Positions 1 to 63,450 of a stretch of DNA of 63,450 nt are shown here, in pieces. Each line of letters starts with the position of its first letter. Position 1 is the stretch's first letter. The notes beneath the pieces were generated by a model. That model saw nothing but the letters and a program-made list of their open reading frames with translations, was not told the origin of the DNA and did not search any database. The stretch is from NCBI GenBank assembly GCA_010093815.1, contig ML996579.1. The stretch is one strand, 5' to 3'. The DNA comes from Pseudovirgaria hyperparasitica (lineage: Eukaryota). The translations under genes were made by a program, and so were the position numbers.

Positions 1-2388
1 TATAGACTCTATAGTAGAACCTAATAGAACTCTATAGAAGTTCGTGTTTCTAAAGACCTCTAGAAGTTTCTAGAGGGTTCTAGAAACTTCTATAAGAGTA
101 TAGAGTATTTATATATATAAGTAGATAATATTAGTAATATCGATTACTAATATTAAGCTATTCCTAATAAGGAAATACCTTATATAAACTTATTAGATAT
201 AGTAGAGGTTAAGTTTACAAATTTATATATTATATATATAATAGATTATAAGGTTATTATATATATAAAACTTATATATATAAAACTTATATTTCTTCTA
301 TAGATATTCTTAGTATTAAAGCTATTCTAGCTATACTATCTATTAGTATAGTAATTTATATCTAAGTACTAGAGTATTTTTTCTAGATAAGGTCTTTCTA
401 GATCTTTAATAGACTAGTCTTAATCTAGTCTAATCTAGATTCTAGGTTTAACTCTAGTATCTATTTTACTTCTATAGTAAGTTTTTAGATATTCTAGATT
501 AGACTCTAGAAGATACTAAGAAGAGTAGTCTCTCTCTTTTTAACTTCTCTCTCTATATATACTATCTAGTAGTTAATCTTATTTATAAGGGTTTCTCTAA
601 GTAGAATCCCTTCTATTTTAATTATCTATAGTATTTTATATTCTTAGCTATTCTTTATTTTCTAGATAGAAGTTTAGTTATTCTAGAATATACTACTATA
701 TAGCTATTTTTATTATATTAGTAGTAGGGATATACCTAGTAGAAGCTAGGGTATATTAGTATCTAAGACTACTATAATTATTAGTTAAGGGCTATTCTTA
801 ACTAATAGAAGAAGATTAGTCTATTAGTATTTTATTATAGTAGTCTATATTTATACCTTTAAAGATATATTATATACTATATATATATAAGAGGCTATAA
901 AGTCTTATAAACCATATCTATATTATTATAGCTAGGTAATACCTCTTTAGAGGTAGTAAGAGGTTTAGAGTAGTATTAAGAGTAACCTTATTATTACTAG
1001 ATAGATAGTTATAGAGTTTTTATAATATATTACTCTATAAGAACTATACTATAATAAACTAGCTAGAATAGTATATACTTCTATTCTATTCTTAATTAAT
1101 ATATTAAGAGAAGTCTATAAGAATACTAGAATAAGAAAACTATTTAATATACTATTACTATATTAAAAGTAGATCTAAATCTATTTTATTATATAGATAG
1201 AGAAAGTAGAAGTTCTAGTAGTATAATAGAATACCTTAAGACTTAAATAGCTCTAGATATATAAGAATTAATAAGAAATTATATTAAGAGTAACTATAAA
1301 CTACTACTAATAAACTTATTAAGGCTAACTCTTCTATAGTATTAAACTAAAAAACTTCTTTATACTCTAAGAGACTAAAATAGTTAACTTAGGGCGATAT
1401 AATAATTTCTATACATTAATTAATAGAGTATACTAAGTATAATAACCTCTAATATACGTATGTACGTATAGTATATAAGATATAATAATACTAATATATA
1501 GAGATACCGTATATATACACTTAAAAACTCTTTAAAGATATAAGTATAGACTACTACTACTAAATACTAATATACTAACTCTCTTTTATTAGTTAAGGGT
1601 AGCCCTTAACTAATAATTATAGAGGCCTTAGACGCTAATATACCCTAGCTTCCGCTAGGTATATCCCTAACCCTAGTATAGTAGAAATAGCTATATAGTA
1701 GAATATCCTAGGACGATTAAACCCCTGTCTAAAAAGTAATAAATAACTAAGGGTATAGAGTACTATAGATAAAGAAGAAAGAGAGAACCCTATCTAGAGA
1801 TACTCTTCTAGATAAAATTAACTACTAGATAGTATATATAGAGAGGGAGATTAAAAAAGGTAAGACTACCCTTCTTAGTATCTTCTAGAGCCTAGTCTAG
1901 AATATTAAGAAGCGAACTATAAGAGTAAAATAAATACTAGAGATAAGTCTAGAATTAAGGTTAGACTAAATTAAGACTAGTCTACTAAGAATCTAGAAAG
2001 GCCTTATCTAGAAAAAGCGTCTATCTATCTAGGCCTAAGTTATAGTACTATTAGATAGTATAACTAGAATAATCTAAATACTAAGGATATCTATAGAGGA
2101 AGTATATAGTATATAGATTATTATCTAGGATAAGAAAGTCCTTATATAGGTCTAGAAGACATCCCTAAAGGATATTATTAATAAGATTAATAAATATAAA
2201 GGGATATAGTTAAATATAGTTATAGCTAAACTTACCCTAGGAGGTATAGTACTAACTACTACTACTAATATAGTCTAGTAGACTATCTCCCACGACCTAA
2301 ACACGATTAATAATATCTTCTCTAGCGTCTCTATCCGCGCTAATATATATCTAATATAGATATATATAGTTCCTATCTAGAGATATAT

Positions 2389-2616
2389 TATTAGGACTTA
2401 GCCTTAGGTAGGACTCGACCTACACGTACCTTAGCTAACAGGGTTAGGAGGTGACGTGAAGGGCGGTAAATAGTTACGTACTAGATAGATCGGCGTCCCT
2501 TTATATATATACTCTCGGATTCCTACCGAAAGGGTTCGGTAGTAATTCGTTCTATAATAGAATATACCCTATTATTCTATCTAGCTATACTACTATCTAA
2601 TAACCCTATTCTTACA
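2389..2616 (+). repeat. 5' LTR of Gypsy copy 1
   Basis: Starts TA (inferred RIPped TG) and ends CA; near-identical to 14926-15153, 16486-16713, 23895-24122 and the reverse complement of 57203-57430. Confidence 0.93.
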
Positions 2617-5600
2617 TTCGAATTACTCCCCATATAGTACTATAGCTAAGATGGTCTAACTAGAACCAAGAAGGTTAACACGATCCACTATAGGGATAAG
2701 TAACACTACATTAAATAATAGGGATCCTCTATAATCGGTATTAAATCCGGCCGTTCTTAATAGAGAAGTAGAGATGTCCGACTAAATCACGGAACTTTCT
2801 AATAAGGAAATAGTAGATATACTAAGCTACTTCCCACGATAGGAAGCTAGACAACGAGTCGTGGTAGAGCTACATAAGGAATCGTAACTATTAATCGCCG
2901 AACTATAGAAGTATATTACTAATTAAGCCTAAGAGATATAGATCCTTAAAGAATAGACCGAACGTGCGAAACTCCTCGTAAAACGATAAGAACTTAACGA
3001 GTCTCTTAAAAGACTATATAGAGCGATAATAGCTAAACGATAGCCTATACCAATCTAGGCGGAATTAATTTATCCCCTACTAGAATTACGATAATCTACT
3101 ATAGTTCCGGCTACTTCACTACCGACTTACCCTATCCCGTCCCTAGGTATACCGAAACCTAAAGATCTAACTATATTTATAGAGAAGAACCAAAAGGAGT
3201 AGAAAGATTAGAAGAGAGACTACGAGAAGTACTTCCTTAATAACTCTATACTCTTTTCTACCGAAGTATAACGCATTTTATTCGGAGAACGTTACTTAGG
3301 TTTATAATCCCGCGATTAATAGAATAGATAGAAGGAAGTCAAGCTACTATCGGCGATAACCTAGGAATATTTAGCTATATTTATACTAAATACCCTCGGA
3401 ACTAACGGAGAACGCGAAAGAAAGGCACTATCTAAGTTAAGAAGCGTGGTATAACGACCGAACTAGACACCTACTTAACTACTATAATACCTATAAAACC
3501 TCTAGAATAATATCCCTATACTATAGGAAAATATTCGTATATTCTAGTTTCGCGAAGTACTACTTCCATTAATCCGCGAAAGACTAGGAATAGTATTATT
3601 AAGTTTTAACTATCTATACGAANNNNNNNNNNNNNNNNNNNNNNNNNNNNNNNNNNNNNNNNNNNNNNNNNNNNNNNNNNNNNNNNNNNNNNNNNNNNNN
3701 NNNNNNNNNNNNNNNNNNNNNNNNNNNNNNNNNNNNNNNNNNNNNNNNNNNNNNNNNNNNNNNNNNNNNNNNNNNNNNNNNNNNNNNNNNNNNNNNNNNN
3801 NNNNNNNNNNNNNNNNNNNNNNNNNNNNNNNNNNNNNGAAACGCGTTAAGAGAATACCGAAATAATCGAGGCGGTACTTCTTAACACGGAAAAGAATAAG
3901 GTATAGGCTTAAATATAACGCCTATCGTAAAACAGCAGGATTATAGCGCACTTTATTACTATAAGTATAGAGAAAAGGGATATATTTCGCCTAACTATAA
4001 GAATCCGAAAAAAGAATAGGCTAGTACGCGAGACCTAACCGCGTTCTTAGCTAAATTATATATACTTAGGAGGAGCCGTAGCGCCTTCCGGCGAGTAAAG
4101 ACCTAATATTACTAAAAGTATCATTACCTATAGTAAATAGTAATAAAACTATATAGACCCTCGTAGATACTAGTATAGAAGATAACTATATTTCGTTAAT
4201 TCTTACTAAGGAGTATAGATTATCGTACGATCTCGGTAAAGTTAGCCGAACTATTATAGTTAATAGATATAAAGTTAGAACTTTAGGTAAAACTATAACG
4301 AATTACGAAGTTCATAACTTAAAGATAATAAAATAGTAGATGTCTAATGAATTTATCGTGGCTAATATTAGCTAATAGAATATAATTCTAGGGATGCCTT
4401 AGCTTAAACGCCTAAACGTCTAAATCTAATCCTTAATTTTTAGAAGAAGATATTAACGTTCCGTCGACATCGCGGTAAATTATACTAGTAAGTCGTAACC
4501 ATTAGTAAGGAGGCATAGAACCTCGCCGTGCAGACCCGATCGTCGCTAATCTATCTTATATCTCTATTAATCGTCGATGAAGATAAAGAGAATAGTAATA
4601 ATTAGGGTAAAGACACGCTACCCGACGTATATTCATAGTATACGGATATGTTTTCGGTAGGAGACGCGTCACTTCTCCCTAACCATAGGCCGTATAAGCT
4701 AAAGATCGAGCTCGAAGAGGGAGTAGACGTCCCTTATAGTCTACTTTACCTACTTTTAAGACTAGAACTTAAAGTTCTTCATAAATATATTAAAGAATAT
4801 CTTAGAAGAGGCTAGATACATTATAGTACGTTATTAGCCGGCGTATCTATTCTCTTTGTGAAGAAGAAAGATAGAAGTTTATATCTATACGTCGACTATC
4901 GAGTACTAAATACGGTGACTAAGAAGAATTATTACCCATTACCGTTAGTTAGTAAATCTTTAGACTAATTAATAAAGGTAAAGTACTTTACGAAGCTAGA
5001 TTTACGAGATATATATTACCGGCTTCGAATCCGTCGCGGAGATAAGTAGAAAACCGCATTTCGGACTAGATATAGTCATTTTAAGTATACTATTATGCCG
5101 TTTAGGCTAATAAATGCGCTAGGAGCGTTCTAAGAATATATTAATACTATACTTACAGGATTACTTAATATAATCTACGTAGTTTACCTCGATAACATAC
5201 TAATTTACTCTGATAGTATATAGGATCACGAAGAATACGTGAAATCGGTGCTAAATCATTTAAGATAGTATAAACTCTATATAAAGTTATCTAAATATAA
5301 GTTTCACTAATAAGAAGTTAGGTTTCTCGGCTTTATTATAATACACGGCGGCCTTAAAATAGAGCTAGAGCGTATTAAGACCATTATAGAATAGCTAGAA
5401 TCTACTACTATACGTTAAATTAGGACGTTCATAGGTTTCGTGAACTATTATCGTAAATTTATTATAGGTTTCTCACGAATTACGGCGCCGCTTAATAAAC
5501 TTACCGAAAATGGCGGTAAAATCTCTATAGGTGGGCGAGTATAGCGTAAAGCGGAGTTAGTTAACATATAGTTAACGCTAGAAGCGCGAGATACGTTCCG

Positions 5601-6555
5601 ATCGTTAAAGAATTACTTTATAACTATACCGATCCTTAGATATTTCGATCCTAAGAAGTATATTTGGGTTGAAATAGACGCATCTAGATTTATAATTACT
5701 AGAATCATTAGTTAACCGTATAAAGATACGAAAGATAAGGTGCAATAGCACCCGGTCGCCTTCTTTTCCCGTAAAATAGCGGATATAGAGACGCGTTATA
5801 ACACGTACGACTAGGAACTACTCGTAATTATTAAGAGTTTTAAGTAATAGTAATATTATTTAGAAGGCTCCGCATATTAGATTGAATTATTATTAGATTA
5901 CGTAAATCTATATTACTTTATATCGACTAAGGTCCTTAATCGCCGATAAGTACGTTAGGCTAAGTAGATGTTAATATTTAACTTTAAAATCTTATATAAA
6001 GCTAGAAGAGAGAATAAAGTAGATTCTCTATTACGGTATAAAGATTACGAGAAATCGTTATAGAATAACGTAGATAGTCGGTATAATTTAGACTATACTA
6101 TACTATAGATACTAAAAGACTAGTTATCTAATAGAGTGTCGGAAGCTAGGACACTTTCGGTAACTCTCCGCGGGAATTAGAGCGGGTATTAAGTAATCTA
6201 AACTAACGTCTAAGAAACAGAGTAAATCCTTAAAGACTTAATTAAATCTACCTAGAATTCCGATATATTAGTAAAGAAAGTTATAAGCATGAAGGGAATC
6301 GCTATAGAACCGCCGTGGAAAAAAACTTCTCACACCCTAACGGACTAAACTAGTCAATTCGGGGCAAAACAGCGATTTATATACATTAAACGATAGAGTA
6401 TACCGAGTATAACAACCTCCGACACACGTGTGTACGTACAGCGTATAATACGCGACGATACCGACATATAGAGACACTATATACATACGCTTAAAGACTC
6501 TTCGACAACACGAGCATAGACCACATCCAATAAACGCCGACACGCCGACCCCCTT

Positions 6556-6586
6556 TTATTAGTTAAGGGCTGCCCTTAACTAATAA
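6556..6586. repeat. 31-bp perfect palindrome (15-bp arms) immediately 5' of the LINE ORF1 ATG
   Basis: ttattagttaagggc-t-gcccttaactaataa; ATG at 6589. Confidence 0.95.
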
Positions 6587-9500
6587 TCATGGCGGCCTTA
6601 GGCACCGACGTACCCCGGCTTCCACCGGGTATACCCCTAATACTAGTACGGTAGAAACGGCTATATAGCGGCATATCCTAGGACGATTAAACCCCCGTCT
6701 AATAAACGACGAATAACCAAGGGCGTATAACGCCATAGATAATAGAGACGGAGGGGACCCCGCCCGGGGAGACCCTCCCGGATAAGATTAACCACTAGGT
6801 AGCACGTGTAGAGAGGGAAGTCGAGAAGGGAGAAACGGCCCTCCTTAGTATCTTCCGGAACCTCGTCCGGAATATTAGGGAGCTTACTATAGGAGTAAAA
6901 TAGACACCGGAATTAGACCCGGAATCTAGACTAGATCGTATAGAGGCTAGCCTATAGAGGATCTAGGAGGGCCTCACCTAGGGAAAACGCCCTAGCACGT
7001 GGGTATAGATCGCCGTACCTATAAGCGGAACAGCCATGTTAGCTAAAACACTAAGGGCACCTACGGACGGGGCATATAGTATATAAGTCGCTATCTAGAA
7101 TAAAGAAGTACTCGTATAAGTCTAGTAAGCGTCCCTAAAGGACATTATAAATAAGATTAACGAATAGAAAGGGATGTAGTTAAATATAGTAGCCGCCAAA
7201 CTCACCCTAGGAGGTATAGTACTAACTACTACTACTAACACGGTCTAGTAGACTATCTCGTGCGACCCGAACGCGATTAATAATATCTTCCCTAGCGCGT
7301 CCGTCCACGTAACCACGTACCCGATATAGGTATATACCGTCCCCGTCCGAGGACACGTTATTAGAGAAGATAATATTAAGCGAATAGAGTAATCTAACGA
7401 ACCAAAGTACCCCAGGATTAAGATCGCGAAGGCGTGGTAGAAGAACGTCTAAGGGATTAAGATAAAATCGAAAAAGCACTCTACTATAATAGTAGAGCTT
7501 AGGGACCCCGCTCTCGCCTATAGAATAATATAGGAGGGCTTCCTAGCTGAAGGAGAGCTACTCACGGCGGAACCATGGGATAGGGCATAGGTAATGACGC
7601 AATACTTCAACTATTAGGGATATAGGTATACTAGATAGAGGTGCTCTTAGAAGACCGCCTATAGGTAGTATAAATAGGGCCATAATACTAAGGAATGCCC
7701 TTATAAGACGCAGAGCGACGAGACGCGAGATAGAGACACCGCTAAGTGCTCTAACTACGACGGGAAACACCTATCCTAGTCGGTAACGTACACGAAACGT
7801 AAGTAGGTTATAGAATATATTAACGCGATAAAGACAAGAGGAGCGAGGTAGATATACTAAGCTATAAGGCCCTCGCTGCCCTCGCCGCCATCCCTAACTT
7901 TACTTATAAATCCGGTAACTATCCCCCGAAGGGGAGAGGATAACGCGTAATAGCATACTATATAGAGAAAGATAGGCCGACCCCGGGGCATACTTAAAGC
8001 CGCCACCGCGCGAGGATAATTACGCCTTAGCGCCACTAACATATAGACTCGAACTTTCCCTAGCACCTAATAAGGGTATAAGATATACTTATTATTATAT
8101 AGGCGAACGTATAACATAAACGAGAAAACCAAGCGACGCTCCTAGAAGAGATAGAAGCCGCAATAATAGCCATCTAGGAACCATATAAACACTACTAAAC
8201 CAATAAGCTAATAACACACCTAGGATACTATACTATCCACCCCACGGGCCCGGATAGGAGAGTTATATTTTATATATATAAGTCGATTCTACTCTTAGAA
8301 TGGTCTTATACCGAACGTGATGACCTCCGGATAACGCTACATCTCTAGATAAGTATAGGGCCTATCTATATCTATAATATCTATAATTAATAGCGATCGC
8401 TTACGCTAGACGATATACTAGAGGGCACCACGACGCCGGGATAATATATCCTCCTAGGCGACTTTAATCTCCACCATAGGTGGTAGGGAGGCCCAGCCAT
8501 CGCGAGAGAAGAACTTAGAGTAAGGGAACTATATATATGGTACCACGACTTCCTATACCTCCTTACACCTATAGGGTAGATTACCTAGAGGAAACATAAA
8601 TAGGACGAGGACGGGTCTACGCTTAACCTCACCCTCGCCACTAAGCACATTAGCCATAGAGTATAGTACTACCGCCCGAGCCGGATATAGACGGACTCCG
8701 ACCACGAATACATAGAAACCGTAATAGACGTCTCCACTCTTAACGAATAACGTGGGAAATAGCTATAGAAGGACACCGATTAGGATAAATACCTAGAGGA
8801 CCTAGAATCGGCGATTCTAGACCCCTCCACAGTCGACGTATCTAATAGCCTAGCCATAGATAAGGCCGTGCAAGTCCTCCTTTAAGTATACTAAGTTATA
8901 AGAGATAAATACATACTATACCGAACGTATAGACCCCTAGAAGCGAGGGGTATACCTTAAATGCGAGAGTATAGAAGAGACGCCCGTAGACTATATATAC
9001 ATGCATACTATATCTAGATAACCGAGGCGTAGGAAGAGTAGAAGGAAGCAGTGCGATATCGTAATAGGGCCCTCCGTAATAAACGACGAAAGTAATAGTA
9101 CACGATTACCGATAAACACACACGGTAAGCCGTAGGGCTATGGCGCATAGTAAAGTAGGCTAAGGGTGTAGACGCGCCGACACCGCCGCTACTAATGCCT
9201 CCCCTAATATACTAAGAGAGGATATACTCTATAAGCCCGGAGAAGACGGAGATCTTATATAAAGTTATATTCCCCCTCCCGGAGCTAGTAGACCTATTAG
9301 ATATTAATAATACTAAATACCTAGACGTAATCGATATCCTCTAAGAGGTTACCGAGGAGGATATACTTAACGCCGTTAAAGTACTCCCGAATGATAAGGC
9401 ACCCGGACTAGATAGGATACCGAATAGGTGCCTTAAACGCACTATACTAGCTACCCTACCGCTCATTAGTTATATATTTTAAGTATATATTAAGAACGGA

Positions 9501-11365
9501 TACCACCCCTAAAGCTTCCGGGCCGCCTATACTATTATACTCCCGAAACTAGGGAAGAACTCTAACTCCCCGAAAGGATGGAGGCTAATCGCCCTCCTCT
9601 CCTATCTCGGGAAGATACTAGAGGCTATGATCGCGAAGAAGATAAGCGCCGCAGTATAGGAATATAACCTCCTCCTAGTAAACTAGAAGGCGAAGGCTAG
9701 AAGCTCTCTAATTACCGCTATCTAATATATTCTTAAAGTCGTCTAGACCGTATGGAAGTAGGGACGTGTAGTAACGCTACTCTCCCTCGACATGGCCGGC
9801 GCATTCGATAAAGTAAACTATATAAGACTTATCTATAACTTACGGAAGAGGCGTATACCCGCGTAGATTACGTAGTTTATATAGTCCTTCCTCGCCGAAA
9901 GAGTCACCTAGATATATATCCCCGGATATTAAAGTAAGTATAAGAAGACGGCTTACGGCATCCTATAAGGAAGTACTATCTCCCTAATCCTATTCCTCTT
10001 CTTTACTATAGACCTCCTCTAGGGAATATAATATATAGAGGTAGTAGGGTACGTAGACGATATATACCTTCTAGCTATCGATAATAATACTAGCTAAATA
10101 TATAGACGACTTAAATAAGACCACGGGAGATGCGTCTAATGGGTAAAGCGCTACGGAGTAAAGTTCGCCCCCGAAAAGTACTAACTCATGTACTTTATTA
10201 ACCGCCGTAGGAAATGGGCCACTAGGGAAGGCGAGCGACGCCCTAGAATAGACGCCTTTAACGAACTACCGATATAAAGCATGCGCGTACTTAGCGTTAT
10301 AATCGATAATAAGCTTAAATAGGGACCATAGGTAGTATATACCGTTTCTAGGGCCCTCTAGGTAGAAGCCGCTATACGATGGATTATAGCCTCTATATAG
10401 GGAACCGCCCGGGATAAGGCACGCTAACTATATATATCTATAGCACGACCCGCCTTCACGTACGGACACGAGTGCTAGTACACGGCCCTTATATAGACTA
10501 GGCGAATGAAGCTTAAATCTATATAGAACCGTATACTCCGTCTTATATTAGGCGTATATAAAGCTACTAACACGGTGCTACTACGACGCGAGATAGACGT
10601 TATAAGTATATATAACTTCTACTAGATATAGAGGGTGGTATACTTTACTAAATAATAAGCATAGGAACGTATAGAAAAAGTAGAATATACCTTCGCCGCG
10701 CTACGCGCGTGAGTTAGTATACACTACTAAGTACTCTTATATATAGGCCGGACTCGACTATAGTATAAGTACCTAATAGAAATAGACTCGAACCGAGTAG
10801 TATAAGAGATTAAGAATAACCTAGATACCCTTCTAGACTAATAGAGCCTTCGAGAGCTTGGACGAAGTATACGGTTATAGATCTAAGATAAGTAGAAAGA
10901 GATACTCTAGGCCTAGTAGGCCTCCTAGTAGGATAGGTATCTAGAGTAGATCCGAGGACCATAGAAGGAGCTAAGTAAATAGATATATAAAGGGCTTATA
11001 AAGGCCTAGGTATCTATACTCCTCTAAGCCCGAACGGGCGCTATAGAACTTCTATACTACCTCTATAAGAGAGGCGTCCCTAACGTGTCTCTATGGTATA
11101 AGGCGTGCGGCCGGAGAGGTATAATAGGCCACTATCTCGTAATATACCCTAATCTTCACACGTAAAGGTAGAAGCTTATCTATACGATAAGAACCTCCGA
11201 TATCGTACGATAGCTTAATAAGTACCCTAAGGACGTCGCCCGGTAGATGATTATACACCTACTACTCCTCTAATTCTAGTGGACCTAGAAATATATGCCG
11301 GAAGAGACCCGGTATACGCCGGTAGTAACCCGATATATACCGGAAGAACCCCGGGAGAACCCCGA

Positions 11366-11396
11366 TTATTAGTTAAGGGCAGCCCTTAACTAATAA
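11366..11396. repeat. Same 31-bp palindrome, inverted, at the end of LINE ORF2
   Basis: ttattagttaagggc-a-gcccttaactaataa; also at ~26840, ~30179 and ~32144 in other copies. Confidence 0.95.
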
Positions 11397-13460
11397 CCTC
11401 CGCACCTATACGTACTACCTAAGGGTAAAATAACGGTAATATAGGCTATAGGCTAATAGGTGTACTCTATAGCTATATACTTAAGACGAAATAGAGGCTT
11501 AACGAGATGTAGTTATAGATATAAGGAAGTTTTTCCCTATAGGGTTTCTTCTTACATAGTGGCTTAGACTAGAGGAGGCATAGGCCTGTAGAGTACTACT
11601 CTACCTAGTTATATAATATTATTATTATTATTATTATAGAACCGCCGTGGTTATTAAGGTAGGAACGATAATCGGACGCGATCTACTTCTAAGGCCGACT
11701 CTACGTGCCGGAGGGCGGCTTACGAATTAATATTTTAAGGGAATAGCACGATTACGTATTAGTAGGACACTTTAGCATTATAAGGACGGTCGATTTAATC
11801 CGAAGGATGTATAACTAGCTAGGTCTTTATAAGTATATAAAGGACTACGTAAAAACATGTAACGTTTACTAGTATACGAAAGTATATAGACACTTACTAT
11901 ATAGCGAATTAAGGCTATTGCCTATACTAAATAAGGTATGGAAAGAATTATTAATGGATTTTATCATAGATCTACCCCTAAGTAAGTTTCTTAGGCATGT
12001 TTATAATAGTTTACTCATAGTTCTAGATAGATTTACGAAGATATTATACTATATCTCTATAAGAAAGATAATCTAAGCACCGGATCTTATAGATATACTA
12101 CTTCGTGACGTAGTTCGGCTCTATAGTATACCGAACGGCATAGTTTCGGATAGAGATCTATAGATAATATCTAAGTTTTAGAAGGATTTCTACTATACGC
12201 TAGGAATTAAGCGGAAACTTAGTACTACGTTCCACCTATAAATAGATAGGTAGATAGAGTGGTAGAATTAGATATTTAAGGCGTATTTACGCGTATATTA
12301 TAACTATAAGTAAGATAACTAGGTAAGGTTAGTCTATATCGCGGAATTCGCGTATAATAATAGCCGACATGCGTTAACCCACGTAAGTCCGTTCGAAGTA
12401 AACTTCGGTCGAAACCATAAAGCGTAGTTTATAGGAACTTAGTATAAATTAGAGTAGCCTAACGTTAAGGCAATAGAGATTATAATAGAACTATTCTAAA
12501 CGTAAAGAAGCGTTATAAAGTTATTATAAGATACTATAGATTATAGTAAATCGCACTATAATAAGGGTAGNNNNNNNNNNNNNNNNNNNNNNNNNNNNNN
12601 NNNNNNNNNNNNNNNNNNNNNNNNNNNNNNNNNNNNNNNNNNNNNNNNNNNNNNNNNNNNNNNNNNNNNNNNNNNNNNNNNNNNNNNNNNNNNNNNNNNN
12701 NNNNNNNNNNNNNNNNNNNNNNNNNNNNNNNNNNNNNNNNNNNNNNNNNNNNNNNNNNNNNNNNNNNNNNNNNNNNNNNNNNNNNNNNNNNNNNNNNNNN
12801 NNNNNNNNNNNNNNNNNNNNNNNNNNNNNNNNNNNNNNNNNNNNNNNNNNNNNNNNNNNNNNNNNNNNNNNNNNNNNNNNNNNNNNNNNNNNNNNNNNNN
12901 NNNNNNNNNNNNNNNNNNNNNNNNNNNNNNNNNNNNNNNNNNNNNNNNNNNNNNNNNNNNNNNNNNNNNNNNNNNNNNNNNNNNNNNNNNNNNNNNNNNN
13001 NNNNNNNNNNNNNNNNNNNNNNNNNNNNNNNNNNNNNNNNNNNNNNNNNNNNNNNNNNNNNNNNNNNNNNNNNNNNNNNNNNNNNNNNNNNNNNNNNNNN
13101 NNNNNNNNNNNNNNNNNNNNNNNNNNNNNNNNNNNNNNNNNNNNNNNNNNNNNNNNNNNNNNNNNNNNNNNNNNNNNNNNNNNNNNNNNNNNNNNNNNNN
13201 NNNNNNNNNNNNNNNNNNNNNNNNNNNNNNNNNNNNNNNNNNNNNNNNNNNNNNNNNNNNNNNNNNNNNNNNNNNNNNNNNNNNNNNNNNNNNNNTAAAA
13301 TTAAGAAAGCTAAAAGAAAATATAAAGATCTATATAGATCTATATAAACTCGTACTAATCTATCTAGAAGAAGTAAGATCGCTTTAAAATTAAACCTAAA
13401 AAACTAAAAACACTAGATAAAAGAGATATATTAGCACCGATTAGTATAGATCTAAACCGA

Positions 13461-14442
13461 TTAAGTCGGAGTAGGAGTAGAAGTACTAATTACCGCGATG
13501 GTTATATCTAATTCCTTCTACTAGTTCTTATTTAGTATAGTATAGAGCTTTATAACATAAGTCTCTAGCCTTTCGTTCCGACGCTATAAATTCTATATAG
13601 CGCGCCTTATAGCTATAAACTCCTCTATAGAAACCTATAGAGCGGCGGGACCCGGGACGGAGAGGGACGGACCGGCGCGCGCACGCTAAGAATTATATAA
13701 ATTAGCGAAAAGATTTAACGATCGGTATAGAACTATATACCTTTAGTATAGAAACTTCTAGATTAGAGCCATCTTCCCTAAATTTACGGCTCTTTAGCAC
13801 GCGCGAGGAAGGAACCTTAGCCTTTTTACTAGAACCTTTTCTAGGAATTCTAATATCGCCGGTATATAGAAAGAAGTCCGAAGTAGTAGAGATTTTAGCA
13901 CTATTATAGAGATTAATATATATTAGTAAGAATCTATAACGATTTAAGAAAAACGATGTTACCTAGTAATCGTGGTAATAATAGCTATAGTAGATTCCGA
14001 TAAATCCTTATAGATCTTATTAGAATTATACTCCTAGGCGTAACCCTTGCCTTAGGTATATAGCTCGTAGAAAGCCTTCTCTAAGGCGTTACGATTAGTA
14101 GTACCACGCTCCTTATCGGTAGGGGTTACTAGAGGCCTAGTAGTAATCTATACTAATATAAGTAAATCTACGTAAAGTTCTTTAAACTTACTTAAATACC
14201 TATAAGTAATAACGCTTCTTAGTTATATAAGTACCGTATATTATAGATTTAGTACCGCCGTAAGTAACGTACGATAGAAAGTAATAACCATAATAATATA
14301 TAGCTAGATTATTAGAGCCCGGCCTAGGTCGGCGTAGATTAATGGCTTTCGACATGTCGGTAACGTATATAAGATAGGGATTATTCGAAGGCCCCTATTT
14401 CCGCGCTAATTACTTTAGAGCGTTAAGATTTCGGGAAACCAT
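13461..14442 (-). pseudogene. Antisense spliced accessory gene of Gypsy copy 1 (RIPped)
   Basis: Homologous to 57915-58896; this copy retains the ATG (14442-14440), the intron-1 GT donor and a GCTAAT branch site in intron 3. Confidence 0.7.
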
Positions 14443-14925
14443 ATTACGATTATTATTAATTTATATAGATTATTACGAATTATATTATTACTAGCTAAGG
14501 ATGGTATGAAAATTAGTAAATTACGTAAATCGCACTAAATTATAGTAAATCTATATAAATCTATATCTATAAGGATTAGGTAATATATCTAATAATCTAA
14601 AAAACTCTATAAAGAGTTAAGAGGTTTTTTAAAGAAAGGAATATTTCTAAGAAAAGATTTTAATATAGGTAGCACCCGGGCTTACCTAATTACATCACGT
14701 GATACGCTAGGCCTAATTAGGTAATCTCACCTATATAAGAAGTTAAGATAGATAAAATCTAGTTTATTAGGAAACGCTTATATAAATCTTAGATCGGCGA
14801 ATATTAGTAAGTATCTAAGACGAAGCGTAGAGAACGACTAAGGTCTTATAAGACTTAGGATAGGGATATAGAGATAGGTAATAATCTAGGTCGCTAAGGG
14901 TAGCTTCCTAGAGGGAAGGGATAAT

Positions 14926-15153
14926 TATTAGGACTTAGCCTTAGATAGGACTCGATCTACACGTACCTTAGCTAATAGGGTTAGAAGGTAACGTGAAGGG
15001 CGGTAAACAGTCACGTGCTAGATAGATCGGCGTCCCTTTATATATATACTCTCGGATTCCTACTAAAAGGGTTCGGTAGTAATTCGTTCTATAATAGAAT
15101 ACACCCCATTGTTCTATCTGGCTACACTACTATCTAATAACCCTATTCTTACA
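14926..15153 (+). repeat. 3' LTR of Gypsy copy 1
   Basis: Direct repeat of 2389-2616, preceded by the PPT and followed by TSD tatat. Confidence 0.93.
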
Positions 15154-16485
15154 TATATTATTAGTACTAATAATATTAAGTAAATAGAATAATCTAATAA
15201 CTAGAAGTACCCTAGAATTAAGATTATAAAGGTATAGTAGAAGAATATATAAGGGATTAAGGTAAAATTAAAAAAGTACTCTACTATAATAGTAGAGCTC
15301 TAAGATTCTACCCTTATCTATTAGATTATATAGAAAGGCTTTTTAGCTAAGAGAGAGTTACTTATAGTAGAACTATAAAATAGAGTATAGATAATAATCT
15401 AATACTTTAACTATTAGAGATATAGATATATAGAGTAGAGATACTCTTAGAAGGCTATCTATAGATAGTACTAATAGAACTATAGTACCTAGAAATACCT
15501 ATATAAAGCCTAAGGGGATTATATATATAATAAAGATACTACTAAGTACTCTAACTACGATAGGAATTATCTATTATAGTTAGTAATATATATAAAATAT
15601 AAATAAATTACTAAGTATATTAATACTATAAAGATAAGAGAAGTAAGATAGATATAATAGACTATAAGGCCTCTACTATCTACTCTAACCTTATCTATAA
15701 CTATACTAACTAACTTATAAGAAGGTAGAACTAATATATAATAGTATACTATATAGAGAAAGATAGGGCGACTCTAGGGTATCCTTAAGGTAGCTACTAT
15801 ATAGGGATAGTCGCGCCTTAATACTACTAGTATATAGATTTAAGCGTTCTCTAGTATCTAATAAGGAGCTAAGATATACTTATTATTATATAGGTAAATA
15901 TATAATATAAATAAGAAAACTAGGCTATGCTTCTAGAAGAGATAGATACCGCTATAATAGCTATCTAGAAGCTATATAAATACTACTAAACTAATAAACT
16001 AATAATATACCTAGAATACTATATTATCTACCCCCTAGGCCTAGATAGAAGAGTTCTATTCTATATATATAAATCTATCCCGCTCTTAGAATAGTTCTAT
16101 ATAGAATAAGATAACCTCTAGATAATACTATACCTCTAGATAGATATAGGGCCTCTCTATATCTATAATATCTATAACTAGAGAGAATTACTTATACTAG
16201 ATACTATACTAGAGAGTATTACGGAACTAGAATAATATATCCTTCTAGGCGACTTTAACCTCTACTATAGATAGTAGAGAGGCCTAATAGTTATTAGAGA
16301 AGAGCTTAGAGTAAGAGAACTATATATAAGGTACTATAACCTTCTATATCTCCTTATACTAGTTAGATAAATTATATAGAGAAAATATAAGAATAATAAG
16401 GAGAGATCTATACTCGACCTTACTCTTACTATAGAATATATAAGCTATAGAGTATAATATTACTACCCTAGTAGAATATAGATAG

Positions 16486-19400
16486 TATTAGAACTTAGCC
16501 TTAGATAGGACCCGACCTATACGTACCTTAGTTAACAGAGTTAGGAGGTAACGTGAAGGGCAGTAAACAGTCACATGCTAGATAGATCGGCGTCCCTTTA
16601 TATATATACTCTCGGATTCCTACCGAAAGGGTTCGGTAGTAATTCGTTCTATAATAGAATACACCCTATTATTCTATCTAACTATACTACTATCTAATAA
16701 CCCTATTCTTACATTAGAATTACTCCCTATATAGTACTATAGTTAAGATAGTCTAACTAGAACCGAGAAGGTCGACACGATCTACTATAGAGATAAGTAA
16801 CACTATATTAAATAATAGAGATCCTCTATAATTAGTATTAATCCCGGCCGTTTCTAACTAAGAAGTAGAAATGTTAGACTAAATCACGGAGCTTTTAGAC
16901 GAAGAAATGGTAGATACGCCGAGTAACTTCTAATAATATAAAGCCGAACAACGAGTCGTGGCGGAGCCACGTAAGGTATTATAATAAACTATCGCTGAAC
17001 TTTAGAAATACGTCGCGAATTAGGCTTAAGAGATTTAAACCCTTAAAGAATAGATAGAACGCGCGAAACTCCTTATAAAGAGACGAGAACTTAAGGAGTC
17101 TCTTAAAGAACTACGCCGAACGATAGTAGGTGGACGACTTCCTATACTAATTTAGGCGGAATTAGTTCACCTACCATTAGAGTTACGATAATCCACCGTA
17201 CACCCGACCGCTTCGTTACTAATTTACCCTACTCCTTCCCTAGGTATACCGAAACCTAAAGACCTAACTATATTTATAGGGAAGAACTAAAAGGAGTAGA
17301 AAGACTAGAAGAGAGACTACGAAAAGTACTTCCTCGATAACCCTCTACTCTTTTCTACTAAAGTATAACGCATTTCGTTTAGAGAACGATACCTAGACTT
17401 ATAATCCCGTAATTAATAGGATAGATAGAAGGAAGTGTAGCTACTATCTACGATAACCTAGGAACATTTAGCTATATTTATACTAAACACCCTCGGAACG
17501 GATAGAGAATGTAAAAGAAAGGCACTATCTAAGTTAAGAAGCGTAGCATAACGACCGAACTAGACACCTACTTAACTACTATAATACCTCTAAAACCTAT
17601 AGAATAATATCCCTACGCTATAGAAAAATATTCGTATATTCTAGTTTCGCGAAGTACTACTTCCATTAATCCGCGAAAGACTAGGAATAGTATTATTAAG
17701 TTTTAACTATCTATACGAATTAGAGGAGAAAGCTAATAAATACTACCATATCCTTAAGGAACGCGGCTCTCTAGGTAAAACCGACGAACCCTATACGGGT
17801 TAGAAACGAGGTTAATCGAATATATTTAATCAAGAGTAACCTCACCGCGATTAGCGCTAGAAGAGCGTAAATCGGGGTAGAAACGCGTTAAGAGAATACC
17901 GAAATAATCGAGGCGGTACTTCTTAACACGGAAAAGAATAAGGTATAGGCTTAAATATAACGCCTATCGTAAAATAGTAGGATTATAGCGTACTTCGTTA
18001 CTATAAGTATAGAGAAATAGAATATATTTCGCCTAACTATAAGAATCTAAAAAAAGAATAGGCTAGTATATAAGACCTAACCGCGTCCTTAGCTAAATTA
18101 TATATACTTAGGAGGAGCCGTAGCGCCTTCCGGTAAGTAAAGACCTAATATTACTAAAAGTATCGTTACCTATAGTAAATAGTAATAAAACTATATAGGC
18201 CCTCGTGGATACTAGTATAGAAGATAACTATATTTCGTCGATTCTCGTAAAGGAGTATAGATTATTATACGATCTTGGTAAAGTTAGCCGAACTATCGTA
18301 GTTAATAGACATGAAGTTAGAACTTTAGGTAAAGCTATAATGAATTACGAAGTTCATAACTCGAAGATAATAAAATAGTAGATGTCTAATAAATTCATCG
18401 TGGCTAATATTAGCTAATAGAATATGATTCTAGGGATGCCTTAGCTTAGACGCCTAAACCCTATCCTTAATTTTTAGAAGGAGATATTAACGTTCCGACG
18501 ATACCGTGGTAAATTATACTAGTAAGTTATAACTATTAGTAAGGAGGTATAGAACCTTACCGTACGGACCCGATTATCGCTAATCTATCTTACGTCCTTA
18601 TCGATTATCGATAAAGATAAGGACGATAGTAATAATCGGGGCGAAGACACGCTACCCGACGTATATTCGTAGTATACGGATGTGTTTTCGGTAGGAGATG
18701 CGTTACTTCTCCCTAATCACGGGCCGTATAAGCTAAAGATCGAGCTTAAAGAGGGAGTAGACGTCCCTTATAGCCTACTTTACCTACTTTCAAGACTAGA
18801 ACTTAAAGTTCTTTATAAATATATCGAAGAATACCTTAGAAGAGACTAGATACGTCGTAGTACGTTATTAGCTAGCGTATCTATTCTCTTCGTAAAGAAG
18901 AAAGACGGAAGTTTACGTCTATATATTAACTATCGGGTACTAAATACGGTGACTAAGAAGAATCGTCACCCATTACCGCTAGTTAGTAAATCTTTAGACT
19001 AATTAATAAAGGTAAAGTACTTTACGAAGCTAGATTTACGAGATATATATTACCAGCTTCGAATTCGTCGCGGAGATAAGTAGAAAACCGCATTTCGGAC
19101 TAGATATAGTCATTTTAAGTATACTATTATACCATTCGGGCTAATAAATACGCTAGGAGCGTTCTAAGGATACATTAACACTATACTCGTAGGATTACTT
19201 AACGTGATTTACGTAGTTTATCTTAATAATATACTAATTTACTCCGATAGTATATAGAATCATAAAGAACATGTGAAATCGGTACTAAATTATCTAAGGT
19301 AGTATAAACTCTACGTAAAATTATCTAAATACAAGTTTCACTAATAAGAAGTTAGGTTTCTCGGCTTTATTATAACACATAGCGGCCTAAAAATAGAGCC

Positions 19401-22400
19401 GGAGCGTGTAAAGACCATTATAGAATGGCCAGAACCTACTACTATACGTTAAATTAGAATATTTATAGGTTTCGTGAACTATTATTATAAATTCATTATA
19501 GGCTTCTTATAAATTATAGCGCCGCTTAATAAACTTATAGAGAATAGCGGTAAAATCCCTATAGGTAGGCGAGTATAGCGTAAAGCTAAGTCGGTCGAGA
19601 TATAGTTAACGCCGGAAGCGCGAGATACGTTCCGATCGTTAAAGAATTACTTTATAACTACGCTAATTCTTAGGTATTTTAATCCTAAGAAGTATATTTA
19701 GGTCGAAACTAACGCGTTAGGATTTATAATTACTAGAATTATTAGTTAACCGTATAAAGATACGAAAGATAAGGTGTAATAGTACCCGGTCGCTTTCTTT
19801 TCCCGTAAAATGGCGGATATAGAGACACGTTATAACACATACGACTAGAAACTACTTATAATTATCGAGAGTTTTAAGTAATAGCGACATTATTTAGAAG
19901 GCTCTATATATTAGATTAAATTATTATCGGATCACGTAAATCTACGTTACTTTATATTAACTAAGGTCCTTAATCGCTGATAAGTACGTTAGGCTAAGTA
20001 GATGTTAATATTTAACTTTAAAATCTTATATAAAGCTAGAAGAGAGAATAAAGCTAATCCTCTATCGCGGCGTAAAGATTATAAGAAATCATCATAGAAT
20101 AACGTAGATAGTCAGTACAAGTTAGACTATGCTATACTTTAGATACTATAAGACTAGTTATCTAATAGAATGCTAGAAGCTAGGACACTTTCGGCGATTC
20201 TCCGCGGGAATTAGAGCGGGTATTAAGTAATCTAAATAAACGTCTAAGAAACTAAGAAAACCCTTAAAGACTTAATTAAATCTACCTAGAATTCCGATAT
20301 ATTAGTAAAGAAAGTTATAAGTATAAAAGGAAGCGCTATAGATCCGCCATAGTTATTAAGGTAGAAACAACAATTAGACGCGATCTACTTCTAAGGCCGA
20401 CTCTACGTGCCGGAAGGCGGCTTATAAATTAATATTTTAAGGGAATAGCACGATTACGCGTTAGTAGGGTACTTTAGCGTTATAAGGACGGTCGATTTAA
20501 TCCGAAGGACGTACGACTAGCTAGGTCTTTATAAGTATATAAAGGACTATATAAAAACGTATAACGTTTACTAGCATACGAAAGTATATAGACACTTACC
20601 ATATAGCGAATTAAGGCCATTACCTATACAAAATAAGGCTTGGAAAGAATTATCGATGGATTTTATTATAGATCTACCCCTAAGTAAGTATCTTAGGCAT
20701 GTTTATAATAGTTTACTCGTAGTTCTAGATAGATTTACGAAGATATTATACTATATCCCTATAAGGAAGATAATCCAAGCACCGGATCTTATAGATATAC
20801 TACTTCGTAATATAGTTCGGCTCTATAGTATACCGAACGGTATAGTTTTAGATAGAGGTCCGTAGATAACGTCTAAGTTTTAGAAGGATTTCTACTATAC
20901 GCTAGGAATTAAGCGGAAACTTAGTACTACGTTCTATCTATAAATAGATAGATAGATAGAGTAGTAGAATTAGATAGTTAAGGTGTATTTACGCGTATAT
21001 TATAACTATAAGTAAGATAACTAGGTAAGGTTAGTCTATATCGCGGAATTCGCGTATAATAATAGTCGATATACGTTAACCCACGTAAGTCTATTCGAAG
21101 TAAACTTCGGTTAAAACCATAAAGCGTAGTTTATAGAAACTTAGTATAAATTAGAGTAGCCTAACGTTAAGGCGACGGAGATTATAATAGAACTATTCTA
21201 AACGTAAAGAAGCGTTATAAAGTTATTATAAGATACTATAGATTATAGTAAATCGCACTATAATAAGGGTAGNNNNNNNNNNNNNNNNNNNNNNNNNNNN
21301 NNNNNNNNNNNNNNNNNNNNNNNNNNNNNNNNNNNNNNNNNNNNNNNNNNNNNNNNNNNNNNNNNNNNNNNNNNNNNNNNNNNNNNNNNNNNNNNNNNNN
21401 NNNNNNNNNNNNNNNNNNNNNNNNNNNNNNNNNNNNNNNNNNNNNNNNNNNNNNNNNNNNNNNNNNNNNNNNNNNNNNNNNNNNNNNNNNNNNNNNNNNN
21501 NNNNNNNNNNNNNNNNNNNNNNNNNNNNNNNNNNNNNNNNNNNNNNNNNNNNNNNNNNNNNNNNNNNNNNNNNNNNNNNNNNNNNNNNNNNNNNNNNNNN
21601 NNNNNNNNNNNNNNNNNNNNNNNNNNNNNNNNNNNNNNNNNNNNNNNNNNNNNNNNNNNNNNNNNNNNNNNNNNNNNNNNNNNNNNNNNNNNNNNNNNNN
21701 NNNNNNNNNNNNNNNNNNNNNNNNNNNNNNNNNNNNNNNNNNNNNNNNNNNNNNNNNNNNNNNNNNNNNNNNNNNNNNNNNNNNNNNNNNNNNNNNNNNN
21801 NNNNNNNNNNNNNNNNNNNNNNNNNNNNNNNNNNNNNNNNNNNNNNNNNNNNNNNNNNNNNNNNNNNNNNNNNNNNNNNNNNNNNNNNNNNNNNNNNNNN
21901 NNNNNNNNNNNNNNNNNNNNNNNNNNNNNNNNNNNNNNNNNNNNNNNNNNNNNNNNNNNNNNNNNNNNNNNNNNNNNNNNNNNNNNNNNNNNNNNNNNNN
22001 NNNNNNNNNNNNNNNNNNNNNNNNNNNNNNNNNNNNNNNNNNNNNNNNNNNNNNNNNNNNNNNNNNNNNNNNNNNNNNNNNNNNNNNNNNNNNNNNNNNN
22101 NNNNNNNNNNNNNNNNNNNNNNNNNNNNNNNNNNNNNNNNNNNNNNNNNNNNNNNNNNNNNNNNNNNNNNNNNNNNNNNNNNNNNNNNNNNNNNNNNNNN
22201 NNNNNNNNNNNNNNNNNNNNNNNNNNNNNNNNNNNNNNNNNNNNNNNNNNNNNNNNNNNNNNTAAAATTAAGAAAGCTAAAAGAAAATATAAAGATCTAT
22301 ATAGATCTATATAAACTCGTACTAATCTATCTAGAAGAAGTAAGATCGCTTTAAAATAGAAACCGAAAAAACTAAAAACGCTAGATAAAAGAGACATATT

Positions 22401-24122
22401 AGTACTAATTAGTATAGATCTAAACCGATTAAGTTGGAGTAGGAGTAGAAGTACTAATTACCGCGATAGTTATATCTAATTCCTTCCGCTAGTTCTTATT
22501 TAGTATAGTATAGAGCTTTATAATATAAGTCTCTAGCCTTTCGTTCTAACGCTATAAATTCTATATAGCGCGCCTTATAGCTATAAACTCCTCTATAGAA
22601 ACCTACGGAGCGGCGGGACCCGGGATAGAGAGGGACGGACTAGCGCGGGCACGCTAAGAATTATATAAATTAGCGAAAAGATTTAACGATCGGTATAGAA
22701 CCATATACCTTTAGTATAGAAACTTCTAGATTAGAGCTATCTTCCCTAAATTTATAGCTCTTTAGCACGCGCGAGGAAGGAACCTTAGTCTTTTTACTAG
22801 AACCTTTTCTAGGAGTTTTAATATTACTAGTATATAGAAAGAAGTCCGAAGTGGTAGATATTCTAGTACTATTATAGAGATTAATATATATTAGTAAGAA
22901 TCTATAACGATTTAAGAAAAACGATATTACCTAGTAATCGCGGTAATAATAGCTATAGTAGATTCCGATAAATCCTTACGGATCTTATTAGAATCGTACT
23001 CCTAGGCGTAACCCTTGCCTTAGGTATATAGCTTATAGAAAGCCTTCTCTAAGGCGTTACGATCGGTAGTACCACGCTCCTTATTAGTAGGGGTTACTAG
23101 AGGCCTAGTAGTAATCTATACTAATATAAGTAAATCTACGTAAAGTTCTTCGAACTTACTTAAATATCTATAAGTAATAACGCTTCTTAGTTATATAAGT
23201 ACCGTATATTATAGATTTAGTACCGCCGTAAGTAATATATAACGGAAAGCGATAACTATAATAATATATAGCTAGATTATTAGAGCCCGGCCTAGGTCAG
23301 GGTAGATTAATAGCTTTCGACATATTAGTAACGTATACGAGATAGAGATTATTTAAAGGCGCCTGTTTCCGTACCGATTACTTTAGAGCGTCGAGATTTC
23401 GGGAAACTATATTATAATTATTATTAATTTATGCGGATTATTACGAATTATATTATTACTAGCTAAGGACGGCACGAAAATTAGTAAATTGCGTAAATCG
23501 CACTAAATTATAGTAAATCTACATAAATCTATATCTATAAGGATCGGGTAATATACCTAATAATCTAAAAAACTCTATAAAGAGTTAAGAAGTTTTTTAA
23601 AGAAAGGAATATTTCTAAGAAAAGATTTTAATATAGGTAGTACCCGGGCTTATCTAATTACATTACGTGATACGCTAGGCCTAATTAGGTAATCTTACCT
23701 ATATAAGAAGTTAAGATGGATAAAATCTAGTTTATTAGGAAAACGCTTGTGTAAATCTTAGATTAGTAAATATTAGTAAGTATCTAAGACGAAGCGTAGA
23801 GAACGACTAAGGTCTTACGAGACTTAGGATAGAGATATAGGGATAGGTAACGATCTAGGTTACTAAGGGTAGCTTCCTAGAGGGAAGGGATAATTATTAG
23901 AACTTAGCCTTAGGTAGGACCCGATCTACACGTACCTTAGTTAATAGAGTTAGGAGGTAATATAAAGGGCGGTAAATAGTTACGTGCTAGATAGATCGGC
24001 GTCCCTTTATATATATACTCTCGGATTCCTACCGAAAGGGTTCGGTAGTAATTCGTTCTATGATAGAATACACCCTATTGTTCTATCTAACTACACTACT
24101 ATCCAATAACCCTATTCTTATA
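16486..24122 (+). mobile_element. Ty3/Gypsy LTR retrotransposon copy 2, RIP-inactivated
   Basis: LTRs 16486-16713 and 23895-24122; TSD gatag (16481-16485 and 24123-24127); collinear gag-PR-RT-RH-INT relics; ORF 20656-20865 is an integrase core fragment (MDFIIDLP..VVLDRFTK). Confidence 0.93.
22429..23410 (-). pseudogene. Antisense spliced accessory gene of Gypsy copy 2 (RIPped)
   Basis: Homologous to 57915-58896; retains a CAG codon (cgg aaa cag gcg) where the other two copies have TAG. Confidence 0.7.
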
Positions 24123-26587
24123 GATAGACTCTAACTATAAATATATAGAGACTATAATAGATATATCTATATCTAATAAATAATAGAGAAGATAGCTATA
24201 GAAAGATACTAACTAGAAGAAGTATAGGGAGAACCTAGAATTAGTAATTCTAGACCCCTCTATAGTTAATATATCTAATAGCCCGACTATAGATAGAGCC
24301 GTATAAGTTCTTCTTTAAGCCTTCTAAAACTTAAGAGATAAATATATACTATACTAAATATATAAGTCTCTAGATATAAGGGGTATACTCTAAATATATA
24401 AAAGTAGAAGAGAAGCCCGGAGACTATATATATATATACTATATCTAGATAACTAAGATATAGAAGGAATAGAAAGAGGTAATCTAATCTTATAATAGGA
24501 CTCTCTATAATAAATAATATAAATACTAGTATATAATTACTAAGAAATATATATAATAGACTATAGAGCTATAGTATATAGTAAAGTAGGCTAAGAGTAT
24601 AGACGTGCTAATACTACTACTACTAATATATCCCCTAATATACTAGGGGAGGATATATACTATAAGCCCCGAAAAGATAGAGATTCTCTAAGAAGTTATA
24701 TTTCCCCCCCTAGAGCTAGTAGATCTATTAGATATTAATAATAATATATATCTAGACGCGGTTAATATCTCTATAGAGATTATAGAAAAGGATATACTTA
24801 ATACTATTAAAGTACTCCTAAATAATAAAGTATCTAGACTAGATAGAATACTAAATAGATATCTTAAATATACTATATAGGTAACCTTACTACTTATTAG
24901 TCTTATCTTCTAGATATATACTAAGAATAGATACTATCTCTAAAGCTTCTAGACTATCTATACTATTATACTTCTAAAGCTAGAGAAGAACCCTAACTCT
25001 CTAAAAGAATAGAGACTAATTACTCTTCTCTTCTATCTTAGTAAGATATTTAAAACTATAATTGCGAAGAAGATAAGTACTATAGTATAAGAATATAATC
25101 TTCTTCTAGTAAACTAGAAGGCGAAGACTAGGAGCTCTCTAATTACTACTATCTAATATATTCTTAAAGTTATCTAGACTATATAGAAGTAGAGATATAT
25201 AATAATATTACTCTCCCTTAATATAGCTAGCGTATTTAATAAGGTAAACTATATAAGACTTATCTATAATCTATAGAAGAGATATATATCTAAATAGATT
25301 ATAAAGTTTATATAATTCTTTCTTACTAAAAGAATTATCTAGATATATATCTCTAGATATTAAAGTAAATATAAGAAGATAATATATAGTATTCTATAAG
25401 GAAGTACTATCTCCCTAATCCTCTTTCTTTTCTTTACTATAGACCTTCTATAGAGAATATAATATATAGAGATAGTAGAATATACTAATAATATATACCT
25501 TCTAGCTATTAATAATAATACTAGTTTAATATATAAATACCTTAAATAAGACTATAAGAGATATATCTAGTAGGTAAAGCGCTATAGAGTAAAGTTCGCC
25601 CCTAAGAAATACTAACTTATATACTTTATTAACTACTATAGAAGATAGACTACTAAGGAAGAAGAGTAATATTCTAGAATAGATACTTTTACTAAACTAC
25701 TAATATAGAGTATACGTGTACTTAGTATTATAATTAATAATAAACTTAAATAGAGTCTATAGATTATATATACTATATCTAGAGCCCTTAAGATAGAAGC
25801 TACTATATACTAGATTACGGCCTCTATATAGAGAACTACCTAGAATAAGGCGCGCTAGCTATATATATCTATAGTATAATCTACCTTTATATATAGATAT
25901 AAGTACTAGTATATAGCCCTTATATAGACTAGGCGAATAAAGCTTAAGTCTATATAGAACTATATACTCTACCTTATATCTAGTATATATAAAGCTACTA
26001 ATATAGTACTACTATAACACGAGATAAATATAATAAGTATATAGAACTTCTACTAGATATAGAGGGTAATATACTTTACTAAATAATAAGTATAGAAATA
26101 TATAGGATATACTAAATATACCTTCGCTATACTATATATATAAGTTAGTATCTACTATTAAGCGCTACTATATATAGTCTAGACTTAACTATAGTATAAG
26201 AGTCTAATAGAGATAGACTTAAACTAAATTATATAAGAGATTAGGGATAATCTAGACGCCTCTCTAGACTAGTAGAACCCTTAGAAGCTTATACAGGCTA
26301 TATAGTTATAGACCTAGAATAAATAGAAGGAAGTTCTCTAGATCTATTAGATATCCTAATAGAATAGATATCTAGAATAGATTTAGAAACTATAGAAGAA
26401 ACTAAGTAGATAGATATATAAAGGGCTTATAAAAGCCTAAGTATCTATCCTTCTCTAAGCCCGAATAGAAGCTATAGAACTTCTATACTATCTATATTAG
26501 AGAGATATCCTAGACACGTCTCTATAGTATAAAGTATATAGCTAGAGAGATATAATATAGTACTATCTTATAATATATCTAGACCTC

Positions 26588-26595
<8 letters not shown>

Positions 26596-26619
<24 letters not shown>

Positions 26620-29600
26620 TTATATAACTAGGTAGAGTAGTACTCTATAGGCCTATGCCTCCTCTAGTCTAAGCCACTATATAAGAAGAAACCCTATAGA
26701 GAAAAACTTCCTTATATCTATAACTACATCTCATTAAACCTCTATTTCGTCTTAAGTATATAGCTATAGAGTACGCCTATTAGCCTATAGCCTATATTAC
26801 TATTATTTTACCCTTAGGTAGCACGTATAGGTGCGGAGGTTATTAGTTAAGGGCTGCCCTTAACTAATAATCGGGGTTCTTCTAGGGTTCTTCCGGTATA
26901 TATCGGGTTACTACCGGCGTATACCAGGTCTCTTCCAGCATATATTTCCGGGTCCACTAGTACTAGAGGAGTAGTAGATATATAAGTATCTATCAAGAGA
27001 CATCCTTAGGGTACTTATTAAGCTATCATACAATATCTAAAGTCTTCATAACGTAGATAAGCTATTACCATTATATATAGAGGTTAGAGTATATAGCTAG
27101 ATAGTGGCGTATTATACCTCTCCGGCCGCACGCCTTATACTATAGGGAGGTATTAGGAACGCCTCTCTTATAGATATAGTATAGGAGTCCTATAGCGCCC
27201 GTTCGGGCTTAGATGAGTATAGATGCTTAGGCTTTCGTTAGCCCTTTATATATCTATTTACTCGGTTCCTTCTATGGCCCTCGAATCTACTCTAGATACC
27301 TATCCTACTAGGAGGTCTAGTAGGTACGGAGTGCCTCTTTCTACTTATCTTAAGTCCACGACCGTATATTTTTCACGAGTTCTTAAAGGCTCTACTAGTC
27401 TAGGAGAGCGTCCGGGTTATCTCGGACTTCTTATACTACTTAGCTAGAGTCGGCTTCTATTAAGTATCTATACCGTATTTAATTCTAGCCTATATATAGG
27501 AGTGCGCGGTAATATATACTAATTCATACACGTAGCGCGGCGAAAGTATATTCTACGTTTTCTATGCGTTCCTATACTTATTATTTAGTAAAGTATACTA
27601 CCCTCTATGTCTAGTAGAAGTTATATATACTTATGACGTCTGTCTCGCGTTATAGTAGCACTATATTAGTAGCTTTATATGCGCCTAATATAAGACGGAG
27701 TATACGGTTCTATATAGATTCGAGCTTTATTTACCTAGTCTATATAAGGGCCATATACTAGCACTCGTGTCCGTACGTAAAGGCGGGTCATGCTATAGAT
27801 ATATATAGCTAGCGTACCTTATCCCGGGCGGTTCCCTACGTAGAGGCTATAATCTATTATATAGCGGCTTCTATCTAGAAGGCCCTAGAGACGGCGTATA
27901 CCACTTATAGTCCCTATTTAAGCTTACTATCTAGTATAACTCTAAGCGCGCGCATGCTTTATACTAGTAGTTCGTTAAATACGTCGATTCGGGGGCGTCG
28001 TTCGCCTTCCCTAGTTACCTATTTCCCTTAATAATTAATAAAGTGTATAAGCTAGTATTTCTCTAGGGCGAACTTTACTCTATAGCGTTTTACCCACTAG
28101 AGGCACCTCTCGTGGTTCTATTCTAGTCGTCTATACGTTCGGTTAGTATTATTATTAATAGCTAGGAGGTATATGTTATCGGCGTATCCGACTACCTCTA
28201 TATACTTTATTCCTTAAAGAAGGTCTACCGTAAAGAAGAGGAATAGAATCGGAGAGATGGTGCTCCCTTATAGGATGCCGTATACCGTCTCTTTATATTT
28301 ACTCTAGTACCTAGGGATATATATCTAAGTTATTCTTCCTATAAGGAATGACTATATAAAGCGTATAATCCATTCTAGTATTCGTCTTATCTAGAGGTTA
28401 TAAATAAGTCTTATATGGTTTACCTTATTAAACGCTCCGGCCATATCGAGGGAGAGGAGCGATACTACCCGTCCCTATTTCCATGCGGCCTAGACGACTT
28501 TAATAATGTGTTAGATAGCTATTATTAGGGAGCTATCTACCTTTACCTTCTAGTTTAGAGGGAGGAGATTATATTTCTATGCCGCGGTACTTATCTTCTT
28601 TACTATCATGGCCTCTAGTATCTTACCTAGGTAGAAGAGAAGGGCGATTGGTCTCCATCCCTTTAGGGAGTTAGGGCTCTTTCCTAGTTTCGGGAGCATG
28701 ATAGTATAGGCGACTCGGAAGCTCTAGGGGTGGTACCCCTACGTAACGTATACTTAGCCTCTAGTTCGAAGTCGGATGACTCCTATAGGTTCGACGTGCT
28801 CTATACCATTAGGCCCTACTCCTGTTTTCGCCTTATCTTATCCCCTTTAGGCTTATACCTCCGGCTCTACTAGAAGAGGGGCACGACGCCTCCTCTAGCT
28901 AGGAAACTACGAGGTTTACTCCTTAAACCTATATTACTAGCGTACGTACCTAGCGACACGTTCTATCTCTTTATAAATCGATACGCGTATCCGTTCTCTC
29001 GGGCCATATAGTAGTCTCCCCGGCTAGGACGTAATCCCGCCTACTTCTAGATATACTAAAGGTTAGAGCCCATTAAAGGGGTAAGGTCCTTAGAGCTAGT
29101 AGTTACTACTATATACCACGCCCTACCTTTAAGCATAGCTACTATCCGGTTTCGTATTACCTATAGAGATCTCTCTACGATAGGCCGACCGTGTCTTATA
29201 GGCGAGTATCCTTTAAATTCTATACGTGTATACTTACGTGACGCGCCTAGGCGACTTAAGTATTCTCTATCTACTAACCCGATCTATTTCTACTACTTTT
29301 TAATAGGTCCCTATAGCCGCCTCTTGCCTATATCCGTGTACTATTATATATATATACTAGCGCCCTACCTCCTACGGTAGACTATAACATCTCTTATACG
29401 CGGGAGCTACTCTATCTATCCTAGACCTAAGCGGTATCCTATATCGAGCGAAAGGTCTTAATAGAGTCGCGCTACTAGTGGTCGCGCTAGGCGTCTTAAT
29501 AAACGTAGTTTAATACTATAGGAGAGTTAGCCTTAATAAGTTCATCCGTAGTAGTTTATAGTTGCCCTCGACGTGATTTCTCGCTAATTCTTACGCACCT

Positions 29601-29960
29601 AGAGCTATTTAAGCCTCGAGGTGTTCTATCGCGCTACTAGGACTTCCGCTTTCTCTACCTATATAGTAAGGTAGATTCAGGCCTACTTTTAACATAGTAG
29701 TAGCACGTTAGATGGTTTTCTTATCCCGGTATCCTCGTGGACTTCTCTTAACGCGTTAATTAAGAACAGGATAGAAGTATATACTATCCTAGCTGGTTTA
29801 TTATGGTGTGGTCCCTATAGAGTAACGCGTCGCGAAAACTCTATAACTACCTACCTAGCGACGACGAGGTCACCATTAACGCCGCTCTAAACCTCTTACT
29901 ACCTCCGAAGAGGCATTGCCTAGCTACGACGACGTAGACGCGGTTCGTGAGACTTCGTAG
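26596..29960 (-). mobile_element. Chimeric MINE-like retroelement copy A: head X (29960-28757, 1,204 bp) fused to a 5'-truncated LINE (28756-26596)
   Basis: TSD ctagacctctatatata at 26579-26595 and 29961-29977; tail reads (TAA)n on the plus strand at ~26597-26620; LINE part starts at the position equivalent to ~9480 (RT region). Confidence 0.88.
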
Positions 29961-32765
29961 CTAGACCTCTATATATAGAGATAATTACTTATCTATATAA
30001 TAAGAACCTCTAATATTATATAGTAGCTTAATAAGTACTCTAAGAAGATTACCTAGTAGATACTTATATATCTCTCTCTCCCTTAATACTAATAGATCTA
30101 GATATATATACTAGAAGTAACTAGGTATATACTAGATAGACCCTAGCGTACGTTAGAAGAACCCTAGAAGAACTCTAATTATTAGTTAAGGGTAACCCTT
30201 AACTAATAACCCCTATACTCTATATATACTATCTAAGGGTAAAATAATAGTACTATAGATTATAGGCCTATAAATATTTCTAATAGCTATATACTTAAGA
30301 TAATATAAAGGTTTAATAAGATATAGTTATAGAGAGAAGGGAGTTTTTCCTTTTATAAAGGTTTCTTCTTATATAATAGCTTAGACTAGAGAAGGTATAT
30401 ATCTATAGAGTAAACTACTCTACCTAGTTATATAATATTATTATTATTATTATAGTATTAAACTATATTTATTAAGATATCTAGTATAATTACTAATAGT
30501 ATAACTCTATTAAGATCTTTTACTTAATATAGAATACTACTTAGATCTAGAATAGATAGAGTAGCTTCTATATATAAGAGATATTATAGTCTACTATAGA
30601 AGGTAGAGCGCTAGTATATATAAATAATAATATATAGATATAGATAAGAGATAGTTATAGGGATCTATTAAAAAATAGTAGAAATAAATTAGATTAGTAG
30701 ATAGAGAATACTTAAGTTACCTAGGCGTATTATATAAGTATATATATATAGAATTTAAAGAATACTTATCTATAAGATATAGTTAGTCTATTATAGAGAG
30801 ATTCTTATAGATAATATAAAACTAGATAGTAGCTATACTTAAAGGCGGGATATAGTATATAATAATAACTACTAGCTCTAAGGACCTTATCCCTTTAATA
30901 GATTCTAATCTTTAATATATCTAGAAGTAGATAGAATTATATTCTAGCTAGAGAGACTACTATATAGTCTAAGAGAATAAATATATATATTAATTTATAA
31001 AGAGATAGAATATATTACTAGATATATATACTAGTAATATAGATTTAAAGAGTAAATCTTATAGTTCTCTAGCTAGAGAAGGTATTATATCTCTCTTCTA
31101 GTAGAGCTAGAGATATAAGTCTAAAGAGAATAAGATAAGATAAAAATAGAAGTAGAGTCTAATAGTATAGGGCACGTTAAACCTATAGAAGTTATCTAAC
31201 TTCGAACTAGAGACTCTATAGTATAACCCGCCTTTATATACGGATATAAGTACTAGTATATAGCTCTTATATAGACTAGGCGAATAAAGCTCGAATCTAT
31301 ATAGAACTATATACTCTATCTTATATTAGATATATATAAAGCTACTAATATAGTACTACTATAACACGAGATAGATATTATAAGTATATATAACTTCTAC
31401 TAGATATAGAGAGTAGTATACTTTACTAAATAATAAGTATAGAAATATATAGAAAATATAGAATATACTTTTACTATACTATATATATAAATTAGTATAT
31501 ATTACTATATACTTCTATATATAGACTAGAATTAAATAGGGTATAAGTACTTAATAGAAGCTAACTCTAGCTAAGTAGTATAAGAAGTCTAAGATAATCT
31601 AGATACTCTTCTAGACTAGTAGAGCCCTTAAAAACTTATAAAAAATATATAGTTATAGACCTAAGATAAATAGAAAAAGATACTCTATATCTACTAGATC
31701 TTCTAGTAGAATAGATATCTAGAATAGATTTAAGAGCTATAGAAGAAACTAAGTAATTAGATATATAAAGAACTAATAAAAGCCTAAGTATCTATACTTA
31801 TCTAAGTCTAAATAGATATTATAGAACTTCTATATTATCTCTATAAGTAAGATATTCCTAATATCTCTCTATAGTATAAGGTATATAGCTAGAGAGATAT
31901 AATATACTACTATCTAGCTATATACTCTAACCTTTATATATAATAGTAATAGCTTATCTATATTATAAAGACTTTAGATATTATATAATAGCTTAATAAG
32001 TATTCTAAGAATATCTTCTAATAGATACTTATATATCTATTACTTCTCTAGTACTAGTAGATCTAGAAATATATACTAAAAGAGACCTAGTATATACTAG
32101 TAGTAATCTAATATATACTAGAAGAACCCTAGAAGAACTCTAATTATTAGTTAAGGATAGCTCTTAACTAATAACCTCTATATCTATATATACTATCTAA
32201 GGGTAAAATAATAGTAATATAGACTATAGACTAATAGATATACTCTATAGCTATATACTTAAGATAAAATAAAGATTTAATAAAATATAGTTATAGATAT
32301 AAAGAAGTTTTTCTTTATAGAGTTTCTTCTTATATAGTAGCTTAGACTAGAGAAGATATAGATCTATAGAGTACTACTCTATCTAGTTATATAATAATAT
32401 TATTATTATTATATATATATAAGAGGTTATTATACTTAGTATACTCTATTAATTAATATATATAGATTACTAAAGTAAATTCTACTAGTATTTTAATATT
32501 TATATATATATATAGACCTTTCTATAGCCGTAGATAGTTATCTCTTTAAGCTTTTTAATAAAATATACTTTATATACTATATATTATATTTCTTAGTCTT
32601 ATTTATTTAAGATACCTTCTATACTACTACCTCTACTTAAGGTAATATTATTATATATATCTTTTAAAACCTTATGGTTTATATATATATATATATAACT
32701 TATGAAGTTTTAGTATATTCCGCTATCTATCCATACCCTTTTTGGCGTGGGACCATTCTATTTAT

Positions 32766-34064
32766 CTATGTAGTCCTTAGATGAACGCCCCAAAGCCGGT
32801 CGACAAGCCATTCCTTACGATACTTAAGTGGGGAGATACTATCTGGTAAATGTAGATACCAGTCATTTTCGTCCCAAGGAGTCAATGTTCTTGTAAGAGC
32901 CGTGCATTCATAGTAATTAGGATAGAAACCACTATCTTCCCAGTCAATGATTGCAGTGACCAACACGTTATTAGTGCCATCAATGCCTGGCTTCATGTCT
33001 ACCATAATGTTATCTGTCCGAACATCACCGTGAGTGAAGACCACCTCCCTGTCTAATGATGATTCTCTAGCATCCCAGAACGAGCGAAGAAACTTGGCGT
33101 AAGTTTTGCTTCCGTGGTTGGGCGCAGACCATTGCAGTTCACTATACTGAGCTGCAGTGGTAATGTCTGGGAAGAGGCCGCATCCGTTGACACGTAACTC
33201 CTTAGCACCTTCGCCACAGACGCCACCTAGATTTTGAGCTTTCGGCTTTGTAATAGTTCTCAGGCGCGCAAAGATGTTGTCCAGCTGTTGCTGTATGGAT
33301 GACTTCTGTAGAAATGAAAGCCTTGGCCATGCGTGAGACAGCGTAGTGCCAGGGATCAAAGACATGAATATCACCCGACAGGGACCGAATGCTATCAAGC
33401 CATACGGTCGTGGGGCAGGAATTTCCGGCGCGTTCTGCGCCAGATATTGCAAAGTGCTGTATTCCGTGTAATCTTGGCCTCCGTCGATAATCTTAGCCAC
33501 GGTGTCATCGTTACATTTAAGCACCACACCCCGAACAGAACACTCCCAAAGCTTGGGTGAATTCCAAATAAGACGTTTCAGGCCATCGACAAGGTCATCT
33601 TGTCGTATTTCTCCGGGTGAGCATTTCTCACGACCAAGAAGCAAGCTCCGTACACCGGGAGACAGTGGAGACACCACACTCGCAGTCTCTACATCGTCCA
33701 ACTTGTTTCGAAAATCTGGCTTCTTTGGAGCGATAACATGTTGAGGTTCCGCGGTCTTCGAAGTAACCAAGGAGCCCCTTTTACGAAAATAGCTCCTTGG
33801 GAATACAGACGATAGATCGACTTCTGGATCGGACTCAAATTTGATATTGAGTTCGTCTAGTGTCCTAATATTTAGTCTCCCAAGCTCAGAAAGTCTCGCA
33901 GACTGCGCAAGTAGGTGTGCATCGCGGTATTGGTTGTTAAATATCGACAGCAAATCTACGGCTGGATTGCTATCCAATGCGGCCTGGAGCTCGACCATGA
34001 GATCTTTATTCCATTGTGGGCCATCTCGAGAGAGTAGTGAAAGAGATTTCTGGCTGTTAAACAT
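32766..34064 (-). CDS. Aminoglycoside-phosphotransferase (APH)/choline-kinase-like protein, intronless
   Basis: 432-aa ORF with Brenner motif FTHGDVRTDNIMV, IIDWEDSGFYP and IPAPRPYG, typical of fungal APH-family kinases. Confidence 0.85.
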   Translation of the reverse strand: MFNSQKSLSLLSRDGPQWNKDLMVELQAALDSNPAVDLLSIFNNQYRDAHLLAQSARLSELGRLNIRTLDELNIKFESDPEVDLSSVFPRSYFRKRGSLVTSKTAEPQHVIAPKKPDFRNKLDDVETASVVSPLSPGVRSLLLGREKCSPGEIRQDDLVDGLKRLIWNSPKLWECSVRGVVLKCNDDTVAKIIDGGQDYTEYSTLQYLAQNAPEIPAPRPYGLIAFGPCRVIFMSLIPGTTLSHAWPRLSFLQKSSIQQQLDNIFARLRTITKPKAQNLGGVCGEGAKELRVNGCGLFPDITTAAQYSELQWSAPNHGSKTYAKFLRSFWDARESSLDREVVFTHGDVRTDNIMVDMKPGIDGTNNVLVTAIIDWEDSGFYPNYYECTALTRTLTPWDENDWYLHLPDSISPLKYRKEWLVDRLWGVHLRTT

Positions 34065-34984
34065 GGTTGTAACTAATGCTAGGAAGGATTAGAATGCGAG
34101 AAAAGGTTCCTAGCACTTCAGCCTGGGCGCCTCTATCTATAGATTTTCTAGCGCGACTCTTGGCACGTATCACGCGCGTAATATAGACATTCTAACTTAA
34201 GGAATTATAGAAAAGATATAATATTTCATCTAGCGCCCGCTAGTGCTCTAACTAGAACCCTAGCTTAAAAAAATATATTTTATAATATAAAAAGATAACT
34301 AGAACCTAATTTAAAAACGATGTCTACCGAGACAATGCTATGTTTGTTAGCATCTTACTTGCTGAAGCCCAATAGTTTTAGTTGCAACCCATAAGATCTC
34401 CCAGGCTTGGTCTGAGTTGAAGTATAATGGGACCTAGGTAGGTCTCAGACTGCTCCGTTGGGGACTGTGGATATATGCTGGGGCCACCAGCTAAGAGGAA
34501 GTTGTAGTGCGTATGTGTATATATTGACATAATCGACAGATGTTCAAATCAAGACTGACTAGAGTGAGGTCATCACCTAGGTGTACATGTACATGGCAAG
34601 TCCCGAGTCCCCGAACCACCACTAATAGCAATTGGTCGCCATGGTATGGCTAGTCATGTGTGGACTAAATGTGCATGACCACACTAAGTCGTATAGATTC
34701 TCTGTATCTGAACAAGTGTCGTGTTGGGAGTTTACATATATAGATCTAGAGGTGTGCTTGATTTTCAGTACATATGATGGCTGACGGAAAGATATATGGT
34801 ATCAAGTTCGACATCGTGTATTCATATGTGCATGAGAGTTTCTCCTAGTCGACGGCCGGTGAAGTAACGAGGTCATTCCGCGTTGTATCATCCTAATTAG
34901 TGCTTCGTTGCCTCATCAAATTTCGTAACACATTCCGATGACTGCCACAGGGGCAAAACGATGTTAAGGGAAATCCCATCATTG

Positions 34985-36634
34985 TCATTGCTCGATCGCT
35001 ATGGGCTTTGCAGGACCAGACTTTTCCTCACCTTGGATAGTCGAAGGCGTTGCCACTTGCATCTGCTGCTCTGCTCGCGGTGTTCTGTCTCGATCCATCT
35101 GTTCTATGACTTCGACGGGTGCGTGGCTGCTGCTGCTGCCTTCCAACGGTGCCCGTCCCATTCTACTGAGCCATGATTCTGCGCTTTCGATTGTACCGCC
35201 AATCACAGCGGCAACTTGTGCCATCACCTCAAGACTTTCTTGAGCGAACACGAGCATGTGGTGCGTTGTCGTGGCTTCGTAAGGTGTTGTACTTGCTGTG
35301 CTCCCAGAGTCAGATTGTTGTATCCTCTGCCACCGGACAGGTGCAGACATGACTTGACCGCGAACAACGCGACTGGCATTATCAGGTAATGCCCCCCACG
35401 TGTACTTGATCACGGATTGCATGACATGGTGTAACATCTTCCAAATGTTGCCTCCTAGCCTTTTCATCTCATCAGCAAGCTGGCGTGACCTCTCTTCTTC
35501 TTCAGCTGGTAAGCGTATAGCGCCATCACCGGTGGCAATGTCGGCTGACTCTTGTGCTGCTCTTCGATTGTCCTCATAGTCTCGCAGTAGACTCTTTAGA
35601 CACTCCATTGATTCGCCAAGCTTCTCGGTAAAATGTTTTAATAGACTCATACAGAACTTGAGTCTTTCGAGCGATTCCTTGTGTAAAGCCGCGCCGAGCC
35701 CAGAAGTAGTCATGATTAATTGTGTGGACCAGTTGAGCTTCTGTTCAGGTCCGGGGCTTGTGGAGTTGATTTGTGTTGATGCCTTCTCTTCATAGGTGGG
35801 TGAGCGATTGTCATCGTATGCTGGTAGGGACTCGGTGTAGGAACTCGTCGAGTCGTTCCGAATCCGCGAACTAGCGGGTAATTGACGACCTCGTTCGATA
35901 ACCGCATCATCACCTTTCTCAATCCGCCTTCGCTTACCAGCACCCTCGTCTTGGGCCTCCAGGTCGCTTGGTCGTCGGTGTTCCCCCAAGTATCTGCGTA
36001 TGCCAACTTCCATACCAGTCCTGCGCCCCATCGAACTGATAGTGTTTGTAACCGGGGTACCAACGTTTCTTTCAATATACTCGGCACTATCGCGTACGAT
36101 GCGAGGGGAGTAATTTTTCGTCAAGGCATATGCAGTCAGCGAGCCGTTTATCGTGGTACCGAGCCAAGGGTGACTCGTGGTCAACAATCTGAGAAGAGGC
36201 TCCCTGTCACATTCCTTCCCAATATCTTGCGTGATTATCGGAGGTACTTTACTACCTCTTGACGGTGGTTTGGAGAGTCCACACATGGCTTCAGCCGCAA
36301 GACGCACATCCGGGTCGTCGATAGAGACAGCACTTGGCACCCTCGACATTAGTGTCGCCTCTTCAACGCCTAACGATGCATCCATAGCCATTGATCCCCC
36401 AATCGTACCCGTGGGAACAGTCGGAAAGTTGATATGGCTAAAGGTGTCTCGTCCCAGCCAGGTGTCGCCATTTGACCGAGGAGGTAAGTGTAATGAGTCT
36501 AATTTCGGGAGATGTAGGTTGGATGATGGACGATCCACCGGAGGTTCTGAAGTTGGTACTGGAGGTAGAAATATTGTACTAGGGTCATGCGAGTAGGCTG
36601 GCGGACGATGGTGTTGCTGCCGCTGCTCCATCAT
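34985..36634 (-). CDS. OPI1: Opi1-family transcriptional repressor
   Basis: 549-aa ORF with SIDDPDVRLAAEA, LLTTSHPW, ESLPAYD (FFAT-like) and WSTQLIMTTSGLG...SL.RLKFC motifs of Pezizomycotina Opi1 proteins. Confidence 0.85.
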   Translation of the reverse strand: MMEQRQQHHRPPAYSHDPSTIFLPPVPTSEPPVDRPSSNLHLPKLDSLHLPPRSNGDTWLGRDTFSHINFPTVPTGTIGGSMAMDASLGVEEATLMSRVPSAVSIDDPDVRLAAEAMCGLSKPPSRGSKVPPIITQDIGKECDREPLLRLLTTSHPWLGTTINGSLTAYALTKNYSPRIVRDSAEYIERNVGTPVTNTISSMGRRTGMEVGIRRYLGEHRRPSDLEAQDEGAGKRRRIEKGDDAVIERGRQLPASSRIRNDSTSSYTESLPAYDDNRSPTYEEKASTQINSTSPGPEQKLNWSTQLIMTTSGLGAALHKESLERLKFCMSLLKHFTEKLGESMECLKSLLRDYEDNRRAAQESADIATGDGAIRLPAEEEERSRQLADEMKRLGGNIWKMLHHVMQSVIKYTWGALPDNASRVVRGQVMSAPVRWQRIQQSDSGSTASTTPYEATTTHHMLVFAQESLEVMAQVAAVIGGTIESAESWLSRMGRAPLEGSSSSHAPVEVIEQMDRDRTPRAEQQMQVATPSTIQGEEKSGPAKPIAIEQ

Positions 36635-37339
36635 ACCGTCGCAAATATAAATGAATGGGTGAGCACAGGCGGTGAGACAACATTCAAGAGTAAGGGGTGA
36701 GTTATTGAGATGTCGAGGCCATGATTAGCGGGCTAGGTGTGCGACGAAAGACGGATATCGTCAGGCTGATTTAAGGCCGTGAGTGATAGTGATGGTGGGA
36801 GAGACATCAGACACGGGAAGGAAGAGAGCTGGCGAACGGCATGTGATCGTGATGGAACCAAGCATTCACCCGAATTTTCTAGTGTAAGCTCCACCTGCAA
36901 TCCTATGATACCGCATGGGCGATAAAGACGCAATCGCAGGCCGATTTGATAGATGTATTAGGCTACGTTTGCAGCACGGCTTCGCTGTTGAGTCTACACG
37001 TTTTAAGCTCCATTCCTTTAGCCCTCCGACATGTGAAAAGGATTAGAGACCGCAATGGTTATTATGCTTGGCAAACGTTGTCTATCTTTGCAATCAGAGG
37101 GGTGGAGTTGACCACAGTAATGGGCGTCGCGCGATCTTCATTGTGACTCTTAGCAATCCCATCCTCCTCGAGGTCCCTCCCAGCATACCTGTCATCTCAT
37201 TCGCACCATGACTGTCTTTAGGATTATCATACTACTATCGGATAATACGTCTGCAACTGGGGCACATGCTCGCGCTACTATTAAGTCCGCACCCCCACCA
37301 ACTCATATACATACTAAGCGACCACGTGTTTTCACATGT

Positions 37340-37640
37340 ACTTATATATTTTATATATTATTATATTTACTACTAGTATTATATACCTAATAGATATTAT
37401 ATTTGAATACCCTCTTTAAATACCTCTAGACTATATTAAGTAGCTTAGTACTAACTTTCCTAAGATTCTCTAATCTTTATTTGGTTTTTTCTATCTTAAG
37501 TTCTAGGCTATATATAGTTATTATATTAAAATTAAAATATAAGTCTAATTAGATAGAAGAAGATATTATAACTAGTATATAAAAGAAGATAGTATGACTA
37601 GATAAAATCTATTAATTATACGATTAGCCTCCTATCTACT
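37340..37640. other. Short AT-rich RIP-like relic in the divergent promoter region
   Basis: Abrupt TpA-rich patch between two genes; source element not recognised. Confidence 0.5.
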
Positions 37641-37796
37641 TTAGAAGAAATGCAGAGCGGGTAGTTGTCTAACGTAGAGCCACTTAGCCACTTTCAGCTA
37701 GACTCATACCCATCGGTCGTAACACTTCCAAGACACGCCAATGAAGACTCTCGACGCGAACGATATATTCTCATATACCCGGCAGTTCGTACAGTT

Positions 37797-38935
37797 ATGG
37801 CTTCGCTTTCGCGGGGTCTCCGTGCTCCAACAAGAGCAGCGTGTCAATTCCAGAATGTGATTGCATTGTCTGTGCCTCAACGACAATTTTCTGCGCGAGC
37901 TGCCGCCTTTCCAACCTTCCTCGATAGCCCCAATGTCGAATTGAACACCGCTTTTTTGCAATTTCGCGATAAACATCTCCTACCATACTATCTCAACAGA
38001 AAACAGTACAGGCTTGCCACGAGTGAAAAGTCCCGGCACATGCTTGAGCTAGATCCCATCGCCATTAAAGTTGGCAAGGCAGATACTACCCTGACGCATT
38101 TCGGTGGCCTTACGAAACTCCCCAAACGAAAACCCGCCATACACCACTTCATATCTTTAATGAAATCGGAAGAAGACTGGCATAATCTCGTGTTGCTGCT
38201 CGAAGGGCTTGAGGGTACCGAGAATGGGCTCAGCAAAGCCCTGAAGGTTACCGTTCTGCATAAGATCATCAACGAAGACAAATTCTCCATTCTTGTCAAA
38301 ATTGTAGGGAATCCCGAGAAGTACGGCTTCCGCTTGACCGACCCAGACATCTCCGAGGGTGTCATAACCGCAATTCACCAACACGCCTCCCTTCACGCGT
38401 GGGATTCACAACGAGTGAGGCACGCCTTCAAGGCAGCGGACCAATTTGTGGACTTATCAACACGCGACTTCTACCGTGCTGATCCTACCGTACAACGGAA
38501 CCCACACTTGATCGCTTCCGCGTTGGAAATGATCACGAAACTCATCAGTCTTGGGGTCGCCGGAGACCTAGAAAAAGCTAGGGGCCGTGAGTATGCAGAG
38601 CGCTTCATGGCAGTGGTGAAGCAAGAGAATCTATGGAAGGTATATACCCGTTCATAGCACATATAATGCTATCAGAGTGGCAGCTAATCCGTGGACTTCA
38701 GAAAAATGACCTCATGCCTAAATCGCACATGAGGTGGCAACGATATTGGTTGCCGCCAGTCATTGGGATGTGGAACGCAGTGAAACAAGCCCTCGCTGTA
38801 GCGGAGGAGATCAAATTGGAAGATCGGCAGTTGACCCAAGATGTTGAAGAAAACTTGAGATTACAGCTTGCGGAGGTCAAGCTGACATCGCGAGTCTTGA
38901 CACATGATCTGGAAAGCTGTGGATGGCTATTCTGA
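37797..38935 (+). CDS. Hypothetical protein, probably mitochondrial (exons 37797-38639, 38702-38935)
   Basis: Arg/Ser/Ala-rich N-terminus (MASLSRGLRAPTRAAC...RQFSARAA); a 62-nt GT..CTAAT..CAG intron joins ORFs 37665-38657 and 38633-38935 in frame. Confidence 0.75.
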
Positions 38936-39908
38936 TATAGACAGTATCTTCTAGGAGAAGTACGAAGTAATCGAGTAGAATATTGGCACATTTAGTCGGT
39001 GTAAAGAAATGGCATGTGTCGACCATATGTGTGTGCACTGCGTTGTACATGGTTTTGATAGATAAACGCTTTATATAGTATAGGTAGCTGGCTGAGATGT
39101 GAGATGGGCGAAGACGTACGCGCTCATAAATTCACACCTGTTCATCAGAAACCCTCCTTTTATGGATCTGATATAGCTCTCTCTGCAGGTTAGGAGTGCA
39201 AGGTTTTAGCTAACGCCTTGGTCCGCCTGAAGGTGCAAGTAAATACGTGAATGGGCTGACCGTAGGTGCAAAAGTAACGCTAATACCCCCGACGCCAAAT
39301 AGGTCGGTAGGGGAAGAGTATGAGTATCGAAAGAGATCATTAATCTTCATAAAGGGACAGTATGTATTTGATACATGGGCAACAAGGGGTTGCAAATGTC
39401 GTGGATCGTCTCCTACCAAAAGTCACTCATTTCACCCGCCTCTATAACCATACGTAGCTTTATTCCACTAGAACTCTAGAGCTATAATGTTATTATATAC
39501 CCCTTTCTATAAGTTTAAAGGGAATATAAATATAGTAAAAATATGTGATTAGTAATGCCTTCACCTAAAATTGGAGACTCGGAACAAGCCATGACTTTTA
39601 CAAACCTTAGGAGGTTGGGAGATGGACGAACAAAGACGCTGATTCCAGAGGAGTCCGGTCTAAGTGGGAAACTACTCTGTCCACGCCCCAAAACCATGTA
39701 TGATAGGGTTGGTAACATTTTCATCTTAGATGCACTATCTAGTATTACAGCTCTACTTATACGACTTTTCCGTCTTATATGCATTCGCCAAGTTTGCATA
39801 TCATTGTACAACACTTTCTCAACCTTTTGCACCATGTCGGCCGAGCAAATCTGAATATAGCGAAGTAGAGCATAAGGTACGTATTCCTCTTTGGTGGTAG
39901 CTCTACAC

Positions 39909-42900
39909 TCAACGAGCATAGGCGAGTACTCCCCGAAAATATTCCACTCCCCTTTCGCGTGCACACCTTAGCCAGCCATCTTCCATAAGCGGCAACTTCA
40001 CGATCTCGCTCTTGCTAATGGCGTCTTCACTTTGTACCCAGCCGGCTGTGATTCGTGCCATCTCCCAGACCGCCGCCCGCTCTTGTAGCCCCAGTTTGCC
40101 GTCCTCCAGGGTCTTGGTCATTTCAGATAGTGCGGCGACCAGGCGTTTCAGCACCATACCACGCTCTTCTTTCAAGACTGTCCCACGTGTAATAGCTCCA
40201 CGCCCGGTGTCCATCAGATAGATGAAGTCGAGGTATATCTGCCCACCTTGGCTCCAGTAACGCATGGTATTGCCAGTTCCTCCTGAAACAGCATCCTTGC
40301 CACATGTCGGCTTCCTGTGACTCTGCGGACGCTCGAATGCGCCAAGAAGTTGGCGAAGGATGACATAGTCTCGCGAAATTATGGCAGAGGGTGCGACCAC
40401 AGTGCATAGTACGTCATGTGCAGCAAAGTAGTCTGCGGCAGCCAAAAGGTGTTGAATCTCTAGGGTAGGATCCTGTAAGACCGCACGTGCATAAAGAGCC
40501 TTGGCGGAGTGTAGCCAATGCAATGGAAGTTGCAGAGTAGTGATCAGCAGTTCGCAATCAGACTTCAGTCGTTCATGTGCTGGTGAGGGGTCGGGCGTCG
40601 TCGGCAGGATCTCGAAATCGCCAGACTTCAATGTGAGAACTCTCCTTATGTTTGATTCGCGGAGGCTAGCACTGGAGAGATGCAAGTAAACAAATATGGA
40701 AGTCTTCCAGGCTTGAGTATCTTCGAGCATGGCTCCATATGTCAGGGTCAAGTCGTCAGATATGGCAACAGCGCCATGAGGGTCGCTTCCAATGCTGACG
40801 CTCTGCATTGAAGAGGTAGAGGACACCATGCTTGCGTCCAGTTTCGCTCGTTTTTGTTGCACTGGAAGCTTGATTTCCTTGCGAGTACGTAGTAGTGTAA
40901 TGAGCTGCCAGCTCAGGCGGGCATCCAGAGGGTTCCCCGAGGCATTAGCCGGTGCCAGGATCTCTTCAACATTGATTGGGATGTCCTTGAACTGTACAGC
41001 GTACAATTTGAGCAAACCCCATAGCAGATCTTCAATATGATCGGCAGCGCAGCCGCTGGACCTGTTGGTTTGCTGCTCCTCAGCAAACCATGGCACTGGC
41101 TTCACATATTCTCGGCCCTCTCGTAAGTCGCTTTCGTACTGTGCCACAGCCATCGCAATATCTTCTGATGGTAAAGTGCCATACCAAAGACGAAGGCCAA
41201 AGGCGCGACGCCAGTCCATTTTGAAGCGTGAGCTAATCCTGAAAGTGGTCGCTTTGTTTTCCGGCCCAGAGCCGCTTTTGCCATCAGAAGTAGAGCAGTT
41301 ACCTGCTAAGAGTTCGTAAATTGCACGAATTGTGTCTGTCATCTCAGATAGTACATTAAGAGTCCTCCACTCTTCAAGCTGACTACCAATCTCACGCCGC
41401 ATTGATTCGGAGCCGCCAATCTGAGCTACCATTGTAGCAAGATGTAAATTGCGCCCTTCGAGAAGTGAAATACACGCATCCGAGATGTTATGCGCAGACA
41501 ATTGTTGAAGAGCTTTTGTCTCCGAGACATTTGTCCTCTCCGCATGACTATCAGCGTCGACTTGTACGATGGACTGCCAGAATTCGGACAGGCGATCTTT
41601 TCGAAAAAGGGTCTCATATGCTGCAGACCGAGACTGGGGCATTGCTTCAGCTGTTTCTAAGTTTGGCTTGTCAAACAGAATGCTAGCCAGGTGCCAGACT
41701 TTCTGTTCGTAGGCTCCATCGCTTGTCGAGGTATCGACTCGAGCAGCAAAATCAGCGAAACTGAAGGGGACGCTGTGCTGTATGTATGGAATGTTATCGT
41801 CATCTTTGCGGATTTGGAAGAAGTTCTTTAAGTACACCATGGTGTCTGGGACAGCCTGACGAAAATTAGTCATGTCTGCGCTTCTTTTCAATACACCAAC
41901 TTTACATTTTTTGGTACTGCTACTTGCGCGTACCGAATGTCTTTTTGCTCGCCTACCAAAGGTTGATTTACGTTCACAACCATGCCCTCGTCTAAGGTTG
42001 GGGCGTTTGCGTTAATGGCGTAAACTAAGGTACCGTCGGGGCTCCAATGTGGCTTATTGCACTCGTGAAAGGCTTTGTCATTTCCGGTCAATTGACTCGC
42101 ATCTGTGACTTTGGGCTTCTTTGTGAAGGGGATCTATTGGACAGAGGGTTCAGCAATCATATCTTAGTTTCATGTTTACATACACTTGTTAAGCCATCCA
42201 GTAGGCAAAGAAAGGTCCACTAATAGCCCAAGCTTCGTAGGTGGTAGATGGCGAACATACGAGATTAAGGGAGTCAAACCTTTGAGCAGAGTCCATCTAC
42301 ATTTATTTTCGGTTGAGAATTAATAAGTGGCTTCTCGTCGCGTCCATAAAGGGAATTCATTATATCCATACTGGTGCGGAATGGTTTATCCTCGTCACTC
42401 AGTTTTTTCGGTTCGTGGAAGCTTAATTGTTTCTGCTGGAGAACGGTGCCTTGGGACTCTCTCAAAGCTTGTCGATCGCGCTTCGTGGGGCTGACGGTAA
42501 GTTGGAGCTGGGTAGTCCAATTATCTTGAAAGTCTACTAACTTCTTACTCGGTGTGCCTACCAGAGATCGACCTGTGCGACTTGTCTTGAGGATCGACTT
42601 TGGCGGACCCAAGCATTTCGTGGTCATTGCAGCAGCTGTAAGATGCTCCATGGTGGGTGCAGGTACGGGAAAGGATCCTGCCATTTCTTGATCCTTGTCC
42701 AACACCGATTCCCTCACGTCGAATGTGTCCCCATCTGGACCATTTTCAGGGAAAGAACCCATGGAGCGCTCATCTAAAAAAGACCGAGTGCTGTTGAGAG
42801 TATCGTCATGATCGTCAGCGTTGTGGTCCACCATAGGTTCATCTTCGAACCCGCCGGGAACGCTAGTCTTTCTTCGTCGCTGAAATTCAAATGTGTCGTC

Positions 42901-45900
42901 AAGCTCGGAGTCTACATCGCTGAAACCACTCAGGTCGTCCGCTGTGATTGTGGACAAGGGAGTCCTAACAGGCGTGCGAGTTTTTGGCGTTGGGGTGTCT
43001 GGAGGAGCGCTTAGCATGCTCGATTCCAAATCATCCTCCACGTTGCTGTCGTCTCCTTCAAAATCCATGCCGTATTTCGTGAAGTGGTCGACTCTAAAAG
43101 TCCATATACCTGTTTTCATGTCATAGTTGACAAATTGGGTATCAGGAACGCGCTTCAGTCTAGACACATGCTTCTCGAAACGGGGACCTTTGTTCTCATG
43201 AACTGGTAACCTCCCAGCTTTAGCACGAGGCCAAGAATTCTCAAGCACAATAGTGGAAGGGACATTCATCCCCATGCCGCGCGGGGGCTTTTTAACCGGA
43301 CCGTCCCCAGAATACACAGAGGCAGATCGGACTTCAATCTCAACAATACCGCCAGTGATCTTGTCCAATGGTGTTGAAGAAAGATCAGCTTCACTGAAGA
43401 TGACCTTGCCCGTGTTCACTCGACCTACCGTAAAATCTTTCACGTGCTTCAGCTGGTCACGGCTCATCTTTCGCAACTCAGCTATAGACGGTATCGTAAA
43501 GTATTCTGCGGGCTCTTTGTCTTTCATTGATTCCAGGGGATTTGGTTTAGCAGACTGTGCGGATGACGACATGTTCTCGGGTACGCTTGCTAAAGCCTTG
43601 CCATTGATAGAATCTCCTTCGGCATGGCTAAAGCCATGGACAGCTCCATTAGGCTTTGTAGCACTATCTTCGGCGGTAGTGCGCACTAAAGCTTGACTGT
43701 CACCTATTTCTGAAGTTTCAGTTCCAGCGCTCGTAGCAAAAGTCACACTCTTTACGTTTTTAGTGTTCTTGAGTGGGCTTGGTGCGATACCATTGTTGAC
43801 TTCAGCCGGCGTGAATAGATGGTGAGAGCCGTTCACGTTGCGATTGATGTGGAGCCGTTTCAGGCTACCTGAAGCATAACCGCGCGGGCTCGCAGTGAAC
43901 GCTCCAGGGGAGAGGATGCTGTCATCCGGTGTGAAGGAACCTCTAAGGTTGCTAGTGGAAAAGCTCTTGCCCAAAGACCTACTAAAGCTGGAGCCGTTCA
44001 GCAAGTTGGAAGCAAAGCTACCGGGACTAGCATTACTGGCAGCACTGCCAGGGGTACCATAGGTTGAGTAAGAGAAACCGAAACCAGTGGGCGGACGCTT
44101 TTGAGGGGTGATGAGACGAGTTGAAGCAGCCGGGTTCAACTTGTGTTGCGGTAGAATGGCATTTTTTTTGGCCATGTGGTTGCCTTTGAGGGGGGTCGCA
44201 ATTGGGCCAACACTCTGAGATGGATTCTCGAGATGTGCAAAGAGCTGCTCGTTGCCATAGGGCAAGTTGTCGAGGCTAGCCACCAAGCCTTGAGGCCGAT
44301 TTTGCGTGTTCTGGGAGCCAAACAAGCTGTGGTTCATTTGAGGCTGGGGCTGCTGCTGATGCTGAGAACCTCCAAAAAGACCTCCATTCGACCCTGTATT
44401 TTGCTGTTGAGCTTGATTCTGGCTCCCAAAGAGACCATTACCACCGGTCGAGTTGGTTCCGCCAAATAATGACAATTTGCCTTGGTTTTGATTCTGCTGG
44501 CCGAACAAGCCCGTTGCCTGGTTTTGCTGATTTTGATTGCTCAGGCCACCGAACAGTCCATTATTAGTATTGGTCGCTGCCGGCTGCGAACCAAAGAGAC
44601 CAGTAGTACCTGTGGGCTTTTGGCCAAACAGACCACCGTTTGCAGGTTGATTTTGGTTGTTAGTAGCACCGAATAAACCACCACCAGTATTCTGTTGTTG
44701 ACTATTCTGACCAAATAGACTACTTCCAGTCGCTGCGCTCGTTTGGGCACCAAAAAGACCTGGCTTCGGTGGATTATTGTTGTTTGTCTGACCAAAAGTA
44801 CCACCGCCTCCAAATAGACCTCCAGAAGGCTGTTGAGCACTTTGCTGCTGATTGTTCTGACCAAAGCTACTTCCGAATGCAGAATTTGTATTCTGTTGTT
44901 GGTTATTTGCTCCGAAACCAGTATTGGTATTTTGTTGCTGTCCGAAGAGACCACTGCCTGTTGAGGTAGAAGTGCTTTGTCCAAAACCAGTAGTGTTGTT
45001 TGTGTTGGAGCCAAATGTACCCGTTCCTGTACTAGCTCCAAATCCTCCAAATGCAGGTTTATTTTGAGCCTGATTGTTGTTGTTGTTGGCGCCGAAGAGC
45101 CCTCCAGTTGGTGGAACGCTTCCGAAGGCGCCAGTGGCACCATTACTCACTCCAAATCCAGTGTTGCCACTGCTTGATCCGAACAGTCCACCTCCAGCTG
45201 TTCCAGAAGTTGCCGCGCCTCCAAAGAGACCTGAACTAGCTGGTTTGTTCTGACCGAAGAGCCCACCTGCTGGGGTATTGCCGAACGTGGACGTGTTATT
45301 TGCTTGCCCAAAGCCAGCAGGCTGCTGAGGCTGCTGATTATTGTTATTGTTGTTGTTCCCGAATAGCCCTCCACCGGTTGTGTTTGTACCAAATCCTCCG
45401 GTGGCAGCGGTGTTAGTGGTACCTCCGAAGCCACCAAAACCACTGCTTTGGCCGAACGTACCACCTTGTCCATTTGTAGTCCCATATCTCTTGCCCTTAT
45501 TGTAGTCCACTAGTCTCAGCTCCTCCTGCGAGAAGTTCTTGTATTGATCCATGGTGGATATGCTTTGATAGGACACGGAGGCAGCGCCGGGAGCTTGTCC
45601 ATCCTTTTCATTCACAGGCTGGAATGGCACAGCATCTGTCCCATTGTTCTGGGTAGTATTTGCACCAAAGCCAGTGGACCCACCGCCGAACGTGTTGTTA
45701 TTGCTTCCAAACCCTGTGTTTGCACTCCCAAAGAGTCCTCCTCCCGTTGGAGTTCCACTTCCAAAGGTAGGTTTCGCAGTTCCAAAGACACCACCACTGG
45801 TGCCTGTGCTACCAAAACCGCCAGATGTTTGGTTGTTGTTCTGGCCGAAGGCGCCGAAGCCTGTCGAAGTAGCAGCATTGTTGTTACCTCCAAAAAGCCC

Positions 45901-46482
45901 TGTCCCGCCAAAAGTTGGTTTATTCGCACCAAACCCGGAAGAAGTATTGTTATTGTTGCCAAAACCTTAATTGTAGTCAGCGAATGCTCCGAATATAGTC
46001 ATTCACACCTCGACGAAGCCCAATGAGCCGACGCGTTTCCGCACACATTTGTTGCCTATCCACAGCATAGGAACGCAACGAGGGACTCATTGCAGGAAAG
46101 AGAAGCTGACAAACAATAATGAAGGGCACATGGTAAGGATGTAGCGAGATTTACGTACCTCCAGTATTACCACCAAAGCCTCCACCAGTAGATCCGAAGG
46201 CGCCAGTGTTGTTGTTGTTATTGTTGTTGTTGTTGTTTGCACCGAAACCAATGTTCGCAGACGCTCCGAAGCCTGTAGAAAGAAGATTAAATCAGAACCT
46301 GGATGCTGTATTTGCGGGATCGCATTGGTATAGAAGGTATATATGACTGAGAAATATACAAATGAAACAGAGTCTAACTTACCAGTACTGTTATTATTGT
46401 TGTTCTGTCCAAATCCGCCAAAGCCGGTGTTCTGCTGCTGACTGTTCGCGCCGAAGCCGCCGAAACCACCGAAGCCAGACAT
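39909..46482 (-). CDS. NUP98: Nucleoporin Nup98-Nup96 precursor (exons 46482-46383, 46272-46159, 45965-42280, 42133-41906, 41855-39909)
   Basis: GLFG/FG repeats, GLEBS motif ([11 protein letters not shown]), autoprotease domain ending [12 protein letters not shown], Nup96 C-terminal domain ([13 protein letters not shown]); GT-AG introns restore the frame. Confidence 0.95.
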
Positions 46483-46844
46483 GGTCGCGAAATAGACTGC
46501 GTGACGAGAAGAAAGATCGCTCCGCCTGTATCGGACACAGAATGAAGAGTAGGTAGCGTGACAGACAAGATAAGGCTCGTTGCGTTAGCTGCACTGAAGT
46601 GGAATATCGGATCGCGCGAACACGCGCCCTGTCGTATTTTTGGGCCGATGAGAGAAGACGTACAGGTCGAAAGCAGGACCAGACGTGTGACGAATAGATG
46701 TAGCACTCAACTCGTCGTGTAATGACGGATATCGAGGCGTTGTAATTTGAACATGAAGATGAAGGGTGGCGGTCGCAAAGGAAAGTTGACTTGTCGTGTG
46801 GTTCGGGCGTTATGATCCTGACGCTAGGCCATGAAGATCCATCG

Positions 46845-46921
46845 AAGGCAGCAACAAGGCAGCAACAAGGCAGCAACAAGGCAGCAACAAGGCAACAACA
46901 AGGCAGCAACAAGGCAGCAAC
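46845..46921. repeat. Minisatellite (AAGGCAGCAAC) x7
   Basis: 11-bp unit read directly; one variant unit aaggcaacaac. Confidence 0.9.
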
Positions 46922-47244
46922 AACACTATGGCTCACCCTGGACGAGTAGTATACGTGTAGCTGTCGAAATGCTCAGACTTAGGATATGGGTATTTGCTAG
47001 ATCCTCATTGACTACTATGACGGATGCAGATATAATTGAATGGAATCAGCCTCATACTAATGCTAAATATCTATTTTTGTAGCCTGGATGTTCTTCACAA
47101 TCGAGCAAGTTTATCAGCATTCCCGATTGACAAAGAAGACCTGAGTCGGTGAATGCATCCGCCGTGAGCGTGCCTCGCTATATACTGCTGGTACGTATAT
47201 GATGGGACAGACGACTCTTCGTGACACAGAGATGACGATGCATC

Positions 47245-48333
47245 TTACTTGCTGCGCTTGTAAATTTTTCGCAAAAACTCTTCGAACACCCCCTTCTTCA
47301 AGCCTTCTGACTCGTCCAGGCTGTCGATCTTCTTACGCAGCTCAGTAACGCGGTCTTCTTCGAACTCGTGATATACCTGCTCAAGCTTCAATTCTGCGTA
47401 TAATGCCTTGACTTTGGCTTCTGCGGCATCGTCTTTGCGACCATAGTGATCCTCAAGAAGTTTTCTCTGCTCCGGGGACGCAAGCTTCAGGGCTTGATTC
47501 ACCAGCCAAGAACACTTGTTGTCCTGAATATCCGTGCCGATCTTGCCAAGGACTTCAGGGTCGGCAAAGGCATCCAGATAATCGTCCTGGGCTTGGAAGT
47601 ATTCGCCCATCGGGATGAGGATGTCATGTGCTTGTTTCAGGTTCTTTACTGTGGCGAACCCGCAGAAATATAGAGAGAGCGCCACAGGAAGATAGAAGCT
47701 GTAGTAAGCTGTCTTAAAGATGACAATGAAGGAGAACTTCTCCAGGCTGAAGTTGTTAAGATTGACGTCGTCTTCCGGGGCAGTAAGGAGATCACACTGC
47801 TGTCCGAGCTCTGTCTGGAAGGTGACTTCGTGGAATAGCTCCATGAGGTCAACATACGATTGCTCTTGTTTGAAGTGTTTTTTGAGGAGAACATAGATGG
47901 AAGCCTCGAGCATGAATGCATCATTGATGGCAATCATCCCTACGCCCGGGCATAGATACCAGCAAGGCTGACCACGGCGAGTCTTAGATGCGTCCATTAT
48001 ATCGTCAGATACGAGGAAGAAAGCCTGAAGAAGCTCTATCATCCATCCCAAAGCTGCAGACCTAAAGTATTCTTCCTCGTTGAGGGTTTTGCCGAGTAGA
48101 AGGGAGGAGGTATCAACAACGGACATGCCACGATTGCATTTGCCGCCTACGGTGTTGTAGTTGAGTTGCTATGAATATATTAGTCAACGGAGCTCGAATA
48201 CACCAGATAGGTAACATACCTTCTCGAACCAGTCCACTGCCTGCTTAGGAAGGCCATACTGCTTGGTAGAGCCGACAATATCCTGGCACAGACGAGGCCA
48301 AACGCCCTCAAATTCTGTGAGAGTTGTAGGCAT
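47245..48333 (-). CDS. ERG20: Farnesyl diphosphate synthase (exons 48333-48220, 48168-47245)
   Basis: [69 protein letters not shown] intron. Confidence 0.96.
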
Positions 48334-48670
48334 GGTCGTAAAGTGTAAGCTATAGAATTCAAGAGATAGAATGAGACTCAGTCGCTCAATTGACTTAGTG
48401 GGGCAAGCGTGTTAGGGTTCCAAGTAATTAGGCAGGGCAAGACGAAATGACCATAAACAGAAGAGACGGGTTGAAGCAGATACCAGGGCTCGGTCCGCTG
48501 CTCAATGCAGGAAGCCCGAAGAGCTCAAGGGTCCAAAAGAAAGTCCGTAAAACTACTAGACACCCAACCTATGATGAATTATATACTAAGACCAAAGGAA
48601 CCCGCGAACCCTATATCATAGGGAGCGCAAAAGGTAGTACTATAAGTAGACACGGTAGCTATAACACCAT

Positions 48671-48752
48671 AGTAATAATAATAATAATATTATTATTATT
48701 ATATAACTAGATAGAGTAGTACTCTATAGATATATACCTTCTCTAGTCTAAG
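48671..48752 (-). mobile_element. Tiny LINE 3'-end fragment with tail
   Basis: Reverse complement of the LINE 3' terminus (cttagactagagaagg...ctctatctagttatataata + tail), cf. 11563-11637. Confidence 0.8.
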
Positions 48753-48990
48753 TATAAGAATTAAGTAAATAGATAGTAGTATAGCTAGATAGAGTAATAG
48801 AGTATATTCTATTATAGAATAAATTACTACTAAATCCTTTTAGTAGTAATTAAAGAGTATATATATAGATATAAGAGATACTAATCTATCTAGTATATAA
48901 CTATTTACTACTAATTATACTACTATCTCTAACTATCTTAGCTAAGATATATATAAATCTAGTCTAGTAGTCTTTAGCTAATTTCTAATA
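48753..48990 (-). repeat. Degenerate isolated LTR related to the Gypsy family
   Basis: Aligns by eye to 57203-57430 (tataagaat...tattctattatagaataaattactactaaatccttttagtag...ttctaata). Confidence 0.7.
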
Positions 48991-49287
48991 ATTAATATAA
49001 AACTTATAGTTCTAGTATAGATATAATATTTACTCTTAGAGTAGTAGACTAAGTAGTTATTACTTTATATATAGATTCTTATATTTTAAATAATATTAAA
49101 AATATATTAATATTTATCTTACTTAGATTATACTAGATACCTTACTAATACTTTATATATTCTTTAAAAATTAGTCTTTTATATATATAAGTTACTAAAG
49201 TAATTAAAATTTTTAGAAGTAATATTTTTAAAGAGTAATATATACTTTTTAGGCATGTAGTAATTCTAAATATAGTCTATCTCTACA

Positions 49288-50650
49288 TTAATACGGATGG
49301 AACCCTCCTTTTTTTCCCTTCGCCTTTCTCCCTTGCCGTCCCTCCTTCGCACTCGAGGTAGTACTGTAAGGTGAACTAGGCTGTTTCCAAGCCTTGACTT
49401 GACCGTCTTCTCCACACGTGAACACAGTCGATGTCTATCAGTATGAGTCCCTAGCTGCAAATGTAAAATATGAGTGCTTACGGGTGCATCAACCAAGACA
49501 TCTCGCACAATGTCGTCCCCATGAGCGCCAGCAAGCTCCCACGTGACATCCACGCTATCCGCCAAAGGGAACGGATATAGTGTCAAACTCTGCCGACTAT
49601 GACTTCCAGCAGCAACGAAGGGGGCATCAGAGTCTCCATAGACTATGTTAACTATGTACTCACAGCCAAGTCTCTCGCGTAGGTCACCGTGATGGGTCGG
49701 GTCGGGGTCCACTGCGATTTCGTCTGGGCCCTGTAGGCTGTACGTGGACAATACTTCGTCTGTACTAAGGGCATATATACTGTTTGATTGACGGAGGAAG
49801 CCTGCATGATGGACGGCAGATTTATGATTTATAATCTGATGCAGGGCATCCTCTTCATTCGGCTGCTCAGTCTCGAAGACGTTGACAAGCCCATCAGTTG
49901 CGCAGGAAAGAAGTAGAGAAGGGTGTGTTGAACTGAAATGTAGCTGATTCAGTCAGAGATGGCGTAAGGGCTACAAATGGCATCTGTCTGGGAAGCAGCG
50001 ACACTCACGTCAGTTATGGTGTCATTGTGAGATTCGAGCAATTCCAGTTTGGGCCTTGCAACGTTTCGCATGTCCCTTGAAATTAAAAATTAGCATACCT
50101 TATTGGAGAGAAAGAGTTCAACTACAGCATGCCCCTACTTGAGACAATGCACAAGTTGTTCGTTGTCTTACCATATGAACACAGGAGCCTCTCCTGGAGG
50201 ATTACAATCAAGCTCCACCCCAGCGGCAATTGTACTTGATAATGGGTTCCATTCTAGAGCCGATAGAGGAAGTCCCCTTGCTACTGGCATCATTAGTACC
50301 AATAAACACTGAGTCAGAAGGATGCGCATACGAGCTTTGATTTGCGACACATTTTTATGACTCCTCAGATCCCAGCAATTTATTTCCCCGTCTCTCCCGC
50401 AAGTAGATAGGACATTGCCATCAGCAGAAGCCCTCTTTAAGCAAGTTACACTTCGATTAACGAGCGTAAACAGTCCGTCTGGTAGGAGGAGCTGCAGGGT
50501 GGTAGCGTCAATGAGTCGTAAACTATCATCAGACGAGATGATTGCGAGACGCCCATTAGCGTTGAAAGGTGCCGTCGACACAATCGAGTAGACATATGTA
50601 TCGGATGGCAATCCGAGGTTCGTTGATGCGATGGGTGTAAGCCTGCTCAT
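49288..50650 (-). CDS. WD40-repeat protein, WDR89-like (multi-exon)
   Basis: WD segments (LSTCGRDGEINCWDLR, SHNDTIT, GAHGDDIVRD, VFTCGEDGQVKAW) and basic C-terminus ending FHPY*; internal exon borders not fully mapped. Confidence 0.8.
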
Positions 50651-51448
50651 AATGAGGAGTTGTTCTCATTCAACTTGTGTGCAAATTCTTTAGTGGGACT
50701 ACTCAGATTCATATTGGGCACGTCGCGTGTCCATCTGGCCAAGCGGAAATGATGGATATGGGAAAAGGTGTCATTATGCGAAGAACAATACGAGAGTATA
50801 GAAGCCCAAGATCACATCATTGAAGAAAGTCTAACCAGTCAGAAAATTGCGTAGTGACTGACCTACGACGACATCAGAGCACGAGGGCTCGGCCATGTAG
50901 AGTAGGTAGAGCAAGACAACCAGAACACGCGACAACACCAGGGCTGACGTGGATTGCAATCAACACAGTGCTTTCAGCATCGCAGTAACGTATACACGAG
51001 TGTAAAATTATGAAATGGTATGACCTTCTACTATTTGAATGTCACCCTGGATATGAAACACATTCTCCCATGGGTAGAGCAAGTAATGTGTGATTAACTG
51101 CGGGTTGTCTCTCTTGAGTCCTCGTATGCAGCAGATTGATGCCAACAGAATATTGGCTCCCAGCTAGACCGCCATCGATTCATTCCGTGTGGCATAGATG
51201 GCGGCTTGGAGGTCCCTTGGGGGAGAAACAGAAACAAAGGTCGAGAAGATCTTAAGTAGGCGAAAGTTTCTGCGCAATGCCCGAGGTTTATCCGATGATG
51301 AAGACCGGCTTATCTGAGGGTTACTCAAGCGTCCAGCTGTATTATGTATACTATACGAGTCGGCTATTATACGATATATCTAAGCCGCCTTACTAAGTAA
51401 TATTGAATAAGCTTAAAGCACGTGTATATCCGTAGTCTATGAGGTTTA

Positions 51449-51768
51449 AATCAGTCAAAAACACGTTGTAATTAGTGCTGTTTTGAAGCCTGTAAGGTCA
51501 AAAACAGTCAAAATCTGTCTAAACACGTGTAATCAGTGTTGTTTTGAAGCCTGTCAGGTCAAAATCAGTCAAAATCAGTCAAAACACGTGTAATCAGTGT
51601 TATTTTGAAGCCTGTAAGGTCAAAATCAGTCAAAAGCACGTGTAATCAGTCAAAAGCACGTGTAATCAGTCAAAAGCACGTGTAATCAGTCAAAAGCACG
51701 TGTAATCAGTCAAAAGCACGTGTATAAGTGTTGTTTTAAAGCCTACAAGGTCAAAATTAGTTAAAATC
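51449..51768. repeat. Compound minisatellite: ~60-bp unit x4 with an internal 20-bp expansion (AATCAGTCAAAAGCACGTGT) x5
   Basis: Read directly; contains repeated CACGTG. Confidence 0.9.
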
Positions 51769-51780
51769 ATATATAATAAA

Positions 51781-51794
51781 GAGAGAGAGGGGGA

Positions 51795-51860
<66 letters not shown>
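51781..51860. repeat. (GA)n microsatellite
   Basis: Long pure GA run at ~51799-51860. Confidence 0.97.
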
Positions 51861-51863
<3 letters not shown>

Positions 51864-52128
51864 ATAAGAGGCGGATAGAAGGGTACCGGAGATTACTTCG
51901 GCTAAACTAATGACTACATGATTACTCAGTAAATCTCTGTTTCGAACGTTTAGAACACTAAAATACGCTGGACGCTTGAGGAACCCTCGCTTATCTTGGC
52001 TCTGATGACTGGTAAGCCTCGGCCAGATGAAACTGGAACACCCGACAACGACCTGCTGGACCGATCTCGACAAGTCGACATCACCATTCATCCTTGTGCG
52101 AACCGTCAATCTGTCATATATCGCAAAG

Positions 52129-52741
52129 ATGACAGCCCCTCGTGCGCTCCAGCTCGGACTTCGCCGCACTGGCTTGGGTGTCAAGTCGACTTTCAATGGA
52201 TTCAAATCGCGAATTGCTCAGCGGAGGTATGTACACTATACGATCTACCAACTACCAGAATAATGCGATAGGTCTTGGTCTAACATTCCCATTCCTCAGG
52301 GTCGCCAGTACACAGACTACCTCTGAGTCCGCCGCTGCCGATAATATTCTCGTAAAACAGCGTCTTGCACGTCCTGTGTCTCCGCACCTAGGCATCTACC
52401 AAGCGAACATCGCTATGTACGGCTCGGCCTTCAATCGCATCACAGGGTCTATCTTATCCGGCGCGTTTTATATCTTCGGCTTTGCATACCTCGCTGCACC
52501 CACTATCGGCTGGCATATAGAAACTCCTAGCATGGTAGCTGCGGTTGGCAGCTGGCCGATTTGGGCTAAAATTGCGACCAAGTTTAGTGTCGCATTCCCT
52601 TTCCTGTTTCACTCCCTGAACGGTGTGAGGCATTTGGTCTGGGATACTGGTCGAGGATTTGCGACCAAGACAACCGCAAGGAGTGGTTGGGTTGTCGTTG
52701 CGGCATCAGTCGTGGGTAGCGCTATCTTGACGTCTGTGTAG
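52129..52741 (+). CDS. SDH3: Succinate dehydrogenase cytochrome b560 subunit (exons 52129-52226, 52300-52741)
   Basis: Mitochondrial presequence; QRLARPVSPHLGIY, NRITG and FHSLNGVRHLVWD motifs; GTATGT..CTAAC..CAG intron. Confidence 0.95.
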
Positions 52742-52860
52742 ATACAATATAAAGCAGCGTATATAGCAATTGAAGCAGGAATCTCATGGTGACAACCCGT
52801 CTGATGAGTTTATTGTATTCCATAGGTATGTGCGGTAGCTTATAAAGGGTCTCGTACATG

Positions 52861-54964
52861 TCAAGTGCTTCGCACATAGCGTTTCTCTACAGCATCAACT
52901 TGCTTCTTCATACCCTGGCCGCCGTATCCCTTTTCTACTCTTGCTCTGATATCTCGAACCAGTGCTTTGGCATCCTCGACTTCGACTCCATCCTGGCATA
53001 GCTCGTTCGCAAGTTCCATAGATCTCTGAAAACCGCCTTGGGAGTATTCCCACTTCGCCAGCCACATCCTCGCTTTGCTTGTTGTCGGCGTTACGCCCAC
53101 ACCGATACTTTCTACTGTAGTATCGCTCGTGTCTTGATCTTCCGGGCCCTCTTCTTGTGCCAATGTCAGCTCCATGTACGCCGCGCATTCCTCGTTATCC
53201 TGTGATCGCTCATACAATAGCGCAATTTGGTACAGAACTTCTGGGTCGAGTATACCAGCCCCAAGTCCATCCTGGTTTCCAAAACCACTTCCCGCCCCCG
53301 TATCATAGTAGCTACCAGCAACAAGGGCTCGCTTGTACGATCGGATACCGTTGGCACACTTGCCGACTCGGCCAAAGCTTTGACCTACGGCCATCCACAT
53401 TTTGGGGTCGTAAGGCCGGAGGCTTGCTGCGCGTTGGTAATAGAATAATGCGTAGCTATGCATTTCGAGCACTTCGTATGTCTGGCCCAGGCCATACCAT
53501 GCTCGGTAGTCTTTACGATTCACATCAACAGCTCTCCGGTAGGACTCTATGGCCGCATGGGTGTTCTTCATTTCTACGTACTCGTGTCCCATCAAAGTCC
53601 ATGCGGACAGGAAATTTCGGTCGAGCATCAGTGCACGTCGAAAGTACATCACGGCCTTTTCGTGCTCTGACTTTAGACTGAAGTAATTGCCGACCACGCA
53701 GCATGTTTCTGGCCTAAACTTATCTGTGGCAGTAGCCAGTTGTGCCAGAAATGCCAGTTTGGGCTTGAGGTCAAGCACGTACAGAATGTTTGAGTAATTA
53801 TCAAGCGAGTCAATCCGGTAGGGATCTGTCTGTAACAGATCGGAGAAAATGGATTCAGCCTCTTCGAAATCCTTTGAATGGTAATACAATAGAGCACGCT
53901 GGGTCTTTAAGAACGAGCTTGTTGGGAAGATAGACTCAATCTCATTTAGATTGGCGTGAACTCGGTCCGTTGACTGATACAGTTCCTGGCTGGAATATAT
54001 GTGGAAGATAAAAGCCATAATATTCGGTGGGACTTGCTCGATCACTGCCGAGAGCTAAACGCTGTTAGCATTCAGACTCTCCCGGGATCGTACATTTAGG
54101 GACAAACCTCGTCGCTCGTAGCAAGTAAAGATGACAGTTCCACCCAGGCCCCCCAGTTGTACGGATATACACGCACGCTTTCAAGAAGCCATTTCTTTGC
54201 CAGTCGTTCATTCTTGTTCTTGGCAAGTACAATTCCGTACAGGTACTCAAGCCAGCCTCCACCGTTTGAATCCATGCCCCCAGCTGTATTTCTGTAAGAA
54301 AACCAATCCTCGAGGATCTTAGAAACATCGTTGAGCTCCTTGTTCACCGTCACCCCCCCGTCCGCTGGACCAAGAATCATCTCGCTTTCCTCATCTTTCC
54401 TTTTCTCCCCCGACATATATTTGGCATACAATGAGAGGAACAGCGCCTTCTGGCTTATACCAACCAATGATACTGCAATCGAGCGTTTCTCCGTAGGCAT
54501 GGTAGCTTTCCTTTTGCCCTTCCCTATGCTCTGAGGGTGTATCGGGGATGATGTTCTGATCGGACCTTTGGCTACATTCGCCGGTAAGAAGATTGCTGCA
54601 CATCGATCGAATTCACGACAATCAAAGTAGGCCTTCGCCAAGAGGTACCTCGGAAGCTCTTTTTTTTCCAGCGCGACTTCAATTGGGTCATGCAGTATGA
54701 AGACATCTTCATCACTTGGAGATGCGTCTGACATTGACGAATCGGGTTCAGTCTCTGAGCCATCTACGAGGGTAGTCTCTTGAAACGAGTTGAGTATTTC
54801 TGCCGCCCTTGAGCTCATTTATTAGTAGTGATTGTGATCTCGGTGATAAGAGTGACGGACCACTTGGCTGACTGAGATAGACAACGGTCAGAGCACTGAA
54901 TGACAGCATTCTGAAGCTGCGCACGTAGCTGGGCTGCAGCTGGCTCAGATAATATGGCAGCCAT
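52861..54964 (-). CDS. CDC23: Anaphase-promoting complex subunit Cdc23/APC8 (exons 54964-54861, 54807-54108, 54054-52861)
   Basis: CSDRCL.QSAKWAAE, YLLAKAYFDCREFDRCA and TPR block FRPETCCVVGNYFSLKSEHEKAVMYFRRAL...AWTLMGHEYVEMKNTHAAIESYRRAVDVN. Confidence 0.96.
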
Positions 54965-55311
54965 GTCGCTTCGCCTTAAGGCTTCGGAGTGTACGGGAGA
55001 CAGATTATCCCATACGTATGCGGTAGTGGCGGGTCTTTCGGGCGCTAAAGAAAGTCGACGCTGCTACGACACGAAGTCGTCCCTATAATCTGTACGGTAT
55101 ATCCTGTGGCACATGTGGGCTGTGTGGAGATGTGGAGAGTATTAGAGGTCTCTATACCAATAGAGAAATTACGAAAGTTTCTCGAGTGTCTATTGTTATT
55201 GTTGTTCTACTACTCGAGATTTCTTCGGCTAAATTATAGAACCTTCTACTTTAGAACCGTCTAAGATCGCTCTATCAACCCAGCTACCTTCGACAAGCAA
55301 CTTCTGATTCC

Positions 55312-56778
55312 ATGATTTTCCATGCCCGTACATTGTTCCAGCTGCGAACGCCAGTCTTGCATAGATCTCGTCTTATCGTAGTACCTTTCATAGATCGCGC
55401 AGGCCGTGTTACATCGCGCTACATGTCATCTACGGCTGCCCCGTTCGAAGAAGAGAGGGAGGAGGGTTTCGCAAAATTCTACCCGATGACCTTAGGTGAA
55501 GTCATACATGAAAAGTATAAGGTCGTGGCAAAACTCGGCTTCGGATCTACAAGTACTATATGGTGCTGTCGTAACCTGGCGTAAGTGAACATTATGGTTG
55601 TGAGTCAGGTGGAGCGTACATTGACTAGCTAGCCCAGGACGAATACATATACCGCACTGAAGATCTATGCCCACGACTTGATCGCAGAAGATGATATTCA
55701 TAATGAGACTGCTATCTACAAACACCTCAGTACCGCGGGGAACCCCGATCATCCTGGCAAGAAGTACGTCCGAACTATTCAGGATTCCTTCTTTATCACA
55801 AGCAGAATGGGGAATATCCATCAATGCTTGACTCATGAGGTTCTTTCCAACGATATATTGAACCTCCGACATATTCACCCAGATCGTAAGATGCCCGAGG
55901 CATTGCTGAGGTCGATATTGTTACATTTGCTGCTCGCGCTAGATTTTCTGCATAGCGAGTGCCATGTCATTCACACAGGTCGGTTGACACCTTTGCTATG
56001 CGTTAGAGCGTACTAATAGTTTGTTAGATATCAAAGAAGAGAACATTTTACTAGGTCTGGTCGATTCATCTATTCTGGACCAACTGGACACCCAAGAAAT
56101 TGCGACATCGAGCCTTTATCAAACTGTCAATGGATATAATATATATAGAAGCGTAAGGTTTGGTATTCCAACCACGTTTGGCCGCCCGATCCTGTGCGAT
56201 TTTTCTCTCGCTCGGCACGGACAGGTTAAGCACTGTCATGACATCCAGCCAGATCCCTACAGGGCGCCGGAGGTTATCCTAGAGATACCCTGGGGCTACG
56301 CTGTGGATATATGGAATGTCGGAGTTATGGTGCGAGGCCATCTACATTAGCTACAATCATGAAACTAATAAGAGCCTCTAGGTCTGGGATATGTTTGAAA
56401 ATAGACATATGTTCAACGGGCATGATCCCAAGACTGGAAAGTATGAGAATCGCTTCCACCTTGCTAGTATAGTTGGTCTTCTAGGCCCTCCTCCCCTAGA
56501 ATTTCTTCAGCGGAGCGAGTATAGCTCTGTATACTTCGATGATAGAGGTAAGTATTCAATTCTAAGGAATTGCGTCGGCCAATCTAATATATACGATAGG
56601 TAATTGGAAGTGTGTTAATCCCGTCTCACCTATATCGTGGGATGATATTCAGAGGAATCCCGATATTACTAATAAAAAAGGCTTTATTGACTTCATCCGT
56701 AAAATGCTCCAGTGGAAGCCAGAATCGAGAGCGTCAGCCTCTGAGCTACTAGAAGACCGATGGCTACTTGGAATGTAA
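55312..56778 (+). CDS. SRPK-like (CMGC) protein kinase (exons 55312-55580, 55638-55978, 56028-56329, 56382-56547, 56600-56778; alternative start 55422)
   Basis: [48 protein letters not shown]...[23 protein letters not shown]; four GT-AG introns give a continuous frame. Confidence 0.88.
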
Positions 56779-57202
56779 AAAGTAGATACGTATCTTACTT
56801 CTATAACTTAATTAGATACTAGTAGATTATTATCTATAGATCTATATCTTCTCTAGTCTATATAGAAAAGAACTATAAGTTCTCTTTAAATATATAACTT
56901 CTTATTAGTTCTCTTATATAGTATTATATAGTAGAATAGGTCTATATAATACTTATAATGAATTCTTTAATAGCTATATTTAATAACTAATATCTATAGA
57001 AGTCTATAAATATAAAGAAAAGCTAAATAGTTAAATATTAGTAATAGAAAGTATATATATTAAAATAAGTAAGGAAACGTCCTTCTTAAGTATTAAGGAT
57101 AGAGTTATTATATCTTAGTTAAGTATTCATTAATTGCTAGCTACTTCATAGAATCTACGGCTATATATATAGGATCTTTAGTCCGTGGTTCTTACCGTTA
57201 TC

Positions 57203-60200
57203 TATAAGAATAGGGTTATTAGATAGTAGTATAGTTAGATAGAACAATGGGGTGTATTCTATTATAGAACGAATTACTACTAAACCCTTTTAGTAGGAAT
57301 CCGAGAGTATATATATAAAGGGACGCCGATCTATCTAGTACGTAACTATTTACTACCCTTTACGTTACCTTCTAACTCTATTAGCTAAGATATATATAGA
57401 TTAGGTCCTATCTAAGGCTAAGTTCTAATAATTATCCCTTCTCTCTAGGAAGCTACCCTTAGCGACCTAGATTATTATCTATCTCTATATCCCTATTCTA
57501 AGTCTCGTAAGACCTTAGTCGTTCTCTATGCTTTATCTTAGATACTTACTAATATTTACTAATCTAAGATTTATATAAGCGTTTTCCTAATAAACTAGAT
57601 TTTATCCATCTTAACTTCTTATATAGGTAAGATTACCTAATTAGGCCTAGCGTATTATGTAATATAATTAGATAAGCCTAGGTACTACCTATATTAAAAT
57701 CTTTTCTTAGAAATATTCCTTTCTTTAAAAAACTTCTTAACTCTTTATAGAGTTTTTTAGATTATTAGATATATCACCCGATCCTTATAGATATAGATTT
57801 ATATAGATTTACTATAATTTAGTACGATTTATATAATTTACTAATTTTCGTGCCGTCCTTAGCTAGTAATAATATAATTTATAATAATCCGTATAAATTA
57901 ATAATAATTATAATATAGTTTCCCGAAATCTTAATGCTCTAAAGTAATTAGCGCGGAAATAGGCGCCTTTAAATAATCCCTATCTTATATACGTTACCGA
58001 TATATCGAAAGCTATTAATCTACCCTAACCTAGGCCGGGCTCTAATAATCTAGCTATATATTATTATAGTTATCGCTTTCTATCGTATATTACTTACGGT
58101 AGTACTAAATCTATAATATACGGTACTTATATAACTAAGAAGCGTTATTACTTATAGATATTTAAGTAAGTTCGAAGAACTTTACGTAGATTTACTTATA
58201 TTAGTATAGATTACTACTAGGCCTCTAGTAACCCCTACTAATAAGGAGTATAGTACTACTAATCGTAACGCCTTAGAGAAGGCTTTCTACGAGCTATATA
58301 CCTAAGGTAAGGGTTACGCCTAGGAGTACGATTCTAATAAGATCCGTAAGGATTTATTAGAATCTACTATAGCTATTATTACCGTAATTACTAGGTAATA
58401 TCGTTTTTCTTAAATTATTATAGATTCTTACTAATATATATTAATCTCTATAATAGTGCTAAAATCTCTACTACTTCGGACTTCTTTCTATATACTAGTA
58501 ATATTAGAATTCCTAGAAAAGGTTCTAGTAAAAAGGCTAAGGTTTCTTCCTCGCGCGTGCTAAAGAGCTATAAATTTAGGGAAGATAGCTCTAATCTAGA
58601 AGTTTCTATACTAAAGGTATATAGTTCTATACCGATCGTTAAATCTTTTTACTAATTTATATAATTCTTAGCGTGCCCGCGCTAGTCCGTCCCTCTCTAT
58701 CCCAGGTCCCGCCGCTCCGTAGGTTTCTATAGAGGAGTTTATAGCTATAAGGCGCGCTATATAGAATTTATAGCGTCGGAATAAAAGGCTAGAGACTTAT
58801 ATTATAAAGCTCTATACTATACTAAATAAGAACTAGCGGAAGGAATTAGACGTAACTATCGCGGTAATTAGTACTTCTACTCCTACTCCGACTTAATCGG
58901 TTTAGATCTATACTAATTAGTACTAATATATCTCTTTTATCTAGCGTTTTTGGTTTTTCGGTTTTAATTTTAAAGCGATCTTACTTCTTCTAGATAGATT
59001 AGTACAAGTTTATATAGATCTATATAGATCTTTATATTTTCTTTTAGCTTTCTTAATTTTATCTTTCTTTAATAATAACTTCTTTAATCTCTTTAGTAAT
59101 CTATACTAATCTATACCGATCGGCACCGATTTTCGATGTCTATTTCTCTTAGTAAATCATTTTTCTAAGTCTCTTTTTTAGTTAAATTTTTTAAAGTTCT
59201 AAGTTTAAACTTTCTAAGGAAGTTTCTTAATTCCTTAGAATGTTTTAAAGATCTATATCTCTTTTACCTTCTTCCTTTTAGGCGGCCGTCCTTAGCACTA
59301 AACTATACTAAAAAATATCGAATTACCGTACTTTAGTATAATTCTCTACGATTCCGCGGCTTCCTTTACTAATTACTACTTATATACTAATATCGCTACT
59401 TTACTAATGTTTATTATAGGTTCCTAAGTATCTTCGTTAGGATTATATTCTTTCTAATAAATTTTATATAGCCACGTACCATCTTTAGCGCGTTACTAGC
59501 TAAGTATCTACTTAACTTTATAGATATCTATATCTTCTTACGTAACTACTTTATATAGTATCTATTTAGAATAATCTGGTAATAATAAGGTATGAAATGG
59601 CTCGAGAAGCGTAATATGGAATATATTATATATCTTTAATATAGAAGGGAGTTATAACTCGTACGCCTAGTTATTAATTATATAAGTAATCTTATATAGA
59701 CCTATTATTATATAGTTAAGCTTCTTCTTTGGCCTAATACTATAAATATTCTTACTATTTAGTAAAACTTTATCCCTAACATTAAAGATCATAGGTTTTC
59801 TACCCTTATTATAGTACGATTTACTATAATTCATAGTATCTTATAGTAACTTTATAATACTTCTTTACGTTTAGAATAGTTCTATAGTAATTTCTATTAC
59901 TTTAATATTAGGTCGTTCTACTTTAAACTAAGTCCCTAAGAACTATATATTATGGTTCTAACCGAAGTTTACTTCGAACGGACTTACGTAGGTTAACGTA
60001 TATCGGCTATTATTATACGCGAATTCCGCGATATAGACTAACCTTAGCTAGTTATCCTACTTATAGTTATAATATACGCGTAAATACACCTCGACTATCT
60101 AATTCTACCGCTCCGTCTATCTATCTATTTATAGGTAGAACGTAGTACTAAGTTTCCGCTTAATTCCTAGCGTATAGTAGAAATCCTTCTAAAATTTAGA

Positions 60201-63200
60201 CATTATCTACGGACCTCTATCCGAAACTATACTATTTAGTATACCGTAGAGCCGGACTATATTATAGAGTAGTATATCTATAAGATCCGGTGCTTGGATC
60301 GTCTTCCTTATAGGGATATAGTATAATATCTTTATAAATCTATCTAGAACTATAAGTAAACTATTATAAATATACCTAGAATACTTACTTAGGGGTAGAT
60401 CTATGATAAAATCCATCGATAATTCCTTCCATGCCTCCTTTAGCATAGATAATAGCCTTAATTCGCTATATGGTAAGTGTCTATATACTTTCGTATACTG
60501 GCAAACGTTATACGTTTTTATATAGTCTTTTATATATTTATAAAGACCCGGCTAGTCGTACGTCCTTCGGATTAAATCGACCGTCCTTATAACGCTAAAG
60601 TACCCTACTAACACGTAATCGTACTATTCCCTTAAAATATCGATTTATAAGCCGCCTTCCGGTATATAGAGTTGGCCTTAGAAGTAGATCGCGTCTAATT
60701 ATCGTTCCTACCTTAATAACCACGGTAGATCTATAGCGCTTCCTTTTATACTTATAACTTTCTTTACTAATATATTAGAATTCTAGGTAGATTTAATTAA
60801 GTCTTTAAGGGTTTTCTTAGTTTCTTAGACGTTTATTTAGATTACTTAATACCCGCTCTAATTCCCGCGGAGAATCGCCGAAAGTGTCCTAGCTTCTAGT
60901 ATTCTATTAGATAACTAGTCTTATAGTATCTAAAGTATAGTATAGTCTAAATTACACCAACTATCTACATCATTCTATAACAATTTCTTATAATCTTTAT
61001 ACCGCGATAGAGGATTAGCTTTATTCTCTCTTCTAGCTTTATATAAGATTTTAAAGTTAAATATTAATATCTACTTAGCCTAACGTACTTATCGGCGATT
61101 AAGGACCTTAGTTAATATAAAGTAACATAGATTTACATAATCCAATAATAATTCAATCTAATATACAGAGCCTTCTAAATAATATCACTATTACTTAAAA
61201 CTCTTAATAATTATAAGTAGTTCCTAGTCATGCGTGTTATAACGCGTCTCTATATCCGCTATTTTACGGGAAAAGAAAGCGACCGGGTGCTATTACACCT
61301 TGTCTTTCGTATCTTTATACGGTTAACTAATAATTCTAGTAATTACGAATTCTAATATGTTAGTTTTAACCTAAATATACTTCTTAGGATTAAAATACCT
61401 AAGAATCGGCGTAGTTATAAAGTAATTCTTTAATAATTAGAACGTATCTTACGCTTCTAGCGTTAACTATATCTTAACTAACTTAGCTTTACGCTATGCT
61501 CGCCTACCTATAGAGATTTTACTACTATTCTCTATAAGTTTATTAAGCGGCGCTATAATTCGTAAGAAGTCTATAATGAATTTATAATAATAGTTTACGA
61601 AACCTATAAATGTTCTAATTTAACGTATAGTAGTAGGTTCTAGCTATTCTATAATGGTCTTTACACGCTCCGGCTCTATTTTTAGGCCGCTATATATAAT
61701 AATAAAGCCGAGAAACCGAACTTCTTATTAGTGAAACTTGTATTTAGATAATTTTACGTAGAGTTTATACTACCTTAGACAATTTAGCACCGATTTCATA
61801 TGTTCTTTATAATCCTATATACTATTAGAGTAAATTAGTATATTATTAAGATAAACTACGTAAATCACGTTAAGTAATCCTACGAGTATAGTATTAATAT
61901 ATCCTTAGAACGCTCCTAGCGCATTTATTAGCCCGAATGGTATAATAGTATACTTAAAATAACTATATCTAGTCCGAAATGTGGTTTTCTACTCATCTCC
62001 GCGACGAATTTAAAGCTAGTAATATATATCTTATAAATCTAGCTTCGTAAAGTACTTTACCTTTATTAATTAGTCTAAAGATTTACTAACTAGCGGTAAT
62101 AGATAACGATTCTTCTTAGTTACCGTATTTAGTATCTAATAGTCGACGTATAGACGTAAACTTCCGTCTTTCTTCTTTACAAAGAGAATAGATGCGCTAG
62201 CTAATAATATACTACGACGTATCTAGCCTCTTCTAAGGTATTCTTCGATATATTTATAAAGAACTTCGAGTTCTAGTCTCGAAAGTAGGTAAAGTAGACT
62301 ATAAGGGACGTCTACTCCCTCTTTAAGCTTAATCTTTAGCTTATACGGCCCGTAATTAGGGAGAAGTAACGTATCTTCTACCGAAAACATATCCGTATAC
62401 TACGAATATATATCGGGTAGCGTGTCTTTGCCCTAATTATTACTATCGTCCTTATCTTTATTAATGATTAATAAGGATATAAGATAGATTAGCGATAATT
62501 AGGTCCGTACGGCGAGGTTCTATGCCTTCTTACTAATAGTTACGACTTACTAGTATAATTTACTATAGTATCGTCGGAACGTTAATATCTCCTTCTAAAA
62601 ATTAAGGATAGGGTTTAGGCGTCTAAGCTAAGGCATCCCTAGAATTATATTCTATTAGCTAATATTAGCCACGATGAATTTATTAGACATCTACTATTTT
62701 ATTATCTTCGAGTTATGAACTTTGTAATTCGTTATAGCTTTACCTAAAGTTCTAACTTTATATCTATTAACTATAATAGTTTGGCTAACTTTACTAAGAT
62801 TATATAATAATCTATACTCCTTTACGAGAATCGATAAAATATAGTTATCTTCTATACTAGTATCCACGAGGGCCTATATAGTTTTATTACTATTTACTAT
62901 AGGTAATAATACTTTTAGTAATATTAGGTCTTTACTTACCGGAAGGCGCTACGGCTCCTCCTAAGTATATATAATTTAGCTAAGGACGCGGTTAGGTCTC
63001 GTGTACTAGTCTATTCTTTTTTTGGATTCTTATAGTTAGGCGAAATATATCCTATTTCTCTATACTTATAGTAACGAAGTGCGCTATAATCCTACTATTT
63101 TACGATAGGCGTTATATTTAAGCCTATATCTTATTCTTTTCCGCGTTAAGAAGCACCGCCTTAATTATTTCGGTGTCCTCTTAACGCGTTTCTACCCCGA

Positions 63201-63450
63201 TTTACGCTCTTCTAGCGCTAATCGCGGTAAGGTTACTCTTAATCGAACGTATTCGATTGACCTCGTTTCTAACCTATATAGGGTTCGTTAGTTTTACCTA
63301 GAGAGCCGCGTTCCTTAAGGATGCGGTAGTATTTATTAGCTTTCTCCTCTAATTCGTGTAGATAGTTAAAACTTAATAATACTATTTCTAGTCTTTCGCG
63401 GATTAACGGAAGTAGCACTTCGCGAAACTAGAATATACGAATATTTTCCT
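57203..63450 (-). mobile_element. Ty3/Gypsy chromovirus copy 3 (3' LTR 57203-57430), truncated by the window end within gag
   Basis: Reverse complement of copies 1 and 2; fills their gap and shows a chromodomain relic at ~59404-59530 (DIY.V..IL...RAKDGTWLYKIL*KEYNPNEDT*EP); integrase fragment ORF 60207-60446. Confidence 0.93.
57915..58896 (+). pseudogene. Antisense, three-intron accessory gene of Gypsy copy 3 (~270 aa; exons 57915-58157, 58210-58394, 58457-58616, 58672-58896)
   Basis: Introns of 52, 62 and 55 nt end in TAG with branch-like motifs; GT donors are seen in introns 2 and 3, and in intron 1 in copy 1 only; removal gives an 813-nt frame whose internal stops are all TAA/TAG (RIP-compatible). 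Confidence 0.72.

Follow-up and report, generated by a model that had tools for sequence, protein, structure and literature searches.

How has one and the same head sequence come to be joined to a LINE at different points? The question is raised by a 63,450-nt stretch of the genome of Pseudovirgaria hyperparasitica (assembly GCA_010093815.1, contig ML996579.1; hereafter the window, within which the LINE and LTR-element comparisons were made), where two insertions, copies A and B, each carry a head of 1,204 bp (X) followed by a LINE 3' part of its own length. The window is a dense repeat nest and includes three runs of N. The host is a RIP-active ascomycete, probably of the class Dothideomycetes, a class assignment that is tentative because the best named relatives of its Nup96 gene fragment, which belong to the Pleosporales, share only ~41% identity with it. 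The two chimeras are built as follows, copy A having been delimited by BLASTN of the copy against the window and by direct reading of the sequence.

26596-29960, minus strand: copy A, whole chimera
26579-26595: target site duplication (TSD) on the 3' side of copy A, CTAGACCTCTATATATA, 17 bp
26596-28756, minus strand: LINE 3' part of copy A, 2,161 bp including a (TTA)n tail at its 3' end
28757-29960, minus strand: head X of copy A, 1,204 bp, GC 44%, partly RIPped
29961-29977: TSD on the 5' side of copy A, CTAGACCTCTATATATA, 17 bp
895-32410, plus strand: copy B, whole chimera, split by the nested full-length LINE C
879-894: TSD on the 5' side of copy B, ATATATATATAAGAGG, 16 bp
895-1349, plus strand: head X of copy B, bases 1-455, GC 23%, RIP-saturated
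30466-31214, plus strand: head X of copy B, bases 456-1204, terminating in ...CTTCGAACTAGAGAC
31215-32410, plus strand: LINE 3' part of copy B, ~1,196 bp with a (TTA)n tail
32411-32426: TSD on the 3' side of copy B, ATATATATATAAGAGG, 16 bp

An earlier note on this DNA had placed copy A on the minus strand between 17-bp repeats and had given copy B, at 895-32410, a TSD of its own; both assignments were borne out, the TSD of copy B being 16 bp, and each of the two TSD sequences occurs twice in the window, at the positions listed, and nowhere else. Directly after the TSD, the head starts with CTACGAAGTC in copy A and with CTATAAAGTC in copy B, and it closes with CTTCGAACTAGAGGC in copy A and with ...GAGAC in copy B (common ending ...GAGRC). 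Reading both heads confirmed that they share their first and last base and measure 1,204 bp each (455 + 749 bp in copy B), as had been claimed. In both copies X passes directly into the LINE, in the same orientation, with neither an A-run or poly(A) nor any extended homology at the joint. At most 1 nt is possibly common to both sides of the copy A junction; the un-RIPped LINE likewise has a C at the last position of X (loose end at 28755), which leaves an uncertainty of +/-1 nt in the end of X in copy A.

The partner LINE is represented in the window by two full-length copies and an older fragment.

6319-11634, plus strand: LINE D, full-length, the reference copy, with TSD TATAGAACCGCCGTGG at 6303-6318 and 11635-11650
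1350-30452, plus strand: LINE C, full-length, inside the head of copy B, with a 13-bp TSD, TAGTATTAAACTA, at 1337-1349 and 30453-30465
288-887, minus strand: LINE fragment F, an older piece of the LINE 5' region into which copy B inserted; it aligns to 2106-1510 at 79.7%

LINE D has an APE endonuclease at ~8364-8714, an RT at ~9561-10193 and a (TTA)n tail, a repeat that terminates every LINE-type copy seen in the window. Its frame 2 matches the Pfam families RVT_1 (3.4e-17) and Exo_endo_phos_2 (5e-09), and its relatives are proteins of ~1,100 aa with the same domains (best 31% identity, E 1e-116). With RT and endonuclease in one frame, TSDs and a simple-repeat tail, the partner LINE is an APE-type non-LTR retrotransposon. 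The LINE parts of the two chimeras start at different points, and here too alignment to LINE D upheld the claim: the part in copy A corresponds to 9480-11637 of LINE D (83.9% over 2,162 positions) and begins just upstream of the RT domain, and the part in copy B corresponds to 10437-11638 and begins downstream of the RT core. A single perfect TSD encloses each chimera, 17 bp long for A and 16 bp for B; for the LINE-only copies C and D the TSD measures 13 and 16 bp, respectively. Copies A and B therefore display the hallmarks of template-switch chimeras, namely a full-length non-LINE head with constant ends, a variable 5'-truncated LINE part, a single TSD and a direct fusion of the two parts.

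Within LINE C lie two LTR-retrotransposon copies as well as copy A, and the order of insertion given by nesting is thus B, then LINE C, then A. The RIP index (CpA+TpG)/(ApC+GpT) is 0.02 for the head and 0.01 for the tail of copy B, and 0.25 and 0.29, respectively, for those of copy A. Since the indices of head and tail are alike within each element, the two moieties have had one common history; since copy B is split by LINE C, copy A lies inside LINE C and the indices differ between the two chimeras, the captures took place at different times. Moreover, copy B is older than copy A by nesting and is therefore not a deleted derivative of it.

The heads of A and B derive from one source sequence. 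Of the positions compared, 932 are identical; the differences comprise 269 transitions, only 3 transversions and a single gap, with G/C in copy A against A/T in copy B at 264 of the transitions. Because the differences are almost all transitions, the heads were nearly identical before RIP. When the final 64 nt of X were searched for as a purine/pyrimidine pattern, only the sites in A and B matched, and none was matched in 100 shuffles; the window contains no further X-like stretch. The second objection that the earlier note had raised against its own reading (that X is the normal 5' portion of another autonomous element) fails, as X does not correspond to the LINE 5' part: the full-length copies C (from 1350) and D (from 6319) both open with AAAAAACTTCT..., and the 5' end of LINE D, AAAAAAACTTCTCAC..., is unlike X. 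In RIP-insensitive purine/pyrimidine local alignments, X scored 39 against LINE D (shuffles 37.3 +/- 3.6) and 39 against the LTR element (shuffles 38.8 +/- 4.1), where the positive control, the head of copy A against that of copy B, scored 1189. A diverged part of the LINE or of the LTR element was accordingly discarded as the origin of X, the scores being no better than those of shuffles.

Searches for a known RNA or protein in X were negative. Rfam gave 0 matches on either strand of 28600-30100 up to E = 10, and hence no tRNA, 5S or 7SL; Pfam, with six frames of X in which stops were written as X, returned nothing except one chance-level row below the cut-off (E 0.086); and phmmer, with the one frame of X having the fewest stops on the plus strand of the window, found 0 matches among 1.84 billion representatives. 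The longest open frame (106 codons) is antisense to X, and its length was reached by 14 of 500 dinucleotide shuffles. RIP makes such coding tests of X unreliable, and in a control on the LINE ORF2 stop counts failed to single out the true frame. Two RIP-tolerant IUPAC patterns of X, run against metagenomes, yielded 0 and 0 loci. Folding predictions for three segments of X, its first 120 nt (z -0.20), its last 120 nt (-0.69) and its last 60 nt (+0.42), were no better than those for shuffles.

Public contigs of the same organism, aligned at 80% likeness, add further copies of X. Runs X1 and X2 come from one sample, which may be the window's own source, and their contigs are therefore not independent of the window; runs X3 and X4 come from a second sample with the same species label. 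In X1/X2, three of the seven listed joints depart from X at position 28757 or 28758 (27171->28757, 27184->28757 and 27587->28758), implying LINE parts of ~576, 589 and 992 nt, each joint being carried by one contig whose shorter side has 27-43 letters at 80% likeness. The joints at 27171 and 27184 may be two sites or one locus aligned in two ways, and the extra joints thus amount to two or three sites. Among the X1/X2 joints, one contains a single extra G between its sides, and in one the last base of X is missing. Together with A and B, this makes four or five LINE entry points, with X left at its last base (+/-1) in all of them. X is a repeated unit: single positions of X are covered by 17-20 distinct contigs in X1; the summed depth is ~12-31 thousand over X, 170-530 thousand over the LINE part and 250-490 for single-junction contigs, with a sharp step at 28757-28760. 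As a rough figure, the summed depth of X is ~4-7% of that of the LINE 3' end. In the second sample X is un-RIPped, with 224-231 A>G and 119-120 T>C changes as opposed to 20 C>T and 13-18 G>A. These contigs resemble copy A as far as 29961 and 28757, past which they go on for 373 and 650 letters unlike A; among them, contigs of 649 and 411 nt hold the 5' end of X with its flank. Lastly, a contig joining 26568 to 29964 represents an empty site, that is, the insertion point of copy A in a paralogous LINE copy.

Given the dense repeats and the three N runs of the window, and a first sample that is perhaps its own source, one might ask whether the chimeras are an assembly artefact or were brought about by rearrangement of the DNA, for instance by ectopic recombination among repeats. 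We consider this very unlikely: there are two separate elements with perfect 16-17-bp TSDs, the degree of RIP is the same in head and tail of each, the empty site is seen in a paralogous LINE copy, and in the second sample, too, the contigs break at both of these X ends.

The several entry points also bear on an ordinary non-autonomous family, in which X and a LINE tail were fused only once, X supplies a promoter, mobilisation occurs via the LINE 3' end, and the diverse junctions arose by later internal deletion or recombination. Such a family would agree with the repetition of X in 17-20 distinct contigs per position, and there are parallels in MINE, some chimeras of which are transcribed and six pairs of which have a common junction site, according to the paper describing them (PMC2104539). 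Yet the left break falls at the last base of X (+/-1) at all four or five entry points, and independent deletions would not share one end. Copy B has the shorter LINE part and is the older by both nesting and RIP index, and so it is no deletion product of A; the objection foreseen in the earlier note, one common junction with B derived by later deletion, fails for the same two reasons. As at least one template-switch-like fusion would be required in any case, we hold this scenario to be improbable.

A constant left end with variable right ends is also what alternative 3' splice sites would produce, X then being the 5' exon of a LINE transcript with a donor at base 1204 and several acceptors inside the downstream LINE, as in SpIRE-like insertions. 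However, the bases upstream of the entry points in LINE D are TTT, ATA, TAC and TCT (or CTT), none of them AG, and reversing RIP transitions yields no AG except by special pleading. The extra G in one joint and the missing last base of X in another fit template jumping instead. A spliced LINE insertion was rejected for want of an AG acceptor before any entry point in D, and we regard it as extremely improbable.

X might instead be the 5' portion of a longer transcript or mobile element whose RNA ends early or is cleaved at base 1204, the truncated RNA being what was captured. No X gene was seen, and in the 962-nt contig of X3/X4, which carries X 893-1204, the 650 letters that follow, unlike the LINE part of copy A, could be the rest of such a unit. 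However, the likeness of this contig breaks exactly at 28757, and a chimera entering the LINE upstream of D 9480 fits it equally well, the LINE region upstream of that point lying outside the stretch used for the contig comparison. X is also devoid of any match in Pfam, Rfam or the one-frame protein search and of likeness to the two element families of the window. We therefore judge a longer unit unlikely.

The reading that we favour is that A and B are MINE-like bipartite chimeras, probably made by the LINE RT jumping, on repeated occasions, onto an RNA of X. Target-primed reverse transcription would begin on the (UUA)n tail of the LINE RNA at a nicked TA-rich target, and a variable length of LINE RNA would be copied first (~2.2 kb in A, 1.2 kb in B, ~0.6-1.0 kb in the further copies). 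The RT would then quit the LINE RNA for a second RNA without poly(A), X, starting at the 3' end of the latter and copying it through to the 5' end, and the joined cDNA would go in as a single unit with one 16-17-bp TSD. What is observed is how the chimeras are built, that their heads share both ends, that the LINE is entered at several points and that the insertions were made at different times; from these we infer the join by template jumping, and X would correspond to a discrete RNA of 1,204 nt with these ends. The earlier note had taken a constant head with a variable LINE 3' end as the signature of RT template switching, a view that our results support and that fits the description of LINE chimeras in PMC2104539.

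The closest known system is MINE of Magnaporthe grisea/oryzae. As described in the 2007 paper (PMC2104539), MINE consists of a full-length non-coding head of 1,113 nt (WEIRD) and MGL parts of 230-5,461 nt, with 28 junction sites among 33 elements and 10-20-bp repeats. That paper states that its authors found neither a solo WEIRD gene nor any WEIRD-like sequence in another genome. On this account MINE and the X chimeras have in common a non-LINE head of ~1.1-1.2 kb whose ends are constant and for which no coding capacity was detected, its direct same-orientation fusion to 5'-truncated parts of a fungal LINE of many lengths, junctions without homology, one 10-20-bp TSD around the whole, tens of copies, and a head so far known only joined to a LINE; similarly, no LINE-free X locus was seen in the DNA examined here. 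The two differ in the length of the head (1,113 against 1,204 nt) and of the LINE (~6 kb against 5.3 kb here), and the GCC*A/U site motif of MINE is not visible at the junctions of X, where RIP may hide it. Two 20-nt WEIRD primers (PMC3978060) gave 0 matches within 3 mismatches, and in purine/pyrimidine form they gave 1 match (2.5 expected) and 3 matches (2.3 expected), which is chance level; near-identity of X to WEIRD is therefore excluded at those two primer sites only. A further difference is that all copies in this window are RIP-degraded. The hosts differ as well: Magnaporthe is a Sordariomycete, whereas the best named gene relatives of the present host are Pleosporales.

U6 snRNA-L1 chimeras of mammals are named as a template-switch precedent in PMC2104539. 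Like the X chimeras, they combine a full-length non-polyadenylated RNA at the 5' side with a variable 5'-truncated LINE at the 3' side within one TSD, and their origin is attributed to template switching by the RT in the course of target-primed reverse transcription. Their head, however, is a small snRNA (U6 snRNA has 107 nt) as opposed to the 1.2-kb X, which has no Rfam match, and with a summed depth roughly 4-7% that of the LINE 3' end, X appears much more frequent relative to its LINE than heads of the U6-L1 type. In a typical SINE, a short body with a small-RNA-derived pol III promoter is followed by a constant LINE-like tail. X chimeras instead have a variable LINE part of ~0.6-2.2 kb and a head of 1.2 kb. 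They resemble SINEs with LINE-derived tails, such as Mg-SINE (as treated in PMC2104539), in being non-autonomous, mobilised by a partner LINE and ended by LINE 3' sequence. Identity as a SINE was nonetheless set aside, in view of the 1,204-nt head, the 0 Rfam matches up to E = 10 and the variable LINE part.

A more speculative idea, which we find doubtful, is that X, far from being a bystander RNA of the host, is a dedicated hitch-hiker, i.e. a non-autonomous retroelement with its own promoter and its own 3'-end-forming signal. If so, every un-RIPped chimera would release fresh 1,204-nt RNA, and X would spread as a preferred landing site of the LINE RT jump, not via mimicry of the LINE 3' end as SINEs do; WEIRD of Magnaporthe would then be a second example, independent or anciently related.

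In the literature searched, MINE/WEIRD was the sole fungal template-switch chimera family found, in Magnaporthe papers only. Our best reading is that the X-LINE chimeras are a further MINE-like family, in a host that is likely a Dothideomycete; repeat annotators would otherwise split this family into an "unknown repeat" and a "LINE fragment". X offers a comparison partner for asking what the head RNAs are and why the RT lands there. A second system in a distant ascomycete, its head nearly equal in size, its copies numbering in the tens and its captures made at various times, would suggest that frequent capture of a single ~1.1-1.2-kb non-coding RNA recurs among fungal LINEs and is not the oddity of one species.

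The AT-rich repeat nests of the window occupy its left half (1-32.5 kb) and its right end, and ordinary fungal genes (Nup98-96, Opi1, an APH-family kinase and Cdc23) lie at 32.7-55 kb. Every repeat copy bears RIP marks (TpA/ApT 1.5-2.1 and (CpA+TpG)/(ApC+GpT) 0.00-0.32, vs 0.85 and 1.19 in the gene region). Self-comparison of the window and inspection of the flanks defined the following elements of the nest, in which A and B are chimeras of a non-LINE head with a LINE tail, and D provides the LINE numbering.

6319-11634, plus strand: LINE D, full length, (TTA)n tail, 16-bp TSD, within an LTR retrotransposon
1350-30452, plus strand: LINE C, full length, 13-bp TSD, interrupted by two LTR-retrotransposon copies and copy A
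26596-29960, minus strand: copy A, 17-bp TSD, within the 3' region of LINE C
895-32410, plus strand: copy B, 16-bp TSD, head split by LINE C
288-887, minus strand: older LINE fragment, host of the copy B insertion
2379-6318 and 11635-15157; 16482-24126; 57199-63450 (minus strand): three copies of the LTR retrotransposon

The TSD strings of A, B, C and D are each found exactly twice in the window. LINE D encodes, in a single frame, an endonuclease (Exo_endo_phos_2, 5e-09) and a reverse transcriptase (RVT_1, 3.4e-17); its closest relatives in the database carry the same domains and are about 1,100 aa long (best E 1e-116, 31% identity), those bearing names being from Fusarium. A palindromic motif of about 31-40 nt, with arms TTAGTTAAGGGC / GCCCTTAACTAA, is present twice per LINE, about 230 nt from the 5' end and about 250 nt from the 3' end, and is retained in chimera A; it could form a hairpin bound by the element's own proteins.

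6547-6588, 1586-1617, 11366-11396 and 26840-26870: palindromic motif of the LINE

The four LINE-made TSDs (at 26579, 879, 1337 and 6303) open TA-rich in element orientation (TATATA, ATATAT, TAGTAT and TATAGA, respectively), directly after the (TTA)n tail, which suggests base pairing between tail RNA and nicked target at priming. A 78-nt LINE 3' end with its tail also lies in the gene-rich part (48675-48752, minus strand), beside an LTR-like stretch (48755-48994). The LTR retrotransposon is about 7.6 kb long with LTRs of about 236 bp, and its copies are 88-94% alike; LINE C contains two of the three, LINE D lies in one, and runs of N break two of them.

The earlier note had described A and B as sharing one head, here called X, and reading of both copies bears this out: each starts at the same base right after the TSD (CTACGAAGTC or CTATAAAGTC), measures 1,204 bp and ends in ...CTTCGAACTAGAG(G/A)C. 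The different LINE entry points that it gave are likewise recovered by self-comparison: directly after X, the LINE begins at the equivalent of D 9480 in A, just upstream of the RT domain, and of D 10437 in B, downstream of the RT core. Aligned, the two heads agree at 932 positions and differ by 269 transitions, 3 transversions and 1 gap; since the differences are almost all transitions, 264 of them with G/C in A where B has A/T, the heads were practically identical before RIP. By eye, the two termini of X could pair, since CGAAGTC (bases 4-10) is the complement of a GACTTCG that lies 11 nt from the 3' end; the 3' segment with GACTTCG is also part of a predicted local hairpin.

29951-29960 and 28767-28779, minus strand: termini of X in copy A with complementary letters

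X is not the LINE 5' end, as both full-length LINE copies begin AAAAAACTTCT... In purine/pyrimidine local alignments, which are blind to RIP, X scores 39 against LINE D (shuffles 37.3 +/- 3.6) and 39 against the LTR element (38.8 +/- 4.1); the heads of A and B score 1189 against each other. No further X-like stretch occurs anywhere in the window. X has no match in Rfam up to E = 10 or, in any frame, in Pfam, and its frame with the fewest stops has none among 1.84 billion protein representatives. Its longest open stretch (106 codons, antisense strand) is reached in 14 of 500 shuffles; this coding test is weak because of RIP damage. The ends of X fold no better than shuffles.

LINE C splits copy B and copy A lies within LINE C, so that B preceded C and C preceded A. 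The (CpA+TpG)/(ApC+GpT) index agrees with this order (B head 0.02 and tail 0.01; C 0.01-0.07; A head 0.25 and tail 0.29), and head and tail are degraded equally within each chimera, as expected for insertion as one unit. Nesting and RIP indices together indicate at least two captures of X, well separated in time, from a source of unchanged sequence.

The simplest account is a template switch as proposed for MINE, the WEIRD-MGL chimeras of Magnaporthe, and for U6-L1 chimeras; PMC2104539 attributes such chimeras to RT template switching during target-primed copying, with one TSD. Target-primed reverse transcription would begin on the LINE RNA tail; after a variable length of LINE RNA, the RT would move to the 3' end of another RNA (X) and copy this one as far as its 5' end, and the resulting composite cDNA would be integrated with one TSD. 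In keeping with this account, the last base of X is fixed, no A-run separates the parts and the junctions lack homology (1 nt at most, in A); the missing A-run suggests that X RNA lacks a poly(A) tail. As a variant of the same mechanism, X may possibly stem from a longer RNA, of which it would be the 5' part up to a premature end at base 1204. Splicing of X to the LINE was rejected, no LINE entry point being preceded by AG.

X was also found in four sequencing runs (X1-X4) under one species label, whose contigs were aligned to 26500-30060 at 80% likeness, a threshold that X copies such as B escape. In X1 and X2 (a single sample, perhaps the source of the window itself; 11,394 and 4,160 contigs aligned), depth steps exactly at 28757-28760, the 3' end of X in copy A (28757-29960, minus strand), and in X1 summed depth falls from 170-530 thousand on the LINE part to 12-31 thousand on X. 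Depth is 240-490 for contigs over unique joints, and there are 17-20 distinct contigs at individual X positions; on a rough reading, depth not being copy number, X is thus present in tens of copies, about 4-7% of LINE 3' end depth. One contig joins 26568 to 29964, the uninterrupted LINE at the copy A insertion site. Three of the seven joints listed leave X at its end (window coordinates):

27171 to 28757: LINE part of about 576 nt, one extra G between the sides
27184 to 28757: LINE part of about 589 nt
27587 to 28758: LINE part of about 992 nt

Each is a single contig with a shorter side of 27-43 letters, and the first two may be one locus; were the joints spurious, one would not expect three of them to fall within 2 nt of the end of X. 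The extra G at one joint and the loss of the last X base at another also fit template switching.

X3 and X4, whether DNA or RNA libraries, come from a second sample (25 and 20 contigs aligned). Compared with the window, their contigs are un-RIPped, with A>G 224-231 and T>C 119-120 vs C>T 20 and G>A 13-18. Likeness of their X contigs to copy A stops at 29961 and 28757, with A-unlike extensions of 373 (or 135) and 650 letters, respectively; X is therefore bounded by the same two bases in this sample. The sequence past its 3' end is either LINE upstream of 9480, outside the compared stretch, or LINE-free flank. In X3 only, summed depth over 29594-29712 of X rises to about 1,400, a peak absent from X4; at 29625, two X3 contigs sum to about 3,200, vs 50-250 elsewhere on X. 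Each of the four runs contains one contig in which the LINE has CACA in place of 276 nt (27135-27412); in X3 and X4 this variant is un-RIPped and is the only long LINE contig (4,052 and 4,383 nt), and it may be the active master copy.

A single X-LINE fusion followed by deletions does not explain these data: the left break stays the same across four or five right breaks, and the shorter element, B, is the older. The counter-case posed by the earlier note, a junction common to all copies with B's derived by later deletion, fails on the same grounds, and the note's reading of a fixed head with a variable LINE end as RT template switching is supported by junctions, TSDs, nesting and RIP. An artefact is unlikely in view of the TSDs, the matched head and tail RIP levels and the second sample.

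According to PMC2104539, MINE comprises 33 elements with 28 junction sites, MGL parts of 230-5,461 nt and repeats of 10-20 bp, and its head WEIRD is a non-coding sequence of 1,113 nt found only fused to MGL, with neither a solo gene nor a homologue elsewhere known. The X-LINE family agrees with MINE on every structural point compared. No GCC*A/U site motif, as in MINE, is visible. Two WEIRD primers from PMC3978060, the WEIRD letters compared, have no match within 3 mismatches, and their purine/pyrimidine forms give chance-level matches only. Among named proteins, the closest to the Nup96 fragment come from Pleosporales (about 41% identity), which points to an ascomycete host, probably a Dothideomycete; it does not resemble Magnaporthe. 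In the literature searched, such chimeras in fungi are reported for Magnaporthe only. The X-LINE chimeras are real, and the evidence supports reading them as a family of LINE template-switch chimeras resembling MINE, in another fungus, one with active RIP.

Follow-up and report, generated by a model that had tools for sequence, protein, structure and literature searches.

Possible remains of an antisense gene in the pol-to-3′ LTR spacer of a RIP-saturated Ty3/Gypsy chromovirus

The locus studied here raises the question of whether the long spacer that separates pol from the 3′ LTR in a fungal retrotransposon once held a gene of its own, read opposite to gag-pol. The window, i.e. the whole stretch of 63,450 nucleotides that was analysed, contains three copies of a Ty3/Gypsy chromovirus, and a sequence-only reading had placed an antisense, intron-bearing accessory gene in the 3′ region of the third. 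Based on the anatomy of the element, stop and intron statistics, codon-phase analyses, homologue searches and un-RIPed relatives, we regard the chances as evenly balanced that the spacer is the RIP-destroyed remainder of an element-borne gene opposite gag-pol, centred on ~58210-58896.

Anatomy of the element and its spacer

The minus strand of 57203-63450 is occupied by copy 3, a RIP-saturated Ty3/Gypsy chromovirus. The following features define the element and the spacer.

59268..63450, minus strand: pol of Gypsy copy 3, cut by the edge of the window; encodes RT, RNase H, integrase and SH3, with a chromodomain-like end
57203..57430, minus strand: 3′ LTR of copy 3, complete at 228 nt; from five aligned LTR copies
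57431..59267, no strand assigned: spacer of 1.84 kb from the end of pol homology to the 3′ LTR, from the pol alignment ends and the LTR alignment
13461..14442, minus strand: equivalent of 57915-58896 in copy 1, the element itself being on the plus strand
22429..23410, minus strand: equivalent of 57915-58896 in copy 2, the element itself being on the plus strand

One minus-strand frame in pol matches the Pfam families RVT_1 (4e-21), RT_RNaseH_2, Integrase_H2C2, rve and SH3_Tf2-1, with in-frame stops at 7.3%, and the order of RT, RNase H and integrase within this single frame is that of a Ty3/Gypsy chromovirus. The RIPed pol translation has no match to Pfam Chromo at E ≤ 0.01; PF00385 is present in almost all listed pol relatives, and the alignments reach to within 2-50 residues of the relatives' C-termini. 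Used as a query, the RIPed pol retrieves 1249 relatives at E ≤ 1e-20. These alignments stop at query residues 1340-1395, and residue ~1394 corresponds to nt ~59268. As pol homology ends here and the 3′ LTR, read along the minus strand, begins at 57430, a spacer of 1.84 kb results, in agreement with the ~1.9 kb previously estimated from the chromodomain. A purine-rich tract is located at its LTR-proximal end (~57431-57444, minus strand), and no Pfam family is detected in its six frames at E ≤ 0.01.

The LTRs of this family are ~230 nt long, and the LTR alignment reveals 5-bp target-site duplications, TATAT for copy 1 and GATAG for copy 2. Since both copies are flanked by such duplications, the spacer has travelled through retrotransposition. 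The 982-bp span of the proposed gene recurs in both, on the opposite strand, as had been reported. All three copies are dead. With CA and TG reduced to 0.9% and 1.2% of dinucleotides, respectively, RIP is saturated, and differences between the copies are almost all transitions, CG<->TA for the most part, so that the copies carry no information on selection at the candidate gene. The wider family is very high-copy, with thousands of pieces among the DNA contigs; its variants are transition-only and free of indels, and the contigs gave no informative joints. A single one-base indel separates the three copies within the spacer; it falls outside the gene model, which renders the distribution of indels uninformative.

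The proposed antisense gene against chance

Within the spacer (57431-59267) of the minus-strand element, the candidate gene takes up plus-strand positions 57915-58896. An antisense additional ORF of the aORF-3R class (brtn, gene23, RIRE2, Retand) is expected to be located between pol and the 3′ LTR, to read opposite to the element, to be open in most copies and to be conserved at the protein level between copies or species; the candidate has this position and orientation. Its segments are as follows.

57915..58157, plus strand: proposed exon 1; 4 stops; start codon ATA here, ATG in copy 1
58158..58209, plus strand: proposed intron 1, 52 nt; donor ATATTT here, GTATTT in copy 1, non-consensus
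58210..58394, plus strand: proposed exon 2; 2 stops; strong codon-phase periodicity, T/C-rich third position
58395..58456, plus strand: proposed intron 2, 62 nt; donor GTAACA/GTAATA, non-consensus
58457..58616, plus strand: proposed exon 3; stop-free, Ser/Lys-rich and basic, inside an 86-codon open stretch
58617..58671, plus strand: proposed intron 3, 55 nt; AAG|GTATAT .. (C)GCTAAT .. TTAG
58672..58896, plus strand: proposed exon 4; 5 stops including the terminal one; helix-like sequence, moderate coding signal

Removal of the three introns yields, as originally described, one frame of 813 nt (271 codons), and copy 1 indeed keeps the ATG, the GT of intron 1 and CGCTAAT, and copy 2 a CAG where the others have TAG. 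The frame is nonetheless interrupted by 11 stops per copy including the terminal one, i.e. 10 internal stops in 3/3 copies, at variance with an ORF open in most copies. Nor is the frame open in the C/G-favouring consensus of the three copies, which retains 9 stops including the terminal one (8 internal). All internal stops are TAA or TAG, compatible with RIP in DNA whose CpA and TpG are saturated. When 120 second-order Markov simulations of the region were each given three freely placed GT..AG introns (45-75 nt), the count fell to 11 stops or below in 67% and to 8 or below in 17%; comparably low counts are found in 11% of spans antisense to pol. Strict RIP-aware intron signals (donor GT[AG][AGT][GA]T, CTRAY branch, YAG) are present in intron 3 only, introns 1 and 2 failing at the donor (GTATTT, GTAACA), so that, set against fungal spliceosomal introns (donor GTRNGT, branch CTRAY, acceptor YAG, 40-120 nt), one of the three introns proposed is canonical in RIP-aware terms and two are without a consensus donor. 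The background of strict signals in RIPed DNA of the window, on either strand, is 0-3.1 donors per kb (about 2 per kb). Stop count and intron signals are thus at chance level, and the three-intron exon model is unproven at this locus.

These values are those expected if there never was a gene, the spacer being non-coding DNA such as a long 3′ UTR or regulatory sequence, and the frame having been picked by eye from TA-rich RIPed DNA, in which GTA, TAG and CTAAT are abundant and any stop may be explained away as damage from RIP. We consider this a serious possibility, if short of an even chance. Against it stands the 86-codon stretch (58395-58652) that remains open within RIP-saturated DNA; it takes in intron 2, through which the exon 3 frame runs without a stop. 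Recognition of this 86-aa stretch by the Atlas is low (score 1068; best match 0.76), in line with the absence of a gene.

Codon-phase periodicity is the one signal that survives the controls. Of all TA in the spliced model, a share of 0.52 falls on the 3|1 junction between codons, compared to 0.38 ± 0.03 (maximum 0.45, n = 120) in Markov nulls and no more than 0.49 in 412 minimum-stop models from control RIPed DNA, sense pol included. After in-silico RIP, host genes from the window have a share of 0.48 ± 0.07, with at least 0.50 in 38% of 65 windows; the periodicity of exons 2-3 is similar to theirs and exceeds that of the 412 control models. In a sliding-window chi-square analysis of TA phase the spacer peaks at 22.2, above the control maximum of 16.5 in 1735 windows. 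The highest values cluster around 58430-58630 (15.5-16.6 among the windows listed); exon 3 itself scores 15.75 and holds the strongest TA periodicity among all RIPed DNA of the stretch analysed. The dominant phase changes between exons 2 and 3. That the periodicity exceeds all 412 control models and all 1735 control windows argues against a spacer that never coded. As TA is palindromic, phase periodicity alone cannot separate the strands.

Trained on in-silico-RIPed host genes, a codon model detects the real RIPed pol frame at +0.122 bit/codon, and it assigns +30.4 over 270 codons to the spliced candidate, a log-likelihood ratio (LLR) that is reached by 3.9% of 332 control models, every one of them antisense to pol. 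Exon 1 contributes no coding signal (LLR -0.4; TA phases 16/14/21). Exon 2 scores +11.7 (TA phases 7/8/23, chi-square 12.7), compared to -7.8 and -20.8 in the other plus frames and +5.5 in the aligned minus frame, exon 3 scores +9.8, and exon 4 +9.3 versus +1.0 in the aligned minus frame (TA phases 7/12/17). Single 60-codon windows are unexceptional relative to the Markov null. The best chain of the plus strand reaches 58.0, compared to 49.5 for the minus strand, and beats 200/200 Markov nulls (maximum 55.9), which again counts against a non-coding spacer; best chains antisense to pol, at 58-77, equal or exceed it. A pol-trained codon model, which has weak power, gives -9.7 and -16.8 for the candidate, scores that are nearer those of non-coding sequence (-24 to -33) than that of coding sequence (+14). 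These negative scores, together with the control models that match the host LLR, favour the absence of a gene.

The palindromic nature of TA also leaves room for the converse arrangement, in which the sense strand codes, either for a pol extended at its C-terminus or for a third ORF in sense, and the antisense frames are its shadow. In agreement with this, the pol-continuous minus frame has the fewest spacer stops among the minus frames (8.4% vs 11.8% and 12.6%), plus frame 1 is stop-poor along the whole element, and across the six frames the stops of the spacer follow the same profile as those of pol. However, no relative's pol aligns past query residue ~1395, although the query spanned the whole spacer, the codon-aligned minus-frame LLR is lower than that of the plus frame in all three of exons 2, 3 and 4, the minus-strand best chain is lower, and in 58400-58699 minus frame 2 has 8 stops per 100 codons versus 3 in plus frame 0. 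A sense extension of pol was rejected based on the missing alignments beyond pol and the low minus-frame LLR, and we deem sense coding in the spacer highly improbable.

Homologue searches and antisense genes of un-RIPed relatives

Protein-level conservation between copies or species was sought for the candidate, and no homologue was found. None of 244 candidates matched at E ≤ 10 in a search of 5.8 billion clusters, and 1.84 billion representatives gave one match, which is spurious: the alignment to this protein (P0002, phmmer, E 1.6e-4) crosses 'intron 1' and out-of-frame sequence, and it was rejected as a homologue. As read from its sequence, P0002 is a repeat-rich protein with a lipoprotein-like N-terminus. 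Metagenome pattern matches were confirmed in 0/270 cases, comparison with 69 related loci gave a best E of 0.27, and RIP-aware alignment (mixture log-odds) to the antisense proteins of 15 relatives yielded p~0.29 and 0.44. The candidate translation matches no Pfam family, and no record named brtn is among the search outputs. That all searches failed on the candidate though the RIPed pol is readily recognised is a further point for a spacer without a gene.

The periodic part (~58210-58650) could also be a fragment of a host gene that was captured in reverse and rides along as a passenger rather than an accessory gene. Its third-position T of 0.45 and its TA phasing are closer to in-silico-RIPed host genes than to pol, and gene capture is one of the origins discussed for additional ORFs of this kind in the relevant part of PMC7264820. 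On the other hand, protein similarity is lacking in the 5.8 billion clusters and 1.84 billion representatives, and the segment is present in 3/3 copies and in a family of thousands of contig pieces; we consider a captured host fragment improbable.

A reading of exon 1 in which Tyr stands for former Cys (TGY>TAY by RIP) provides a lead only: the Tyr run at 58062-58151 then fits the spacing of a Zn2Cys6 cluster, and a RIP-aware regular expression (CX2CX6CX5-12CX2CX6-8C) finds the match in 3/3 copies. The control rate of this expression is 0.29 per 1000 aa, at which 271 aa should yield 0.08 matches and the whole strand 0.5. Neither a true-Cys Zn(2)Cys(6) pattern (PF00172) nor a Pfam match is found in the candidate. 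A shorter Tyr-read motif, CxxCx5-8C, was discarded as evidence since RIPed frames often contain it, at 0.39 per 100 aa.

Un-RIPed metagenomic chromovirus relatives carry antisense genes in the spacer between pol and the 3′ LTR, and the frequent presence of such genes in relatives with long spacers speaks against a non-coding origin of the spacer studied here. Antisense ORFs of 153-199 aa directly follow pol in the LTR-bounded elements L017, L018 and L027. The genes of L016/L018 have a dN/dS of 0.14, indicating purifying selection, and those of L017/L020 a pN of 0.22 and a pS of 0.81. Canonical introns of 46 nt (L047), 50 nt (L012) and 44 nt (L003) join ORFs in frame, and in 38 spacers strict intron signals number 29 on the antisense and 8 on the sense strand. 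Antisense ORFs of at least 130 aa are not commoner than sense ORFs (12 vs 12 in 39 relatives), a count confused by circularly assembled contigs and flanking genes. Several of the antisense proteins have the exact CX2CX6CX5-12CX2CX6-8C signature and there are sub-threshold Pfam Zn_clus matches; in a profile search of the PDB, the L016 family retrieves designed coiled coils only (E~0.65). The general idea of an antisense, intron-bearing accessory gene is thus borne out in un-RIPed relatives; at the present locus it meets chance-level stops and introns, an exon 1 without signal and searches that returned no homologue.

Proposed origin of the spacer and comparison with known systems

We propose that the former gene would have lain tail to tail with pol. 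Antisense orientation to the genomic RNA preserves introns through retrotransposition, since introns of such a gene are not spliced from the transposition intermediate and are copied with the element. Whereas its position, orientation and periodicity and the occurrence of such genes in relatives are observed, we infer that the locus may once have been coding, along with its putative exon borders and start. By analogy with the un-RIPed relatives, the product may have been a small nuclear protein that combined a basic stretch and a helix with a part rich in Cys or resembling a Zn cluster, with a presumed function in regulating the element; the anti-silencing role suggested before finds no support. 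RIP has removed all CpA and TpG, so that the sequence of the gene, if there was one, is beyond recovery.

More speculatively, the spacer could derive from a RIP-killed Gal4-type antisense regulator that had a helix, a basic stretch for nuclear targeting and a Zn2Cys6 cluster now written as Tyr. It would then belong to a class of antisense genes with introns that is widespread, evolves fast and has hardly been described, and by which chromoviruses of both Ascomycota and Basidiomycota would encode their own DNA-binding factor, e.g. driving or tuning LTR transcription. We rate this extended proposal as rather unlikely.

For the window itself the importance is small, all three copies being dead. 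Intact related chromoviruses possess antisense genes that are spliced and under selection, several of them bearing a zinc-cluster signature, and such genes are annotated as hypothetical proteins or omitted in genome annotations. If fungal retroelements do encode transcription-factor-like proteins, this would bear on their activation and on the escape from or recruitment of host silencing, and would account for the long spacers from pol to the LTR, which count as non-coding in TE libraries.

Among the closest systems are the antisense genes of relatives L012, L016/L018, L017/L020, L027, L034, L044, L047 and L062, which share the element type, the spacer and the tail-to-tail arrangement with pol. 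These genes encode 150-340 aa with basic and helical segments, and have short fungal introns in 3-4 cases. Unlike the RIPed candidate they are intact and under selection, and their similarity to it is undetectable even allowing for RIP.

Among described systems, brtn of Boty reportedly goes back to Zhao et al. 2011 (Virology 417:248). As portrayed in papers that cite it, brtn is an antisense gene that Botrytis/Sclerotinia Boty elements carry between pol and the 3′ LTR (PMC7264820, PMC8365987, PMC4227169). Boty and the element studied here are both fungal Ty3/Gypsy elements, with a chromodomain or, in the present case, a chromodomain-like end, and the extra gene, a candidate here, has the same position on the opposite strand. 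This contradicts the earlier statements that canonical fungal chromoviruses encode only gag and pol and that the feature had not been described. The likeness is one of place and orientation, drawn from the citing papers: brtn copies are intact and reported as a gene, whereas the candidate is wrecked by RIP. According to PMC8365987, brtn is missing from the current B05.10 annotation. Apart from these citations, our literature search listed no paper describing antisense genes with introns or a zinc cluster in the LTR elements of fungi.

In plants, the account in PMC7264820 lists antisense additional ORFs in maize Grande (gene23), rice RIRE2, Silene Retand and Phaseolus PvRetro13, with products mostly without database similarity, a nuclear gene23 protein and an internal promoter giving antisense transcription. 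They share the place and orientation of the candidate, on which the comparison is based; most belong to the non-chromovirus Tat/Retand lineages, and introns go unmentioned in that account as far as it concerns them. If real, the candidate belongs to a kind already published, that of brtn of Botrytis Boty and the plant antisense ORFs.

Element, spacer and RIP state

The minus-strand Gypsy chromovirus copy (copy 3) encodes RVT_1 (4e-21), RNase H, integrase and SH3_Tf2-1 in a single frame (Pfam). Its RIPed pol translation, i.e. as scarred by repeat-directed mutation, matches 1249 proteins at E<=1e-20; a chromodomain is present in nearly all 120 relatives listed, and those named among the matches listed are Ascomycota together with one Tremellales record. 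As the relatives' alignments stop at query residues 1340-1395, 2-50 residues short of their own C-termini, pol homology ends near nt 59268. Combined with the LTR edge from an alignment of five LTR copies, this yields a spacer of ~1.84 kb, in agreement with the length originally read from the sequence. The other two copies lie on the plus strand with 93-94% identity to this spacer, and are flanked by 5-bp target-site duplications (TATAT, copy 1; GATAG, copy 2).

Features of the window
57203-63450 (-): Gypsy copy 3
57203-57430: its 3' LTR, preceded by a purine-rich tract
57431-59267: spacer
57915-58896 (+): proposed antisense gene, exons 57915-58157, 58210-58394, 58457-58616 and 58672-58896
6319-11634 (+); 26000-30000 (-); 1349-2375; 15158-16481; 24119-24724: pieces of a non-LTR retrotransposon family
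3623-3837; 12571-13295; 21273-22262: the three N runs
48753-48994: LTR-like stretch

The window is fungal DNA, in which AT-rich repeats flank central host genes (Nup98-96, Opi1, Cdc23, polyprenyl synthase and Sdh cytochrome b). The LTR-like stretch stands isolated among the latter, with 78% identity to the Gypsy LTR, and may be an old solo LTR. The second repeat family is the non-LTR retrotransposon (Exo_endo_phos_2 and RVT_1); a less mutated copy (GC ~0.43) is nested within Gypsy copy 1, and Gypsy copy 2 is itself nested within another. In copies 1 and 2 the junction between pol end and spacer (corresponding to 59062-59799 of copy 3) is taken up by two of the three N runs, and is therefore readable in copy 3 only.

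RIPed DNA here contains 0.9% CA, 1.2% TG and 16-19% TA, and the copies differ almost exclusively by CG<->TA, so C-to-T mutation at CpA is saturated. In the DNA-run contigs, all variants are transitions except at one A>T place, without indels. Each TA may consequently descend from TA, CA, TG or CG, any TAA or TAG may be explained away as RIP damage, and openness after de-RIP is unfalsifiable from these copies. Between 57440-59061, 13296-14916 and 22263-23885 nearly all differences are paired CG<->TA with few TG/CA intermediates, which fits CpG mutating slowly and the TpG/CpA so formed then mutating fast.

Stops, introns and coding signal of the proposed gene

The sequence-only reading proposed an 813-nt spliced frame in a span shared by all copies, and comparison of the copies confirmed its coordinates and copy details. 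Every copy has 11 stops in 271 codons, and 9 persist in the C/G-favouring three-copy consensus. The stop count is no better than chance, as 67% of 120 simulated Markov versions of this region (three free GT..AG introns) and 11% of spans antisense to pol have 11 or fewer. Among the introns, the third passes strict RIP-aware signals (AAG|GTATAT..GCTAAT..TAG), while introns 1 (58158-58209) and 2 (58395-58456) fail; the density of such signals in RIPed DNA is 0-3.1 donors per kb, whichever the strand. Intron 2 has no stops in the exon 3 frame, being part of an 86-codon open stretch (58395-58652). Exon 1 and the intron 1-2 model are unsupported.

With a pol-trained codon model, the proposed gene falls between coding and non-coding, closer to non-coding. 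Since its third positions are T-rich, unlike those of pol, we RIPed nine host ORFs from the window in silico and used them to train a second model, which correctly identifies the pol frame in the actual RIPed element (+0.122 bit/codon). Exons 2, 3 and 4 score +11.7, +9.8 and +9.3, in each case more than any other plus frame or the aligned minus frame, and exon 1 scores -0.4. Against nulls the outcome is mixed: all 200 Markov nulls stay below the best plus-strand chain (58.0; minus strand 49.5), chains antisense to pol score 58-77, the full model (30.4) is matched by 3.9% of 332 control models, and single 60-codon windows are unexceptional.

The clearest signal is TA phase. In the proposed gene, the fraction of TA falling across the codon 3|1 boundary is 0.52; it never exceeds 0.49 among the 412 control models or 0.45 among the 120 Markov nulls, and is 0.48+-0.07 in host genes RIPed in silico. 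Periodicity is strongest around 58430-58630, the spacer-wide maximum chi-square is 22.2 (control maximum 16.5, 1735 windows), and the dominant phase changes from exon 2 to exon 3. Upstream of the proposed start, the same plus frame (57500-57980, coordinate mod 3 = 1) receives +16.3 from the host-trained model across 159 codons, and there are two RIP-aware intron-like donors, at 57769 and 57803; the gene, if any, may begin closer to the LTR.

Homology searches returned nothing for the candidate: none of the 244 candidates from a word-indexed search with plus frame 1 at E<=10, no genuine homologue of frame 0 by phmmer among 1.84 billion representatives, 0 of 270 metagenome pattern matches confirmed, no tblastn homologue in the 69 related loci for any of six frames or the spliced model (best E 0.27), no Pfam family, no Atlas match (recognition 1068, best score 0.76), and p~0.29 and 0.44 in RIP-aware alignment to antisense proteins of 15 relatives. 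The sole phmmer match, a repeat protein, was rejected as spurious. That this locus holds no gene, with chance-level stops and empty searches on its side and the TA phase against it, is a serious reading, if somewhat short of an even bet. The odds are about even that RIP killed an antisense gene here, centred on 58210-58896.

Antisense genes in un-RIPed relatives and known elements

An alignment of 12 pol relatives led to 69 metagenome loci, many with antisense ORFs directly after pol; in L017, L018 and L027 these lie within LTR-bounded elements. The ORFs of L016 and L018 share 72% identity with a dN/dS of 0.14 (other frames 1.1-2.0), and those of L017 and L020 have pN 0.22 and pS 0.81. A 46-nt intron in L047 (GTGAGT..GCTAAC..CAG) joins stretches of 94 and 190 codons to give 284 aa, and L003 has one of 44 nt. 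Strict intron signals in 38 spacers number 29 antisense versus 8 sense; a plain long-ORF count shows no antisense excess (12 versus 12 of 39 relatives). The zinc-cluster spacing occurs six times antisense and once sense, the latter a Cys run, in 520 kb.

Antisense genes with six-Cys Zn2Cys6 spacing in metagenome loci
L012, 4622-5694 (-): removal of a 50-nt intron completes CX2CX6CX11CX2CX6C; 340 aa
L044, 5240-5836 (-)
L062, 2923-3336 (-)
L016, 3816-4400 (-)
L034, ~12719 (-)

In the intact relatives' products, basic, helical and acidic parts come after this fungal spacing. Pfam Zn_clus matches are sub-threshold (L044, 0.0045; L016 family, 11 of 37 members, best E 8.9e-4). Of the 143 homologues of the L016 ORF, those with names are hypothetical proteins of a basidiomycete, and the L044 protein clusters among unnamed Ascomycota clusters. 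For the candidate itself, a role as regulator of the element is proposed by analogy with such relatives, and the anti-silencing factor initially suggested finds no support.

Our literature search found no published description of Zn2Cys6-type antisense genes in chromoviruses. One account gives brtn of BcGypsy1 as absent from the present genome annotation (PMC8365987). The antisense gene between pol and 3' LTR is a real and already published kind: a review covers plant antisense ORFs at this position, with Boty of Botrytis/Sclerotinia as a fungal case (PMC7264820).
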